Origin: Synergistaceae bacterium
Lineage (GTDB): Bacteria; Synergistota; Synergistia; Synergistales; Aminobacteriaceae
Reading direction: 5' to 3'
NCBI GenBank assembly: GCA_009783355.1
Contig: WRHH01000004.1
Span: forward strand, 32,852 to 96,851
Length of the DNA stretch: 64,000 bases
Shown here: positions 1-64,000 of the stretch, piece by piece
Layout of the letters: each line of letters begins with the position of its first letter
Numbering within the stretch: the stretch's first letter is position 1
Translations under genes and position numbers: made by a program
Notes under the pieces: model-generated
Told to the model about the DNA's origin: nothing
Seen by the model: only the letters and a program-made list of their open reading frames with translations
The model's database searches: none

Positions 1-619
1 ATAATATTGTAAGGTTAAACTTACGGCGTATCTCGGATATCAGGTCAACGAGCGACAAAGTCTCTTCCGGGTTCATCCCGGCCGCAGGCTCGTCGAGCAG
101 CAACAGTTTCGGCGAAGCCGCTATCGCCCTTGCTATTTCCAGTTTTCTCTGCAATCCGTATGGCAGCGTTCCCGCTACCCTATTCGCTTCGTTCGAAAGT
201 CCCATAGCCGAAAGCACCGACATCGCCTCCTCCTTCGCTTCCCGCTCTATTCTGCGCGCGCTGCCGAGCCTGACGAGAGCCGAGACTATACTGCATTCTT
301 TGCGCTGTAATATAGGAGTAAGCACATTTTCAAGGCAAGTTGAGCGCTTGAAGAGGCGTATGTTCTGAAACGTCCTGGATATTCCTGTTTTCACTATTAT
401 ATCGGGTCGCAGTCCCGTGCAGTTGCGCGAGTCGAACGTAATCTCTCCGCAGGTCGGTTTGTATACTCCGGTTATAAGGTTAAAAACTGTGGTTTTTCCC
501 GCTCCGTTGGGGCCAATTATTCCAGTCACGAGACCGGTTTTCGCCTCAAAAGACAAGGAGTCGACGGCGTTAATTCCGCCAAAATTACGGGAGAGTTCCT
601 TCACTTCAAGAAGTTCCAT
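1..619 (-). CDS. livG: Branched-chain amino acid ABC transporter ATP-binding protein (LivG-like). The 5' part is present; the 3' end runs off the window.
   Basis: Minus-strand translation from ATG at 619 reads MELLEVKELSRNFGGINAVDSLSFEAKTGLVTGIIGPNGAGKTT (Walker A), then LSGGQ-like and LLLDEPAAGMNPEE. The start lies 1 bp after the livM stop. Confidence 0.8.
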   Translation of the reverse strand, partial: MELLEVKELSRNFGGINAVDSLSFEAKTGLVTGIIGPNGAGKTTVFNLITGVYKPTCGEITFDSRNCTGLRPDIIVKTGISRTFQNIRLFKRSTCLENVLTPILQRKECSIVSALVRLGSARRIEREAKEEAMSVLSAMGLSNEANRVAGTLPYGLQRKLEIARAIAASPKLLLLDEPAAGMNPEETLSLVDLISEIRRKFNLTIL

Positions 620-620
620 A

Positions 621-1493
621 TCAGTTCTTTCCCCCTTTTTCCCTGCGTTTGAAAATAACGAAAAAGTCGGTCAGTTCCCTGTAACCCATAAGCCCCTGCG
701 GGCGGTGTATCATTATGAGCACAAGAAGGAGCCCGTAAGCCGGTAACCGCCACATTTCGAGCCAACGCAGAATCTCTGGCAGCGACATAAACACTAATGA
801 AACTATAGCCGGCCCGCTCAGGCTACCCATACCACCCGCTATGACTGTGGCAAGAAGTTGTGTTGATTGAACTAACATAAACATGTCGGGTTTAATAAAA
901 GAGAAGTAATGAGCCAGCAACCCGCCGGACAGTCCGCAAAAAGCCGCGCTTAATACAAGCGATAAAAGCCGTGTTCGGAAAAGGTTGACTCCGCTCATCT
1001 CCGCCGCGATGCTGTCCTCCCTTATCGCTATACAGGCGGCGCCGTATCTGGACTTGAGAAAGTTACTCGCGGTGAACAGCACTGCTACGAGCGAAAAAAG
1101 CAAAACTATGGGTGTGGTATGCACCTCCAAACCCAAGCCCCTTGCCCCATTTGTGATGTCGAGGTTATCCAGTGTCACCCGTAGCGCCTCACCAAATCCT
1201 AGGGTAGCTATCGCGAAATAATCGCTACGTAGTTTTGCGCGCAGGGTGGGAATTCCTATTATCAGGCTTGCAACGGTAGCACCAGCCATTCCAGCCAAAA
1301 GCGCAACATAATAATTGGTATACTCGTAATATGTGAGGATTCCAGATATATACGCCCCTATTCCCACGAACGCGGCGTGTCCGAGCGAAAAAAGCCCGGT
1401 AAATCCCGTAAAAATCGAAAGCCCCGTGACGGCTATAATGTTTATGCCCACGATCATAAATATATGAGTTATGTATGGGATATAGGCGCTCAA
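621..1493 (-). CDS. livM: Branched-chain amino acid ABC transporter permease (LivM-like)
   Basis: 290-aa polytopic membrane ORF. Its position between livH and livG is the typical HAAT permease layout. Confidence 0.75.
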   Translation of the reverse strand: MSAYIPYITHIFMIVGINIIAVTGLSIFTGFTGLFSLGHAAFVGIGAYISGILTYYEYTNYYVALLAGMAGATVASLIIGIPTLRAKLRSDYFAIATLGFGEALRVTLDNLDITNGARGLGLEVHTTPIVLLFSLVAVLFTASNFLKSRYGAACIAIREDSIAAEMSGVNLFRTRLLSLVLSAAFCGLSGGLLAHYFSFIKPDMFMLVQSTQLLATVIAGGMGSLSGPAIVSLVFMSLPEILRWLEMWRLPAYGLLLVLIMIHRPQGLMGYRELTDFFVIFKRREKGGKN

Positions 1494-2419
1494 ACTTTTT
1501 CCTCCGTCTCATGCCCGAGCAGTCCGTTCGGAAGCCATATGAGCAGGGCTATAAGGAGTGTGAAAGTGTACACGTCACGCCACACGCTGGAAATGTAAGC
1601 CGAAACGAAAGTCTCAAGCACTCCCAGTATGAGCCCCCCGATGAACGCGCCGGGAAGGCTGCCAAGCCCTCCTATGACGGCGGCAATATATGCTTTGTTG
1701 GTAATTGAGCCCATTGTTGGTTGCACGTAATACTTTATCCCGAGATATACTCCGGCTAACCCTGCGAAAGCCCCCGCGAGAAAGAAGACGACTGCTATAA
1801 GTCGATTTGTGTTCACTCCCATTAGGGAACACATTGTAAGATCGTCCACTCCTGCGCGTATTGCAATTCCAGTTCTCGTCTTCATTATGAATATGTGGAG
1901 GGCGTAAATCGAAAGCAGCGATATAACAAACGCCGCTAGGTCCAGTAAACTCAAAGTGATTCCCGCTATTTCGATCACACTATGTTCGGCTGCAAGACCG
2001 AGAAAGCTTATGATGTTTCTCACGATATCCAACACTTGATTTGTAATCTTATCCGGAAATGGATATGGTTTCGCTCCTATTGTCGCGTATACCATATTTT
2101 CAAGAAAGACTGCACAGCCCATGGCGCTTATCATAAGATAAAGCGAAGGCGCCCTCCTCTGGCGGAGCGCGCGGTAAGCGAGCCGCTCGTTGAGCACCGC
2201 AAGGACGCCTGCGCCCGCTATTGCTCCTGAAAGCACGAGGCCCAACCCGAGGTTCAATTTTGCGGCCAATCCGAGCCCCATATACGCTCCAAGCATAATA
2301 ACTGCTCCATGAGCAAAGTTACTGAACGATAACACGCTGAATACAAGCGAATATCCCACGGCCATCAGGGCATAAATTCCTCCGATGGACAGCCCTGTGA
2401 CAAGAGTTTGTAAAAACAA
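1490..2419 (-). CDS. livH: Branched-chain amino acid ABC transporter permease (LivH-like)
   Basis: 309-aa hydrophobic ORF overlapping livM by 4 bp. BPD transporter pattern. Confidence 0.75.
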   Translation of the reverse strand: MFLQTLVTGLSIGGIYALMAVGYSLVFSVLSFSNFAHGAVIMLGAYMGLGLAAKLNLGLGLVLSGAIAGAGVLAVLNERLAYRALRQRRAPSLYLMISAMGCAVFLENMVYATIGAKPYPFPDKITNQVLDIVRNIISFLGLAAEHSVIEIAGITLSLLDLAAFVISLLSIYALHIFIMKTRTGIAIRAGVDDLTMCSLMGVNTNRLIAVVFFLAGAFAGLAGVYLGIKYYVQPTMGSITNKAYIAAVIGGLGSLPGAFIGGLILGVLETFVSAYISSVWRDVYTFTLLIALLIWLPNGLLGHETEEKV

Positions 2420-2500
2420 AACGACAACTCCAATACAATAGTGTTTATAAATATAACGTTGTTATTATGCCACCAAGCGTTACAAATTACAAATTATAAA

Positions 2501-2962
2501 TTATCCAAACAACACAAGATACACGTTCATTTCATTCTCGTTTAAGAATTCATTTATTGTCGTCTCCGCGACATTCATCGCTTCATCTTTTGGATATCCG
2601 AAAATTCCCGATGAAATCAAAGGAAACGCTATCGATTCCAGATTATGCTTTTTTGCAAGCAGCAGCGAATTCCTGTAACAATTCCTGAGCAGTGTTTCTT
2701 CTCCATGTCCTCCGCCATGCCAAACCGGCCCGACGGTATGAATAATATGCTTTGCGGGAAGATTATAGCCTTTTGTTATCACAGCTTCTCCTGTCTTGCA
2801 TTCGCCTATTTTGTCGCATTCGCGTTGAAGTTCGTCCGCTCCGGCAGCAGCAAAAATGGCGCCGCATACGCCGCCTCCGCGTTTCAAGGCCTCGTTGGCT
2901 GCGTTCACTATAGCGTCGGTCTTTAGTTTCGTTATATCCCCTTTTATTATTTCAAACGGCAC
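2501..2962 (-). CDS. Macro domain protein (O-acetyl-ADP-ribose deacetylase, YmdB-like)
   Basis: 153 aa. Motifs [21 protein letters not shown] and [14 protein letters not shown] are diagnostic of macro domains. Confidence 0.8.
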
Positions 2963-2998
2963 AAAATCTCCCTCCTTTTGGAAAAAAGCTGCGGAGGA

Positions 2999-3184
2999 CT
3001 AATGCCCGCAGCCTGAACAACCTGAGCAATTACCGCCGCATGATTTTGAGGACTTAAGAGAAGCCCCTTCAATCAAAATAAGCGTCTTGCCTCTGCATTC
3101 AGGACACCTTATGGATAGTTGACATTCCGGTTGTTCAAATACGGCGCTGCATAGAGCGCACTTAAATACACGTTTTTCTCCCAT
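2999..3184 (-). CDS. FmdB-family-like zinc-ribbon protein with a Cys/Gly-rich tail
   Basis: 61 aa. CxxC..CPxC (FKCALC...CPEC) and a C-terminal CGGNCSGCSGCGH. Confidence 0.5.
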   Translation of the reverse strand: MGEKRVFKCALCSAVFEQPECQLSIRCPECRGKTLILIEGASLKSSKSCGGNCSGCSGCGH

Positions 3185-3201
3185 TCAAACTCCTCCATTG
3201 A

Positions 3202-4152
3202 TCATTGTATCGTCGCTACCATCACAGCCTTTATAGTGTGCATCCTGTTTTCGGCTTCGTCGAAAACTTTCGAGGCGGAAGATTCGAATACTTCTTCTGT
3301 TACTTCGTTTCCTTTCTCCGCTGGGAGGCAGTGTAAAAATATAGTATCGCCGCGACCGGTTGCGCTCATTAAATCCGTGTTCACCTGATATGGTCTTAAA
3401 AGTTTTACCCTTTTCTCCTTCTCGGCTTCCTCCCCCATTGACGCCCAAACATCTGCGTAAATTGCATCAGCGCCTTTTACTGCTTCTTTGGGATCATCGT
3501 AAACTTCTATGGCGCCTCCGCTTACTTCACAAAGCGCTTTACAGTCTGCAAGTATTTTTGGATCCGGGAACAAGCTCTTTGGCGATCCTACTGTATAGTG
3601 CATTCCAAGCTTTGAGCAGCCTATCATGAGGGCGTTTGACATGTTATTGCGTCCGTCTCCGACATAAGCGAGACGCACTCCTTTGAGGTTTTTACCGCTT
3701 GGAAGGCACTCCTGAAGCGTAAGGAAATCAGCCAATACCTGAGTAGGGTGATCCACGTCCGTCAATCCGTTCCATACAGGGACTCCCGACCATTGCGCGA
3801 GTTCTTCAACCATTGATTGTTTGAATCCTCTGAACTCGATTCCGTCAAACATTCTGCCCAGGACTCTTGCAGTATCCTTTACGTCTTCCTTGCCTCCAAG
3901 GTGAATATCATTTTTCCCCAGAAATTCCGGGTGTGCTCCTTCATCGACACATGCCACCACGAAAGCGCAACGTGTGCGCGTGGACGCTTTTTCAAAAAGC
4001 AGCGCTATGTTTTTGCCTTCAAGGAGGTTTCCGCGCGCGCCCGCGCGCTTTTTCGCCTTGAGATCGGCCGCGAGATCGAGAAGGTAAAGTATTTCTTCGG
4101 CGGAAAAATCCATTAACGTTAAAAAACTCTTTCCCTTAAGGTTGACTGGCAT
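3202..4152 (-). CDS. argF: Ornithine carbamoyltransferase
   Basis: STRTR carbamoyl-phosphate binding motif, HCLP motif, and SMG and DVW regions. Start at MPVNLKG, with a GGAGG RBS 9 nt upstream. The ORF-track M at 4194 is probably an upstream in-frame extension. Confidence 0.85.
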   Translation of the reverse strand: MPVNLKGKSFLTLMDFSAEEILYLLDLAADLKAKKRAGARGNLLEGKNIALLFEKASTRTRCAFVVACVDEGAHPEFLGKNDIHLGGKEDVKDTARVLGRMFDGIEFRGFKQSMVEELAQWSGVPVWNGLTDVDHPTQVLADFLTLQECLPSGKNLKGVRLAYVGDGRNNMSNALMIGCSKLGMHYTVGSPKSLFPDPKILADCKALCEVSGGAIEVYDDPKEAVKGADAIYADVWASMGEEAEKEKRVKLLRPYQVNTDLMSATGRGDTIFLHCLPAEKGNEVTEEVFESSASKVFDEAENRMHTIKAVMVATIQ

Positions 4153-4399
4153 TATTAGACCTCCATTTTCAATAATAACTGAATAATATCCCAAAAATGA
4201 CGCTTAGTCCAGAGAAGTCTTTGTATTCTCTGGCTATTCAGGGGAGAGCAATCGCGCGTTATCTGCATTTACGGCAATGCTTGTAAAATGATACAACTTA
4301 CTAAGCTGTTATAATCTTCATCCGATAAATATACTGCAATGAATGTGTTTTTTATATTGATCCACAGTAAAAAAAAACGATTGGTGGCGCTGATCATAA

Positions 4400-5221
4400 A
4401 TGAAAAATAAGAAACTCAATTACAGTGACTGCATTGAAATAGCTGAAGAAGTCTATTGGGTGGGTCTTTTTGATGAAACTGCTCCCATCACTAACAATCC
4501 ATATCTGATAGTGGATAATAAAGAGGCGGTTCTAATAGACGGAGGCAATCGGAATGAATTCAGCACGGTGATGTTAAAGATACTGCGCACAGGGGTCAAT
4601 CCGAAGAATATAACGAGGCTTATCTATCAGCATTACGACCCGGATTTGTGCGGAAGCCTTCCGCACATGGAAGAGGTAATCGGCAGCAAGGAACTGAAAA
4701 TCATATCTCATTACGAGAACAATGCCTTCATCAATTGTTATTCGTCAAAGACACCTAAACTGTGTATCGAAGATCTGAATTTCCGCTTCGATTTCTCAAG
4801 CGGGAGGCGCCTTGAATTTATCCGTACTCCTTATGCCCATACAGCCGGAAACTTTATTACTTATGACACAAAGACAAAGGTACTGTTCAGCAGCGATATA
4901 TTTGGAGGATTCGATTCCGATTGGAGCCTGTACACCCGGATTTTTGAACAGTGTGCAAGCTGCAGCCCGCTAAATATCTGCCCGGTTACTAATAGATTCT
5001 GTCAAATTAATGGTATTTGGGAATTCCACAAACGTGTTATGCCCTCGGTTAGAGCTTTACATTACGCTCTCAAACTGATAGAGGAAAAGGATGTATCGTT
5101 GATTGCGCCGCAGCATGGAAGTATTTTTCCAACTGATATAACCCAAGAAATAGTCATTGAGCAGTTAAGGTCACTAACAAAATTGGGAATTGATTATTTT
5201 CTTGAGAATAACGAATCATGA
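4400..5221 (+). CDS. Metallo-beta-lactamase-fold protein (flavodiiron-protein-like MBL domain only) with a Cys-rich insert
   Basis: 273 aa. HxHxD-like YQHYDPDLCGSLPH motif, the AHTAGN region typical of FprA/ROO MBL domains, and a CASCSPLNICPVTNRFC cluster. No flavodoxin domain. Confidence 0.6.
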   Translation: MKNKKLNYSDCIEIAEEVYWVGLFDETAPITNNPYLIVDNKEAVLIDGGNRNEFSTVMLKILRTGVNPKNITRLIYQHYDPDLCGSLPHMEEVIGSKELKIISHYENNAFINCYSSKTPKLCIEDLNFRFDFSSGRRLEFIRTPYAHTAGNFITYDTKTKVLFSSDIFGGFDSDWSLYTRIFEQCASCSPLNICPVTNRFCQINGIWEFHKRVMPSVRALHYALKLIEEKDVSLIAPQHGSIFPTDITQEIVIEQLRSLTKLGIDYFLENNES

Positions 5222-6099
5222 AGGACTTCATAGAGCTTTTTTCAGTATTGGATTCTGAACTGATAAAGACGCAAGCGGAAGAACATTCAAAGGTTGTGTT
5301 TGATTATTTTGCGGATCAGGTCGATAACAGTTTACAGAATGCCTTGGTTTCCGAACTGATTGTGAGATATGCGGATATGTCAAAACAATTGGAGGATAAG
5401 AACAAAACGCTTAGAAGATACAATGAGCATTTGGAAGAAATAGTCCAGGAAAAAGTAAATGAAATATCAGCTTCGCAGATTGCAACCATACACGCTCTTG
5501 TAAAGGCGGCCGAAACGCGTGATGACGATACAGGCGCTCATATTGAACGAACATCATTGTACTGTAGGGTATTGGCGGAAAAATTACGGGAAGCGGGAAT
5601 GTATAAAAGTATCATGAACGACGCTTTTGCCGAAAACATAGCAAGAGCCAGCCCCTTGCATGACATAGGCAAGATAGGAATAAGGGACTCGATTTTGCTA
5701 AAACCTGGCCCGTTGACAAGCGAAGAATTTGAGATAATGAAAACACATGTTATCATAGGACATGATACGCTTTCCAGCGTAGTAAAGATGCACCCGGGAA
5801 ACATGTTTCTGAAATTCGGTCTGGAAATCTCAATGTATCATCACGAAAAATGGGATGGTAGCGGGTATATGTACGGACGTTCCAAGGAGGATATTCCGCT
5901 GTCGGCTCGTATTATGGCTGTATCGGACGTGTACGACGCGTTACGGTCAAAGCGCGTATATAAAGAAGCTTATTCTCACGAGAAGACTATCAGTATCATT
6001 TCCGATGGAAGCGGATATGGTTTTGATCCTGCCCTGATTGAAGTTTTTCTAAGGCATAATCTATTATTTCGCGATATTTATAATAAATTATCCGGATAA
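5218..6099 (+). CDS. HD-GYP domain phosphodiesterase
   Basis: HDIGKIGI and HHEKWDGSGY (HD-GYP signature). N-terminal coiled-coil region of about 95 aa. Start overlaps the upstream stop (ATGA). Confidence 0.8.
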   Translation: MKDFIELFSVLDSELIKTQAEEHSKVVFDYFADQVDNSLQNALVSELIVRYADMSKQLEDKNKTLRRYNEHLEEIVQEKVNEISASQIATIHALVKAAETRDDDTGAHIERTSLYCRVLAEKLREAGMYKSIMNDAFAENIARASPLHDIGKIGIRDSILLKPGPLTSEEFEIMKTHVIIGHDTLSSVVKMHPGNMFLKFGLEISMYHHEKWDGSGYMYGRSKEDIPLSARIMAVSDVYDALRSKRVYKEAYSHEKTISIISDGSGYGFDPALIEVFLRHNLLFRDIYNKLSG

Positions 6100-6104
6100 T
6101 AAGG

Positions 6105-8240
6105 TCATACCGACAGAGAAAGCAGGTTACGGTAGGTCGGATACGGCCAAATTTCGTCCGAGACAATCAATTCAGCGGCGTCGCATACGGCGCGTATTGA
6201 ATTCATCAGTGGTATAACTTCATTCATAAGTAACGCAGCGCGTTCTCGCGCGCCGAGTACCGCCATCTTTTCTTTTAACGCCGAGAGTTTTTTAGCGTCA
6301 ACTATGAGAGCGGCCTTGAAACAGCCAATGTCGTGAATGTAATTTTTCAACGGCGCCGATTCTAAGAAGCCGATGCCGTCCAGCGCAGAGAGTGAGTTAC
6401 TCTCAAGGATGAGCTGTTTCGATATGGCGGGTATAATTCCCTCCCAGAGCATAGCGTGCAGTATTGACATCTCAATTTCAAACGCCCGCTCGAAGGAATC
6501 CATGCGTATATCGCACAATGTCTCAAGTTCAGATCCTTTATAAACACCCAAGTGTTCAAGCATTTCCCTATTCTTCGGCAGGAGGAAAAGATCAATCTTT
6601 TCAGGCATGCTTTCTGCCTGAATCAGCCCTCTGCGTCTTGCCTCAGCTTGCCATTCGCTTGTATAGGCGTCGCCTTCAAACAAAACGTCTCTGCCGCGCT
6701 TAACCGCTTCATTCACTGCATCTAACGCAACGTCGATGGGCTCCATGCCATTTGTTGCCCGCGCTTCAATCATCTCCGTTATTTGTTCAAGCCCCCAAGC
6801 CCAAATGGAAGCGAACATTGTCACAGGAAGCGCAATGGATTGTGAAGCGCCCGGCGCTCGGAATTCAAATTTATCTCCCGTGAAGGCGATTGGCGACGTC
6901 CTGTTGCGATCACTGTCAAATGGCGTGAGTTCAGGCAATTTGGATAGGCCGATATTCAATTGACCTTTTTCGGGCATCGTCAGGCCGGATTTGTCTATCC
7001 GCATTAAAAGCTCCGTCAGCGTCTGCCCTAGATAAATACTCATGATGCTTGGAGGCGCCTCGTGTCCGCCCAGGCGCAACAAGTTCCCCGCCGTGGCGAT
7101 GCTTGCCTGCAATAAACTGTGGTACTCCGATACGCCCAACACAAGCCCGGCAATGAATGTAAGGAAGACGGCGTTCCGCCTGTGGTTGTTCGAAGCTTTA
7201 AGAAGATTTCGCCCCTCGTTGTCCATCAGAGATATGTTTATGTGTTTCCCGCTGCCGTTCATTTCGGCAAAAGGTTTTTCATGGAATAATAGACGTAGCT
7301 CATGCTTACGCGCCAGTTTCCGCATCGTTTCCATGAGGATCTGGTTTTGGTCGCACGCCATGTTGGCATCGGAGTAAAGCGGCGCGAACTCGAACTGACA
7401 ACGCGCGGATTCATTATGCCGCGTCATGACCGGCACGCCCAACTGCGCAAGGTCGCGTCCCACGTCATCCATATAATCGAGAACTCTCGGAGGGATTGCT
7501 CCCATGTAATGATGGTCAAGTTTTTGATCTTTAGCGGGTTTGGCGCCTATTAAGGTGCGCCCGCAGAATCGGATATCCGGCCTCAATTGCGCGCGCGGCC
7601 GATCTAAAAGGAAGTATTCCTGTTCTGCGCCTATAGTCAGTTTGACGCTATGTACTCCACGTTGCCCTAAGAGTTTCAGCAATTTCAGGGAACGTTCTTC
7701 TATCGCTGACAGTGCGCGAAGCAGGGGAATTTTATGATCTAGCGGGGTGCCGTCATAAGAGAGGAAAACTGATGGAATACAGAGTGTTCCGCCCTTTTCA
7801 GTTTTTACGATGAACGCGGGGCTGGTTGGATCCCACGCGCTGTAACCGCGCGCTTCGAACGTAGAGCGCCTCCCGCCCGAAGGAAAGGAAGAAGCGTCCG
7901 GGTCGCCCTGAACCAGATCTTTTCCGCGAAAAACGTCTATGGGTGTCCCATCCGGCGATGGAAGGGTGAACGATAAATGTTTTTCAGCCGTAAGCTCCGT
8001 CATGGGATGGAACCAGTGTGCCCAATGCGTTGCTCCCTTGCTGAGCGCCCAGTCCTTCATTGCTGTTGCGACTATGTCCGAAAGTGAGGCGTCCAAAGCA
8101 TGTCCGTCTTCTATTGCCGAAATAAGACGCTCGTAAACATCACTGTTTAATTTTTCCCGCATGACTTTACGGTCGAATACCAGTGAACTAAAAATATCTC
8201 TCATTTTTGGATAACTTTGATTTTGCAACATAATGAACAC
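6105..8240 (-). CDS. glnA: Glutamine synthetase type III
   Basis: 711 aa, the characteristic GSIII length. N-terminal FDRKVMREKL...DVYERLI and the central NESARCQFEFAP region resemble GlnN/GSIII. Confidence 0.75.
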   Translation of the reverse strand: MFIMLQNQSYPKMRDIFSSLVFDRKVMREKLNSDVYERLISAIEDGHALDASLSDIVATAMKDWALSKGATHWAHWFHPMTELTAEKHLSFTLPSPDGTPIDVFRGKDLVQGDPDASSFPSGGRRSTFEARGYSAWDPTSPAFIVKTEKGGTLCIPSVFLSYDGTPLDHKIPLLRALSAIEERSLKLLKLLGQRGVHSVKLTIGAEQEYFLLDRPRAQLRPDIRFCGRTLIGAKPAKDQKLDHHYMGAIPPRVLDYMDDVGRDLAQLGVPVMTRHNESARCQFEFAPLYSDANMACDQNQILMETMRKLARKHELRLLFHEKPFAEMNGSGKHINISLMDNEGRNLLKASNNHRRNAVFLTFIAGLVLGVSEYHSLLQASIATAGNLLRLGGHEAPPSIMSIYLGQTLTELLMRIDKSGLTMPEKGQLNIGLSKLPELTPFDSDRNRTSPIAFTGDKFEFRAPGASQSIALPVTMFASIWAWGLEQITEMIEARATNGMEPIDVALDAVNEAVKRGRDVLFEGDAYTSEWQAEARRRGLIQAESMPEKIDLFLLPKNREMLEHLGVYKGSELETLCDIRMDSFERAFEIEMSILHAMLWEGIIPAISKQLILESNSLSALDGIGFLESAPLKNYIHDIGCFKAALIVDAKKLSALKEKMAVLGARERAALLMNEVIPLMNSIRAVCDAAELIVSDEIWPYPTYRNLLSLSV

Positions 8241-8316
8241 CTCGTAAAATACAATTATGCAATATGCTTGTATTTTAAAGCAAAATATATGACATAATCA
8301 AGCGTTTATATCAGTG

Positions 8317-8330
8317 TAATGTTATCATTA
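8317..8330. promoter_or_regulatory. Putative Fur-family (Zur) box upstream of znuC
   Basis: TAATGttatCATTA palindrome resembling Fur/Zur box half-sites, about 30 bp upstream of a TAGTATAAT -10 at 8357-8365. Confidence 0.35.
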
Positions 8331-8428
8331 TGCTATTCCGCGATTCTTATAAAAATTAGTATAATTTGGAATACGGTAAGTTGTCTGGCGAATCATGAGT
8401 TGCGTGTTGCTCTACCCGCTGAATACAA

Positions 8429-9130
8429 ATGAATATTAATATCCATATATTGGAGCTGGTTTTTTTGGATTGTGTCGTCGAGTTTAATGATGTCAGCTTT
8501 GCTTATGAAAAGGAATATATCCTTCGTGATGTCACGTTTTGTATCCCGCAGGGCGAGTTTGCTGTCGTCATAGGGCCTAATGGAGGAGGAAAAAGCACTC
8601 TTTTAAAAGTTTTACTTGGGCTCATTCCCATAAAGAAAGGGAGCGTCTCCATGTTCGGAACCGCTCCGCTGCAAGGCGGCTCTCGTGTAGGCTACGTTCC
8701 GCAGGATGCGAACCTCAACAGGAAGCTGCCCGTAATGGTCAAAGAGGTTGTGCAGATGGGACAGCTTCCGAAGGCTGGAAAGAGCATGGATGAAAAAATA
8801 GTTCGCGAATCTCTCGCGCGTTTTGGCCTTTGGGAATTAAGGAATACACGGATAGGGGCGCTATCTCAAGGGCAGAGACAGCGAGTGCTTTTAGCGAGGG
8901 CGCTTGCCGCAAAACCGGACTTGCTTGTGCTTGACGAACCATGCGCGAGCCTTGACGCGGAAGGGCATGAGCTTCTTTCGGGCGTGTTATCGGAACTCTC
9001 AAAAGCAATCACGATAATTATTGTGAGTCACGATTTACTTCTCGTGTCCGGCCTTTCAACAGCGATGATAAGGGTAAACAGAAGCGTGACTTACCACAAG
9101 GATGCCGGTTTGAGAGCTGGTATGAGGTAA
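8429..9130 (+). CDS. znuC: Metal (zinc/manganese) ABC transporter ATP-binding protein
   Basis: Walker A GPNGGGKST, LSQGQRQRV signature, LLVLDEP Walker B. The real start may be TTG at 8465, which has GGAG 9 nt upstream. Confidence 0.8.
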   Translation: MNINIHILELVFLDCVVEFNDVSFAYEKEYILRDVTFCIPQGEFAVVIGPNGGGKSTLLKVLLGLIPIKKGSVSMFGTAPLQGGSRVGYVPQDANLNRKLPVMVKEVVQMGQLPKAGKSMDEKIVRESLARFGLWELRNTRIGALSQGQRQRVLLARALAAKPDLLVLDEPCASLDAEGHELLSGVLSELSKAITIIIVSHDLLLVSGLSTAMIRVNRSVTYHKDAGLRAGMR

Positions 9131-9134
9131 AGAG

Positions 9135-9950
9135 ATGGCGGAACTCACAAATATACTTCAATATCAATTCATGCAAAACGCCATAATCGTATGTCTATTG
9201 GCAAGCATCCTGTGCGGCGTGATAGGCGTAGTAGTGGTCGTGAAGAGGATGGTCATTATCGCGGGGGGAGTAGCACACGGGGCGTACGGCGGGCTTGGGC
9301 TCGCAGTGCTGCTTGGAATATCCCCACAAATAGGTATATTGGGGTTTGCCCTCTTGTTGTCAATTATAATGGCGGCGATAACAGCCGACGATATTGGGAG
9401 GGCGGACACGGTCATCGGAGTGCTTTGGGCCTCAGGAATGGCTCTTGGAATAATTTTTATCGATATCGCAAAAGGTTACACGGCGGACTTGATGAGCTAT
9501 CTTTTCGGGAGCTTGCTCGTCGTTTCAAAAGCGGATATGGTCACAACGGCGTTCTTCGCATTTCTGTCCGTCATATTGTTTCTGCGCTTTCGCAGCCAAA
9601 TTGTCGCTTTCATATATGACAAGGATTTTGCCAGAATTAGAGGAGTCAACGTTACTGCTATTCATTACATCATGACGGTAGTGATATCGCTTTCCACAGT
9701 GGTATTGATACAGGTAGCGGGACTGATACTTGTCATTGCCTTGCTCACTATACCCGCTCACATCGCCGAGCGTTATTCCCGCTCGCTCGGCGGAATGATG
9801 ATAATTTCGGGCGCGTTGTGCGCCGTTTTCTCTTTCGCTGGGCTTGCATTGGCATGGAAATACAACATCACAGCCGGCGCCGGCATAGTTCTTACGGCGG
9901 CTGCAGTATACGGGATTGTACAGTTGATATCAGGGAGAATAACGTTATAA
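9135..9950 (+). CDS. znuB: Metal ABC transporter permease (ZnuB-like)
   Basis: 271-aa polytopic protein immediately after znuC. ABC-3 family pattern. Confidence 0.75.
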   Translation: MAELTNILQYQFMQNAIIVCLLASILCGVIGVVVVVKRMVIIAGGVAHGAYGGLGLAVLLGISPQIGILGFALLLSIIMAAITADDIGRADTVIGVLWASGMALGIIFIDIAKGYTADLMSYLFGSLLVVSKADMVTTAFFAFLSVILFLRFRSQIVAFIYDKDFARIRGVNVTAIHYIMTVVISLSTVVLIQVAGLILVIALLTIPAHIAERYSRSLGGMMIISGALCAVFSFAGLALAWKYNITAGAGIVLTAAAVYGIVQLISGRITL

Positions 9951-10007
9951 TCCTTTCTTATGGTATACTGCTTCTGATGCCAAGGAGAAACGGGAGGTGC
10001 TTTTTAT

Positions 10008-10259
10008 ATGTTATCACTCAAGGAACAAGCTATAGAGTTTATTAGGGCAATACCGGACAATAAACTCGTTTATATTATGGATGTGTTTGACGGCATAAAA
10101 GGGCTTTTGGATGATACGAGCGACACTCAGAAAGCTCCATTGGAAGAAACACTGCCATCCGCAATGGGTATTTTTAGAAAATATGCAAATCCAAGTTTAG
10201 TTCCATATGAGAAAGACGCTTGGGGCAATGCGTTGAAGGATAAATATGTTAATTATTGA
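10008..10259 (+). CDS. Putative antitoxin (VapB-like) of a PIN toxin
   Basis: 83-aa ORF overlapping the PIN gene by 14 bp. Confidence 0.5.
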   Translation: MLSLKEQAIEFIRAIPDNKLVYIMDVFDGIKGLLDDTSDTQKAPLEETLPSAMGIFRKYANPSLVPYEKDAWGNALKDKYVNY

Positions 10260-10620
10260 TGCAAACGCAATTCTTAGATATATCTTGTGTGACAATGCGG
10301 ATATGGCAGAAGAAGTCAATAAGTTAATATCAGGCAATGTAGTTACCGTAAGGTATGAAGTGTTGGCAGAGGTCATTTATGTACTGGAAAAGTTATACTC
10401 AATGCCGCGTGACGAGATTGCTGATGGTATTAGAATATTCCTTGCTTTGCCAAATGTAAAAACAGAATCAAAAGACGTTTTACTGTTAGCGATGGAAATA
10501 TACTCAAAAATCAGACTAGACTATGTGGATTGCCTGCTTTATGGCTTTAAAGTAGTGTGCAGCTATGATGTTTTTACGTTTGACAAGAGATTGAATTCCC
10601 TCATGAATAAAACGATATGA
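10246..10620 (+). CDS. vapC: PIN-domain toxin (VapC-like)
   Basis: MLIIDANAIL with Asp at position 5. 124 aa, PIN fold pattern. Confidence 0.65.
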   Translation: MLIIDANAILRYILCDNADMAEEVNKLISGNVVTVRYEVLAEVIYVLEKLYSMPRDEIADGIRIFLALPNVKTESKDVLLLAMEIYSKIRLDYVDCLLYGFKVVCSYDVFTFDKRLNSLMNKTI

Positions 10621-11504
10621 TCAGGATGTATCGTTTTTTATATACAGTTTTACTTGCTTTAAATATTTTACTTACCTATGCTATCCCACTCTCGGCATCA
10701 AGTCAAATCACAGACGAAAAACATGTTATGCCTGTTTTCACTACCGTTGCGCCTCTATCGTGGTTCATAAGCTCCGTAGCAGGAGAAGCCGCCTCAATAT
10801 CAATACTTGTCCCCGCTGGGGCGGACGCTCATGTATATGAACCTAAACCCGAACAAATGACCGCGCTCTCATCCGCTGTAATCTACTTTGCCATTGGAAA
10901 TTTCTCACCTTTCGAGGCTTCGCGTTTACCAAAGCTCGCAGATCAGGCGCCTGCACTAAAGATAGTTAATCTGAACGAAGGATTGGACGACGAACCGCGT
11001 GAAGAAGATGATGAGCACGGGCATGATCCGCATATATGGACTTCCGTGTCGTCCGCGCCAAAAATTCTTCTGAATGTCCTGAACGCATTTGCTGAGGTTG
11101 ACCCGGAGAATGCAAGCCTGTATAACGAAAATTACCTTCGCGCTCTTGATGAAATAAGAAGGCTTGACGCTCATATTAAAAATAAGTTTAGAGACTGCGG
11201 GGGGAAATCTTTTTTCGTATATCACCCCGCATGGGGAAGATTTGCGGAGGAATATGGTATTTATCAGATTGCCGTGGAGCACGAGGGGAAAGAGCCCAAA
11301 ATAAACATGCTCGCGGCGCTTATTGACACCGCTCGGGAAAAGGATATAAAAACGATTTTTGCCGCTCCTTCAGACCCGAAACGCAATGTGCGGATATTCG
11401 CAGATGAAATAGGAGCGGATGTTGTTATAATTGACCCGCTTGCTCACGACTGGCTTCTTAATATGTACAGAGTGGCGGAGGAGATATATGAGGCGCTGAG
11501 ATAA
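10617..11504 (+). CDS. znuA: Metal ABC transporter substrate-binding protein (ZnuA-like) with a His/acidic-rich loop
   Basis: Signal peptide, and a DDEPREEDDEHGHDPHIW loop typical of ZnuA. Start overlaps the vapC stop (ATGA). Confidence 0.75.
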   Translation: MIRMYRFLYTVLLALNILLTYAIPLSASSQITDEKHVMPVFTTVAPLSWFISSVAGEAASISILVPAGADAHVYEPKPEQMTALSSAVIYFAIGNFSPFEASRLPKLADQAPALKIVNLNEGLDDEPREEDDEHGHDPHIWTSVSSAPKILLNVLNAFAEVDPENASLYNENYLRALDEIRRLDAHIKNKFRDCGGKSFFVYHPAWGRFAEEYGIYQIAVEHEGKEPKINMLAALIDTAREKDIKTIFAAPSDPKRNVRIFADEIGADVVIIDPLAHDWLLNMYRVAEEIYEALR

Positions 11505-11523
11505 AGTAAACGGAGGGAACGTA

Positions 11524-12291
11524 TTGAGTCATTTTAGGGTTGAAAATGTAAAGATAATTGAAAACACAGAGGTAAAGGGCGGGTATTTCCTCATGAGCTT
11601 CAGGAGCGAACACATGCTGTCGGCGAAAGCTGGTCAGTTTATGAGCTTATCGATACCCGGGAAGATGGGAAAGGATATGCCCCTCAGGAGGCCTTTCACC
11701 GTTTACCGGCTTCATAAGGGAATAACAGAAGTACTTTATAAGGTCGCAGGACGGGGGACGGAGCTTTTCTCCACGCTTCGCGCGGGCAACGTCATATCCT
11801 GTTTCGGCCCGCAGGGGAATACTTTCCCTGTTCGGCAAAGCGAGAGCGGCGCCGACATGAACATTTTATTGGGAAGAGGCGTTGGCTTAGCGTGTTTGGC
11901 ATGGCTTGGAAGTACGCTCAAGGAAAACGGTTCGAAAGTGACAACCATCGCGAGTTTCAAAGATGCACAGTCAAATCTGGTCGATAAATATATAAGGGGT
12001 TTTTCCGGCGCCGTGCATGAAATATACGACGAGGACGGAACAAGTTCAATTGATAATGTCGCGCGGCTTATAAATGAAATATCGCCCGCAGTAATATATA
12101 CATGCGGCTCAAAAAGGCTTGCGCGAATGCTGAAAGGTATGCCTTACGAAGCTTACGTTTCATTGGAAGAGCACATGGGCTGCTGCGGCCTTGGTTCCTG
12201 CTATACTTGCGTCGTGAAGGCAAGCGACGGGGAGTATATAAGGTCATGCAAGGAAGGACCGTGTTTCAACGTACTGGAGGTCGAAATATAA
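11524..12291 (+). CDS. pyrK: Dihydroorotate dehydrogenase electron transfer subunit
   Basis: FAD/NAD-binding PyrK-like sequence ending in a CCGLGSCYTCV 2Fe-2S motif. Confidence 0.8.
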   Translation: MSHFRVENVKIIENTEVKGGYFLMSFRSEHMLSAKAGQFMSLSIPGKMGKDMPLRRPFTVYRLHKGITEVLYKVAGRGTELFSTLRAGNVISCFGPQGNTFPVRQSESGADMNILLGRGVGLACLAWLGSTLKENGSKVTTIASFKDAQSNLVDKYIRGFSGAVHEIYDEDGTSSIDNVARLINEISPAVIYTCGSKRLARMLKGMPYEAYVSLEEHMGCCGLGSCYTCVVKASDGEYIRSCKEGPCFNVLEVEI

Positions 12292-12292
12292 A

Positions 12293-13213
12293 ATGGGTAC
12301 GGTAAATCTTGAAGTCAAAATTGGTTCACTTTCGTTGCGAAATCCCGTAATGAACGCTTCCGGGACGTTTGGAACGTATGAATACGCCGAATATATAGAT
12401 TTTTCGCGAATAGGGGCAGTCGTTCCAAAAAGTATCACCCTGTATCCCCGCGCAGGCAACAAGACTCCCCGGATAACCGAAGTGTTCGGCGGAGTTATAA
12501 ACGCAGTCGGGATACAGAATACAGGAGTTGACGATTTTGTGGAAAACAAGCTGCCTGAAATGCTTGCAATAAAAGCGCCGATAATCGTCAGCCTGTCAAA
12601 TACAGCGGTAAAAGATTTTGAAACTTCCATTCGTATTCTGGAAAATGCCGAAGGCATATCAGCTTATGAAATTAATATTTCTTGTCCAAATATTGAGAAA
12701 GACGGGTGCGCATTTGGTTCATCCGAGTCCGATACTGCGATGGTCGTCTGTACGGTTCGCAAAGCAATGAAGACAAATCGCCCCGTAATAGTTAAATTAA
12801 CGCCGAACGTGACGGATATTGTGCCTATAGCGCGCGTGGCGTCGAATTCCGGCGCGGACGCCTTGACTATAGCGAATACCTATATTGGAATGGTCGTTGA
12901 TTTGAATACCCGAAAACCTGTGCTCGGCAACAAACTGGGAGGGGTCTCAGGCGCTGCGATAAAGCCGCTTACGATGAGGCGCGTTTATAGCGTCTGCAAA
13001 GCGCTGAAGATACCAGTGATAGCGGCTGGCGGAATATGCTCGGCGGAGGACGCGCTTGAATATCTTATGGTAGGAGCGAGAGCAGTGCAGGTTGGAACAG
13101 CTAACTTTACCAATCCTGCAATTATGGAGGAAATAGTTGCTGGAATTGAAAACTGGCTTCAGAAGAATGGAGTATCGGATGTAAATGATTTTATAGGAAC
13201 GATTCAGGATTGA
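12293..13213 (+). CDS. pyrD: Dihydroorotate dehydrogenase catalytic subunit (class 1B)
   Basis: LRNPVMNASGTFG, NISCPN and IAAGGI motifs. Confidence 0.85.
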   Translation: MGTVNLEVKIGSLSLRNPVMNASGTFGTYEYAEYIDFSRIGAVVPKSITLYPRAGNKTPRITEVFGGVINAVGIQNTGVDDFVENKLPEMLAIKAPIIVSLSNTAVKDFETSIRILENAEGISAYEINISCPNIEKDGCAFGSSESDTAMVVCTVRKAMKTNRPVIVKLTPNVTDIVPIARVASNSGADALTIANTYIGMVVDLNTRKPVLGNKLGGVSGAAIKPLTMRRVYSVCKALKIPVIAAGGICSAEDALEYLMVGARAVQVGTANFTNPAIMEEIVAGIENWLQKNGVSDVNDFIGTIQD

Positions 13214-13366
13214 AAGAAATTATCAATTACAAATATGAAACGCTTGATGATGGCGAGCGTCAATTGTTACTTGTCAGAACAGGTTCACATTCTGATTTGA
13301 TAAGCAATTAACATGACCCGATAGAATTATCGTTTTAAACAATTAATGTTGCGGGAGATATGAAAC

Positions 13367-13999
13367 ATGCCGGATATTATGAAAGTGTTTGCAAAAATTG
13401 ATGATATCGAATTTGTCGAACTTTGCACGGAGGGCTCGGGACAGCAGATAGCCGACGCTATAAAAAACGGCGCGAACGCGAACGCGAAGTATAAGGACGG
13501 TAAAAAGACAGCGCTTATGGTAGCCGGAGCTCTAAACTCCGACCCGGAAGCGATAGTTGTACTTGTTAGCGCGGGCGCCGACGTCAACGCGAAGGGCGAA
13601 ATAGGCTTGACGCCTCTCATGTGGGCGGCGGGCGGCAACTCCAACCCGGAGGCGGTAACGGCGCTCGTTAATGCGGGCGCTTCAATCGACGCGAAGAATA
13701 TATTTGGAAATACGCCACTGATGGAGGCGGCGCAAAACAATTCAAATCCTGAAGTAATAACAACCCTCATCAAAGCTGGCGCGGATGTCAACGCGAACAA
13801 CAACAATGGATGGACGCCTGTCATGCTGGCGGCTGCGCGAGACTCCGTCAGTCCTGAAATAATAACAATCCTTATCAATGCAAGAGCAGACCTGAAAGCA
13901 AGGAATTGCTTCAATAAAACAGCGTTAGACTACGCGAAAGAGAATGATAGACTTATGGATACAGATGTTTTGAAGAAACTTGAGGAAGCAAGCTGGTAG
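13367..13999 (+). CDS. Ankyrin repeat protein (cytoplasmic)
   Basis: Five or more ANK repeats (G.TPLM.AA...VV..L...GADVNA). The Ala-rich minus-strand ORF 13327..13914 is its antisense shadow. Confidence 0.75.
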   Translation: MPDIMKVFAKIDDIEFVELCTEGSGQQIADAIKNGANANAKYKDGKKTALMVAGALNSDPEAIVVLVSAGADVNAKGEIGLTPLMWAAGGNSNPEAVTALVNAGASIDAKNIFGNTPLMEAAQNNSNPEVITTLIKAGADVNANNNNGWTPVMLAAARDSVSPEIITILINARADLKARNCFNKTALDYAKENDRLMDTDVLKKLEEASW

Positions 14000-14024
14000 C
14001 ACAATGCACAATGAAAGACAAAGG
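13999..14024. repeat. Heptamer array (GCACAAT x2) plus AAAGACAAAGG box
   Basis: Sits directly after the ankyrin stop. Same family as arrays at 28094, 48279, 54559, 55970. Confidence 0.6.
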
Positions 14025-14075
14025 CCCATGAACTAAAGTTCACCACGATGAATGAAATTTGGGAACCTCTTGGTA

Positions 14076-14176
14076 AAGACTACTGGATTACCATGAAAGT
14101 AATCAAAAGGCAAAAACTAAAAGACAACTGAATTGCCGCGCCGCAAAAAGACGCGGCTCGCAAAGACGTTAATTAG
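14076..14176. repeat. Structured intergenic repeat element, copy A (81-bp core about 95% identical to 48710..48790)
   Basis: aagactactggattaccatgaaagtaatcaaaaggcaaaaactaaaagacaactgaattgccgcgccgcaaaaagacgcgg. Contains hairpins gattac/gtaatc and gccgc/gcggc. A related direct repeat ctggattatcacgaaagtaataaaaag lies at 14337. Confidence 0.7.
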
Positions 14177-14454
14177 GCAAGTTTCGTTCACTGTGGCGAG
14201 TGAAACTCGTGACCATTGCTTCGTCCCAAAAAGACGCTCCTCGCAAAGACGCTGCCCATTACACGTCTTTGCGACCGCGAGTGTAGCGTGGCGGGAAGCA
14301 ATCCAGAAGGCTCATAACATTGATAAGTTAATATTACTGGATTATCACGAAAGTAATAAAAAGTTATATTAAAAATATTTTATGGTAAAGACAAAAAGTA
14401 AATCGTATTGAGTAATTATTTTATTTATATCATTAATATAACATATTTGTTATA

Positions 14455-14853
14455 ATGCAAAATGAAAAGGAGTCAAAATGGATGTATGAAGTTATCTTTT
14501 ATAAAGATAAAAACGGCAATGAGCCAATAAAAGGAGTAGAAAATATGAGAAAGATCAATGACATAGAGTACACAACATTAAATGATCTCTGGGATGATCC
14601 GGCATTACTCACAGCGGACGACAAAGATCGTATAAATTTTGAAGTATCCCTTATTGGCAAACTGATTGAAGCAAGAGAATTGAAGGGATTAACTCAAAAG
14701 GAACTTGCAGATAAGGCAGGTATAAAACAATCAGCCGTTGCGAGGTTGGAGAGCTTGAAAGCAACTCCACAGATTGATACTCTTTTCAAAGTCCTAAAAC
14801 CATTAGGTTACACTTTAGAGATTGTCCCTGACAGAAAACAGATGCAAAAATAA
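14455..14853 (+). CDS. HigB-like toxin remnant (about 30 aa) fused in frame to an intact XRE-family HTH antitoxin (HigA-like)
   Basis: N-terminus WMYEVIFYKDKNGNEPI matches the start of RelE/HigB (Gp49-like) toxins. From MRKINDIEY onward, LKGLTQKELADKAGIKQSAVARLE is an HTH_XRE. AAAGGAG sits 8 nt before the internal ATG at 14545. Confidence 0.6.
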   Translation: MQNEKESKWMYEVIFYKDKNGNEPIKGVENMRKINDIEYTTLNDLWDDPALLTADDKDRINFEVSLIGKLIEARELKGLTQKELADKAGIKQSAVARLESLKATPQIDTLFKVLKPLGYTLEIVPDRKQMQK

Positions 14854-14894
14854 ATGTTCATTAATAGAACAGCGTAAAAATTATAATATACAAG

Positions 14895-15647
14895 GTGATA
14901 ACGATGCATAGAGATAGCGATTATTATTACAGAGTTCTTGGACTTGAGCCGGGCGCCTCGCGGGCTGAGGTCAAGGCTGTGTATCGCCACTATGTAAAGC
15001 TTTATCACCCGGATCGTAATAAAATGCTGGCTGCAGCGGTAGTATATAAGGAAATGCGCGAAGCTTACGAGGCGCTGATTAATTCGACACTTCCCGATAG
15101 TACGGGTGCAGATTTAAAGCGTGACTCGTCAAATTGGGCGGCGAACTCCCCGAACGCTAGTGCGCGTGCGGGGCAGGACGATTCACAGGCAAAACATACG
15201 GCGAATTCCGCAGGCTCAAATGAATGGAATGCAGGCCATAATCGCAGCTCCTCAAATCGGGTTGAATGGACTTCCGTAGAATGGGAAAAGTGGGAAAGTG
15301 CTTTTTCAGGTATACAATTAGAGAATGTGGTTATAGCTTTTATGCTTATTTGTTTATCCAGCGGCTTGCCCCTGTCTAGTAAAGTCAGAACTCAAATAAC
15401 GCCGCCATACGTTGCACTGGCCTTCTTTTATCATGTAATTTCATGGATAATTTTCTATTTTTTAAGGCATTTTTATGCCCCTTCAATGTGGCCTATTTTC
15501 ACTAAATTTATTGCGGGGGCTATATACGGGATTGTTCTGGTAATTTTGATAGCTTGCTGTTATGAGGTAAAGGCAACAAATTTTTTAGTTGCGGGAGTCA
15601 CGGCAGCAGCGTCAGCATGGGTACTAATGGCTGATTTTGATTTCTGA
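14895..15647 (+). CDS. DnaJ (J-domain) protein with a low-complexity linker and C-terminal transmembrane segments
   Basis: YYRVLGLEPGASRAEVKAVYRHYVKLYHPDRN (HPD motif). The last roughly 110 aa are hydrophobic. Confidence 0.75.
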   Translation: MITMHRDSDYYYRVLGLEPGASRAEVKAVYRHYVKLYHPDRNKMLAAAVVYKEMREAYEALINSTLPDSTGADLKRDSSNWAANSPNASARAGQDDSQAKHTANSAGSNEWNAGHNRSSSNRVEWTSVEWEKWESAFSGIQLENVVIAFMLICLSSGLPLSSKVRTQITPPYVALAFFYHVISWIIFYFLRHFYAPSMWPIFTKFIAGAIYGIVLVILIACCYEVKATNFLVAGVTAAASAWVLMADFDF

Positions 15648-15680
15648 CTTGTTAATGCATGAAAGGAGTTGTCTTGTATA

Positions 15681-15791
15681 ATGTCCAAAATTCTATCAGG
15701 AGTTCATGAAGCCATAGGTAACACTCCAATAGTCAATTTGAGCAGGATTACGACAAAAGTAGATGAGGAGCGGAAGGAAACATATTGGTAA
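15681..15791 (+). pseudogene. cysK: Cysteine synthase (CysK) N-terminal fragment, 36 codons, with its own RBS
   Basis: MSKILSGVHEAIGNTPIVNLSRI matches the CysK N-terminus (IGNTPLVRLN), then diverges. Stop TAA abuts the next ATG (TAAATG). Confidence 0.55.
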
Positions 15792-16631
15792 ATGGAAATT
15801 TTCTATAAACTTGCCAAAGCGCTTGTAATACTGGTAATAATTGTTGTTGCGCTGCGCTTTTTTATAATGCGGATAATTTTTCAGCCTTCGGGGCATATAG
15901 CGTGGACTCCTGACATGGGCGGCTTTGATTACGAGAATGTTTACTTTGCAGCTTCGGACAGCGTAAAAATAAACGGCTGGTATGTCAATTGCGAGAACAG
16001 CAGAGGGACTGTCCTGTTTTTTCACGGCAACGCCGGGAATATTTCCCATAGGGGAGACACTATTAGAATTTTCAATTCTCTCGGCATGTCGGTGTTTATA
16101 ATAGACTACAGAGGCTATGGCGAAAGCAAAGGTTCCCCGTCCATAAATGGCGTTGGCCAAGACGCTTTAGCGGCATGGAATTGGCTCGTATCGGAGAAAA
16201 GAATCCCAGCTCAAAAGATACTGATTTTCGGACGCTCGCTCGGTGGGGCGGTAGCGGTCGAACTCATGAAGCACGTTAGGCCTAAGGCGGCAATTCTTGA
16301 GTCCACATTTTCGGCTCTATCCGACATGGCGGGGTTCGATTTTCTAAGCCCAATAGTGAGTTTGCTTGTCGGCGGAGCGTGGAACTCCGCTCAAACCGCT
16401 GTGAATATAGATACCCCAACTCTTTGCATCCACAGCCCTGAAGATAATGTTGTTCCGTATCGGCTTGGCAAAAGGCTTTATGAAGCATTGGCGGGGGAAA
16501 AACAATTCTTTGAAATAAGAGGCGATCATAATTACGGCTTCATTTTATCAATGCCCGAATACAAAGGTCGGCTTGACGAGTTTCTAACCGTTCATTATGG
16601 AGAGCGCTTTTTCGACGAAGTTGTAAAATAA
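15792..16631 (+). CDS. Alpha/beta hydrolase with N-terminal membrane anchor
   Basis: GRSLGGAVA nucleophile elbow (GxSxG), HGNAGN, and a C-terminal His region. Confidence 0.7.
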   Translation: MEIFYKLAKALVILVIIVVALRFFIMRIIFQPSGHIAWTPDMGGFDYENVYFAASDSVKINGWYVNCENSRGTVLFFHGNAGNISHRGDTIRIFNSLGMSVFIIDYRGYGESKGSPSINGVGQDALAAWNWLVSEKRIPAQKILIFGRSLGGAVAVELMKHVRPKAAILESTFSALSDMAGFDFLSPIVSLLVGGAWNSAQTAVNIDTPTLCIHSPEDNVVPYRLGKRLYEALAGEKQFFEIRGDHNYGFILSMPEYKGRLDEFLTVHYGERFFDEVVK

Positions 16632-17207
16632 TTTTAGACCGTAAAAAATAATGACTGCCCCGCAAACAACGTTGATAGCTCTCATTACGCGCGCGTTGAT
16701 TATTTTACTGAATAGCTTGATTATGAGCACGATCCCAAGAAACCAAACGCAGGAAGCGGAAGCCACGCCTGAAATGAATTTTATCCCTTCTCCCGAAGAA
16801 AGGGTTGCCCTGAACGCCCCTAACATCATAGTGCCGTCGATAATTGCATGGGGATTAAACCATGTCACAACGCACGCGGTAGTGACTACTCTTTTTATAG
16901 GAATATCGACATCTGCCGAAGTTTCCATATTAACTTTTGAGCGCATAAGGTTTAACCCGATAAAAATAACTAATATGCTTCCTATAAGCAATATTAGTAT
17001 CTCTATAAATCTTGAACGTTCCATGATTGCGCCTATTCCCAGAAAACACGCAAGCGCAAGTGATATGTCGAAAAATATAACAATAAGCGCTGTAATAATT
17101 GAGCGTTTTAGGTTTTGGGTCAAAGCTGTATTTATGACGAATAAATTTTGCACCCCTATCGGCGCCAAATAGGCTAAACCCATTATTAATCCTTGTATAT
17201 AATTCAT
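16584..17207 (-). CDS. LysE/ArgO-family amino acid exporter
   Basis: 207 aa, 6 TM segments, N-terminal LAYLAPIGVQNLFVIN typical of the LysE family. Confidence 0.65.
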   Translation of the reverse strand: MNYIQGLIMGLAYLAPIGVQNLFVINTALTQNLKRSIITALIVIFFDISLALACFLGIGAIMERSRFIEILILLIGSILVIFIGLNLMRSKVNMETSADVDIPIKRVVTTACVVTWFNPHAIIDGTMMLGAFRATLSSGEGIKFISGVASASCVWFLGIVLIIKLFSKIINARVMRAINVVCGAVIIFYGLKLFYNFVEKALSIMNG

Positions 17208-17229
17208 TCTGTCTCCAGTATGTTGCAGG

Positions 17230-18147
17230 CTATAAACTTGAACTTACTTCTATACCACCGATTATTACCAAAACTATCCCGACCCATTGAATCAGGGAAA
17301 GTTTCTCTTTGAAAGCAAATCTTGCTATGATTGCAGCTATTACGGGATTGGACGCCGTTATTGGGGCGACTATCGAAACCGGAACGGTCAGAAGCGCGCA
17401 CATAATTGTTATTCCGCCAAGCGCGAGGCCGCAAGCTCCAGCTATAAACGGGCTTACCCATTTACCGAATCCTACATTAAAAATATGCTTTTTCTCTTCT
17501 CTGTTTTTACGAATATACCAATAACTCCAGGCTACTATACTTAACGAAACTGCGCGCCAAAATGTAAACGTTAAGGGCTCAATGTTATGTGTATTAACTA
17601 ACCATTTTTGAATAGTTATCATTGACCCCCATAATAATGCTGTCAGAATGGCTAAAGTAAATCCAAGGGAATTGCTACGGATTTTTCCGGTTGAAGGGAG
17701 CGAGCTCTTCTTTGGCAGGTTCAGGCAGGCCAATCCGATTATTATAATTATCGTTCCTATCCAAAGCTTCATCGAAGGGGTTTCGCCAACGACGAACATG
17801 GAGAATATGGATACGAAGATAGGATATGAGTTCGATGTGGAAAGAGCTCTTCCAACTCCGATATTGTCTATAGCAATCATATAGCAGAGGTCGCCTATAA
17901 GATTGCCTAAAATTACCATTCCGAAAACAATTCCAAGAACGTGAAGCTCATATTTCCAGAGAATCAGGGAAGGGTTGGTCACGAGGCACGCTATAGCCGC
18001 CACGGAGAAGAACCCCAAGCATCTGGTCGCGTTTATCTCAACATTGTCAAACGTATCTTGGCTTTTCCTTAAAAAAATTGGGCTTAACGCCCAGAATACC
18101 GTGGTCAATAAACAATATGTAAGTCCCATTGCGTCCATTCGTAACAA
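17230..18147 (-). CDS. EamA/DMT-family transporter
   Basis: 305 aa, 10 TM helices, two EamA-like halves. Confidence 0.6.
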   Translation of the reverse strand: MLRMDAMGLTYCLLTTVFWALSPIFLRKSQDTFDNVEINATRCLGFFSVAAIACLVTNPSLILWKYELHVLGIVFGMVILGNLIGDLCYMIAIDNIGVGRALSTSNSYPIFVSIFSMFVVGETPSMKLWIGTIIIIIGLACLNLPKKSSLPSTGKIRSNSLGFTLAILTALLWGSMITIQKWLVNTHNIEPLTFTFWRAVSLSIVAWSYWYIRKNREEKKHIFNVGFGKWVSPFIAGACGLALGGITIMCALLTVPVSIVAPITASNPVIAAIIARFAFKEKLSLIQWVGIVLVIIGGIEVSSSL

Positions 18148-18204
18148 CTTCTTTTCTATTGAGATTTTGATACAGTAAGGATTTTTTCACATTCTGTAAT
18201 TTTG

Positions 18205-19320
18205 TCAATAGCAAAATTGACCCAATTGATGTGAAAGGGTAGATTCCGCCCTTATCATTATTAATTCCGCGGCTATACTGACGGCTATTTCAGCGGGGGC
18301 GCCTGCTTTGATGTCAATACCGATAGGCGTGTGAATGCTGTCAATTTCCTCCTGCAAAAAGTTTTGTTCCCGAAGTTTTTTTGAAACAGCAGCGATTTTT
18401 GCCTTGCTGCCAATAACTCCTATATAACGCGGCTTTGGTTGCAGCCTAAGCGTCTGCGCCAGAACGCTAAAGTCGAAGCTGTGCCCTCTCGTCAGGATAA
18501 CTACATAATCCTTTTCCGTGATGTCAACAGATGCGGAAATATCGTCGTAATCGCCCACAATTACGCCGTCCGCAGCAGGGAATAATTCTGCATTCGCGAA
18601 TTTCTGGAGGCTGTCAAACACGAAGCAGCTAAACCCAAGACGCGGCAGCAAAGGCGCCAATTCCTGCGAGATATGCCCTCCGCCGAAAATGTAGACCCTT
18701 CCCGCCCTTGTAAGCGGCTCTGAATAATATTTTTTTCCGCTTCCCATTTCAATCTGCGCGCCGCGATTTGTAAACAACTCTTTACCCTCGTTGCCCGGAA
18801 TACTGCTGCAGTTATTTGAGTCAGGCGTGTGAATGCTCATACGCCAATCAGCTTCATCGGTAATTTCCGTTACAAGCCAACTGTCGATGTTTTGCGAAAA
18901 CAACTCGCTGCCCCGGGCAAACAGTTTCCGCGCATTTTCGTCGCGCGCGGATATATACTGAATGTATACCGTAACATTTCCTCCGCAAATCATCCCTAAA
19001 TCCTCCTTTTCGTTTGGAGAAAGTATGAAGGATTTGATTTGGGACTTAACATTCTTATCCACAAACGCTTCCATTGCCATTTGTTGGACTTTGTACTCCA
19101 CAGCCCCGCCGCCTATAGTGCCGGTAAAACTCCCGTCGCTGATAATCGCCATTCGAGCGCCCGCTCCTCGCGGCGTCGAGCCAGAATCGGCGATTATTGT
19201 GACCATTATCACATTTTCACCTTTGCTCAGCCACTCTGAAACAGTTGCCATCAATTTTTTCACTTTATCCGCCTCATCTCTTACCTTCCTTTTCCAAAGC
19301 CGCAGTTCGGAAACACGCAT
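18205..19320 (-). CDS. xdhC: XdhC/CoxI-family molybdenum hydroxylase maturation factor
   Basis: N-terminal MVTIIADSGSTPRGAGARMAI...GGGAVE and a C-terminal Rossmann region with YIFGGGHISQ...ILTRGHSFD. An alternative start at MATVSEW (19251) is possible. Confidence 0.75.
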   Translation of the reverse strand: MRVSELRLWKRKVRDEADKVKKLMATVSEWLSKGENVIMVTIIADSGSTPRGAGARMAIISDGSFTGTIGGGAVEYKVQQMAMEAFVDKNVKSQIKSFILSPNEKEDLGMICGGNVTVYIQYISARDENARKLFARGSELFSQNIDSWLVTEITDEADWRMSIHTPDSNNCSSIPGNEGKELFTNRGAQIEMGSGKKYYSEPLTRAGRVYIFGGGHISQELAPLLPRLGFSCFVFDSLQKFANAELFPAADGVIVGDYDDISASVDITEKDYVVILTRGHSFDFSVLAQTLRLQPKPRYIGVIGSKAKIAAVSKKLREQNFLQEEIDSIHTPIGIDIKAGAPAEIAVSIAAELIMIRAESTLSHQLGQFCY

Positions 19321-20315
19321 TTAGTGCAGGATAGACACAGTCCGCCATGCCCAAGCAACGACAAATCTTTCGCGCTTATCGGGTCGTCGGCCAGTATTCT
19401 TGGCAACACAAGATCAAAAATAGTCCTCTCAGCGTACATAACGCAGCCTGGAAGTCCGATTATTGGAATTTTCGTATTTTCACCGCCGTAATACGCGAGC
19501 ATAAACATTGCGCCTGGCAATACGGGTGCGCCGTATGACACGACCTCAGCGCCTGTATTTTGAATTGCAAGGGGAGTTCTGTCATCCGGGTCGACGCTCA
19601 TTCCACCTGTGCAAATAACTAAATCCATGCCACTGTCAATCATCTCTATGCATGTTCCCGTAATCTTCTCATGATCGTCGCCAAGAATTGCGTGTTTCAA
19701 AATATCAACGCCGTACTCCGAGAGTTTTTCTTTGATAACCGGCGTGAACGTATCCGCTATCCTGCCATGAAATACTTCGCTACCGGTGGTTATGACGCCG
19801 ACCTTTTTTCGCTTTAGCGGTATAACGTTCAGTATGGGCGACCCGCTGCACAATTGTTTTGCAGCGCTCATTCTGCTCTCTTCAATGGCGAGCGGGATTA
19901 TCCTTACTCCGGCAAGTACGTCTCCGGCTTTAACCGGAAAATTGCCGTGTCTTACAGCTATAATCATCTGCCCAAGCGCGTTGATTTCATCCATCTTTTC
20001 TTTATTGACCTTGAACAGTCCGTCAATCATTGAGCTTAACTCTATTTTGCCTTCCTTCGCTTCGGAGCGCGCGATATTAGCTCCACGGCACATGCCGCAC
20101 AACGCTTCAGCAGCGTCGTTTTCGTGCATCATGCCCGTTTCGTCTTCCCATATGTATATGTTTTCTTTGCCCAAGCTCAATAATATCTGAACGTCCTCTT
20201 CTTTAACGACATGGCCCTTTCTGAACGCGGGGCCTTTAGTTTCGCCGCGCACAATGCGGGTTATGTCGTGACAGAGTGTTGTCCCAACAGCATCTGCAGT
20301 CTTTATCAGCTTCAT
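19281..20315 (-). CDS. Molybdopterin-binding MoeA/MogA-like protein (selenium-dependent Mo-hydroxylase context)
   Basis: GVITTGSEV...ICTGGMSVDPDDRT and IIGLPGCVMYA (LPGNP-like) motifs. Start chosen at MKLIK (ATG 20315) because it has a GGAGGAAA RBS. The ORF-track start at 20459 overlaps modC. Confidence 0.6.
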   Translation of the reverse strand: MKLIKTADAVGTTLCHDITRIVRGETKGPAFRKGHVVKEEDVQILLSLGKENIYIWEDETGMMHENDAAEALCGMCRGANIARSEAKEGKIELSSMIDGLFKVNKEKMDEINALGQMIIAVRHGNFPVKAGDVLAGVRIIPLAIEESRMSAAKQLCSGSPILNVIPLKRKKVGVITTGSEVFHGRIADTFTPVIKEKLSEYGVDILKHAILGDDHEKITGTCIEMIDSGMDLVICTGGMSVDPDDRTPLAIQNTGAEVVSYGAPVLPGAMFMLAYYGGENTKIPIIGLPGCVMYAERTIFDLVLPRILADDPISAKDLSLLGHGGLCLSCTKCVFPNCGFGKGR

Positions 20316-20352
20316 TTTAAGTCTATTTCCTCCAATTCCATAACGAATATAA

Positions 20353-21396
20353 CTATCCATACAGCAGCATGATGTTCGCAGGGGATACACCAAGCTCGCC
20401 CCGAAACTGTTCCATCCTTTTTTCCTTTGGCATGAGCCACCAAATGTCCTGAGAATCATCTATCTGGTCTTTATATCGGAATTGGACGATATATTCAAAC
20501 TGTCCCTCAATCTCATCCGTTAACCGTACCGAGAAACGGTTTTGAATGGCCTTTGGGTTGAAATAGTGAGCTCTGACGCCTATGGCGCAAAGATCGTCGC
20601 ACACAGGCCGGGATGCTGTGAACCGCAATCCCCAATCAGGAACGTCTACTTCGTATTCGCCCGCCTTTTTTGCGTCTATAACGTTTTTACAGCCGGTTAA
20701 GTACGCTGCCTGACGGCTTTCGGGGTCGGCGAAAAGCTGTTTTGTTTCTTTACGGATAACTATTTTTCCGGCGTCAAGCAGCGCTATCTCGCTGCACAGT
20801 TGATAAGCCTCGTCCCTGCTGTGGGTGACTAAAAGCGTGTTTTTGCCAAAACGTTTGAGTAATTTCTGAATTTCGACCTGCAACTGGCTGCGCAAATGGC
20901 TGTCTAATGCGCTGAACGGCTCGTCCAGTATGAGCAGTTCGGGATCGCCGACAAGTATACGCGCCAGCGCAACGCGTTGCTGTTGGCCGCCGGAAAGTTG
21001 TTTTGGGCGGTTATTTTCAATGCCGCGCAATTGCATTATTTCAATTATTTCACTCAAAGAGCGTTCCTTTTTTGATTTGTCCTTTTCTTTATGCAGCCCG
21101 CACAGAATATTTTGGCGCGCGGTCATATCGGGGAAGAGCGCGTAATTCTGAAACAAGTATCCGACGCGCCTCCGTTGCGGGGTAAGGTCGATATTGCGTT
21201 CGGAATCGTATAATGCCCTGCCGTTCAAAATGATTTTGCCGCTGTCCGGCTTCAATATTCCGGCAATGCACATCAGGGTCACGCTTTTTCCGCTGCCCGA
21301 CGCGCCGAGCAATCCCGATACACCGCTATTTATATTGAACGATACGTCAAGGCAAAAATTACCTAGCCTTTTTTTTATATCAACGGTCAGGCTCAT
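20353..21396 (-). CDS. modC: Molybdate ABC transporter ATP-binding protein with TOBE domain
   Basis: Walker A GASGSGKS, LSGGQQQRVALAR, ILDEPFSALD, and a C-terminal TOBE-like domain. Confidence 0.8.
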   Translation of the reverse strand: MSLTVDIKKRLGNFCLDVSFNINSGVSGLLGASGSGKSVTLMCIAGILKPDSGKIILNGRALYDSERNIDLTPQRRRVGYLFQNYALFPDMTARQNILCGLHKEKDKSKKERSLSEIIEIMQLRGIENNRPKQLSGGQQQRVALARILVGDPELLILDEPFSALDSHLRSQLQVEIQKLLKRFGKNTLLVTHSRDEAYQLCSEIALLDAGKIVIRKETKQLFADPESRQAAYLTGCKNVIDAKKAGEYEVDVPDWGLRFTASRPVCDDLCAIGVRAHYFNPKAIQNRFSVRLTDEIEGQFEYIVQFRYKDQIDDSQDIWWLMPKEKRMEQFRGELGVSPANIMLLYG

Positions 21397-22061
21397 TTTG
21401 CCGCCGCCTTTCTATCTTGCTTTTCCAGCATGTTCACGGTGGTTAAAACAAGCGCGCTGATAGCTACGTTGACCATCACCCATTTGAACGCGAGGGCGTC
21501 GTTATTGGTACGCCAAAGCTGATAGACCGTCGTTGATATAGTAGCGGTTTTTCCGGGGGTATAGCCTATGAGCATACTTGTCGCGCCATATTCGCCAAGC
21601 GCGCGCGCAAAAGCCAAAACAGCGCCGGCAAGTATTCCCTGTCGGCAGGCGGGCATTCGTATTCGCCAAAAAATGAAAGTATCGCTCAAGCCGAGGGTTT
21701 GCCCCGCATAGGCGAGAGTTTCGTCAAAGCTCTCAAAAGCTCCGCGCGCCGTGCGGTACATCAGCGGAAACGCCGTCAATACGGCAGCGAGTATACCGCC
21801 GTACCATGTCATTACAAATTTTATCCCGTATTGAGCGAGGAACATGCCAAACGGTCTCCTTAACCCGAACAACATAAGCAAAAAATAGCCGCAAACAGTT
21901 GGAGGGAGTACGAGCGGCAGCGTTAGCAGCACATCAAGAAAACCCTTAAGTACGCGCGGAAGCCGCGCCGCGTAATAAGCGGCAAATATTCCCGTGAAAA
22001 ACACTATAACACAGCTTATCGCCGCGATCCTGACGGAATTTATCAGCGGATACCAATCCAT
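21393..22061 (-). CDS. modB: Molybdate ABC transporter permease
   Basis: 222 aa with the EAA-like motif region. Overlaps modC by 4 bp. Confidence 0.8.
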   Translation of the reverse strand: MDWYPLINSVRIAAISCVIVFFTGIFAAYYAARLPRVLKGFLDVLLTLPLVLPPTVCGYFLLMLFGLRRPFGMFLAQYGIKFVMTWYGGILAAVLTAFPLMYRTARGAFESFDETLAYAGQTLGLSDTFIFWRIRMPACRQGILAGAVLAFARALGEYGATSMLIGYTPGKTATISTTVYQLWRTNNDALAFKWVMVNVAISALVLTTVNMLEKQDRKAAAK

Positions 22062-22130
22062 AATCTATCTCCAAATCATATAATCGTTGCGAAGCGGGTG
22101 CTACTCCGCAATCTTTCTGTATGAACGCCT

Positions 22131-22982
22131 CTATGGTTTTGAAAAGCCGACGCTCTCAAATACTACCATAGCTTCATCGGAAGTCAAATAATCCAAAAAC
22201 GCGCGAGCGGCGTTCGGGTTTTCACTTGTCTTAAGAACAGCGGCGGGATAGGTCACACGACCGCACATTTCTGTAGTGGCATAATCCACGATTTCAAGTT
22301 TCGCGCTGAATGCGTCCGTGCAATAGATAACGCCGCAGTCAACGCTTGCTTCGGATACCTGAGTGGTCACTTCCTTGACATTAGAGCCGTAGCTTAAGCA
22401 CCCCGATGCGGCAATCGCCTTCTCGTCAAGTTTGTAATACGCAAGAATTCTTTGTGTGTATTGACCGACAGGCACATCGCTGTTTCCCATAGCCATTAAT
22501 ATTTTAGCGCTGGAGAGCGCGCTGCTCATGTCGTTAAAGTTGTTTATGTTCTTCGGGTTCCCTTTTGGGACTACTAACGTTACTCGGTTTTCAAGCAGGT
22601 TAATTCGGGATTCCGCAACGACGAAATCGAGTTTTTCGGTGTTGACGGTATCAGGGGCTGTTATGTCGAGTTGATCCATCTGCCTTTGTCCTGCGGATAT
22701 GAACAAGTCACATTCCGCGCCCTCCTGAATCTGAGTTTTTAGCGTACCGGAAGAGTCAAAGTTAATGGTGAGCTTAACATTCGGTTCCGTTTTGGCGTAC
22801 AGGGCGGCTATTTCCTGAAGCGTTTCGGTCATGGACGCCGCTGCGAAAATTATAAGCTCGGTCTGAGTGTCATTTCCGGGATATAGTACGCTTGACGGCG
22901 CTGCGGAAGCTCCGCAGACTGATACGCCAAATACAATAAATAGCACAAACGCAATGGAAAAGGGGTATTTTAAATTGATCAT
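22131..22982 (-). CDS. modA: Molybdate/tungstate ABC transporter substrate-binding protein
   Basis: Signal peptide plus a ModA-like periplasmic domain. Start at MINLKYPF (ATG 22982), which has an AAAGGA RBS. Confidence 0.7.
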   Translation of the reverse strand: MINLKYPFSIAFVLFIVFGVSVCGASAAPSSVLYPGNDTQTELIIFAAASMTETLQEIAALYAKTEPNVKLTINFDSSGTLKTQIQEGAECDLFISAGQRQMDQLDITAPDTVNTEKLDFVVAESRINLLENRVTLVVPKGNPKNINNFNDMSSALSSAKILMAMGNSDVPVGQYTQRILAYYKLDEKAIAASGCLSYGSNVKEVTTQVSEASVDCGVIYCTDAFSAKLEIVDYATTEMCGRVTYPAAVLKTSENPNAARAFLDYLTSDEAMVVFESVGFSKP

Positions 22983-23078
22983 TTTTGATAATCCTTTCTT
23001 GCTTTTCGCAAAAATATACAAGGCATGGATTTACACGCCTTGCTTTCACAATTATATCTCCCTTGGTGAGAATTAGTA

Positions 23079-23198
23079 GGGGCTGTAACAAAAGCTGGCG
23101 GCAGAATGCCGTCCCTACAACATATTGTGCTCACAATACCAAACAACCACTATATATTGTGGTTTGGCTAGCCAATATACTACTTTTGTTACAGCCCC
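23079..23198. mobile_element. MITE-like element copy 1 (16-bp perfect TIR GGGGCTGTAACAAAAG)
   Basis: Left end ggggctgtaacaaaag, right end cttttgttacagcccc. An internal hairpin ggcggcagaatgccg and the whole element recur, reverse-complemented, at 48479..48618. Confidence 0.75.
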
Positions 23199-23439
23199 TT
23201 TTCAAAGATAGTTTGAGATGAGCTTATTAATCTTGCGGAAGAAGATATTTCAGATGATGAAATCCGGGAAGAAATTGGTATAATATTTGATATGGCAACA
23301 CATGCGAGTTTATGGCGTTTCAAAAATCAAGCGCTAAGCTTTGTATCATGAAATTCATTTAAACCTGAATCAATGTAAAGAGATTTGTACAATAAAGTTA
23401 TAACGGCTCTAAAAAATTGTCAATGGAGATGATGTATCA

Positions 23440-23694
23440 ATGTTTTCTGACGATGTAAAACAAATATTGTTCGAAATGGGCGCAGATTTATGCGGTTTTG
23501 CTTCTATTGACCGTTTTAACGAAGCGCCGAAGGGCTTTCATCCTTGCGATGTCCTGCCTTCATGCAAAACGGTGGTTGTTTTTGCTAAACAGTTTCCGAC
23601 CGGCTCGTTGCATTGTAATACAACAGTGCCTTACACTATAAACGGTTATCAATTATATTCGTATCAACAACGAGCCCGTTTTCCACGCTTATGA
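23440..23694 (+). pseudogene. Possible N-terminal fragment of an epoxyqueuosine reductase (QueG)-like gene
   Basis: ILFEMGADLCGFASIDRFNEAP...SCKTVVVFA resembles the QueG N-terminal domain. Only 84 codons, and the ORF overlaps the convergent gene by 58 bp. Confidence 0.3.
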
Positions 23695-24133
23695 GCAGAG
23701 TTTCCTCATAAACAGTTTCATACCCCATATGAACATAATTGAGCACTTCTCCTCTGGGAACTCTCAAAACGCCGGAAAACCAATCCGCAAACAACGGCTC
23801 TTCTCCGGACAACTCAAACAGCCCGATAATGCTTGTGAGAAACAACCGTTTATCCTTTATTTCCCAGCTTCCTATATATAGCCTCCAACATGCGGTTGAA
23901 GAAATTATGGAAGGAAAAGTTCTATTCCTTACTTTCTCTTGAAATTCTTCTTGTGGAAGCGCTCTTATTCTGGGATTACCTACCGGAATCTTCGGCTCGG
24001 TAAACATATTTTCCGTTTTCCCTTCATAAACGAGTATTTCAGGAGTTTGAGCCGTAGCCAAGGCAGCGGTTGGAGTTAAAAGAATACAGCCTAATAGTGT
24101 AACAAAACACACAAATATCACATATTTTTTCAT
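23636..24133 (-). CDS. Hypothetical lipoprotein
   Basis: Signal peptide with LLGC lipobox. 165 aa, no recognisable domain. Confidence 0.5.
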   Translation of the reverse strand: MKKYVIFVCFVTLLGCILLTPTAALATAQTPEILVYEGKTENMFTEPKIPVGNPRIRALPQEEFQEKVRNRTFPSIISSTACWRLYIGSWEIKDKRLFLTSIIGLFELSGEEPLFADWFSGVLRVPRGEVLNYVHMGYETVYEETLLISVENGLVVDTNIIDNRL

Positions 24134-24218
24134 TGTTTACACGTCCTTTCTGAATAGGAGTTCCGTCATTTCACCAGTTCCAAACCCTTGAACCAGCTCA
24201 CAACGTTTTCATTATACA

Positions 24219-24254
24219 CAAAAAAGAGCTCAGGAGAATTATCTCTTGAGCTCT
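24219..24254 (-). terminator. Rho-independent terminator downstream of tRNA-Gly
   Basis: Hairpin agagctcaggagaattatctcttgagctct, with the A-run on the plus strand giving a U-run on the minus transcript. Confidence 0.6.
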
Positions 24255-24267
24255 TGATATAAAAAAT

Positions 24268-24342
24268 TGGAGCGGAAGACGGGATTTGAACCCGCGACCC
24301 CAACCTTGGCAAGGTTGTGCTCTACCCCTGAGCTACTTCCGC
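24268..24342 (-). tRNA. tRNA-Gly (anticodon GCC)
   Basis: Reverse complement reads GCGGAAGTAGCTCAGGGGTAGAGCACAACCTTGCCAAGGTTGGGGTCGCGGGTTCAAATCCCGTCTTCCGCTCCA. Cloverleaf with a GCC anticodon and encoded CCA. Confidence 0.9.
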
Positions 24343-24477
24343 AACGGGAAGTATCTTACATCACTAAAGTTCAAAATGCAAGAGGAAATTTTTATAACTT
24401 TTAAAAATATGAAGAAAACGTATTAAAGTACATGGTTTTTCGAATTCGAATTATTGAATAAATCATTTTGACCAGTA

Positions 24478-24548
24478 TTGACATTGGGCTGTATATCTGT
24501 TATTCTTTTTTTGTCGATGTGTTGGCACTCAATACAAGAGAGTGCTAA
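24478..24548 (+). promoter_or_regulatory. sigma-A-type promoter (TTGACA-17-TATTCT) plus CIRCE operator for hrcA-grpE-dnaK
   Basis: TTGACA at 24478, 17-bp spacer, TATTCT at 24501. CIRCE TTGGCACTC-N9-GAGTGCTAA at 24522..24548. Confidence 0.85.
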
Positions 24549-24573
24549 TACAGCGAGAGTAGGGGATGAGAAT

Positions 24574-25605
24574 ATGCTGACCGAACGACAATTAGGTATA
24601 GTTCTAGCAGTAGTATATGAGTTTATTAAAAGCGGGGAACCTGCCGGAAGCCGTACCATAACTAAAAAATATATAAAGGGCCTAAGCCCTGCAACAATTC
24701 GTAACGAGATGTCCGATCTGGAAGATATGGATTTTTTCTACCAGACTCATACTTCTTCGGGCAGACTTCCAACCGCCAAAGCTTACAGGGTTTATGTCGA
24801 TTCGATAATGCAACGAAGCCGCACTCCTTTCATGGAGACTGCAGAACTGGAAAAAGAGCTTTCTGAGCCTTCGGGTTCAAGAAAAATCGGGAGTATAGAG
24901 GATGTTCTGGAACGAGTGACCAGAATGATAGCGCGTCTCACAAATTGCGTAGGGGTTGCGGTGGTTTCCGCGCTTGACGATATTGAAATTCAAAGAATAG
25001 ATTTTGTTCACATGGGAAGTTCTTCAGTCCTTCTTATAGTGGTGTTAAGAGGCGGGCTTGTTTATCACGGTCATTTTTCCCTCCCGTACAGAATGAGCCC
25101 CAATTTACTTGAAGAATTTGCAAGGCGCATCAACACGATAGCTTCAGGAAGAAAATGGAAGGATGTAAGGCAGGTTCTTTACAGCTACGCGCTTTCAGGG
25201 TTGGAGGAAATGGAAGTTATTTGCGAGTCCGCTATGAAAGAGATGGAAAATCTTTTGATTTCAAAGAACTATCGCTTTTTCAGCAGCGGAGCTCAACAAA
25301 TTCTTAAGCTCCCGGATTTTCAAGAGATAGGAAAAATACAGGCAATACTCTCGCTGTTGGAAGAGGAAAAATACCTTGCCGATATGGTTCTGCAATGCAG
25401 AATGGAAAACAGCCTGAAAGTAAGCATAGGTAATGAGAGCTCTCCCGACCATATTAAGGACAATTCAATAATATTTCTGCCTGCGAAAGCTTGCGGGCAA
25501 CAAGCAGTTATAGGAATTATCGGTCCGCTCAGAATGGATTACGAAAGGTCTATTTCAGTTCTTGAGGGAATAGTAGCAGCCATGGAGGAGAAAGATAATG
25601 AATGA
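24574..25605 (+). CDS. hrcA: Heat-inducible transcription repressor HrcA
   Basis: Start at MLTERQLGIVLAVVYEFIKSGEPAGSRTI, with an AGGGGATGAG RBS. HrcA family pattern. The ORF-track upstream extension is unlikely, because it would span CIRCE. Confidence 0.85.
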   Translation: MLTERQLGIVLAVVYEFIKSGEPAGSRTITKKYIKGLSPATIRNEMSDLEDMDFFYQTHTSSGRLPTAKAYRVYVDSIMQRSRTPFMETAELEKELSEPSGSRKIGSIEDVLERVTRMIARLTNCVGVAVVSALDDIEIQRIDFVHMGSSSVLLIVVLRGGLVYHGHFSLPYRMSPNLLEEFARRINTIASGRKWKDVRQVLYSYALSGLEEMEVICESAMKEMENLLISKNYRFFSSGAQQILKLPDFQEIGKIQAILSLLEEEKYLADMVLQCRMENSLKVSIGNESSPDHIKDNSIIFLPAKACGQQAVIGIIGPLRMDYERSISVLEGIVAAMEEKDNE

Positions 25606-26173
25606 TAGTCAAGAGTTGAACAAAGAGAATGCGGCTAATATGTCTGAAAGTGAAATTTGTTCAGGCGAGGCGACAGAAACGCAAAATGAAACTGAAATGC
25701 AATTAACTGAGCTTCAGAATAAGGTATCGGAGCTCCAGAACGAGCTTGCGCTCGCGCGCGCCGATTTTTATAACTACCGCCAACGAATCGAAAAAGAGAG
25801 AGCAAGAATGCGCGCTTCGATATCAGAGGACAGAGTGCTCGACTTTATTCCCGTTCTTGATAATCTGGACAGGGCTCTCTGCGTCTCTCCGGACTCAACG
25901 GCTTCAGATGTGCTTAAGGGCGTAAAAATGGTACAGAGGCAATTCTTGAGCGTTCTGCAGGATATTGGTGTAGAAGCGATTGCAGTAAACCTGAGTGATG
26001 GTTATACGGACTTTGACCCTTTACTGCACGATGCGGTAGGCGCTGACGAGGTATCCGATCCAAATTTGGACAGGAGAGTAGTACAGGAATTATTAAGAGG
26101 GTACCGCGCTAAGGAAAGAGTTCTCCGCCCCGCGCAGGTGAGAGTAGGGAAATATGTACCGCCGGAAGAATAA
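25598..26173 (+). CDS. grpE: Nucleotide exchange factor GrpE
   Basis: Coiled-coil N-terminus and a GrpE C-terminal motif DPNLDRRVVQELLRGY. Confidence 0.85.
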   Translation: MNDSQELNKENAANMSESEICSGEATETQNETEMQLTELQNKVSELQNELALARADFYNYRQRIEKERARMRASISEDRVLDFIPVLDNLDRALCVSPDSTASDVLKGVKMVQRQFLSVLQDIGVEAIAVNLSDGYTDFDPLLHDAVGADEVSDPNLDRRVVQELLRGYRAKERVLRPAQVRVGKYVPPEE

Positions 26174-26234
26174 TTAATGCCAAACCTGCATAATTACGGC
26201 TTGGTATCGCAAAAAATTTCATGAGAGGTGATAG

Positions 26235-28091
26235 ATGATGGCTAAAATAGTAGGAATTGATCTCGGAACGACAAACAGTTGCATATCAGTACAGGAAGGA
26301 GATCAGGCCACAATCATTCCGAATGCGGAAGGGATGCGCACGACTCCTTCGGTGGTGGCTTTCACAAAGGAAGGGGAACGCCTTGTCGGGCAGCTGGCAA
26401 AACGCCAGTCGATTGTGAACCCCGATCGCACAGTGATTTCAATCAAACGCGATATGGGAACCGACCGTAGAATAACGATAGACGGAAAGAGTTACACTCC
26501 GCAGGAGATCTCGGCGATGGTGCTTCAAAAACTGAAACATGACGCAGAGGAATATTTGGGGGAAACAATAAAACAGGCTGTCATAACCGTCCCCGCATAT
26601 TTCACCGATGCACAGCGCCAGGCGACGAAGGACGCCGGCACAATAGCGGGGCTTGATGTCTTAAGGATAATAAATGAACCTACAGCGGCCGCTCTTGCGT
26701 ATGGAGAGAATAAACAGGGGGAGCATAAAATACTGGTTTTCGATTTGGGCGGAGGGACTTTCGATGTTTCGCTGCTTGATGTAGGAGAGGGCGTCTTCGA
26801 AGTCCTTGCGACAGCGGGCGACAACAGGCTCGGCGGGGATGATTGGGATGAGCGGGTAGCCCGTTGGATGGTGGCTGAATTTAAGAAGAATGAGGGAATA
26901 GACCTTTCGAACGACCGAATGGCCATGCAAAGGCTCCGCGAGGCTGCGGAAAAAGCCAAGGTGGAGCTTTCATCAATGGCTGAGACCTCGATTTCCCTGC
27001 CATTCATAACAGCAAATCAGACTGGCCCGAAGCATCTTGAAATGGCGCTTTCCCGCGCAAGATTTGAGGAAATGACGGCTGACCTTCTTGACAGAGTCAT
27101 TGGGCCGACGAAACGCGCTATTGAGGACTCAAAGCTTCCTGTGGGCGAGATAAGCAAAATCCTTCTCGTCGGAGGTTCGACACGTATGCCGATGGTTCAG
27201 AAGAAAATTCGCGAGCTTCTCGGCAAGGAGCCGACAAAGGGAATAAACCCTGACGAATGCGTCGCCGCAGGCGCCGCAATTCAGGCGGCGATTTTAGGAG
27301 GAGACCATAAGGATATCGTCCTTGTCGACGTGACTCCGCTTTCTCTTGGGCTTGAAACTTTGGGAGGAGTTTTTACCAAAGTTATCGAGCGCAACACAGC
27401 GATACCGGTCTCAAAAAGTCAGGTATTCACAACTGCCGCGAATAATCAGACGCAGGTTGAGATTCTGGTGCTTCAAGGTGAACGCGCCATGGCTTCCGAC
27501 AACGTCAAACTCGGGCAGTTCACGCTTGACGGGATAGCGCCGGCGCCAAGGGGAATACCGCAGATTGAGGTGTCGTTCAACATTGACGTCAACGGCATTC
27601 TCAACGTTTCAGCCAAGGATAAAGGAACCGGAAAGAACCAGAAGATAACTATTCAGTCCTCCAACCTTTCAAAGGACGATATTGAGCGCATGAAAAAGGA
27701 CGCAGAAAGCCATGAGGAAGAGGACAAAAAGAAAAAAGAAGCCGTTGAAGCCAAAAACGAAGCTGACAGCCTTATTTTTTCAGCTGAAAAAGTAATGAAC
27801 GATCTTGGAGACAAGATGACTCCAGATGAAAAGGGCAAGGTAAACAGCAAAATTGATGTCCTGAAAAGGGCTGTCGAGGGAGGCAACATAAGCTCAATAA
27901 ACAGCGCAAAAGAGGACCTTAACAAGACAATGCACGAGTTTTCCACCAGGCTTTATCAGGCGGCAGGAGCGGAATCTCCGACGGGCGACGCAGGCGCTGG
28001 CACAGGACATCAGGGGTATCAGGAACAAAGTGGTAATACTAACGACAGCGATACGGTGGATGCGGAGTTTAGCGATCACGGACAGGGGTAA
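26235..28091 (+). CDS. dnaK: Chaperone DnaK
   Basis: [19 protein letters not shown], and a canonical Hsp70 throughout. 618 aa. Confidence 0.95.
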
Positions 28092-28093
28092 AT

Positions 28094-28137
28094 GCAATGC
28101 ACAATGCACAATGCACAATGAAAGGCAAAAGATAAAG
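28094..28137. repeat. Heptamer array (GCACAAT x3-4) plus GAAAGGCAAAAGA box immediately after the dnaK stop
   Basis: gcaatgcacaatgcacaatgcacaatgaaaggcaaaagataaag. Confidence 0.7.
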
Positions 28138-28210
28138 AACTGTTTTGATATTGGGGTGCGGGTTATGGTTTTCGTACCAAATATAATGCAAGCGCAATAA
28201 AGACACTTTA

Positions 28211-28240
28211 GGGGCGGTTCGTTTATAGCCGCCCTTTTCT
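28211..28240 (+). terminator. Putative rho-independent terminator after dnaK
   Basis: gggcgg...ccgccc stem followed by TTTTCT. Confidence 0.4.
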
Positions 28241-28464
28241 ATTTGCTTTTTGGCTCGTCGCTTTGTCGTAAATTATGCCCGTTAATCGAACATGGTTGTG
28301 ATGTATTAACGCAGAATTGACAAAGCAGGATGTGTTACAGTAGAATCGTCAACAGCAAACGATTAAGTGGATTCATGCAACGCGGCTAATTTATCAAACC
28401 TGTTTAGCAAGCAGGAAAAAATGTGGCGCCGACCCGAATGGTGACGTAACATTACTTATGAGCT

Positions 28465-28725
28465 TTGTTCTGGATATATTTCAAAGGTTATGGGAAAGGT
28501 AGGTTAAAAAGTTTGAAACAGAATTTCACTGTTTTGATTGAGCAAGGCGAAGATGGCGCTTACGTTGCGACTGTTCCTGCGTTGAAGAGTTGTTATACAC
28601 AAGCTGATACAGTATCGGAACTACTTGAAAAGGTACATGAAGTAATTGAATTATGCTTGGAAGAAAATGAAGCTCAAGCTTATACCAAGTTTATCGGTGT
28701 TCAGCAAGTGGAAGTCACAGTATGA
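28465..28725 (+). CDS. hicB: HicB-family (UPF0150) antitoxin, orphan
   Basis: FTVLIEQGEDGAYVATVPALKSCYTQADTVSELLEKVHEVIELCLEE matches the HicB/UPF0150 consensus. No hicA could be read upstream. Confidence 0.6.
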   Translation: MFWIYFKGYGKGRLKSLKQNFTVLIEQGEDGAYVATVPALKSCYTQADTVSELLEKVHEVIELCLEENEAQAYTKFIGVQQVEVTV

Positions 28726-28730
28726 GCCAA

Positions 28731-28960
28731 CTAAAAATCATTACAAGTATACAAATGTGCAAGCTGTTGGAGGTTGTAAGACCACCAAATAACCTTTTTT
28801 CGACGCGACAAATTTTTTCGCTTCAATGCCTTATCAATATCCACGCCGCCTAACGCGTTCATCATTGCCTTAAGCTCATACGCTATCGCATCTGCTTCAG
28901 CTTTGCTGTTTTCAGCGGCAAGAGCCGTCAAAATCTTTCTTTAGCTTCCAGTTTTTGCTA
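28731..28960 (-). pseudogene. Deletion-derivative remnant of the flotillin/NAD-kinase-like operon
   Basis: 28771..28830 matches 30559..30617 (3' end of the NADK-like gene). 28834..28956 matches 31633..31757 (flotillin C-terminal coding). The fused ORF reads LTALVAENSKAEADA...ALGGVDID. Confidence 0.75.
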
Positions 28961-29031
28961 AATTTGCTCCCATCTGGAACGCATGTTCACAATCTGTTGG
29001 GAATTGTTCCTTTTTCTGTCTTGCTTTGTTG

Positions 29032-30318
29032 TTACCACGGTAAAGGGATTATTTCAAAAGCATTTGCAACAGGGCCGACCGGCATGACCACCCTTCTTCT
29101 CACCGAGATAGCGCCTTCCTCTTTATTAAAGTAGCTCGCCGGGTAGAACCTGTCATCTGACGATGTGCTTCCACTATGATCAGGTTTCCCGGCCGGATAA
29201 TAGGTTATATCCTCAATAACGGAATCGTCAATGCTCTGCCACTGTCCCTGCCTTTTGGGCGTAAGCTGCTCCCTCTCCGTGTAGCCGGGGATGTTCGCGT
29301 TCCAATACGTGAACATACAATTGGTGAAATAGAGGCTGCCGTCGGATTCGCGCCAGTTGCCCGCCTTAAGCGTCATAAGCGAAGCCATGGACATGGAGCC
29401 AACACGGGTATATGTGACCCGCACTTCCTTAAAAGTGCCGTCGTCCTTGAATTCAAAATATATGTCGCCGCCGCCGGCAAGTCCATATTCGCCAATCACA
29501 TGAATCGTGCCGCCCCAAATACCGAAATATTTTTGTTCCTCTGCGGTAGTTGTTCTTGTGGTCAGCGGCTTTACAGGTTTCGGCGGCGGGGGCGCGGCCT
29601 GTTTTTCATGCGCCAAAGGAATATGAACAAAAGCGTTTGCAACAGCCCCGGTCGGCATGACCACCCTTCTTTCGAGGCTGAATGAACCGTTCTCACCATT
29701 GACGTAGCTTGCCGGGTATATACGGTCATATTCACTTTTGGTTCCCGATTTAGTGGGGGCGGACTCTCCGGCGGGGCAGTAAAAAGCGTCCAATATTACG
29801 ACATCGTCCTCGCTTTGCCACTGCAATATGGTCATTGGCGTGATTTGTTCCGCTGCTTCCACGTAACCGGGGTTAAACGTATTCCAGGACGTGGTCATAC
29901 GGTTGGTTAAATAAAGGTTACCGTTGGATAAATGCCAGCTGCCCGCCGCAAAAGTCATTAAGTTGGCATGATACGATAACGGCCTCTCTGACAGTTCCCG
30001 CCGGACGATGCCGACCAATACCTCCTTGAACGTGCCGTCGTCCTTGAGCTCATAATATATTTCCCCTATACCGCTCAGTTCGTCGGGATATCGGTCTATG
30101 TATCTGTAATAGTCCGTGTATCCACGGACGATGCCGCCCCAAATACCGACGTATTTTTGTTCTTCTGCGGCAATCGTTCTTGCAGTCGGCGGTTCGGTCG
30201 CTCCCGGGCTTCCTGCCCTCTGCGGCGCCTGCGCGTCCTGCGCAATGGCGGCGACCGCCGTGGCTGCGAAGATACCAGATGAGATTATTAGCGCGAGGGT
30301 CAAGATTTTCTTTTTCAT
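29032..30318 (-). CDS. Secreted protein made of two tandem homologous domains of about 190 aa each (unknown function)
   Basis: Signal peptide MKKKILTLALIISSGIFAATAVAAIA. Repeats begin TTAEEQKY(V/F)GIWGG and end RRVVMP(T/V)G(A/P)VANAF. Confidence 0.6.
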   Translation of the reverse strand: MKKKILTLALIISSGIFAATAVAAIAQDAQAPQRAGSPGATEPPTARTIAAEEQKYVGIWGGIVRGYTDYYRYIDRYPDELSGIGEIYYELKDDGTFKEVLVGIVRRELSERPLSYHANLMTFAAGSWHLSNGNLYLTNRMTTSWNTFNPGYVEAAEQITPMTILQWQSEDDVVILDAFYCPAGESAPTKSGTKSEYDRIYPASYVNGENGSFSLERRVVMPTGAVANAFVHIPLAHEKQAAPPPPKPVKPLTTRTTTAEEQKYFGIWGGTIHVIGEYGLAGGGDIYFEFKDDGTFKEVRVTYTRVGSMSMASLMTLKAGNWRESDGSLYFTNCMFTYWNANIPGYTEREQLTPKRQGQWQSIDDSVIEDITYYPAGKPDHSGSTSSDDRFYPASYFNKEEGAISVRRRVVMPVGPVANAFEIIPLPW

Positions 30319-30563
30319 TAGATGTGATTTCCTCTCTGTATTGATCTTTCCATTTTATATCATAAACACGCAGATGGGCGTACTGCTGTTGTTCCTATGC
30401 ATGCGTCAGGTATAGATAGAACGCTGATAAGAAAAATTCTGAAAATTATGATATGTCTATTGACGACTATAACAACAGAGTATAAACATTTTCTGTGGAG
30501 TAGTAAATATCTTTCGTAATCGGATCCGAATTCATGTTGGAAATTCTGCTGTATTCGTGGTTG

Positions 30564-31496
30564 TCAGACCACTAAATAGCCTTTTTTCGACGCGACAGAT
30601 ATTTTCGCTTCAATACCTGAATTGAATCGTAAAAAATCATGCTCAATTCCATCGCTGAAAATTACCCCGCCTTCCGGCATCTGCGAAATCACCAATAATG
30701 GAGAGTTGGTAATTGTCCCAAAAACAATACCTGCGCCTGTGGTATTGCTGTGGAAAGGTTCGCGTACCGAGTAATATAGAAACTCGCTGTCCCATTCGGG
30801 GAAAGTAATGCTAGAGTTTATGATTTTGCCGGTAATAACTCCGGCTATTCTGCTGGCGCCTGCAATTACGCTTTTTAACCAGCCGGTTGAACCAAGCCCC
30901 GTGGAAACAATAATTCCGCTAGATGATTGATTCTCCTCCTGTCCGTTGATTTTAATTTTGTATCTTGCCGAAACATGGGTTTGCCTTCCGATAAAAAAGT
31001 CGTTAACGGCCAATAAGCTTTGCCCATCATTCAGTTCGGCTATTGCCATTGAAATTTCTTTTTTTTGCCTGCGATTACCTAGCACTTCCCGAACAACGAC
31101 GGGCACATCAGCACAGCGAAAAGGGAGCAGCACACCGTCATATCTGGCAGGATCGGGGTTTATGGCAATAAGCGGCTGACCATTCAGGTATTTCAGCGTG
31201 TTTGCTACTAAGCCGTCCTGACCGATGACAACGACTATGTCATCTTCACTGAACATGAAATTGGGCGCGTATTCTCTATCGATTAATTGAACCCGAGCCA
31301 AATTTTTCAAGTGGTTAATTGAAGCGAAAACCGATTCTTTATAAATCCTGTCCTCTTCAACATACTCCTTGATATCTCCGCCCATTTTTTCCACATAAAA
31401 GGCTGCTTGAGCCATATTATTGAACTTTTTTACCAATTCATCCGCGCGAGTTGACCTTGTTATGACGACGATTTTGCGTTCGGGTACATAACTCAT
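30564..31496 (-). CDS. ATP-NAD kinase-fold protein (COG3199-like)
   Basis: VVVIGQDGLVAN (GGDGT-like), NDG, and SSGIIVSTGLGSTGW (the DGlivSTPtGSTAY equivalent). Start overlaps the flotillin stop (ATGA). Confidence 0.55.
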   Translation of the reverse strand: MSYVPERKIVVITRSTRADELVKKFNNMAQAAFYVEKMGGDIKEYVEEDRIYKESVFASINHLKNLARVQLIDREYAPNFMFSEDDIVVVIGQDGLVANTLKYLNGQPLIAINPDPARYDGVLLPFRCADVPVVVREVLGNRRQKKEISMAIAELNDGQSLLAVNDFFIGRQTHVSARYKIKINGQEENQSSSGIIVSTGLGSTGWLKSVIAGASRIAGVITGKIINSSITFPEWDSEFLYYSVREPFHSNTTGAGIVFGTITNSPLLVISQMPEGGVIFSDGIEHDFLRFNSGIEAKISVASKKGYLVV

Positions 31497-32509
31497 GGCG
31501 TCATCATTTCACGAATCAAATCGGGGGTGATATTCAATTGGCCGATTCTTTCCGCTTTACCCGCCAGATTCTGGAACGCATTTGCTATTAGAGTTTGCGG
31601 CTGCATGCCAATCACAGTCAATGCTTTGATGACGTCAATATCCACGCCGCCTAACGCGTTCATCATTGCCTTAAGCTCATACGCTTTAGCGTCTGCTTCA
31701 GCTTTGCTGTTTTCAGCGACAAGCGCCGTCAAAATCTTTCTTTTTTCTTCCAGTTTGATTTCCGCATCAAGCTGCTCATTTTTCAATTCATTTTGCCTTC
31801 TCATTTCAGCTTGTTCGGCATTGAGCTTAGTCTCGCGAACCTGCCAGCGTTTGTTTTCAACGGCGATTTCCGTATTGTACTCGTTTTCCTTGACGCCGCG
31901 CTCTTGTTCAATGGAGGCGTTTCTACGTTCATAAATAGCGTCGTCGGCCATTTTTAAGATTTTTTCTCTGGTTTCCGCCTCTAGTGCCCTTGAGGTTTCT
32001 TTGTTTGGTAGAACTGACAGAACCGTCAAACCCATGATCTCGATACCCAGCAATTGAATTTCTTCATTTCGCCGCAAGTCTTCAAGAATGCTCTTTGCTA
32101 GAGTTTCACTGGAGCGGATGGCGTCAGAAAGTTTTAAACCCTCCAAATGCTTTTTTGCCATGACGCGAACCAGATTACTTATTCTTACGGGAAGCTTTTC
32201 CGGGTCGTCGGATATGTAACTCTTTTTCCAACCTCTGACATCCAGTGTGAAATTAAGGAGTTTGATTAAATTTTTGTTATCTACTATACGATATGTGACC
32301 TGGCCTTGAATGGAAACCGACTGAAAATCCGCTGTGGCTTCTTCGAACATGAAAGGACAGTCGTCGCTCGCAATAGGCGCCACGACAATTGATGTGGTGG
32401 GAGCGTAGTAAAAAAAGGAAATTCCCGCGCCTTCTTTCACTACATGACCGTTTTTGAATTTAAGAACGTACTCGTTTGGTTGAAATTTGACGTAATGAAG
32501 CCCGAACAT
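31493..32509 (-). CDS. SPFH/band-7 flotillin-like protein (YqiK-like)
   Basis: SPFH domain N-terminus, and a long Glu/Ala/Lys-rich coiled-coil with a flotillin C-terminal pattern. Confidence 0.7.
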   Translation of the reverse strand: MFGLHYVKFQPNEYVLKFKNGHVVKEGAGISFFYYAPTTSIVVAPIASDDCPFMFEEATADFQSVSIQGQVTYRIVDNKNLIKLLNFTLDVRGWKKSYISDDPEKLPVRISNLVRVMAKKHLEGLKLSDAIRSSETLAKSILEDLRRNEEIQLLGIEIMGLTVLSVLPNKETSRALEAETREKILKMADDAIYERRNASIEQERGVKENEYNTEIAVENKRWQVRETKLNAEQAEMRRQNELKNEQLDAEIKLEEKRKILTALVAENSKAEADAKAYELKAMMNALGGVDIDVIKALTVIGMQPQTLIANAFQNLAGKAERIGQLNITPDLIREMMTP

Positions 32510-32531
32510 GATAATCCCTCCTAAGAATTAA

Positions 32532-33251
32532 TTATTTTTTTGTGTATAACTTTGCCGGACGATGCCCTTTGTCGCTCGTATACTTATCAGTTTCCTGAAC
32601 AAGGCCAATAATCTTAAGCCGAAAATTAGCCGTTGGAACCTTTTTCCAAAGAATCGCTTCATATGCGTTTTGAAGCTGAGTCAAAGTGAACTCGAGAGGT
32701 AATAAATGGAAAATTACGTTGCTGTATAGGATTTTAGACTGCAGTCGCCCTAAAGCCATTTTTACGATACCGAAGTGATCAAAACCAAAATCCGGTTCGG
32801 TTATTATGAGCTCCTTGTTCTGGAATACCGGTCTCCGGTCTGATGTATTCTGCACCGTAAACCATACCGCATCGCTTTGATATTTTTTTGACTCTTCTTC
32901 GTTCATAAGGCCTAAATATGATATGGAAATCACTCTTGCGCGCGGATCCCTGTCTAAATCGCAAAATGTGTAAAGTTGTTCTAAATAGCACCGGTCAACA
33001 TGTGACTTCTCGGAAATTTTTCTGCATATATTGTCGCTTGGCATCTCGTCAATATTCAAAAAACCTCCCGGCAAACACCACCTGTCCCGATACGGTTCAA
33101 CCGGTCGCTTGTACAACAGAACCCTTAAATAGGTATCCGGCAGCTTCCTATAACTGTCCGCTTCCTGTGTCTTTATGGTAAAAACAACTGCGTCGGTGCA
33201 AACAAAAGGGTGTTCATAATTATATATACTGCCCACTATCCACGCCTCCAT
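32532..33251 (-). CDS. nrtR: NrtR-family regulator (Nudix-like domain plus C-terminal winged helix)
   Basis: Nudix-like CLPGGFLNIDE. C-terminal FTLTQLQNAYEAILWKKVPTANFRLKIIGL...RPAKLY is typical of the NrtR wHTH. Confidence 0.65.
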   Translation of the reverse strand: MEAWIVGSIYNYEHPFVCTDAVVFTIKTQEADSYRKLPDTYLRVLLYKRPVEPYRDRWCLPGGFLNIDEMPSDNICRKISEKSHVDRCYLEQLYTFCDLDRDPRARVISISYLGLMNEEESKKYQSDAVWFTVQNTSDRRPVFQNKELIITEPDFGFDHFGIVKMALGRLQSKILYSNVIFHLLPLEFTLTQLQNAYEAILWKKVPTANFRLKIIGLVQETDKYTSDKGHRPAKLYTKK

Positions 33252-33265
33252 TAGTTATTATAAAA

Positions 33266-33292
33266 TAGATAATATCACTTAGATATTATCTA
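33266..33292. promoter_or_regulatory. 10-bp inverted repeat (TAGATAATAT-N7-ATATTATCTA), candidate operator just upstream of nrtR
   Basis: Perfect palindrome read directly in the sequence, 15 bp from the nrtR start codon. Confidence 0.4.
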
Positions 33293-33572
33293 ATATAATA
33301 TATCATCATCGGTTTGTCAAGCCCCCCCGCGTTATCTAAAGAAAATCTCTTGCACTCATCATTTTGATATACTATTTTGCTGCTATTAAAAGATATAGTG
33401 TTGCGAAGGAATGTTTCTGAACGGATAAAGACAAAAATTTGTGTTTCCGCTGGCGACACAAATAATCTGTACAAATCATGACGTTTGTTTATGGCTGTAT
33501 TCATGTTAATATATGTAATTATTTTGCAAATAGTAGTATTATTTTGGAAAACGAATTGAATAGAAAGGGTGG

Positions 33573-33839
33573 ATGAATATGGAGCAGAACCATTGCCAAA
33601 GCTGCGGAATGCCGATGGGCGAGGGAGACGGGTTGTATGGGACGAATTCCGACGGAAGTGTAAGCAGCGACTATTGCAGTTATTGTTACGATAATGGGGC
33701 GTTCACGACAAATTCAACGATGGAGGAAATGATCGAAATTTGTGTCCCTCATGTGTTGTCTGCTACCGGTATGAGCGAGCATGACGCGCGAAACATGATG
33801 CTCGGCTTTTTACCGTCGCTTAAGCGCTGGAAGAAATAG
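33573..33839 (+). CDS. Zinc-ribbon domain protein (Zn_ribbon_2-like)
   Basis: HCQSCGMPM...DYCSYCYDNGAFT pattern. Confidence 0.6.
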   Translation: MNMEQNHCQSCGMPMGEGDGLYGTNSDGSVSSDYCSYCYDNGAFTTNSTMEEMIEICVPHVLSATGMSEHDARNMMLGFLPSLKRWKK

Positions 33840-33847
33840 GGCGCGTC

Positions 33848-34264
33848 ATGAGGGACGCGGAACAAACGGTGGGGAACCTCATAGACAAACAGAGCGTTTC
33901 TTTCATAAGCTCCGTGGACGCTGACGGTTTTCCAAATACGAAAGCCATGCTTCCGCCGAGGAAGCGCGAGGGAATAAAGGTATTCTATTTCACCACCAAC
34001 ACGTCTTCAATGAGAGTCTCGCAGTTCATGGCAAACCCAAACGCCTGCATATATTTCTGCGACAAGCGTTTCTTCAGAGGAGTGATGCTCGTCGGCGCCG
34101 TCGAAGTCCTGCATGACAGTAAAAGTAAGGAAATGATATGGCGTGATGGAGACACGATGTACTACTCTAAGGGAGTCACCGACTCGGATTACTGCGTTTT
34201 GAAATTTACCGCGCATAAGGGAAGAATTTACGGAAACTTCAAATCGGAGGATTTTTTGGTATAA
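33848..34264 (+). CDS. Pyridoxamine 5'-phosphate oxidase-family FMN-binding protein (general stress protein 26-like)
   Basis: 138 aa with a split-barrel pattern (FISSVDADGFPNTKAM...ACIYFCD...GVMLVGAVEV). Confidence 0.55.
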   Translation: MRDAEQTVGNLIDKQSVSFISSVDADGFPNTKAMLPPRKREGIKVFYFTTNTSSMRVSQFMANPNACIYFCDKRFFRGVMLVGAVEVLHDSKSKEMIWRDGDTMYYSKGVTDSDYCVLKFTAHKGRIYGNFKSEDFLV

Positions 34265-34271
34265 CATATTT

Positions 34272-34420
34272 AAAATAATATGTGGGACGGTAATCCCATA
34301 ACACTTGAACAAGGCGGCATTGACAGGATTTTCAATACCGTCAATCTGTTTAACAAAGATAACGCGCATATTTTTCGGCGGCAAAGCAACAACGCGAATA
34401 GATGGAGGGTATTATATTTG
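34272..34420 (+). pseudogene. Duplicated 3' fragment of the phzF-like gene
   Basis: About 145 bp, roughly 90% identical to 36228..36365. Encodes MWDGNPITLEQGGIDRIFNTVNLF. Confidence 0.7.
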
Positions 34421-34508
34421 AAGATAATTCTAAGCTGCGTTATTTTTATAATAGCGATGGCTTAAAAATGACCAACGAACAGTTTAAAAACTAAAGGAGC
34501 GGAGGATA

Positions 34509-34802
34509 ATGCTGACAATTGATTTTATAAAAGAGACAGTAATTCCATTAGCAAAAAAATATGATATTGTAAAAATCGATTTATTCGGTTCATACGCCAG
34601 TGGAAAGGCAAATGATAAATCTGACGCGGACTTCCTTGTTACGTTCAAAGTCGAAGTACCATCCATTTTTAGAGTTATGGGATTTAAGCATGAACTTGAA
34701 ACCAGTTTGAATCATCCCGTTGACATAGTTACGTTGCCGCAGTCGCGACCAGAAAAGCTGCTTATTGAAGAGGTGGTTAGTATATATGAATATGCGGGAT
34801 AG
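34509..34802 (+). CDS. mntA: Nucleotidyltransferase antitoxin (MntA-like)
   Basis: GSYASGKANDKSDADFLV (GSxxxGxxxxxSDxD). Confidence 0.7.
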   Translation: MLTIDFIKETVIPLAKKYDIVKIDLFGSYASGKANDKSDADFLVTFKVEVPSIFRVMGFKHELETSLNHPVDIVTLPQSRPEKLLIEEVVSIYEYAG

Positions 34803-35112
34803 AACACATATTGACAGGATTAAGAAGGAATTATGCTTTATTAAAAGAACTACAGGACAGATTAGCAAAGAAAAGTTCTTATCAGATGACGTTTTTCAGC
34901 ACGCGATTTCAATGTCCTTAATAACCATCGGCGAATGCGCAAATCATTTATCAGAAGAATTCAAAGAACACCATCCGCAAATACAATGGATACAAATAAT
35001 TGCGGTCAGAAATATTGCTTCACATGGTTATTGGCAGCTTGACATGAAGCAGATATGGAAAGCCGTCGAAGAAGACATACCCGAACTTATGGAATTCTTT
35101 CTGAAATTTTGA
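34765..35112 (+). CDS. hepT: HepT-like (DUF86/HEPN) toxin
   Basis: RNIASHGYWQLD (Rx4HxY motif). Overlaps mntA by 38 bp. Confidence 0.7.
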   Translation: MKRWLVYMNMRDRTHIDRIKKELCFIKRTTGQISKEKFLSDDVFQHAISMSLITIGECANHLSEEFKEHHPQIQWIQIIAVRNIASHGYWQLDMKQIWKAVEEDIPELMEFFLKF

Positions 35113-35483
35113 ACATCAATGGCAAAGGAAATGGCGATGAGTGAGTGGGATAAAAAGTAGCTATGGAAATGATTGCTGTTAATCTGTTTTCGTTGGTCGG
35201 GATTTTAAGAAGCTGTTTTTCCGTTTGCATTGCATCCAACTCACACATGAAGATGATGTGTTGCGGCTTTGGTTATGGGTAATGAATATATCCCCCTTGA
35301 ACACCTCTCGAAATCATGATTCTTGCGGCGAAGTCGATTCCTCCTTCACAACCGCTAAACTTATAACCCAAAGGTTTCAATATTCTAATTATGCTGTTTA
35401 TCTGCGGGGAGTGGACAGCATTTTCAAGCCTTGCGATATTGTTGTATTATAGTATTGGCATGTATTTGGGGGAGAGTGATTTT

Positions 35484-36365
35484 ATGAAAAAATATGATTA
35501 CAAAAAAGTTGACGCTTTTACTTCCAATAACTCGTTAGGAAATCCTGCGGCTTGCGTTTATTTAAACGAAGGACAGTCATTGGCTGAGGATGAAATGCTA
35601 AGCATCGCGAAACAGCATAAAGGTTTTGTTTCGGAAGTTGTTTACTGCACAAATAATGGCAGTTGCGGTTTTGACTTGGCGTATTATTCATCGGAATGCG
35701 AAGTCCCGTTTTGCGGCCATGGCACAATTGCATGTATGTATTCGTTGATAAAAGATTCTCCTGAATTGTTGAAACAGTCGGAGATAATTATTCATACCCG
35801 AACCAAAGGAAGCCTCATAATTTACAATAAAATAACTGAACAGGACGCAGTTTACATTTCAGCGCCCGAGCCGGTATATTCATCTGTTCCTATATCTTTA
35901 GAAGCTATTATTGATTGCTTAAGCGTGGATATATCGGCGATTTCAGACGCTTATCCTGTTGATTTTATCGACGCGGGAAACAGAACTCTAATCATACCGA
36001 TAAGAGGCTTGGAAGACGAAATAAACATCTTCCCGAATGAGCAAACCTTAAAAGAATTCTCGTTGAATAACGGCATAGACGTTATTTTGATTTTCTGCAC
36101 AGAAGTAATGGACGAAGCGCATTTTGCGCATACGAGGGTGTTCGCGGCGAAATACGGCTATCTTGAAGACCCCGCTACAGGCTCTGCAAATAGCGCTTTC
36201 GGCTATTATCTTCTGAAAAATAATATGTGGGACGGCAATCCCATAACACTTGAACAAGGCGGCATTGACAGGATTTTCAATACCGTTAATCTGTTTCACA
36301 AAGATAATAGAATATTTTTCGGCGGCAAAGCGACAACGCGAATAGAAGGGGTTTATTATATTTAA
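35484..36365 (+). CDS. PhzF-family isomerase-like protein
   Basis: KVDAFTSNNSLGNPAACVYL, FCGHGTIA. Start at MKKYDYK, with a GGGGGAGAG RBS. Confidence 0.75.
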   Translation: MKKYDYKKVDAFTSNNSLGNPAACVYLNEGQSLAEDEMLSIAKQHKGFVSEVVYCTNNGSCGFDLAYYSSECEVPFCGHGTIACMYSLIKDSPELLKQSEIIIHTRTKGSLIIYNKITEQDAVYISAPEPVYSSVPISLEAIIDCLSVDISAISDAYPVDFIDAGNRTLIIPIRGLEDEINIFPNEQTLKEFSLNNGIDVILIFCTEVMDEAHFAHTRVFAAKYGYLEDPATGSANSAFGYYLLKNNMWDGNPITLEQGGIDRIFNTVNLFHKDNRIFFGGKATTRIEGVYYI

Positions 36366-36457
36366 TAGTTTTTAACAAAAGAGCAGATAAATCAAATCCC
36401 CTGTAAACGCTTTTTGCGTGCAGGGGAAAACTCACTTTAGTCTGAGGAAAAGAAGCG

Positions 36458-37456
36458 TTAGTTTATCATACTTTGTATTTGTTCCACGGGCAAACCTGTA
36501 CTCTTAGTGATTATTTCCAGTGGTATTCCATTAAAAAGAAGATTCCTTGCCACTTCTTCTTTACCTTTTACAAAGCCTTTTTCCATGCCTTTTTCCATGC
36601 CTTTTTCCATGCCTTTTTCCATGCCGCGCTCTTCAGCCATTCTTTCTTCCACTTGTTTAAGAAAAGGCTCATACATAAGCTTTCCCTCCTTATTCAGTTG
36701 TTGGCAGTATTCCCAATATTGTTTCTGCAACATTTCATCTTTCAGATTTAATATACGTATTATAAAAAGTACAAGGTCGCGTTTCTCGTTCTTGTCCCAG
36801 CTCCGTTCAGCGAGAAGTTCCGTCAACGTTCGCAGGTATTTAAACTTCTGAATCTCCTCTTTTGTTTTCTGCGCACACATTGCAGCGTAAAGGGCTAGGT
36901 CTATCGGGTTGTCGCTTATTCGTAACTCGTCGTCGTTGAGTTCCATCAAAACGAGATTATTATACCTGTAAACAATTTCCGTGCCAAAATTGGAATGAGA
37001 ATAAAACCGCTCATCTTTTCTATGACCGCTTGTAATGATAGCCAGAGCCACTGGATTTTTCCTGTAATGCGCATATATCAGACAACAGTAATGAAACATT
37101 CTCTCGGCAAGATTGCCTCCACCAGAACCTTGTTGAGCCTCACAATGGAGGAGTATCCACTTATCATTCCCGTTTTTCAATGGCACTTCAAGTATGAGAT
37201 CGGCAAAATGCGGGCTCGTATGAATTGACGGGTCTCCCGTATTCAGGATGTCACGAAATTCCTTATCGAGAAGCCGGTGAGACCGGTTCGTATCAACTGC
37301 ATTGTAAAGCTCCGGGAGCGCCCTTTTAAGCAAATAGTAAATGAAACGGTCTATTAAATCCTTCCAATAACTATCGTAATCGAAATATTCCTGCTTTTCG
37401 GAGCCGTTATAATATGCCCCCGTATTCGCTATATCTGTGATGTTCTCTGCCGTCAT
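36458..37456 (-). CDS. Rpn-family (YhgA-like) PD-(D/E)XK recombination-promoting nuclease/putative transposase
   Basis: N-terminal PD-(D/E)XK core. C-terminal DUF4351-like tail with (GMEK)x4 encoded by a 12-nt tandem repeat at 36576..36625, and ARNLLFNGIPLEIITKSTGLPVEQIQ. Confidence 0.65.
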   Translation of the reverse strand: MTAENITDIANTGAYYNGSEKQEYFDYDSYWKDLIDRFIYYLLKRALPELYNAVDTNRSHRLLDKEFRDILNTGDPSIHTSPHFADLILEVPLKNGNDKWILLHCEAQQGSGGGNLAERMFHYCCLIYAHYRKNPVALAIITSGHRKDERFYSHSNFGTEIVYRYNNLVLMELNDDELRISDNPIDLALYAAMCAQKTKEEIQKFKYLRTLTELLAERSWDKNEKRDLVLFIIRILNLKDEMLQKQYWEYCQQLNKEGKLMYEPFLKQVEERMAEERGMEKGMEKGMEKGMEKGFVKGKEEVARNLLFNGIPLEIITKSTGLPVEQIQSMIN

Positions 37457-37512
37457 AAGCTTTCACCTCTGAATGAACCATTATAACACGTTTCTTCTAA
37501 AAACACCGGAAT

Positions 37513-37582
37513 ATCACTGAACAGGACGCAGTTTACATTTCAGCGGCAAAGCGACAACGCGATTAGGGGGGTATTATTATTG
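37513..37582 (+). pseudogene. Internally deleted remnant of the phzF-like gene
   Basis: 37515..37544 matches 35838..35867, then joins directly to a match of 36322..36360. Confidence 0.6.
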
Positions 37583-37843
37583 AGTTCGGAAAACTATACT
37601 GCTCAATTCTCAATTTCAGGCGGGCACATTATTGTTGCCTTAATTGTTGTCATTCTTCAGACAGCCTTTTGCTGATGTATAAAGCATTGTTCAAAACTCT
37701 TGTGATATAGACCGTTTCAAACCTGATTACAAAGAAAACTATATAATTATCAACAATCAATGACTAAAACCACTTGGAACACTCAGCTTCTGAACCTATT
37801 ATCTATATTCGTTACGTCATATATTCAAAGGACAACTCTCTTC

Positions 37844-38704
37844 TCATGATCCATTTTCAGCTTCAGTACCCCCACGCTGTATGAAATCAATTAGCTTTTT
37901 CGTAATGATATAAGGTAAAGCAGGTTTATCTATCTCCTTGATAACCTTTAAATATAAATCAGAGTCAATTGAATGTCCCAGTTTTTTTGCTGATTCCTTT
38001 AAGCGTTTTAGTTCATAATTTACTATTTTGTTAGTAATTTCGCGCTGTCTGCCTAGATGCAGCTTGTTTTGACTCATAATTAGTTCGTCGCGCATGACAT
38101 CGAAAAGAAATTTGTCGCGGTTTAGCCAATCTGCTAATATCTGCTCGTAATTGGTTATAATTAAGCTCTTTGTCATGTTATCTGATGCTACTGCGCATTG
38201 TAAGGCTGCATATATATAATTCACACATTCATCCACACCAGAACAAATATTTCTAATATATGACCCCCATTTATTCGATTGAAGCTGCGGAATACTGAAG
38301 AAAAACTCGTCTTGATCCATTTTAAAAAAATCGTGAACATCTGTCAGTATTTTCCTATTTTTGGAAAAAACATCAGCATTGACATTATGGCAATAAACAT
38401 ATCGTAAAGCATTTATCTTTTTAACATACTCTTCAACATAATCCATCTTTTGGTCGTTCAGGGAACCTTTATTATTCAGCATATTAAGTAATTTTTTTAT
38501 ATTAGGCATACAGTCAAAAAACAATCCATAGATATTAGTCACGGCGCACCAAAACAGTCCTTCGTCATTGCTACACTGATGTGCTTTTGGCGCGTAATAG
38601 GCAGCGAAAAAAAGACGCGGTGATAAATGGGATGCCATATATATATTTATTTCTTCAATTTTGCGTGTTGTAAATGCAACCCCATCTATGTAATTATCAC
38701 TCAT
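37844..38704 (-). CDS. Hypothetical 286-aa protein translationally coupled to the SIR2/NTPase gene
   Basis: Start ATG overlaps the upstream stop by 8 bp. No recognisable motif. AT-rich codon usage. Confidence 0.6.
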   Translation of the reverse strand: MSDNYIDGVAFTTRKIEEINIYMASHLSPRLFFAAYYAPKAHQCSNDEGLFWCAVTNIYGLFFDCMPNIKKLLNMLNNKGSLNDQKMDYVEEYVKKINALRYVYCHNVNADVFSKNRKILTDVHDFFKMDQDEFFFSIPQLQSNKWGSYIRNICSGVDECVNYIYAALQCAVASDNMTKSLIITNYEQILADWLNRDKFLFDVMRDELIMSQNKLHLGRQREITNKIVNYELKRLKESAKKLGHSIDSDLYLKVIKEIDKPALPYIITKKLIDFIQRGGTEAENGS

Positions 38705-41700
38705 TCGCTTGACCGTCTTTCGGAGTCAGCCCACGGAAAGCGGCAAGTCCCATGTAACCTAATCCAAGCTGAAAATCGTCGCATGACACACCACTTTTTA
38801 TTTCAATTCCTTTTATATTCCATTTGCGAAAATAAATATCCCTACCACCGTTATTATCTCTACTTATTCTTCCAATGCGGACATAATTACCGCTTAGAAC
38901 ATTATCTGGTGTGTTTTGGTTAAAATTACCGCTGAATTCTAAAGGCTTTCCTTTTTCGTCGCAAAGAATATGTTTTGTGCGGATACGATCATTGCCCCGT
39001 TGCTCAACTAATTCGGTACAATTGCGTATTTTGTTGATTGTTTGCCCGTAAGCACTGTATTGTTCTAGATGTAGGTTCGCTAATGCCATGACATAAAAGA
39101 ACAACAGCGTTTTTGGCGTGCAATCTTGATTTCCGCAAAAATCACGGCATACACCGAGTATATCTTTCCATTGGTCGTTTGTCATCGCAGTAAACTGTTC
39201 TTCAGCTGTAAAAATCGGCGTTTTATTATATGCAATCCATTTTAGTTTTAACCGTTGCCTCTGGCAGATATGATCTTTTATTGTTATTACAGCATATTCA
39301 TTCTCGTCATAATATTTCGCGCATATTTCACGGCATCTTAAAGCTTGGTCATTGTTGAATGCTTCAATTCGGTTTTCATACTCTCTTTGGCGTTTAGTAA
39401 TTCCAGCAGTCTCCATTTCTCTGGCCACTTTCAAATAGACAGCATATGGATTTCCATCAATAATGAGGCTATTAATATATTCATCACTTAAGGAAGAATC
39501 TATCTTTCTATAAATCCCTTCGGCAGGATTAATAAAATTCGAATCTTGTGCAACATAAACATACTCATCCTGAGTCTTTCGTATCAAATTATCAGCGGAA
39601 GCAAGCAATTCAACTGTTTTGGCCTGCGGCAATTTGTCGCAAAATTTCAAGGTAAGCCATAATTTAGTGCTGATAATATACCCGTTATCCGGTGCGTAGC
39701 CAAGCTGCTCGTCTAAATCCTTACTAAGTTCCATATATTCTCGTTCATCATATTTGTTTTCATACTCCATCAGATTTATGCAACAGTTTACCCTTTCAAC
39801 CACCAAGCTTGTAAGTAGACGTGACGAAATTTGTCCATGTCTCTTTTCAATTTGGATGGCTTCGTTGCAAATTATAACAGCATCACGTAACATTTTCTGT
39901 TTGTTGTCGTTTATGTGTCTATTCTCACTTTCTAGCATTTTTATATACTCGCGGATGTATGACGCCTCTTGCACCACGAGTGGCGATAATAGTGATCCTT
40001 GCTCTCGTGATTCGCGTAACGCATCAATTATCTTTTCATATTCCTCGGATGTCAAACGCTGAAAATCCTTGGAGTTTGGACCTATCCTAATCAACAACTT
40101 TACAATTAAGTTCACCTCGGTTTTATCATTGTAATTCAGGGTCATTATAATATTCACAATCTGGTTAACTTCTTCAGACTCAATTATCTTTTGTGACCGT
40201 AAATAAATCATTGCTTCGCCACGGGTTCTGAACCGTACAGCGTAATCGGAAAACTCATATTCGTCATATGTCAGATAAATCATGGATGAAAGCACTTCCT
40301 TTACCCGGTGATCATATAGATTTATCAGACGCAGTATAAGCGAAAAAGGCATGAAGAGGTCATATTTTGTGCATATGGCCGTGTTTACTAGTGCTTTCTT
40401 AATGTTATTAATAATTTTATCTTCGTCGTTATTTGTTTGCCCTTTTTCGTTTGTAATAAATCCTGAATTTTTTAAGGCTATTTTTATCTGGCTTGTTTCG
40501 TATTTTTCAGCAATAAGCTTTTCGACAAAATCTTTACTAGAATATTGAATTACATTCTCAATATAATTGCCCATACCTTTTTCAATCCCAAGTCGCGTGT
40601 CTGTGAGTGAGGTGTATAGGAACAGCATGAAATTATTACGCAATTCTTCTGATTTTTTAAGTTGTTCAATTACTTTGTCAATATACACCTGTTCCCATCG
40701 CGCTTTGCGACTAAGAATCTGCTTGAGATGGTTGATTTCAAGAGAATCATCACCCATATTCAATGATTTATTTGTTTCAAGGAACTGAAAATAGGTTTTT
40801 TTTACACTTTTTGTGATTTGTTGCGTCATATGCTCATCTATGCTTTCGTATTTGTCTGCGTTTTCATATGCAGTAAAAACAAATTGGACATTACGCGCGC
40901 GGGTATGCTTTATGTAGTTACATAAACTCCTGCATTTTAGCATGTCGCTGGTAAAAGCCGACAAATCCCAAATGACAAGTGAACACTTAGCTCCAATTTT
41001 TTCAAGCTGGTGTAAAACATTATCTAAGACATTCATTTCACCATCAGCATTCTCAATCCTTCCGCTTGGAGACATCATAACTTCGCGATGAAAATCTATG
41101 TCCTTTTTGTTTATAAAGATAACAGGGTATTCTTTTTCGTAAAAAACGCGGTATGCTAAGTAAGCAACTGCAACACTTTTACCACTACTTGGTTCTCCTT
41201 TAAGACATATCGGATAGTTATCTTGCTTTTTTTCTTCAGTACCGGGATTCTTTAGACCTTTATTCACTCGTTTGAACAATTCTTCATCGTGAGCTCGCAC
41301 TAAATTAAACTTATTCTTGTAACCGTACCATGCTGGGGAAGTGGTGCTCTCCTTTAAAAAACTGGAAAATTCTGTTTCTATGTATTGTGGAAGTACTATG
41401 CGCCTGTTAATTTCTTCTTCAGTCAGCAATGTTGCAAATTCATTGAAGCGCACCAAATCCTTTTTATCTATAAAGCAAGCTTTGCCAGCTACGTACACTT
41501 TTGTTTTGTCGCTTTCGTAATGAAGGCTATAGGAATTGTCATACTCGTCATTGACTGAGTCATCGGGTACGGTAAATTCTTCGCTTAAGCATAGTATTGG
41601 GGTGGGATCTTCGTTCTCCATGTCTCGTTCGGGTAATATTTCTTTTACTAGTATATCTTTGACACCAAAAAAGATAACAGAGCTGTCACGTTTTACACTA

Positions 41701-42152
41701 TAGAGGAAGTCTTGCATTTCGCTTGTAATAAATGCATCGTTTTCGGAATAGCCTACAAAGATGAAACTACCGCCATTCTTTAGCCTGTCATCAAGAACTC
41801 TTTCTAAAGCTTTTCGGGCTGTCTTTTGGTCGCGTTGAGATGGTTTTGCTCTTGATACTGATTCAATTTCCGGTGTTCCGAAAAGATAGCATATTTTTAG
41901 GTTTCGTTGCTTAGGAAAGCACGGATCGTCGATGGACACCAATCTCACTTGTCTGTATGAAGGAAGGGCTTTTGTTACGGCGTTACACAACGCCAAATCT
42001 CGTTGCGAAGTTATAATGAGCCACCATTTCTGCTTGAGGATGCGCAAGTTTTCTTCATTTGCTAAGTCAAAACTCTCGCCGACAAACAACACGTGCGGTT
42101 CTGAATCTAAGTTGTCCAGAATTCTACTGGAAATATCCTTTACGTTTTGCAT
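38697..42152 (-). CDS. 1151-aa protein with an N-terminal SIR2-like domain, a central P-loop NTPase and a C-terminal helical region (candidate antiphage defence NTPase, SIR2-STAND-like)
   Basis: N-terminus HVLFVGESFD...LIITSQRD...IFVGYSENDAFI (SIR2_2-like). Walker A GEPSSGKS near residue 320, and hhhhD Walker B LVIWDLSAF. The remaining roughly 700 aa are helical. Confidence 0.65.
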   Translation of the reverse strand: MQNVKDISSRILDNLDSEPHVLFVGESFDLANEENLRILKQKWWLIITSQRDLALCNAVTKALPSYRQVRLVSIDDPCFPKQRNLKICYLFGTPEIESVSRAKPSQRDQKTARKALERVLDDRLKNGGSFIFVGYSENDAFITSEMQDFLYSVKRDSSVIFFGVKDILVKEILPERDMENEDPTPILCLSEEFTVPDDSVNDEYDNSYSLHYESDKTKVYVAGKACFIDKKDLVRFNEFATLLTEEEINRRIVLPQYIETEFSSFLKESTTSPAWYGYKNKFNLVRAHDEELFKRVNKGLKNPGTEEKKQDNYPICLKGEPSSGKSVAVAYLAYRVFYEKEYPVIFINKKDIDFHREVMMSPSGRIENADGEMNVLDNVLHQLEKIGAKCSLVIWDLSAFTSDMLKCRSLCNYIKHTRARNVQFVFTAYENADKYESIDEHMTQQITKSVKKTYFQFLETNKSLNMGDDSLEINHLKQILSRKARWEQVYIDKVIEQLKKSEELRNNFMLFLYTSLTDTRLGIEKGMGNYIENVIQYSSKDFVEKLIAEKYETSQIKIALKNSGFITNEKGQTNNDEDKIINNIKKALVNTAICTKYDLFMPFSLILRLINLYDHRVKEVLSSMIYLTYDEYEFSDYAVRFRTRGEAMIYLRSQKIIESEEVNQIVNIIMTLNYNDKTEVNLIVKLLIRIGPNSKDFQRLTSEEYEKIIDALRESREQGSLLSPLVVQEASYIREYIKMLESENRHINDNKQKMLRDAVIICNEAIQIEKRHGQISSRLLTSLVVERVNCCINLMEYENKYDEREYMELSKDLDEQLGYAPDNGYIISTKLWLTLKFCDKLPQAKTVELLASADNLIRKTQDEYVYVAQDSNFINPAEGIYRKIDSSLSDEYINSLIIDGNPYAVYLKVAREMETAGITKRQREYENRIEAFNNDQALRCREICAKYYDENEYAVITIKDHICQRQRLKLKWIAYNKTPIFTAEEQFTAMTNDQWKDILGVCRDFCGNQDCTPKTLLFFYVMALANLHLEQYSAYGQTINKIRNCTELVEQRGNDRIRTKHILCDEKGKPLEFSGNFNQNTPDNVLSGNYVRIGRISRDNNGGRDIYFRKWNIKGIEIKSGVSCDDFQLGLGYMGLAAFRGLTPKDGQANE

Positions 42153-42556
42153 GATTCACTCCTCATTCTACAAAATTAGTTTTTCTTATTTATAAACTGT
42201 ATAGCTGTATAATATTTTTAAGAAAGTTATAAAATTCCAGATAACGACTTAATTATTATAGCTTAAAAATTCAGTTTATGTTTGAATGCTTATAATCTCT
42301 GGAAGCAGGTTGTCGATAAGTCCAAAAAATCCAGCATTTCTATTTCTCTATTCAACACCCGTTTTTTCGTGTGCTATTTCGTCATAACAACCCTGCTTTC
42401 TGGTGTTCTTCAAGCTCGCGTAAGTAAGAGCTGAGATCTGCCTGATACTTCAACTAAATCTGGTATTGTAGCTGACGGATTGTATTTTAATATATCAAGA
42501 ATTGAATCTATATTTTATAATAATATCAAATACTCTGACACAAAGGAGAGTGCGCC

Positions 42557-42778
42557 ATGGATCGCAACTTTGCTCAAACTAAAAAGATGACTCTATATCA
42601 CGGGAGCAACATGGCTGTTGAGAATCCCGTTATTATACATTCCCCGAGAACTCTTGACTTCGGAGAAGGTTTTTACACCACTACAAACAAACTGCAAGCG
42701 GAGATATTCGCACAAAAAGTTTTGGGCAGGAGAAAAACGGGCGTTGCGATCGTTAATGTCTGCACTGTAAGGGGGTAA
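42557..42778 (+). pseudogene. DUF3990-like protein, apparently truncated at 73 aa
   Basis: MTLYHGSN...[12 protein letters not shown]...QAEIFA matches the DUF3990 N-terminus. Ends prematurely just before the next gene. Confidence 0.45.
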
Positions 42779-42782
42779 AGGC

Positions 42783-43022
42783 GTGGAAAAGGATAAATTT
42801 GCTGCTATGATGGAAATGCTCGTTCCACAGGTTGTAGCGCTTATTGCGGAACGCAGGAACGTGACGACGCTTGACGCTATAAAACTTTTCTATGCGTCCG
42901 CGCTCTATGAGCGTCTTGAAGTTGAAGAAACCAAGCTGTGGCATCTTAGCGCCCTAACACTATATACTTTATTCGAAGAAGAACTGGACACAGGCAAAAT
43001 CACCTACCCCGAGGAGGCGTAA
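42783..43022 (+). CDS. DUF3791-like protein
   Basis: 79 aa. MEMLVPQVVALIAERRNVTTLDAIKLFYASALYERLEVEETKLWHLS pattern. Confidence 0.5.
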   Translation: MEKDKFAAMMEMLVPQVVALIAERRNVTTLDAIKLFYASALYERLEVEETKLWHLSALTLYTLFEEELDTGKITYPEEA

Positions 43023-43025
43023 TCG

Positions 43026-43238
43026 GTGGATAGCAAAACAAAATTCTTGATATATTGCATGGAGATATACAAGCGCGAAAAAGAATTGAATGGAGTGCAG
43101 GTCTTGGATCATTTTTCGAGGTACAACCTGTTTAACTACGTGCTGGAATTCTACGAAATATTACATATTCATGGTGTTTCCTACATATTGCATGACATAA
43201 ACAATTACATCTCCGAGCAAAATAGAGCATATTCATAA
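43026..43238 (+). CDS. DUF3791-like protein (second paralog)
   Basis: LIYCMEIYKREKELNGVQVLDHFSRYNLFNYVLEFYEILHIHGVSYILHDINNYI. Confidence 0.5.
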   Translation: MDSKTKFLIYCMEIYKREKELNGVQVLDHFSRYNLFNYVLEFYEILHIHGVSYILHDINNYISEQNRAYS

Positions 43239-43502
43239 AATGAAAACATCCCGCCCTTACGACAAAGATTCCCGTCCATGTCCCGTATTGCACAAATAAT
43301 AATTGGAAGTTATAATTTTTGATAGAAAGAAAGTAATCGTAAAAGCGGGCGGCAATCACGTATATGTATGGAGTACTCGCCAGTATAAGTGATTGTTGTG
43401 GTTATTCGAACTGGCAGCAATGGTAAAACGGGCGGTTCAATGAGACCTCCGGTTCACATGGGGCTCATTTACTTCACAAAACACGAAAGGAAGTGCAGGG
43501 CA

Positions 43503-44762
43503 ATGTTGGTAAAATCAAAAGCGGTAAAGTTTTTTCTGGTGTTGGTATTTGTTCTTGCGGTGAGTAGCGCGTCGTTTGCAGCGGAGAAGATAATCAAGAT
43601 TGGTACGATATTCCCGCATACAGGGCCGGCGGCAGTCTCCGGGCAGAACTGTGTTGCGGCGGTCGAGACTGCGGTCGAGTTCATCAATAACAAGTACGAC
43701 TGGGAAGGGTTCCCCCTCGCTCAAAAAGAGGGACTGCTTGACGGATACAAAATAGTACTCGTCAATGCGGATCATCAAGGAAAACCTGACATCGCGAAGT
43801 CCGAAGCGGAGCGCCTCTATGAAGAAGAAGGCGTCTTTGCCATCATCGGGTGTTACAACAGCTCATCAAGTAAACCTGCCAGCGCAGTTGCCGAGCGCCT
43901 TGAGAAGATTTTCATGTGCGGCGCGTCCAGTTCCGCAGAGTTGACGGAGCGAGGCTTCAATTACTTTTTCAGAACAGCTGCAACCGACGCGATTGAGTCG
44001 GCGGAGTTCGGCGAATACATCGAGCACCTTAACAAAGAGAAGGGCACGAATCTGACAACGCTCGGGCTTATCTATGAGAACTCCGAGTTTGGAAAGCACG
44101 CTGCGGACGAAGGAAAGAAAGTTGCGGCAAAGATGGGAATAAATGTTGTGGCGGACATCCCGTTCACAGTTGGCGCCACGAACATGGACAGCGAAATTCA
44201 GACTCTCAAGGCGGCTAATCCTGATGTCGTCTTCGGCGCGGCGCTTGGCGGAGACTATTCCCTTATGGTGCGCACGATGAAGCAGAGCAACTGGGCGTCC
44301 AAAATTTTCATCAATTACTGCACAGGATATCAGAATCCCGCGATAAACAAGGAACTTGGAGCGGACAGCAGTTACTACATGGGCGGTATGGGTTATTCCC
44401 CTGAAATAGCTGAGGTATACATGAAGGCAGCACTTCCCGCGCAAGAGATCTATCGTGCTAAAACAGGATTTCCTCTCGACTCAGACTCAATTCAGGAGAC
44501 AGTTTGTCTGCATGTACTAGCGCAGGCCATTGAGAAAGCCGGTGTTCTGAACACGGAGAAGGTAGTTGAAATACTGCGCACTGAGACATTTGATTCCCCG
44601 CTCTCGCTGAGCGGAAAAGTAGCGTTCGCCCCCGGCGGTCAGAACAGCAAAGCTTTCACCGTAATCACTCAGCTGCTTGACCTGAAATATCGCACGGTCT
44701 TCCCCGCAAGCTACGCGGATTCCGAGCTGATATACCCGTTCCCTGCTTGGGATAAGAGATAG
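43503..44762 (+). CDS. livK: Branched-chain amino acid ABC transporter substrate-binding protein
   Basis: Start at MLVKSK, with an AGGAAG RBS and a signal peptide. Type I periplasmic binding fold pattern. The ORF-track start at 43389 is an upstream extension. Confidence 0.75.
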   Translation: MLVKSKAVKFFLVLVFVLAVSSASFAAEKIIKIGTIFPHTGPAAVSGQNCVAAVETAVEFINNKYDWEGFPLAQKEGLLDGYKIVLVNADHQGKPDIAKSEAERLYEEEGVFAIIGCYNSSSSKPASAVAERLEKIFMCGASSSAELTERGFNYFFRTAATDAIESAEFGEYIEHLNKEKGTNLTTLGLIYENSEFGKHAADEGKKVAAKMGINVVADIPFTVGATNMDSEIQTLKAANPDVVFGAALGGDYSLMVRTMKQSNWASKIFINYCTGYQNPAINKELGADSSYYMGGMGYSPEIAEVYMKAALPAQEIYRAKTGFPLDSDSIQETVCLHVLAQAIEKAGVLNTEKVVEILRTETFDSPLSLSGKVAFAPGGQNSKAFTVITQLLDLKYRTVFPASYADSELIYPFPAWDKR

Positions 44763-44837
44763 AAAGAAACAATACTTAGAGCTTAGAACGTAGATGAGTA
44801 AATCGGGCATTTTGGTTCGTAATAATAAAAGGTATTG

Positions 44838-44868
44838 AAATAAGCGGGCGGCATAATGCCGCCCCTAC
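44838..44868. repeat. Fragment of the MITE internal hairpin (gcgggcggcataatgccgcccctaca)
   Basis: Reverse complement matches the gtaggggcggcattctgccgcc core of the element at 48556. May terminate the livK transcript. Confidence 0.5.
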
Positions 44869-44910
44869 ATTGCTATAACCACATTTCTTTGTTGGAGGGA
44901 GGCATGGATA

Positions 44911-45771
44911 GTGGATTTTTTCGTTCAGGTCCTGATTGACGGATTGATGAACGGCGCGATTTATGGGCTCGTGGCCGCAGGGTTGAGCCTGATTTGGGGC
45001 GTGATGGACGTTATTAACTTCGCGCACGGGGAGTTCCTGATGGTGGCGATGTATACCTGCTACTGGATTGGAATGCTCGTCGGGTTGGACCCGCTGTTCT
45101 CGTGGGTGCTTACCGGCGCCTTTTTGTTTTTCCTTAGCGCGGGTTCGTATAAATTTATTGTTCGGCGCAGCATCGGCAAGGCGGCAATGGCGCCTCTGCT
45201 TGCGACGTTTGGGCTGTCGATTTTTCTAAAAAACTTCTGCCTTAACAGGTTTACCCCAAACTTCAGGCTGCTCTCAGGAACTTCTCTGGAAGGCAAAGTA
45301 ACGCACATTTTCGGAGCAATAGTCTCGCAGCCTAAATTAGTGACAGCTATTTTTTCATTAGTTATGCTGTGCGTTCTCCATTACATGATTAAGAAAACGA
45401 GAATAGGGAGGGCGATACAGGCGACGGCCATGGACAGGGAAGCTGCTGAACTTATGGGAGTAGATACGGAGCGTATATTTACGCTCGTGTTCGGAATTGG
45501 CGGGATGTGTGTAGGTATAGCGGGCGGTTTTATGACATCATATTTGGCTGTTTTTCCCGAGGTGGGAGCGCTCTTTAGCCTCATCGCGTTTGTCGTGGTG
45601 GCGCTCGGCGGATTTGGAAGCATTCCCGGCGCGCTGTGCGCGGCTCTTCTTATTGGCTTAGTCGAGTCGTTCGCTGGTTTTTATATTGCGCCCGTAATGA
45701 AATACGTTGCGGTTTTCGCCCTTTACCTCGCCGTTGTTTTAGTTAGGCCAAAGGGCCTTTTCGGGTGGTGA
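44911..45771 (+). CDS. livH: Branched-chain amino acid ABC permease
   Basis: GTG start 8 nt after GGAGGGAGG. 286-aa polytopic protein. Confidence 0.75.
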   Translation: MDFFVQVLIDGLMNGAIYGLVAAGLSLIWGVMDVINFAHGEFLMVAMYTCYWIGMLVGLDPLFSWVLTGAFLFFLSAGSYKFIVRRSIGKAAMAPLLATFGLSIFLKNFCLNRFTPNFRLLSGTSLEGKVTHIFGAIVSQPKLVTAIFSLVMLCVLHYMIKKTRIGRAIQATAMDREAAELMGVDTERIFTLVFGIGGMCVGIAGGFMTSYLAVFPEVGALFSLIAFVVVALGGFGSIPGALCAALLIGLVESFAGFYIAPVMKYVAVFALYLAVVLVRPKGLFGW

Positions 45772-45777
45772 CGGACT

Positions 45778-46815
45778 ATGAACGATAAAAATGGAAGCTT
45801 TATGAAATCGAAAAGAAGATTAATCGACAATATCCTGTGGATAGGGTTGATAGCTGTGCTTGCAGCGCTTATATTCATTCCCGGCGCGATAGGAAAATCG
45901 ACCCATACCCATGTGTTGGTACTGGTGCTGCTTTACGCTAGCATGGCGCAGAGCTGGAACATACTAGGCGGCTACTGCGGGCAAATATCGTTCGGACACT
46001 CGGTTTTCTTCGGCTTAGGCGCCTACGGCGCGGGCATGGCGATGGTAACTTACGGGAGCATGCCGTGGCTTGGGATTCTGGCAGGAGCAATCATAGCCGC
46101 CGTCACAAGCGTCTTGCTTGGTTGGCCGTGCTTTAAGCTGAGGGGACATTATTTTGCTATAGCTACATTCGCCATCGTTGAGATATTCGGGCGGGTTTTT
46201 CTGATTTGGGACTGGATAGGCGGAGCGTTAGGGCTTGACTATCCAATAATAAAGGATTCATGGTCGTATTTCCTTTGGTCGAGCAACAAGACCGGGTATT
46301 ACACGGGCGCCCTTGTCCTCTTCGTGTTTATCTTCGGCGTTGTCAGGTACATCGAGAGCAGGAAGCTGGGCTACTATATGCGAGCTGTCAAAGAGGGGCA
46401 GGAGACCGCTGAGTCGCTCGGAGTGAACAGTACGAAGGTCAAACTGACCGCGATGGCGTTGTCCGCGTTCTTGGCGGCGCTCTGCGGGGCGTTCTTTGCG
46501 CAGTACAATTACAGGGTTGACCCTCCAATGGTCATGTCGCTTGATATGTCGATGAAGTTTGTACTGATAACTATTTTGGGAGGAATGGGGACGTTTTGGG
46601 GGCCGTTTCTTGGCGCAGCCGTCCTGATCCCTCTGCAGGAGTACACGCGCACATCTCTGGCGTTTCTTGGGCCCGGCGTCGACCAAATGGTTTATGGATT
46701 ATTAATAATATTCATGATGGTCAGGCAGCCAAAGGGCATCATGGGATTTTTGGCCGAGTTCGGAATTCTGGGACGCAACGAAAAGAAGGAGGCGACCGGT
46801 GATGACGCTTCTTGA
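45778..46815 (+). CDS. livM: Branched-chain amino acid ABC permease
   Basis: 345-aa polytopic protein. Confidence 0.75.
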   Translation: MNDKNGSFMKSKRRLIDNILWIGLIAVLAALIFIPGAIGKSTHTHVLVLVLLYASMAQSWNILGGYCGQISFGHSVFFGLGAYGAGMAMVTYGSMPWLGILAGAIIAAVTSVLLGWPCFKLRGHYFAIATFAIVEIFGRVFLIWDWIGGALGLDYPIIKDSWSYFLWSSNKTGYYTGALVLFVFIFGVVRYIESRKLGYYMRAVKEGQETAESLGVNSTKVKLTAMALSAFLAALCGAFFAQYNYRVDPPMVMSLDMSMKFVLITILGGMGTFWGPFLGAAVLIPLQEYTRTSLAFLGPGVDQMVYGLLIIFMMVRQPKGIMGFLAEFGILGRNEKKEATGDDAS

Positions 46816-47560
46816 CGTGCATGGACTGACGATGAAGTTCGGTTCTCTTGTCGCCAACAGGGAGGTTTCATTCTCGGTAGACGAGGGGCAGATAGTTGGA
46901 CTGATAGGCCCGAACGGGTCGGGGAAAACTACGCTTTTCAACTGCGTTTCCGGTCTCTACAAACCTATTGCGGGGCGTGTGGTCTTTAATGGAAAGGACA
47001 TAACATCGAAACCGGTACACGAGATAGCCCAGCTCGGGCTGACGAGGACGTTCCAGATTGTGAAGCCGCTGAGCGACATGACGGTGTTGGAAAACGTCAT
47101 GGTCGGCGCGTACCTCCGTTATCCGGACAGGGAGGCGGCGCGCGAAGAGGCTCTTAAATGCGTGAAACTTTGCTACCTGGAAGAATTTCGCGACAGGCTT
47201 GCCGGCGATATGACTATTGGAAATAAAAAGCGGCTGGAAGTTGCGCGGATTCTCGCCACCAATCCGAAAATGATCCTTCTCGACGAATCGGTAGCAGGTC
47301 TCACTTCAACAGAAGCCAAAGAGATGGTAGCGCTTATCGTGAAACTCAGGGAGGAAGGGCGGACGATATTGATGGTCGAGCACATAATGGAAGCCATCAT
47401 GCCCATATCCGACAAGATTGTGGTACTGAGCAGCGGAAGCAAAATAGCCGAAGGGCGTCCGGAGGAAATCGCTTCGGACGAGCGGGTCATTAGCGCTTAT
47501 CTCGGTGAGAAGTACGCTAAACGCTTTGCACATAGCGGAGGAGGGGTCGGCCATGAGTGA
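46799..47560 (+). CDS. livG: Branched-chain amino acid ABC ATP-binding protein
   Basis: GPNGSGKTT, and a LivG-like C-terminus. A likely ATG at 46802 follows AAGGAGG. Confidence 0.8.
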   Translation: MMTLLDVHGLTMKFGSLVANREVSFSVDEGQIVGLIGPNGSGKTTLFNCVSGLYKPIAGRVVFNGKDITSKPVHEIAQLGLTRTFQIVKPLSDMTVLENVMVGAYLRYPDREAAREEALKCVKLCYLEEFRDRLAGDMTIGNKKRLEVARILATNPKMILLDESVAGLTSTEAKEMVALIVKLREEGRTILMVEHIMEAIMPISDKIVVLSSGSKIAEGRPEEIASDERVISAYLGEKYAKRFAHSGGGVGHE

Positions 47561-48269
47561 CGTAATTTTGAGAGTGTCGAACATTTCCTGCTATTACGGG
47601 CAGATGCAGGCGGTCAAAGACATGTCGCTTGAGGTCCGGCGCGGGGAAATAGTTGCCATTATCGGGGCGAACGGAGCGGGCAAATCGACGCTCATGAAGT
47701 CTATAGCCGGACTCGTTGCTCCGCGCAGAGGAACTATCGAATTCGAGGGTGCAAAAATAACAGGCGCCCCGGCGAACAGGCTGATCCGAAAGGGTATAAG
47801 CTACGTACCTGAAGGGCGCAGGCTTTTTGCGAATCTCTCCGTGCGTGAGAACCTTGAGCTTGGCGCCTTTGTGGAAAAAGATAATAAAAAGATAAAAGAT
47901 AGGCTGGACGAAATCTTTGAACTTTTCCCAATCCTAAAAGAGCGGGAACACCAGAGAGCTCATACGATGAGCGGCGGAGAGCAGCAAATGTGCGCGATAG
48001 CGCGCGGCTTGATGAGCGCGCCAAAGCTGCTGATGCTGGACGAGCTTTCGCTAGGGTTGATGCCGAGCCTCGTCGAAAAAGTAATGGAGTCCGTCGTAGC
48101 TATTAACAAAAAGGGCGTATCTATTCTGTTGGTGGAACAGATGGTTCAGGAGGCTCTCGAAATCTCAGCCAGGGGATACGTAGCGCAAGTCGGCAGGATC
48201 GTACGCGAAGGAACGGCAAAAGAGCTGCTGGATTCGGACGAAGTCCGCCGCGCTTATATGGGAATGTGA
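47553..48269 (+). CDS. livF: Branched-chain amino acid ABC ATP-binding protein
   Basis: Start at MSDVILRV (RBS GGAGGAGGGG). GANGAGKST, LSGGEQQM, LLMLDE. Overlaps livG by 8 bp. Confidence 0.8.
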   Translation: MSDVILRVSNISCYYGQMQAVKDMSLEVRRGEIVAIIGANGAGKSTLMKSIAGLVAPRRGTIEFEGAKITGAPANRLIRKGISYVPEGRRLFANLSVRENLELGAFVEKDNKKIKDRLDEIFELFPILKEREHQRAHTMSGGEQQMCAIARGLMSAPKLLMLDELSLGLMPSLVEKVMESVVAINKKGVSILLVEQMVQEALEISARGYVAQVGRIVREGTAKELLDSDEVRRAYMGM

Positions 48270-48278
48270 AAAAATACA

Positions 48279-48326
48279 GTGGCGAGTGGCGAGAAAAGAC
48301 AAAAGACAAAAGACAAGACAAAAGAT
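48279..48326. repeat. Heptamer arrays (GTGGCGA x2, AAAAGAC x4) directly after the livF stop
   Basis: gtggcgagtggcgagaaaagacaaaagacaaaagacaagacaaaagat. Confidence 0.7.
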
Positions 48327-48345
48327 TGAGCAAGAGAAGAAAGGG

Positions 48346-48389
48346 CTTTATAGGGGAGGCATTATTCCTCCCCTATAAAGTCTTTTTTT
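48346..48389 (+). terminator. Rho-independent terminator after livF
   Basis: Hairpin ctttataggggagg-cattatt-cctcccctataaag followed by TCTTTTTTT. Confidence 0.75.
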
Positions 48390-48478
48390 ACTACATTTTT
48401 ACGAATTCATCGACGTTCAAGGCGACAATTCAAAGTTTTTAACAATGTTCTAACCGGCAACCCAATGTCTTTGGCAAC

Positions 48479-48618
48479 AGGCGGCTGTAACAAAAGTAGT
48501 ATATTAGCTAGTCGAACCACAATATATAGTGGTCAAGCGGCATAATGAACACAATATATTGTAGGGGCGGCATTCTGCCGCCAGCTTTTGTTACAGCCCC
48601 GCTTTTGTTACAGCCCCC
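48479..48618. mobile_element. MITE-like element copy 2 (inverted relative to copy 1; right TIR tandemly duplicated)
   Basis: ggctgtaacaaaag ... ggggcggcattctgccgcc ... cttttgttacagccccgcttttgttacagcccc. Reverse complement aligns with 23079..23198. Confidence 0.75.
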
Positions 48619-48709
48619 TAACTAAGCTATATTTGACAACTCGAAGTCTTGAGGATTTTCTTTTGTCTTTAACTCCACACTCCACACCAATGTCATTAAG
48701 TTAAGTAAA

Positions 48710-48830
48710 AAAGACTCTGGATTACCATGAAAGTAATCAAAAGGCAAAAACTAAAAGACCACTGGATTGCCGCGCCGCAAAAAGACGCGGGCGTAAAGAG
48801 CGGCTTCGCCGAGGCGCAAAGACGATTAGG
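48710..48830. repeat. Structured intergenic repeat element, copy B
   Basis: 81-bp core with 4 mismatches against 14076..14156, followed by a related cgcaaagacg(a)ttagg segment. Confidence 0.7.
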
Positions 48831-48943
48831 GTGTATTTTGCGATGCAATTTTGTGTCCATTGGGGTGTTATATGTCAAAAAAGCTTCGCCTATTATATGC
48901 ACATAGCAGAAAATGCTTTGAGTTTTAATAGGAGGTCGAAACT

Positions 48944-49933
48944 ATGGACAGTTTGCTCAAATTCGTAAAAGCTTATGTGAAATCTATGCGGCTTTATTAT
49001 GCCTTCATTACGGGCATATCCGGATGGGTGGGAGTTTCGTTTTACGAATACGTTACGCCCGTTCACTACTCCAATATACAGGTAATGCCTTCAGCAGAAA
49101 AGAAATTGATAATATTAACGTTTCTATTCATGTGTTGGGGAATTAACCAGATATTCAACGACTATATGGGGCTTGCGGAGGGCAGAATTAACGCCCCGAA
49201 CAGACCGATGGTGACGGGAGAGCTTAACGCCGCCGCCTCTTTACTTCTTTCCACTGTCCTTCTCGCTGCTGTTTCGCTCGCCACTTATTATTACCTTGAG
49301 CCGCTTGCCCTGTTTCCGTTGCTGACAGGAGTGGGGCTGAACTTCATCTATGAGCACGCAAAGGGATACGGAATACTAGGTAACATCGTCTATGGCCTGA
49401 CTATAAGCTCTTGTTCGGTGTTCGGTTTTCTGGCCTGCGGCCCTGTTGCCCACCCGCTTTTTACGAAAGAAAGAGTTTCAATACTGGTCATGATGTGGCT
49501 GCTGAACGCATTGATGACATATTTCACATACTTCAAGGACTATGAAGGCGATAAAGCTGCAGGCAAAAGAACCATCATCGTCAAATATGGCCTTGAGAAA
49601 TCCAAATTGTTCGGCGTGATTTCCTCTTTTCTGCCCTCTGTGACTTTTATCGCAATCTACATGAGTGGTTGCATCACAGTGCCTTTAACGCCAACGTTCT
49701 GGATCCTTGCAATTCTAACATTATTCCTTGAACTATGGAATGCCTGCCTCTACTACGTAAACCCGGGTGAAGAAAAAACGTCCTATTCTCTCGCGACGAA
49801 CACTCGCGCCTGTGTGTGCGGACAGACGACGTTCATAGCAATTTACGCTCCTCAGCTTGCTACGCTCCTGTTTCTTGTGAGTTACATCTTTATTGGATTC
49901 TTGTTTGACTTGCACAAGAATTCGAAAGAATAG
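48944..49933 (+). CDS. UbiA-family membrane prenyltransferase
   Basis: 329 aa, about 9 TM segments. FNDYMGLAEGRINAPNRP (a variant of the first Asp-rich motif) and KDYEGDKAAGKRT (second DxxxD). Confidence 0.6.
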   Translation: MDSLLKFVKAYVKSMRLYYAFITGISGWVGVSFYEYVTPVHYSNIQVMPSAEKKLIILTFLFMCWGINQIFNDYMGLAEGRINAPNRPMVTGELNAAASLLLSTVLLAAVSLATYYYLEPLALFPLLTGVGLNFIYEHAKGYGILGNIVYGLTISSCSVFGFLACGPVAHPLFTKERVSILVMMWLLNALMTYFTYFKDYEGDKAAGKRTIIVKYGLEKSKLFGVISSFLPSVTFIAIYMSGCITVPLTPTFWILAILTLFLELWNACLYYVNPGEEKTSYSLATNTRACVCGQTTFIAIYAPQLATLLFLVSYIFIGFLFDLHKNSKE

Positions 49934-49988
49934 AATGTACAAATTGCAATTTATGCACAGTAATGGTTGACAGCAAACAAACTTTAAA

Positions 49989-50264
49989 ATGCTATGGAGG
50001 TGTTGGTTCATGGAACAGAGAGTAATTGACGTAGTGGAAAATTGCAGGCCCAAAAGCGGCGGGAGCATTTCACTCAAGACGGATATTCAAAACGACCTCG
50101 AATTCGAGTCGCTGGATATGATAATGCTGGGAAACGAGCTGGAAGAGGAGTTTGGCGTCATTATCCGGGACGAGGATTTAAAAGGTGTCAGGACAGTGAG
50201 CGATATTATCGGAAAAATTGAAAATTTACTCAAGAACGGAGAGATTTGTTATGAAACAGTTTGA
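49989..50264 (+). CDS. Acyl carrier protein-like
   Basis: 91 aa. DLEFESLDMIMLGNELEEEFG with a phosphopantetheinyl Ser in ESLD. Confidence 0.6.
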   Translation: MLWRCWFMEQRVIDVVENCRPKSGGSISLKTDIQNDLEFESLDMIMLGNELEEEFGVIIRDEDLKGVRTVSDIIGKIENLLKNGEICYETV

Positions 50265-51390
50265 ACAGATGAAGGCTCTTATAGAGGAAATGAACTTCAA
50301 TCCATATTATAACGTGGTAAACGGTGACAATTATATTGACCTCGCATCCAACAATTACCTCGGGTTGGCTAAAGCGGAGACTGTAAAGAAGGCAGCCATG
50401 GCAGCTATTGATAAATATGGTACATCCATGTGCGGATCACCGGTGGCGAACGGTTACATCAACCTGTTTCGCGTTACTGAAAGAAGGCTGGCGGAATTTC
50501 TCGGGACGGACGACGCGCTCATTTTTCCTTCCTGTTATCAGGCAAACACGGGAATATTCACAGCGCTTGCCGGTGACGAAGATCATATTATCGTGGATAC
50601 GCGCGCACATTCCTCCATCATGCAGGGAATAAAGGGCGTCAGGTGCAAAGTTAGTCCGTTTCGGCACAATGACATGGAGCATCTGGAGAAAATACTTTCC
50701 CGTAGCGGCTCATACGCGCGTAAATTCGTCGTCACTGATTCCGTCTTTTCGACGGACGGGAGCGTCGCGCCTATAGACGCGGTTGTGGAACTGTGCCGAC
50801 GCTATGACGCAACGCCCATCGTGGACGATTCGCACGGGTTCGGCGTATTTGGCGAAACCGGACGCGGAGTTCTGGAGCATTTCGGTATCAAGGATTTCGG
50901 TGGAATTTTCACAGCCTCGCTCGCAAAAGCCTTTGCGAACAACGGAGGAGTTCTCGCAGGCAGTTTCGAGACCGTTGAATATCTGCGCCTCTGCTGCCCT
51001 CACCTCGCTTACTCAACTGCCGTGCCGCCCGCGATACTCGGCGGAATTCTGGGCGCGCTCGAAGCCATAGAAAAGGATTTCACACAGATTAGCAAGAGAA
51101 TGTGGGATTACCGGAAAAGAGTTCGCGCAAGCGTCATGGAGGCGGGAATGACTCTACTGGATGGCGCCTCGCCCATCAACGCAGTTTTCACAGGAAACCC
51201 CAGAAACACGTTGCTGCTAAGCAAGGAGCTTTATGAAGAGGGCATTCTTTCAATGGCGTTCGTCGAGCCGTCGGTACCGCAGGGCGAGTGTCTCGTGCGC
51301 CTCGTGGCAAGCGCGGGGCTTTCGGAAGCCCATATTGACAGGGCTTGCGATATTATCGAGGACTGCAAATGCGTTACTTCCTGGTCATGA
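50251..51390 (+). CDS. PLP-dependent alpha-oxoamine synthase family enzyme (serine palmitoyltransferase / BioF / KBL-like)
   Basis: DDSHGFGVFG and the PLP-lysine motif FTASLAKAF. Start at MKQFEQ, with a GGAGAG RBS. Overlaps the ACP gene. Confidence 0.7.
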   Translation: MKQFEQMKALIEEMNFNPYYNVVNGDNYIDLASNNYLGLAKAETVKKAAMAAIDKYGTSMCGSPVANGYINLFRVTERRLAEFLGTDDALIFPSCYQANTGIFTALAGDEDHIIVDTRAHSSIMQGIKGVRCKVSPFRHNDMEHLEKILSRSGSYARKFVVTDSVFSTDGSVAPIDAVVELCRRYDATPIVDDSHGFGVFGETGRGVLEHFGIKDFGGIFTASLAKAFANNGGVLAGSFETVEYLRLCCPHLAYSTAVPPAILGGILGALEAIEKDFTQISKRMWDYRKRVRASVMEAGMTLLDGASPINAVFTGNPRNTLLLSKELYEEGILSMAFVEPSVPQGECLVRLVASAGLSEAHIDRACDIIEDCKCVTSWS

Positions 51391-51782
51391 ACCCCGCCTC
51401 ACGCGGTGGGAAGAGCGCGGGCTTCTTTGAGCTGATTCACAAGGACTCAATTTATATCACGGGGAAAATCGGCGCCGGTAACTTGCAGGCGCTGAAAATT
51501 AAAAAGCGCTTCACGCTGAGAAATGCCGAAGCGGAGGTCGTGCGTCAACACGCCACATCCTGCATCGACACCAGCGACGGAGCCTGGAACGCCGTTAACC
51601 TTATAGCGGCGCAGAGCAAAGTCGGGTACGAACTGCACGACCTGCCCTACGACGCTACGGGGCTCCGTATCACAAATACCTTGGGCTGGCCGAAAGAGTT
51701 GCTGTTTTTTGAGAAGGCGGCGAATTTGAGCTACTATTCACTTCGCCGCAAGAACTCCCGTTTCGCAAAATCGGCATCATAA
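51369..51782 (+). CDS. Short lipid-kinase-like (DAGK catalytic-type) protein, possibly truncated
   Basis: YFLVMNPASRGGKS resembles the DAGK_cat N-terminus, and TSDGAWNAV resembles GGDGT. Only about 137 aa. Confidence 0.3.
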   Translation: MRYFLVMNPASRGGKSAGFFELIHKDSIYITGKIGAGNLQALKIKKRFTLRNAEAEVVRQHATSCIDTSDGAWNAVNLIAAQSKVGYELHDLPYDATGLRITNTLGWPKELLFFEKAANLSYYSLRRKNSRFAKSAS

Positions 51783-51946
51783 CGAAAAGTTCAAAGACCT
51801 TGGACGGCAAGGATATATCGTCGTTCGACCTGAGCGCGCGGCAATTTGAGAACGTCCAGCATTATGTCGAGGCGGTGAAAGAAAAATGCGCTTCACTAAT
51901 GCTAATGTAACAACGAATCAACATAAGTTCAAGGAGCTGAAATGGA

Positions 51947-52237
51947 ATGAATGACAGATACAATCTTGATGAACCGGCTGCGAAGAAGCCGGAACCCGGT
52001 CAAGTTAATGAAATAAGACAAAATGGGTGTGGGTGTTTTATAGCTATAGTTATATTTATATTCATGTGGGTTATGGCTTTTTTTTATGATCACCGGACGG
52101 GATTTAGGACTTTAAGCCTCTTATCTGAAATTGCAAAATTTGCGGGGAGCCTTATAGGCGCGCGATGCGATGCAACCGGCGTTGGGTTCCCCGGTTTGTT
52201 TTTGCTGCCACTGCTTTTCATTCGAAATCGAAAATAA
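51947..52237 (+). CDS. Small hypothetical membrane protein
   Basis: 96 aa, one or two TM segments. Confidence 0.35.
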   Translation: MNDRYNLDEPAAKKPEPGQVNEIRQNGCGCFIAIVIFIFMWVMAFFYDHRTGFRTLSLLSEIAKFAGSLIGARCDATGVGFPGLFLLPLLFIRNRK

Positions 52238-52331
52238 AGGAGTTGAATAAATTGAATAATGGAGACGATTTTACGGAAAATGCGCCGAAGGAACATTTAA
52301 ATATTCAAACTATTGATTTCATCGCGCGAGG

Positions 52332-53324
52332 ATGTGTAAAACAATGAGCAAAATTTTAATAACCGGCGGGACGGGGTTTATTGGCAGCCATATCGTCGAA
52401 TACTTCCGCGAGATGGGCGAGGATATCCGTACCATTACGCGGCAGGACGCCGATCTGCGCGACGCGGACAGCGTATTGAGAGCTATAAATGGCGCCGACT
52501 GCGTCATTCATAACGCGGCTTTGGCTGCGGATTGGGGACGATATGGCGATTTTTATGACAACAACGTAACGGGAACGCTGAACGTGCTGAAGGCTTGCGT
52601 CAGGAACGGCGTCGGGCATGTGATAGTTGCAAGCTCGTGCAGCGTATACGGTGAGGAGGACTGCTCTTCGGTCAAGGACGAAAACAGCCATCATAATTCC
52701 CACTACACGTATTTTATGGATAGAGTATTCCCGTGTGCAATGAATTACTATCGCGATACGAAGCGTATCGCGAAGGAAAAGGCTATAGAGTTTTCACGTG
52801 AGCACAAGCTACCACTCGCTCTCATTGAACCGGTCTGGGTGTACGGCGAACGCGAGTTTCACACAGGCTTCTACGATTACCTCAAGGCAGCGCGGGACGG
52901 GCTTCCTTTCTGCATGGGGAGCAGGAAGAACAAATTTCACGTCGTCTACGCGCGCGACCTGGCGAGAGCGTATTACCTCGCGTATAAAGCAAAGGCGGAA
53001 GGAAGCTTCATCATAGGAAACCGTGAGGTCGCCGACATGGAAGAGATTTTTTCGCTCTTTTGCAGCGAGGCGGGAGTCGTGAAACCGCGCCGTGCGCCAA
53101 AGGCGCTGATGTACCCCATAGGGTTCGTTCTCGAACTTTTATGGACGGTTTTCGGGGCAAAAAAGCCGCCCTTTATGACGAGAGGCAGGGTCAATATTTT
53201 TTACGACAGCGTCCTATATGGCGTCCAAAAAGCCAAGGACGTTTTGGGGTTCGAGAGCGAGTACACGCTCGCGCAGGGAATAAAAAACACGGTAAGCTGG
53301 TATAAAAAGGAGGGTTACCTATGA
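52332..53324 (+). CDS. NAD-dependent epimerase/dehydratase (extended SDR)
   Basis: GGTGFIGSH Rossmann motif. YRDTK catalytic YxxxK. Confidence 0.75.
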   Translation: MCKTMSKILITGGTGFIGSHIVEYFREMGEDIRTITRQDADLRDADSVLRAINGADCVIHNAALAADWGRYGDFYDNNVTGTLNVLKACVRNGVGHVIVASSCSVYGEEDCSSVKDENSHHNSHYTYFMDRVFPCAMNYYRDTKRIAKEKAIEFSREHKLPLALIEPVWVYGEREFHTGFYDYLKAARDGLPFCMGSRKNKFHVVYARDLARAYYLAYKAKAEGSFIIGNREVADMEEIFSLFCSEAGVVKPRRAPKALMYPIGFVLELLWTVFGAKKPPFMTRGRVNIFYDSVLYGVQKAKDVLGFESEYTLAQGIKNTVSWYKKEGYL

Positions 53325-54601
53325 ATATGAGCGCAAGTATTTTAATGAAACTCAAAGTATTTACCCATTATCTGCCGCTTCTCCTCAAGGGCGAAATGTC
53401 ATTCAGGCGTTTTGTTGCGTTTATGCGTAGGATGTCGTTTTTCCTCTCGAAAATGGGTCATAATAAATTTGTCAAATTTAACGGAGGCACGCGGTTCGGT
53501 TTCTATATCCCGACTTACCCGTCGAGGGCTTTTTGCACGACGACGGATAAATTCAGGACTTTCGAAGGTAAATTTCCATGTATCAACGTTCTCCTGTCCG
53601 TTACGTCGGCGTGTATGCACAAATGCGAGTATTGCTATCAGAGGCGGGACGCAGGCGCGGACATGGATCTTGACTTGCTTATAGCAACGGCGCGGAAACT
53701 TCAGGATATGGGTATAGCGCTTTTCAGTATTGAGGGCGGCGAGCCGTTTCTGAGGTACGACAGGCTGAAAGCTTTGTGCAACGCTATCGATGACCGTTCG
53801 GAGATTTGGGTCAACTCAAACGGCTGGGGCATGACCGTAGAGAGATTAAAAGAGCTCCGGATAGCAGCTGTGACTTTTTCTCTGCACCATCCCGAGCCCG
53901 AGGCTTTTAACAAGTTCATGGGGAACGAGCAGGCATGGGCCCACATGGAACAAGGCATCAAAGCGTGCCATGAAGCGGGCGTCCCCGTGACGTTCAACAC
54001 CTGTCTGATGAAAGAGGCGTTCTACGACGGAACTTTCGAGAAGGTCATGGATTACGCAAAAGAACAGGGAGTCCTGATGATACAGTTGATAAAACCAAAA
54101 CCTGCGGGCGGCTGGCTCTTAAATGACGAACTCCTCTTTTCGGAGGAGGACATGAAGGCTGCAAAAGTGAAGATCCACATGTACAATAAGGACAAAAAGT
54201 ACTCGGCGTTCCCCGCTATCAGCGCGCAAATAATCGAAGAGCAGCCGGACGTGTTTGGCTGCACTGCGGGCGGTACGGACAGGTTTTATATTAACGCAAA
54301 GGGCGACGTCCAGCCGTGCGAGTTTCTGAACATCTCGTTCGGCAATATCGCAGACGAAAAATTCGAGGACATCTACGACAGGATGAGAGCATGTTTTGAA
54401 ACTCCGGGAGAACGCATCCTGTGCGAAGAGGCGGCAAAAAAGATAGCAGCGCTATACAAACAGCATAATTTGAACTCCCTGCCGCTTCCGCCCGAACTCT
54501 CGAAGCAGGTCTACGAAGAATGGGACAGAGGCGCGGCAACGGAGTTGTATAGAATAACAGTTGCGAGTGGCGAGTTGCGAGTTGCGAGTGAAAGACCTTA
54601 A
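53321..54601 (+). CDS. Radical SAM protein with SPASM-like C-terminal domain
   Basis: CMHKCEYC (CxxxCxxC). C-terminal Cys cluster GCTAGGTDRFYINAKGDVQPCEF. The last 13 codons (VASGELRVASERP) are encoded by the heptamer array. Confidence 0.75.
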   Translation: MNMSASILMKLKVFTHYLPLLLKGEMSFRRFVAFMRRMSFFLSKMGHNKFVKFNGGTRFGFYIPTYPSRAFCTTTDKFRTFEGKFPCINVLLSVTSACMHKCEYCYQRRDAGADMDLDLLIATARKLQDMGIALFSIEGGEPFLRYDRLKALCNAIDDRSEIWVNSNGWGMTVERLKELRIAAVTFSLHHPEPEAFNKFMGNEQAWAHMEQGIKACHEAGVPVTFNTCLMKEAFYDGTFEKVMDYAKEQGVLMIQLIKPKPAGGWLLNDELLFSEEDMKAAKVKIHMYNKDKKYSAFPAISAQIIEEQPDVFGCTAGGTDRFYINAKGDVQPCEFLNISFGNIADEKFEDIYDRMRACFETPGERILCEEAAKKIAALYKQHNLNSLPLPPELSKQVYEEWDRGAATELYRITVASGELRVASERP

Positions 54602-54686
54602 AAACAGTTGCGAGTTGCGAGTGGCGAGTGAAAGGCAAAAGACAGAGGCAAGAGGCTTCCATTGAACATTGTGCATTGAACATTGA
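54559..54686. repeat. Heptamer arrays (GTTGCGA/GTGGCGA x about 8; CATTGAA x4) with a GAAAGGCAAAAGA box
   Basis: gttgcgagtggcgagttgcgagttgcgagtgaaagacc...gttgcgagttgcgagtggcgagtgaaaggcaaaagacagagg...cattgaacattgtgcattgaacattgaa. Confidence 0.7.
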
Positions 54687-55141
54687 AAGCTATTGATTAT
54701 GCAAAGAATAACAGATACCTTAAAAATACTTATGCTATTGAGGAACTGGACAATCTCTCGAAATGGGGTAAAAAAACTAATTTATTTATAGTGATATTCG
54801 TTTACGTTTTACTGTTAGTATTGTTTGTGTGGATTATAAGGCTTATCAGCCGTTACTGGGATAAAGAAACAACGAAGTTTGTGCTGTGCAGTTTTTCGAC
54901 TTTTGCGATTATGGGACTACTATTTTATCTTTTCAGAGCGTCGTATGTTTATTTCGATTTGTCAGGAGTATTAACAGCTAGCTCGTTGACCCTAGGACTT
55001 ATGTTGATGATATCTAAGCTCGCGGGATGGAAAAATGTGAAGAAGTTTATATTGCATTGTTTCCTGATTCTTGTGATTGGGACGCTGACTTATATGTCAT
55101 ACATTATTTATGTAATTATCCATACTTTGATGGGTTTTTGA
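54683..55141 (+). CDS. Hypothetical membrane protein
   Basis: 152 aa, 4 TM segments. Confidence 0.4.
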   Translation: MKAIDYAKNNRYLKNTYAIEELDNLSKWGKKTNLFIVIFVYVLLLVLFVWIIRLISRYWDKETTKFVLCSFSTFAIMGLLFYLFRASYVYFDLSGVLTASSLTLGLMLMISKLAGWKNVKKFILHCFLILVIGTLTYMSYIIYVIIHTLMGF

Positions 55142-55175
55142 CGTCATTTTCCAACCCTTAACAAAATATTCCCGC

Positions 55176-55236
55176 CCCCTTGACAACATTTAAGACGAGT
55201 GTATTATATAGTATAAGGCGTATGTCTTAGATATTA
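55176..55236 (+). promoter_or_regulatory. Promoter/operator-like region, copy 1 of a duplicated pair
   Basis: cttgacaacatttaagacgagtgtattatatagtataaggcgtatgtcttagatattaatggaggtgg parallels the region upstream of blaI at 56040..56108. Inverted taagac...gtctta. Confidence 0.45.
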
Positions 55237-55971
55237 ATGGAGGTGGAAATTATGTACACTGCTAAGAGAAAAATAATCATGGCAATATTTTGCACGGCGC
55301 TGCTCGTTGCCTTCGGGGCGGGTTTTGCGGGTCGAAGTTCGGCAGCGGTAGGAGACGTTATCAAACTCGGCGGATTTGATTGGCGCGTGCTCGAAGTGAA
55401 GGATGGAAACGCCCTCATCATAAGCGACAAAATATTGTCGAAGGGCGCGTACAATATACCGGATAAAGGTGTGTTGTACGATTCATTGGGTTCAGTCTGG
55501 CAGGATACCCCCGTTAAATGGGAAGAATGTACTTTGCGGCAATATCTGAACGGGCAGTTTTATGATTCGACTTTCTCAAATGAAGAAAAGGGACGAATAG
55601 TCGAGACGACGATAGTAAACAATGATAACCCATGGTTCGGTATGGCGGGCGGTAACGACACCACGGACAAAGTGTTTTTGTTGAGCCTTGAGGAAGTAGT
55701 GTTATATTTCGGCGACAGCGGAGAATTGGGGAACCGGCCAAAAGACGCTGACACTATAAACGACAGCTTCAATGAGAAGAGGATTGCAGAAACGCTGGAC
55801 GGCAATGCTTGCAGATGGCTTCTTAGGTCTCCCGGCCTCTTTCACCGCATGTGCGACAGCAACCACGTCTATGCCGGTTGTGTCGCTGTGAACGGATATC
55901 TCTCCGTAATAGGCGAATATGTCCATAATGAATACAGCGGGATTCGCCCCGCGATGTGGATAAAACAATAA
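55237..55971 (+). CDS. Secreted paralog of the BlaR1-like sensor domain (DUF6273-like extracytoplasmic domain)
   Basis: Signal peptide. About 60% identity to residues 340-548 of the 56480 gene. Shared blocks include GDVIKLGGFDWRVL, SNEEKGRIVET, KVFLLS, WLLRSPG and RPAMW. Confidence 0.65.
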   Translation: MEVEIMYTAKRKIIMAIFCTALLVAFGAGFAGRSSAAVGDVIKLGGFDWRVLEVKDGNALIISDKILSKGAYNIPDKGVLYDSLGSVWQDTPVKWEECTLRQYLNGQFYDSTFSNEEKGRIVETTIVNNDNPWFGMAGGNDTTDKVFLLSLEEVVLYFGDSGELGNRPKDADTINDSFNEKRIAETLDGNACRWLLRSPGLFHRMCDSNHVYAGCVAVNGYLSVIGEYVHNEYSGIRPAMWIKQ

Positions 55972-55980
55972 AGACAAAGC

Positions 55981-56019
55981 ACAATGCACAATGTTCAACG
56001 ATTGTGCATTGTTTTTTTT
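55981..56019 (+). terminator. Strong rho-independent terminator built from the GCACAAT heptamer and its inverted copy
   Basis: acaatgcacaat-gttcaacg-attgtgcattgt, then TTTTTTTT. Confidence 0.85.
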
Positions 56020-56108
56020 GATAATGATATAAGACATACGTCATTTTCTATTACTTGACAACATTATAAGACATATGTATTATATGTAACAAATGGAGGT
56101 GGTTTTAT

Positions 56109-56480
56109 ATGAGGAAACTGCCGGATGCGGAGTTTGACATCATGAAAGTGGTTTGGGCAAACGAACCGCCAATCACTACATCCGAAATAATGAAGCAACT
56201 GGGAAATGAAAAGGAGTGGAAGATACAGACCATCGTTTCGCTGATGCTCCGACTGGTTGAAAGGGGCTTTTTGCGCTCGGAAAAACACGGCAAGGAACGC
56301 ACGTATTTTCCGTTGGTGGGCAAGGAGGAATATCTCAAATTTGAGACGGGTAATTTCATCAGGAACTTCCACAATAATTCGTTCCTCAATCTCGTCACAA
56401 CCTTGTATGACGGCGAAACGCTCTGCGAGGAAGATATCAGCGAATTATTAAAATGGGCTAAAGAACGGGGAGAGAAATAA
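56109..56480 (+). CDS. blaI: BlaI/MecI/CopY-family transcriptional repressor
   Basis: 123 aa. LPDAEFDIMKVVWANEPPITTSEIMKQL winged-helix N-terminus. Confidence 0.8.
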   Translation: MRKLPDAEFDIMKVVWANEPPITTSEIMKQLGNEKEWKIQTIVSLMLRLVERGFLRSEKHGKERTYFPLVGKEEYLKFETGNFIRNFHNNSFLNLVTTLYDGETLCEEDISELLKWAKERGEK

Positions 56481-58126
56481 TGCAGGGCTTTATCGTCACA
56501 TTGATGATTTGTTCGGTCACCATGTCGATGATTGCGCTCGTTTACATGGCAGCATCCCCGTTTCTGGCGAAACGATATTCCGCGAAATGGCGCTATTATA
56601 CATGGCTCGTCGTTGTTATTGGGCTTATTATCCCATTCCGGCCGCAATGGGGCAGCGCCGTTATCCGGGTTTTTATCCCGGGCGAAAATGCACCCGTCAT
56701 TCAGGTAGGAAGCCGGATAGTCGCCGGGCAGATTGAGAGCCAAATATCAGTACAGATAGAGAGCGAAGCTGATGTTTCCACCACGCTCACGGTTGGAAAA
56801 ACAGCGGTTCCCTCATTTTGGCGGCTTGTTCCGTGGTGGAGGATAGCGGCGGCGGTATGGCTGGCTGGATTGATGGTTACCCTCGTTTATCACATAATAA
56901 AATACTATTGCTTTGCGAAAATGGTGAGGCGCTGGAGCGAAAAGGCCACGAACGAAAAAACGCTTGACTTGCTGCAAAGACTGAAATCCGAGATGGGAAT
57001 ATTAAAGCCCATCGGCCTTTATCAGTGCCCGTGCATTGGCAGCCCTATGATGATAGGATTAACAAATCCACGAATACTACTGCCGAAAACCGGTATAAAG
57101 CAAAATGAACTCCACTTTATCCTCAAACACGAGCTTGTGCATTTAAAGCGGAATGACCTGTACTACAAATGTCTGGTACTTGCCGCAACCGCCATTCATT
57201 GGTTCAATCCTTTCGTCTATATTATTGCAAAAGCAATTGAAGTGCAATGTGAATTGTCCTGCGACGCCGAGACAGTGCGAAGCGCTGACGCTGGAACGCG
57301 CCGACATTACACCGAAGCTATTATCAGTTTTGTGAAATATAGTTCAAATCTGAATACAGCATTATCGACTAATTTTCAAAGAGGCCGAAAAGGCATGATG
57401 AAAAGGATATTTTCCATCATGGACACCGGCAATAAAAAGGCAGGTATCGCAATCTTCTGTGCTGCGCTGCTCGTCACTCTTGGAACGGGCTTTGCCGTCT
57501 GCTACGGCGCCCCGTATTCAGAGACGACTGTTGGCAGCGTTATGAAGCTCGGTGGGATTGACTGGCGCGTGCTTTTGGTGAAGGATGGAAAAGCCTTGGT
57601 TTTGAGCGATAAAATATTGTCGAAAAGGGCGTACAATGCGTCGGTTAATGACTGGCCGAATGGAACTGTGACATGGGAAGAATGCGATTTACGGCGTTAT
57701 CTGAACGGACAGTTTTTCGACACCGCCTTCTCAAATGAGGAAAAGGGGCGAATCGTCGAAACTGTGCTTGATAACAATAATAACCCCTGGTTTGCAACGG
57801 CGGGCGGTAGCGCTACCAAAGACAGAGTGTTTTTGCTGAGCATTGAGGAAGTTGTGCAATATTTGGGTAACAACGAGAAACTTGAAGCCCGGAATGACGG
57901 AACGTTTTTAATAAGTGACCGGTTCAATGAGAGACGAATAGCGCAAACGCTGGACGGCGAAGAGTGGAGATGGCTCTTACGGTCGCCCGGAATTTTATAT
58001 TACTCGTGCGGCGCCGCCCACGTCCATGCTGCTTGCGTCGCGGCAAACGGCGATCTGTCCGTTAGCGGCGAATACGTTAACAACAGCGGCGGCGGCGTTC
58101 GTCCCGCGATGTGGTTGACAATGTAA
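56480..58126 (+). CDS. BlaR1/MecR1-like M56 peptidase signal transducer. Its extracytoplasmic sensor is a DUF6273-like domain rather than a penicillin-binding domain.
   Basis: N-terminal TM segments, and HELVHLKRND (HExxH of M56). The C-terminal 210 aa are paralogous to the 55237 gene product. Confidence 0.75.
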   Translation: MQGFIVTLMICSVTMSMIALVYMAASPFLAKRYSAKWRYYTWLVVVIGLIIPFRPQWGSAVIRVFIPGENAPVIQVGSRIVAGQIESQISVQIESEADVSTTLTVGKTAVPSFWRLVPWWRIAAAVWLAGLMVTLVYHIIKYYCFAKMVRRWSEKATNEKTLDLLQRLKSEMGILKPIGLYQCPCIGSPMMIGLTNPRILLPKTGIKQNELHFILKHELVHLKRNDLYYKCLVLAATAIHWFNPFVYIIAKAIEVQCELSCDAETVRSADAGTRRHYTEAIISFVKYSSNLNTALSTNFQRGRKGMMKRIFSIMDTGNKKAGIAIFCAALLVTLGTGFAVCYGAPYSETTVGSVMKLGGIDWRVLLVKDGKALVLSDKILSKRAYNASVNDWPNGTVTWEECDLRRYLNGQFFDTAFSNEEKGRIVETVLDNNNNPWFATAGGSATKDRVFLLSIEEVVQYLGNNEKLEARNDGTFLISDRFNERRIAQTLDGEEWRWLLRSPGILYYSCGAAHVHAACVAANGDLSVSGEYVNNSGGGVRPAMWLTM

Positions 58127-58393
58127 CCCCGTCAGCATATGGGAAAAATATCTACAAAATAAAGGCCGTGAACCTGACAGTGACGTTGCCGGGTTGGCTG
58201 GATAAAGAAGCGAAATTTGCCTATTTAAATTATTCACAAATTTAATACCCGATTGAGAACACCAATAGGGATTTTTGTATTTTGAGCATGAATATATGTG
58301 TCGTAATTCAGTGTACAAAAATAGCGGATGGCGATTGCGGGGTTGTTTTTCCAGTCAATCAGGGCGTTGCTTAATCCAGCAGTGGGTGACAAA

Positions 58394-60932
58394 TCACACC
58401 AACTTCCTCTCTGCGGCTATCCTTATTACATCCGCAATATTGCAGGCGTTCAGTTTTTCGTAAATGCTGTTAATGTATAGCTTGACCGTATTGATTGACA
58501 AATTTTGGTTCGTGGCAATTTCTGAGCGGGAAAGACCGTGGTACATATCGCGCAGGACGTCGCTTTCGCGCGATGATAAAACCGCCTCGCCGTCTTCGTT
58601 GTTTGCCTTTTTGTAGTCGAAAATCAACGTCCCCTGATGCTTGGCATACGAGGTGGATTTACGCCCTACCTCCTCCAGCCACGGCTTGGGAATGTTGTAA
58701 TCCGGCTCGCGCAACGCAGTTGCTGTAAGCGTGCGCATGTCCTTGCCCAGCTCTATGAATGGCATCAGTATGACGTTGGGGAACGCGTTTGCATAAGCTT
58801 CCTGAAGCGCAGCTAGTGCTTTAGTTTTATCTTTCATTTTTAGATATACGCAAGCTTCCATAGACAGCATTTCTACACGTCCGTACAAAATCGATTCCCT
58901 CCGCTTCAGCTCCTCCATGTAAGCGAGAAGCTGGGCGTAATTCTTTGTAAGATAACAATAGCGTGCCTTCACTTGGTTTGCGAAGTTTTCTATGAAATAC
59001 GCGTGCCCGTAGGGCGTAAATTTTTCCTTGAGCCAACCCGGTATCCTCTCCGGTTGGCAAAGCGCATAGTAATACCAGCCCAGAGCGATATCGTATGTGG
59101 TGAAACGCATAGTATACTCATTTTCGTCGAGTAATGTCTCCATGTCCGAGAGCGCCTCCGCCGCATGAGCGCAGTTTCCTTGCGAAACGGCAATACGCAT
59201 GAGGTAAAATAGCCCCCTGTGCGCAAGTTCATACTGTTTGCTCTCTCTCGCCCGCTTAAGGCCGCGAACGAGCAATGGGCCCGCCGCGCGAACGTCGCCT
59301 TGGTAGAACAATAACTCGCCCAGAGTCAAATCATCCTTGCCTTCCATGCATCCGTAGAGGCAGTGCGACGTATGCTTCATTGCAATGGTTGAAGCTTCAA
59401 TGTATTTGCCGGGGCGCCCCGTTCGGCAGATCCCGCCAGATTTATCCACGGGCCGACGGGATGGTTGGCCAACTGCCCGGGCGCAATTGGAGACTGGGTC
59501 AGGCATTCGTCCTGCTTGGCAAAATACAAATGAAAATCGTAGCGGTCGTTCGTAGTACACATCAGCGACCGTAATATTCCCCAGCAATAGTATATGCTGC
59601 CAAGAGAATGGTTTCTGAACTCGTCATCTACGGGCAGAAGCAGGAATTTCGCCTCGTAACGCGCCATTAACTCAAACGCTTCCTGCCACTTGCCAAGGCA
59701 CATGACGACGCGCACGCGCATCACTGCAAGAAAGCTCACCCGGTCGAACGCTTCCGGCGGCGCCCTGTTAAAAATAAGTTCCGCATATTGTGCGATATCG
59801 AGAGGAACCTGCGAAGGAAGCTCAAAGAAAATGGACACGATGGAGTCGTAGTCCCCAACATTTTCGTAATAGGTCATGGCGTCAATTTTAAAACCGTTTT
59901 GGTTGCACCAGTCCGCCGCTGCCTGATAGGTCGCCCGCTTTTCCTCTTCGGTCAGGATATCCTGCTTCGCGCGCAGGAAGTCCAGAAACAGGTGGTGTAT
60001 CATGTATGCGTTTATGTAGCTGTCAAAACGAACAAAAGCGTTTTGTCGCCTCAGCTCTTCCAGAAGGTTTACATCCCCTTTGGCCAAAATAGCGACCAAC
60101 TCAGCCGAAAGGTGATCCACCAAGGATAGGCAGACTAAAAAATGCCGAAGCTGCTCAGAAATTATATTGAATACCTCAATTTCCATCAATTGGAAAATGT
60201 TGCTTCTCATCGCGTTGCGGACATAACCTGAATAACCGGGCGACTTGCGGAGCGATCGCGCGATAAAATTCACGGCAAACGCCCAGCCATTTGTATCCTG
60301 AAAAATCTCTCTCAAGCTTCGCTTTTCAACGGACAATCTCTGTAGGGAGAGATATTGTGTCAGTTCGCTTTCCGTGAAATTCAGATTCTCTTCGCTTATG
60401 CTGTGGACAAGGTCTTTTGCCTGCAGTCCGGCGAGATTGATTTGCGGCGATGATCGGCATATAAGGATTAAGGTTCTGTTCTCCGGCATTGAATATATAG
60501 CCCGCTCCATAAAAGAAGTTACAGCAGGATCTTTCAGAACGTGAAAGTCGTCCAGCACAACCATGTAATGTTCGTTGGGTATGCCGCGATCGCGTAAGCG
60601 GAAGAACTGGTTCAATTTATCTTCCGTATCAGGGAATCCGAGTTCCTTGAAGTCCTCGGATAGAGATCTGCTCACCTGCAAGAACGAGCGGACGTAGTTT
60701 TCCCAGAAACGCGATCCTACGTTGTCGCGCTCCGAAAGCTGCACCCACGCGGCAGTGACTTTATGCTTCCGCATGTAATCAGAAACCGCGCGCGTTTTGC
60801 CGTAGCCTGACCCGGCGCACACTATTACCAGAGGTTTTTAGCCGCCTGAGCTAAAACCGCGCTGATGCGCGGACGAACTAAATAATCGGTGTTGTCCGAC
60901 TGCCATACATCATCCATTACAAAAGACCCCAT
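58394..60932 (-). pseudogene. MalT/LuxR-family large ATP-dependent regulator disrupted by at least two frameshifts
   Basis: Three consecutive frames, upstream to downstream on the minus strand. Frame 1: MGSFVMDDVWQ...RPRISAVLAQAA. Frame 2 (GTG ORF 59377..60822): KPLVIVCAGSGYGKT (Walker A). Frame 3 (58394..59587): TPR-like region and a C-terminal LuxR HTH LSRSEIATNQNLSINTVKLYINSIYEKL. Confidence 0.6.
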
Positions 60933-61021
60933 TTAGCGAAGAATGTATTTTCTTCCTGATTTATTACGAAATTATTAATGGCGTTCTGTCTGAACATGAT
61001 TGGCTCAGAACCTGTCAGAGT

Positions 61022-61921
61022 TCATTTTTTGGCTTCTACTAGCAAAGTATATGCTTTTGAATCTACAATGCTTTCGTTTTCAGCTGCATAGTCGAGAGCG
61101 GTTTTGCCGCTGTTATCCTTAATTTTTGCGTCCGCGCCCAGTTTCAGAAGAGTTTCTATAATTTCCGGAAAGATGCTGATCTCAGCGGTCAGAATCAACG
61201 CGGTTTTCCCGTCTTCGTTTACAATGTTAATATCGGCGCCTGACTTTATCACTTCTTCAACAATATCGTTATTTGAGATCTCCGATGGCGTTACGGAATA
61301 CATCAGGGCTGTCCATCCGTCAATATCCTTTGCGTTAATATCCGCTCCTGCTTTCATGAGAGTCTGTATCATCTGCGGGTTATTCAAATTATCTCCTGCG
61401 GCAAACATTATGGGAGTTTTTCCCTGATAATCGGACGCGTTTACGTCAGCCCCCGCTTTGAGTAGCGCCGTCACCATTTCCACGGAAGCATTTCCTGAAG
61501 CTACCATCAGCGGAGTTTCTCCAGAGTTGCTTTTTGGATTTGGATTCGCTCCGGCTTTAATAATAGGCTCTATCATGCCTGTTGTTGAGTCGTTGCCTAC
61601 AGCGTAGAACAAAGCTGTCCACCCGTCCACATCCTTTGAGTCAACGAAAGCTCCAGCATTCAATAATACTTCAATGACCTCAGGTTTTGAGTTGTATTGT
61701 GCCGTGAACATCAATGCAGTCCAATCATCCTCGTTTTTTGCGTTTACATTCACTCCGTCCTTTAGAGCTGCAGCAATGTCTTTCGACGAGGCGCTCTTGC
61801 ACATTTCAAGAAAATCCTCGTCGTTTACTGCTGCTTCAGCGGGAAAATTGACTAACCCGGCTGAGAAACACAAAGTTATAATAACTAAAAGCTTTAGCAT
61901 GTATTTCATAATGAACGCCAT
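61022..61921 (-). CDS. Secreted ankyrin repeat protein
   Basis: Signal peptide, then seven or more ANK repeats. Confidence 0.75.
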   Translation of the reverse strand: MAFIMKYMLKLLVIITLCFSAGLVNFPAEAAVNDEDFLEMCKSASSKDIAAALKDGVNVNAKNEDDWTALMFTAQYNSKPEVIEVLLNAGAFVDSKDVDGWTALFYAVGNDSTTGMIEPIIKAGANPNPKSNSGETPLMVASGNASVEMVTALLKAGADVNASDYQGKTPIMFAAGDNLNNPQMIQTLMKAGADINAKDIDGWTALMYSVTPSEISNNDIVEEVIKSGADINIVNEDGKTALILTAEISIFPEIIETLLKLGADAKIKDNSGKTALDYAAENESIVDSKAYTLLVEAKK

Positions 61922-61930
61922 TTTAAATAT

Positions 61931-62455
61931 TTATCCTGCGTAAACATCATCGGGTACTCTAGGCATCGTGATTTTTTCGCGGCTTTTGCGAACATCCAAG
62001 GACGCGTTAGCAACCCATTTTTCAAGTTCTAAAGATATACTATTATCAAGTAAAGATAGTATTCTTATGGTCATAAGTGCGGCGTTCCTTGCGCCGTCAA
62101 TTCCAACAGATGCTACAGGAACCCCTGGAGGCATCTGGGCTATTGACAAGAGCGCGTCGATACCGTTAAGCGAAGCTCCGCCCGCGGGAACCCCTATTAC
62201 CGGCAGGTTCGTGTGCGCCGCAATAACTCCCGGCAGCGCGGCAGAGAGCCCCGCTATAGCTATAATAACTTTCACTCCCCTTGCCGCAGCGCTTTCCGCA
62301 TACCTTACAACATCTTGCGGCGTCCTATGAGCGCTTGCTATTCCCACTTCATATCTTACGCCGAAGGATTCAAATACATCTCCGGCCTTCTTTGCAAGCT
62401 CCAGATCCGACGCCGAACCCAAAATTATTCCGACTAAAAAATTGTTGTCTTTCAT
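61931..62455 (-). CDS. purE: N5-carboxyaminoimidazole ribonucleotide mutase
   Basis: VGIILGSASD...GVKVIIAIAGLSAALPGVIAAHT. Start at MKDNNF, with an AAAGGA RBS. Confidence 0.85.
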   Translation of the reverse strand: MKDNNFLVGIILGSASDLELAKKAGDVFESFGVRYEVGIASAHRTPQDVVRYAESAAARGVKVIIAIAGLSAALPGVIAAHTNLPVIGVPAGGASLNGIDALLSIAQMPPGVPVASVGIDGARNAALMTIRILSLLDNSISLELEKWVANASLDVRKSREKITMPRVPDDVYAG

Positions 62456-62467
62456 GTAATACAATCC

Positions 62468-62488
62468 TTTCCCTAATCCCTAATCCCT
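62468..62488. repeat. Heptamer array CCCTAAT x3 between purD and purE
   Basis: tccctaatccctaatcccta read directly in the sequence. Confidence 0.6.
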
Positions 62489-63800
62489 ATATTTCCCCTA
62501 TATCTTTCCTATAATGCATTTTTTCAAATTTAATTTTTCCTATTGCTTCATACGCCAAAGAACGCGCGTTTTCGATACTGTCGGATATTGCTGTGACTCC
62601 AAGCACTCTTCCGCCTGTTGTCCTGATTTCGCCATCAGCTACTTTTTTGGTCCCAGCATGATAAATTTCTACTCCTGACATTGCTTCCGCTTCTGGTATT
62701 CCCTCTATTATTTTGCCAGGCTCGTAAAAGCCCGGGTATCCTCCCGACGCTAATATGACGCATATTGAGGATTTTTTTGCGTTTTCTGACAGCGAGCTCA
62801 GAGAGTAATGCTCTTGATATTCTCCTAAAGTTCCATTACAGCATGATAAAACTGCTTCTCCAAAGTCTCCGTTGAAAATAGGCAGTACAGCTTGAGTTTC
62901 AGGGTCTCCGAAACGCGAGTTATACTCCAGCAAACACAGCTCCCCATCCGGTTTTAACATTAGTCCCAAGTATAAGACGCCGCAATATGAAATTCCTTCA
63001 TTTTTTAAACCTTCAAGGGAAGGGTTTAGTACCTGAGTCCCTATTTTTGAAAGAAGCTCTTTATCCGCCCAGCTCACAGGCGAATATGCTCCCATCCCCC
63101 CTGTATTGGGCCCTTTATTGTCATCGAAAACTCTTTTATGGTCCTGACTTGGTTCTAGTAAAATGGCGTTATTGCCGTCTGTCATCGCTAAAACCGTGAG
63201 TTCCTTTCCCTCCATGTAGTCTTCAATTACAAGCGTATTTCCGGCGTCACCGAGAAAATGCCCTTCGAGCAGGTTGCTGCAAACATCAATCGCCTCATCG
63301 TAACTGTCTGGAAGGAATACTCCTTTCCCTGCCGCAAGCCCATCCGCTTTGATAACGTAAGGCGCCTGCCTTTTTGCGAGCGCTTCTTTGCATTGCGACA
63401 TTGTGCTGCATACATCGAAGCCAGCCGTTGGGATCCCGTTTTTGACCATAAACTGCTTTGAGAATGACTTGCTTCCTTCCAGCTTAGCGCCTCTAGCTCC
63501 CGGGCCAAAAACTTTAATCCCGTTATTCCTCAGAGTATCGGAAACTCCTACGATTAGAGGTTCTTCAGGCCCTACAATGGCGAGATCTATTTCAAGCTTC
63601 TTGCATAATGCAAGAATTTCATCCGGTGCATTGATATTAGCCTGGTGACATTGCGCTATTTGCGCAATTCCGGAGTTTCCCGGCGCTGAATGAAGATACT
63701 CTTTTAAATCACCCGTCGTCGCTGCGAAGACCCTTGACTTTGCAAGCGCGCACACTATCGCATGTTCTCTCCCGCCCGATCCTAAAACCAATATTTTCAT
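62487..63800 (-). CDS. purD: Phosphoribosylamine--glycine ligase
   Basis: MKILVLGSGGREHA. ATP-grasp motifs throughout. 437 aa. Confidence 0.9.
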   Translation of the reverse strand: MKILVLGSGGREHAIVCALAKSRVFAATTGDLKEYLHSAPGNSGIAQIAQCHQANINAPDEILALCKKLEIDLAIVGPEEPLIVGVSDTLRNNGIKVFGPGARGAKLEGSKSFSKQFMVKNGIPTAGFDVCSTMSQCKEALAKRQAPYVIKADGLAAGKGVFLPDSYDEAIDVCSNLLEGHFLGDAGNTLVIEDYMEGKELTVLAMTDGNNAILLEPSQDHKRVFDDNKGPNTGGMGAYSPVSWADKELLSKIGTQVLNPSLEGLKNEGISYCGVLYLGLMLKPDGELCLLEYNSRFGDPETQAVLPIFNGDFGEAVLSCCNGTLGEYQEHYSLSSLSENAKKSSICVILASGGYPGFYEPGKIIEGIPEAEAMSGVEIYHAGTKKVADGEIRTTGGRVLGVTAISDSIENARSLAYEAIGKIKFEKMHYRKDIGEI

Positions 63801-64000
63801 AAAGAGTCACCTGCTTTTCGTTTTTTTGTGATTCGAAAATTTTTCTTGCGTACTGTAAGTATAAAACGTTAGCCGATAAAATGTAAGAGATAATTCCAAT
63901 TTGAAAAAAATATATAGTAACCAACAAACCTGAGAGAGGTTAATGAATATGATGAGGAAGTGTATTCTTACATAGTATGCCTTACAATATGCGCCGCGAA

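Follow-up and report, generated by a model that had tools for sequence, protein, structure and literature searches.

The BlaI-BlaR1-BlaZ systems of S. aureus and B. licheniformis and the MecI-MecR1-MecA system share a layout in which a repressor gene lies upstream of, and overlaps, the gene of an M56 sensor protease with four transmembrane (TM) segments, and in which operator dyads are found in the promoter of the repressor itself and in that of a separate output gene. Only about 6% of some 15,000 M56 BlaR-like proteins carry a transpeptidase domain, and non-penicillin sensors are therefore the norm in this family (PMC13492132) and not the unusual trait that a preliminary description of the present locus had seen in them. 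The CenIR system of C. difficile belongs to the BlaIR family and has a sensor that is not directed at beta-lactams; its main output is an exported protein, which provides a precedent for the present locus, and its activating signal was not found in that study (PMC13492132). In Synechocystis, a BlaI-like repressor and a BlaR1-like protease, PetR and PetP, respond to copper and govern the switch between plastocyanin and cytochrome c6 (PMC7896320). Clostridial BlaI sites were identified by DAP-seq and EMSA as GTCTAT or GACTAT inverted repeats occurring in two pairs (PMC8457756). The DUF6273 domain, which is central to the locus described below, is absent from the common M56 architectures listed in PMC13492132.

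Positions 55180-58126 of the window, i.e. the whole 64-kb stretch of DNA that was analysed, hold three genes. The first encodes a stand-alone DUF6273 protein with predicted export, the second a repressor of the BlaI type and the third a membrane protease of the M56 (BlaR1) type (Table 1). Each sequence feature named in the preliminary description was recovered. The layout is that of the bla and mec systems: the whole BlaR-like ORF spans 56480-58126 and overlaps by 1 nt the upstream repressor gene blaI (56109-56480), while dyads are present in the promoters of both blaI and the free gene. The order of repressor then protease is common to all related loci, and the locus fits the broad definition of the BlaIR family, an M56 protease gene with an adjacent upstream PF03965 repressor gene. 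A terminator separates the free gene from blaI. PADLOC defence models gave no relevant match. A radical-SAM/SPASM gene neighbours the locus; it was considered as a partner and rejected, as the one also found near L009 is only 19% identical and the proximity looks like coincidence.

Table 1. Features of the DUF6273-BlaIR locus, in window coordinates
Feature	Position	Strand	Remarks
Promoter U1 of free DUF6273 gene	55180..55207	+	-35 TTGACA 55180-55185, 16-nt spacer, -10 TATTAT 55202-55207
Operator-like dyad O1a TAAGACGAGTGTATTA	55191..55206	.	Overlaps spacer and -10; 1 mismatch to TAAGACn4GTCTTA
Operator-like dyad O1b TAAGGCGTATGTCTTA	55214..55229	.	Around predicted transcription start; 1 mismatch
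Ribosome binding site GGAGG of free gene	55239..55243	+	Inside AATGGAGGTGG, also found upstream of blaI
Free-standing DUF6273 (C-type-lectin-like) protein, predicted exported, 239 aa	55252..55971	+	N-terminal helix homologous to BlaR TM4
Intrinsic terminator past free gene	55981..56020	+	12-bp stem followed by T run; inverted repeat
Operator-like dyad O2a TAAGACATACGTCATT	56030..56045	.	Directly upstream of blaI -35; 2 mismatches
Promoter U2 of blaI-blaR	56055..56083	+	-35 TTGACA, 17-nt spacer, -10 TATTAT
Operator-like dyad O2b TAAGACATATGTATTA	56067..56082	.	Overlaps spacer and -10; 1 mismatch; palindrome around ACATATGT
BlaI/MecI-family winged-helix repressor, 123 aa	56109..56480	+	PF03965, E 6e-26
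BlaR1-type N-terminal module: TM1-3, M56 gluzincin domain, autocleavage-loop region STNFQRGRKGMMKR, TM4	56480..57526	+	PF05569, E 1e-53
Extracytoplasmic DUF6273 sensor domain, BlaR residues ~350-548	57527..58126	+	PF19789, E 1e-31, residues 369-547

The Peptidase_M56 match covers residues 7-310 of the BlaR-like protein. Its N-terminal module matches the cryo-EM structures of BlaR1 (8exp and 8exr) in Foldseek, and the topology predicted by AF2 comprises four TM segments with the sensor placed after TM4 (residues ~321-341). Upon alignment to 8exp, HELVH (217-221) and E258 coincide with HEYAH and the Glu of S. aureus BlaR1, which bears out the M56 HExxH protease and TM region noted in the preliminary description. 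In the same alignment the loop region listed in Table 1 falls opposite SHSFNGKKSLLKRR of S. aureus BlaR1; the cytoplasmic autocleavage loop preceding TM4 appears conserved and its cleavage is predicted. The full-length AF2 model (pTM 0.55) displays a disordered extracellular loop EL1 (residues 67-107, pLDDT < 50) and an unreliable inter-domain geometry, and no conclusion can consequently be drawn on whether EL1 docks to the sensor in the manner of S. aureus BlaR1. The repressor matches PF03965 (Penicillinase_R) with 91.5 bits (cut-off 22.6) and scores below the BlaI and CopY equivalog cut-offs. It is not a CopY/TcrY protein (TIGR02698: 70.8 bits, cut-off 121.95), and its C-terminal tail holds a single Cys, not the Cys-rich metal site of CopY. 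The K-N-F position of MecI is taken here to be the cleavage site of that protein. BlaI was aligned to MecI (1okr) over residues 4-114 with N82-F83 opposite K-N-F, and this pair is probably the site at which BlaI is cut. As judged from these alignments, the catalytic and cleavage motifs of protease and repressor are conserved.

The sensor had been described as something other than a beta-lactam acylation domain, and both the HMM search and the structure prediction agree. The match to PF19789 (DUF6273) is above the Pfam gathering score, and the fold is C-type-lectin-like, not penicillin-binding (AF2 pLDDT 91.5); the domain retains a pLDDT > 90 in the full-length model, with the fold of the free copy. 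The NCBIfam model NF000326 (blaR1_generic) is matched only at model positions 2-301 of 585 and reaches 136 bits, where 400 are required. Were the protein an ordinary BlaR1 that senses beta-lactams through a diverged penicillin-binding domain, its BlaR1-like N-terminal half would be accounted for, but this reading is made extremely improbable by the identity and fold of the C-terminal domain, by the sensor half of the blaR1 model, for which no match was obtained in the BlaR-like protein, and by the annotated genes around the locus (window positions 43.4-51.4 and 52.3-63.8 kb), among which no gene for a beta-lactamase or penicillin-binding protein was identified. DUF6273 is found elsewhere fused to a Ser/Thr kinase, and it therefore acts as a sensor module in other proteins as well.

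The ORF 55237/55252-55971 upstream of blaI matches PF19789 with an E-value of 5e-32 (Pfam search). It is a paralog of the sensor with 57% identity over 246 aa (E 1e-85), close to the 60% initially estimated. The start of the ORF is corrected: the 'ATG' at 55237 belongs to the ribosome binding site, and the true start is probably the ATG at 55252. The resulting 239-aa protein is identical to GenBank MCL1875085.1. The alignment with the sensor takes in the N-terminal hydrophobic helix of the free protein, which lies opposite TM4 of BlaR. That the product is 'secreted', as the preliminary description had it, is uncertain, because this TM4-derived N-terminus might be cleaved off as a signal or might stay in place to anchor the protein in the membrane. 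The genome is labelled Synergistaceae, a diderm lineage.

Duplication of the promoter/operator region, also proposed at the outset, is apparent from two sequences occurring exactly twice each in the 64-kb window, once per upstream region: CTTGACAACATT at 55179 and 56054, and AATGGAGGTGG at 55236 and 56092. U1 and U2 are the two best sigma-70 matches within 54500-58500, each with 11 of the 12 consensus positions. The operator scan covered the 64 kb of genome and returned four dyads of the form TAAGACn4GTCTTA with at most two mismatches, all four inside the two promoter regions of ~60 bp; a first-order Markov simulation yields about two such dyads per 64 kb, randomly placed. An inverted-repeat search additionally showed O2a to be 80% complementary to the O1b region. 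U1 is collinear with the blaI promoters of related loci and fits the arrangement TTGACA-n5-TTAAGAC-n4-GTAWTATAT-...-AAGRC-n4-GTCTTA-RBS, which is the blaI promoter of 17 related loci with various sensors. O1a is placed as in those 17 promoters, and O1b is the counterpart of the second dyad, (A/T)AAG(G/A)Cn4GTCTTA, of related blaI promoters. At L010 a dyad of another type (AGTCTA..TAGACT) is common to the blaI promoter and the free-gene promoter, and L009 is similar; the half-sites are AGTCTA/TAGACT in L009 and L010, GACTA/TAGTC in L012 and GTCTTA/TAAGAC in the window. The control of both transcription units by BlaI, as first suggested, is strongly supported by this comparison of sequences, since U1 is the canonical two-dyad blaI promoter of the clade and L010 repeats the pattern with a different dyad. 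BlaI control of the free copy would nevertheless not be universal: in the L002/L003/L006 lineage the adjacent free gene is preceded by a long upstream region with a different conserved element and no BlaI-type dyad. An Rfam search of these long upstream regions gave nothing above noise.

Taken together, the locus is probably a regulated-proteolysis switch of the BlaI/BlaR1 family with a C-type-lectin-like DUF6273 sensor, whose outputs would be the system itself and an exported free copy of the sensor domain. In the absence of signal, BlaI dimers bound to two dyads per promoter, one over the spacer and -10 box and one flanking, would repress both the free gene and blaI-blaR. An extracytoplasmic ligand, probably a glycan or a protein surface and not a beta-lactam, would engage the sensor domain, and TM4 would relay the signal to the M56 zinc protease, which would cut its own conserved loop and then BlaI, probably at N82-F83. 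Cleavage of BlaI would open both promoters. Once induced, the free domain would be exported to the cell surface or the periplasm and there bind the ligand of the sensor or a related one, which it may sequester or capture, or it may damp the signal by negative feedback.

The free gene is clearly derived, as read from sequence, from a duplicated blaIR operon through internal deletion, because it carries a canonical blaI promoter and because the related contig L094 shows, in this order, a blaI promoter, a ~15-codon remnant of the blaI 5' end and a free gene whose N-terminus resembles TM4. No similarity was seen between the DNA following blaR and that following the free gene, looked for as a mark of tandem duplication. 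Such an origin could leave behind a functionless remnant of a partial operon duplication, but this is most unlikely for a gene whose ORF is intact, which keeps all invariant core residues of the family and has a strong promoter, a ribosome binding site and its own terminator, and whose arrangement has parallels in independent lineages that use another signal type. Its dN/dS of about 0.24 (range 0.23-0.34), obtained against the sensor and against orthologs, likewise speaks against a remnant: the free gene is under purifying selection.

The pairing of a free DUF6273 gene with the M56 fusion is recurrent: the two are adjacent in at least four of the six informative lineages, with L006 as a probable fifth, whereas no such gene is adjacent in about 25 M56 loci that have a different sensor. 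A scan of genome contigs with a DUF6273 motif drawn from the fusion alignment returned almost only DUF6273 proteins, the sole fusion being L015 (the same system as L012). Many of the matches bear names resembling what we take to be isolate codes of termite-gut MAG surveys. The metagenome matches L112, L113, L144 and L147, picked as fusions by query coverage, were discarded as none showed an M56 domain in the HMM census, and a 243-aa gene downstream of the L012 system, considered as a free copy, proved not to be DUF6273. This pairing across lineages, together with the TM4 homology of the N-terminal helix in the window and L094 free proteins, would also suit a co-receptor or modulator that binds the BlaR sensor, presents ligand to it or inserts its helix into the BlaR dimer, thereby tuning or blocking signalling. 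Periplasmic binding proteins present ligand to some kinases. The S. aureus BlaR1 dimer is domain-swapped. The C2 symmetry with which S. aureus BlaR1 was solved indicates a homodimer (8exp description) and fits a co-receptor too. The free copies of L002, L003, L009 and L010, however, lack a TM4-like helix and are lipoproteins whose linkers are long and acidic, so that a mechanism based on TM4 cannot be general, and the sensor also occurs alone, as the two fusion lineages L004 and L012-15 have no adjacent free copy. A co-receptor thus appears rather unlikely.

About the same low likelihood is given to an independent surface binder or adhesin, which would have inherited the blaI promoter and whose target would differ from the signal of the sensor, the switch merely timing its display. 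Surface modules of the DUF6273 type form a very large family, with 17,295 representatives, and the L002 and L003 free genes have other upstream elements. Moreover, the stretch in which free copy and sensor diverge most (~5 of 15 residues identical) is a putative ligand-binding hairpin, matching the variable, ligand-contacting region of targets of diversity-generating retroelements (DGRs), and the two copies may therefore not share a ligand. A Cys/His cluster, C-x4-H-x4-C, sits in this hairpin. Involvement of a DGR was discarded, as a blastn search of the window with the 3' ends of free copy and sensor genes retrieved only the other paralog (70% identity) and no template repeat. The adhesin reading is opposed by the restriction of adjacent sensor paralogs to DUF6273-type sensors, a pattern suggesting that the two copies are functionally linked, and by the tree, in which free and fused copies are intermixed (e.g. 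82% identity between the free copy of L008 and the sensor of L005).

Within the regulated-proteolysis switch preferred here, a more specific role can be put forward tentatively. The preliminary description had suggested a decoy or co-sensor function of the free domain, which stays a hypothesis here. The system may be an inducible 'self-decoy': upon sensing a harmful extracellular binder or ligand, such as a bacteriocin, the receptor-binding protein of a phage, or a lectin or glycan from host or microbes, the cell would put out large amounts of the free sensor domain, at its surface or into the periplasm, to soak up the ligand, and such copies would have been created repeatedly by duplication of the blaIR operon and deletion between promoter and TM4. 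The free protein would then be a non-enzymatic counterpart of BlaZ, and the soluble copy a ready bait with which a BlaR-family ligand that is neither a beta-lactam nor a metal could be found for the first time. To our knowledge, no ligand is known for any other non-penicillin BlaR-like sensor. The locus offers a confidently folded lectin-like sensor domain in a BlaR-like system, a naturally soluble or exported paralog as a purifiable probe for its ligand, and a simple predicted regulon whose putative operators are clearly defined and which comprises the system and its paralog. It also illustrates a route by which a sensor domain can become a regulated output of its own pathway, through operon duplication and internal deletion with the promoter kept, caught midway in L094, and it gives a signalling role to the very large, uncharacterised DUF6273 family.

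Comparison with the described systems places these features as follows. The HExxH motif with its Glu, the autocleavage-loop region and the N-F pair of the repressor are shared with BlaI-BlaR1 and MecI-MecR1. Class D beta-lactamases are similar to the BlaR1 sensor (PMC7593790), and here, too, the sensor is related in fold to an output that is predicted to be exported. The sensor is nevertheless a C-type-lectin-like DUF6273 domain in place of the acyl-enzyme penicillin-binding fold of BlaR1 and MecR1, the output is a non-enzymatic binding domain and direct sensor paralog unlike BlaZ or MecA, and the dyads are TAAGACn4GTCTTA-like and not of the bla/mec TACA/TGTA type. Operators of C. thermocellum BlaI_0696 and BlaI_1845 also consist of two inverted-repeat pairs upstream of their targets (PMC8457756) but differ from the predicted operators of the window in half-site and spacing. 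The CenR sensor region is largely disordered and the CenIR output is not a sensor paralog (PMC13492132), whereas a confidently folded, predicted ligand-binding domain and a paralogous output are found here; PetR/PetP has a non-beta-lactam signal as well, with neither lectin-like sensor nor sensor paralog (PMC7896320). In two described groups of DUF6273 proteins the domain is not a signalling sensor: it forms the N-terminal part of the secreted T. ramosa IgA protease (PDB 9qa6), where it is dispensable for cleavage (PMC12237041), and belongs to phage receptor-binding proteins that are DGR targets in Faecalibacterium phages (PMC10743442, PMC11792537). The non-penicillin sensor as such was already known; what is novel is the coupling of a lectin-like sensor with a free copy of itself that is predicted to be regulated together with it.

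Three genes are encoded on the + strand within 55180-58126: a free-standing DUF6273 (PF19789) protein, a BlaI-type repressor and an M56-DUF6273 protein, the last two overlapping by one base. GenBank, where the MAG is labelled Synergistaceae, gives the proteins generic names (DUF6273 domain-containing, BlaI/MecI/CopY family, M56 family metallopeptidase). The locus sits among ordinary chromosomal genes (Liv-type ABC transporter, UbiA, aminotransferase, epimerase, radical SAM, PurD). No further DUF6273, M56 or BlaI genes were found in the 64-kb window. The 239-aa form of the free protein was retained because the ATG at 55237, where the ORF lister starts the gene, falls within the ribosome binding site AATGGAGGTGG and because GenBank and the metagenome gene call agree on 55252. 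A terminator follows the free gene, which is therefore its own transcription unit. Further features of the surroundings are collected in the table; the split of the MalT-like LuxR-family regulator, which is convergent with blaR, probably reflects a frameshift, pseudogene formation or an error in the assembly.

Coordinates of the features (window positions unless a related locus, L, is named)
Feature	Position	Strand	Remarks
(CATTGTG)n run	28095-28118		similar to (CATTGAA)n
1151-aa ORF	38697-42152	-	no Pfam match at E <= 1e-4
(AGTTGCG)n, (CATTGAA)n	54559-54629, 54660-54687		heptamer tandem repeats, radical-SAM gene 3' end and just beyond
17-nt copies	54662-54678, 55982-55998		exact reverse complements; second is one terminator arm; flank 152-aa ORF and free gene
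152-aa hydrophobic ORF	54683-55141	+	TTG start; immediately 5' of free-gene promoter; no Pfam, NCBIfam or PADLOC match; among related loci only in L001 (same sequence as window)
Dyads ahead of free gene	55191, 55214		
Free DUF6273 gene, 239 aa	55252-55971	+	start as in GenBank and metagenome gene call
Cys-x4-His-x4-Cys clusters	55840-55900, 58000-58060		
Stretch grouped with the heptamer repeats	55975-55998		includes the 55982-55998 copy
Terminator	55981-56020		hairpin and T-run
Dyads ahead of blaI	56030, 56067		
BlaI/MecI-family repressor, 123 aa	56109-56480	+	
M56 protein, 548 aa	56480-58126	+	Peptidase_M56 residues 7-310; DUF6273 residues 369-547
MalT-like regulator	58394-60822	-	two overlapping ORFs
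TPR_MalT and GerE ORF	58394-59587	-	
MalT N-terminal part ORF	59377-60822	-	
TAGATTTTCACCGCTCCGGCTCCCGATTGTTTCGAAAATCTATTGCACGGCAC element	L002 6640-6720; L003 5620-5700; L006 2375-2430		

As judged by alignment, the signalling machinery is canonical. HELVH of the M56 protein lies opposite HEYAH of S. aureus BlaR1 (8exp), and E258 (in CELSCD) opposite the Glu of NEVEAD, which we take to be the third zinc ligand of BlaR1. The loop STNFQRGRKGMMKR faces SHSFNGKKSLLKRR of 8exp, presumably the autocleavage loop, which includes F284 (mutated in PDB entries 8exs/8ext). BlaI residues 4-114 align with MecI, N82-F83 being opposite K-N-F, the presumed MecI cleavage position. The AlphaFold2 model of the full-length M56 protein displays transmembrane helices at 2-32, 35-50, 119-152 and 321-341, with the protease domain framed by TM3 and TM4 and DUF6273 placed beyond TM4; its best Foldseek matches are BlaR1 cryo-EM structures. 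The Pfam domains, the HELVH/HEYAH alignment and these structural matches bear out the BlaI/BlaR1-type system with an M56 HExxH protease proposed in the preliminary description. Its view that the sensor is not a beta-lactam domain was likewise confirmed by the DUF6273 match; a diverged penicillin-binding domain, which would have counted against the preliminary description, is not indicated, the NCBIfam BlaR1 model matching the N-terminal half only, with a score under the cut-off.

The free protein is 57% identical over 246 residues to the C-terminal third of the M56 protein, in keeping with the approximately 60% first claimed. This alignment begins ahead of TM4, which makes the free protein's 'signal peptide' a homologue of TM4. 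The duplication of the upstream regions, also claimed, was upheld: CTTGACAACATT and AATGGAGGTGG are common to both and occur only twice each in 64 kb, and each region carries two 16-bp TAAGACn4GTCTTA-like dyads. At two mismatches or fewer, TAAGACn4GTCTTA has four matches in the window, all of them these dyads, where about two at random positions are expected by chance. The free-gene promoter (U1) and the blaI-blaR promoter (U2) are the two best sigma-70 matches of the region (11/12 each).

A set of 17 loci defines a blaI promoter template, TTGACA-n5-TTAAGAC-n4-GTAWTATAT-(3-9 nt)-(A/T)AAG(G/A)C-n4-GTCTTA-RBS-ATG...KKLPDAE, which, exactly or as a close variant, was seen in the related loci L002-L004, L006, L124, L125, L130, L132, L136, L138-L140, L142, L148, L150, L151, L157, L164 and L165. 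Most template loci encode M56 proteins with non-DUF6273 sensors. U1 fits the template exactly; U2 departs from it, keeping only the spacer dyad and placing the second dyad upstream. In L010, the blaI promoter and the promoter of the first free DUF6273 gene both carry AGTCTA..TAGACT dyads at equivalent positions, and L009 has this dyad type ahead of its free gene. Such co-variation is what a shared repressor would predict, and we regard the comparative promoter evidence as decisive for the putative shared control by BlaI. BlaI proteins of Clostridium thermocellum bind inverted GTCTAT or GACTAT repeats, always two pairs (DAP-seq, EMSA; PMC8457756). The free gene of one lineage has no BlaI dyad in its upstream region. 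Upstream of the lipoprotein-type free DUF6273 genes, about 50 nt are conserved (TAGATTTTCACCGCTCCGGCTCCCGATTGTTTCGAAAATCTATTGCACGGCAC) and include a 9-bp inverted repeat; this element contains no BlaI-type dyad, has no Rfam match and could be the site of a different regulator or an alternative-sigma promoter.

The origin of the free gene can be traced with L094, found in the same sample as a 64%-identical fusion (P0002) of M56 and DUF6273. In L094, a canonical two-dyad blaI promoter is followed by a start-less remnant of the first ~15 blaI codons (KLPDAELGII), a new RBS and a free DUF6273 gene (226 aa) with a TM4-like N-terminus. The deletion in the window is cleaner, the blaI RBS being joined straight to the TM4-sensor part. 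Together, these junctions show that the free gene is a duplicated blaIR operon minus the segment from the blaI start to about codon 312 of blaR, with promoter and operators kept. Contigs L132 and L138-L142 (about 700-5900) each hold two blaI-M56 pairs in tandem (sensors of ~805 and ~609 aa), directly showing that entire blaIR operons undergo tandem duplication in these genomes.

An HMM census covered all 172 fetched loci, the fusion loci being sorted into nine lineages (window/L001, L002/L003, L004, L005/L093, L006, L007, L009, L010/L011, L012-L015). Six of the nine had enough flanking sequence to be judged; L006, whose probable free gene begins at the contig end, and the short contigs L005/L093 and L007 were uninformative. 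A free DUF6273 gene adjoins the fusion in the window (upstream), L002/L003 and L009 (downstream) and L010/L011 (two downstream), and the census found none in L004 and L012-L015. Near about 25 M56 loci with other sensors, neither a DUF6273 gene nor a paralog of the locus' own sensor was found. The free copies of L002, L003, L009 and L010 have acidic linkers and are lipoproteins, so at least two routes have led to a tethered free copy. Fused and free copies interleave in the tree (for example, the free copy of L008 and the sensor of L005 share 82% identity), and dN/dS is 0.23-0.34 for all pairs; the free copies are therefore maintained by selection. A very large ORF (L010 70-5328, >1750 aa, running past the contig end) lies immediately upstream of the blaI-blaR-DUF6273-DUF6273 cluster.

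The DUF6273 family is very large (17,295 cluster representatives at E <= 1e-3, many of them multi-copy surface proteins). The IgA-protease DUF6273 domain has a C-type-lectin-like core, is dispensable for catalysis and has no assigned function (PMC12237041); its solved structure includes a structural zinc site. In Faecalibacterium phages, DUF6273 is among the targets of diversity-generating retroelements (DGRs), the variable region lying in a C-terminal hairpin (PMC10743442, PMC11792537), and the matching hairpin is the most divergent part between free copy and sensor. The C-terminal beta-hairpin of sensor-type domains holds a Cys-x4-His-x4-Cys cluster (free copy, MCDSNHVYAGC; sensor, SCGAAHVHAAC), possibly a metal site or a disulfide. 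Several M56-fused and neighbouring free copies keep both this cluster and the WEEC cysteine, which are missing from the family consensus. DUF6273 also forms the extracellular portion of a Ser/Thr protein kinase (Pkinase plus two DUF6273) and follows an N-terminal zinc-ribbon module (clusters P0274 and P0264), and so appears to have sensing or ligand-binding roles in other signalling architectures too. Fusions to M56 are rare: eight clusters (P0001-P0007 and partial P0130) turned up among 5.8 billion sequences, and two others (P0314, P0360) are more distant, while hundreds of M56 proteins with protease halves 50-60% identical bear other C-termini.

A transpeptidase domain is present in only ~6% of ~15,000 M56 'BlaR-like' proteins, which display 254 architectures and have a BlaI gene nearby in 96% of cases (2026 study, PMC13492132). 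Sensors that do not detect penicillin are therefore the norm and not a surprise; the preliminary interpretation was largely right, except that its headline novelty, a sensor other than a penicillin-binding domain, was already known to be common. The new element is the pairing of a rare lectin-like sensor with a putatively co-regulated free paralog whose origin can be traced. The best explanation, which we hold to be somewhat favoured, is a derepression circuit of the BlaI/BlaR1 type. Binding of an extracytoplasmic ligand to the lectin-like domain would activate the M56 protease, which would cut BlaI and open both promoters; the cell would then produce more sensor and repressor and would also export a free copy of the ligand-binding domain. 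Two observations temper this picture: the divergence of the DGR-type hairpin between the two copies, and the lineage whose free gene lacks the BlaI dyad. In the bla system, sensor and output share a fold class and have a common ligand; this parallel suggests that the free domain binds the inducer, either sequestering or capturing it or damping signalling.
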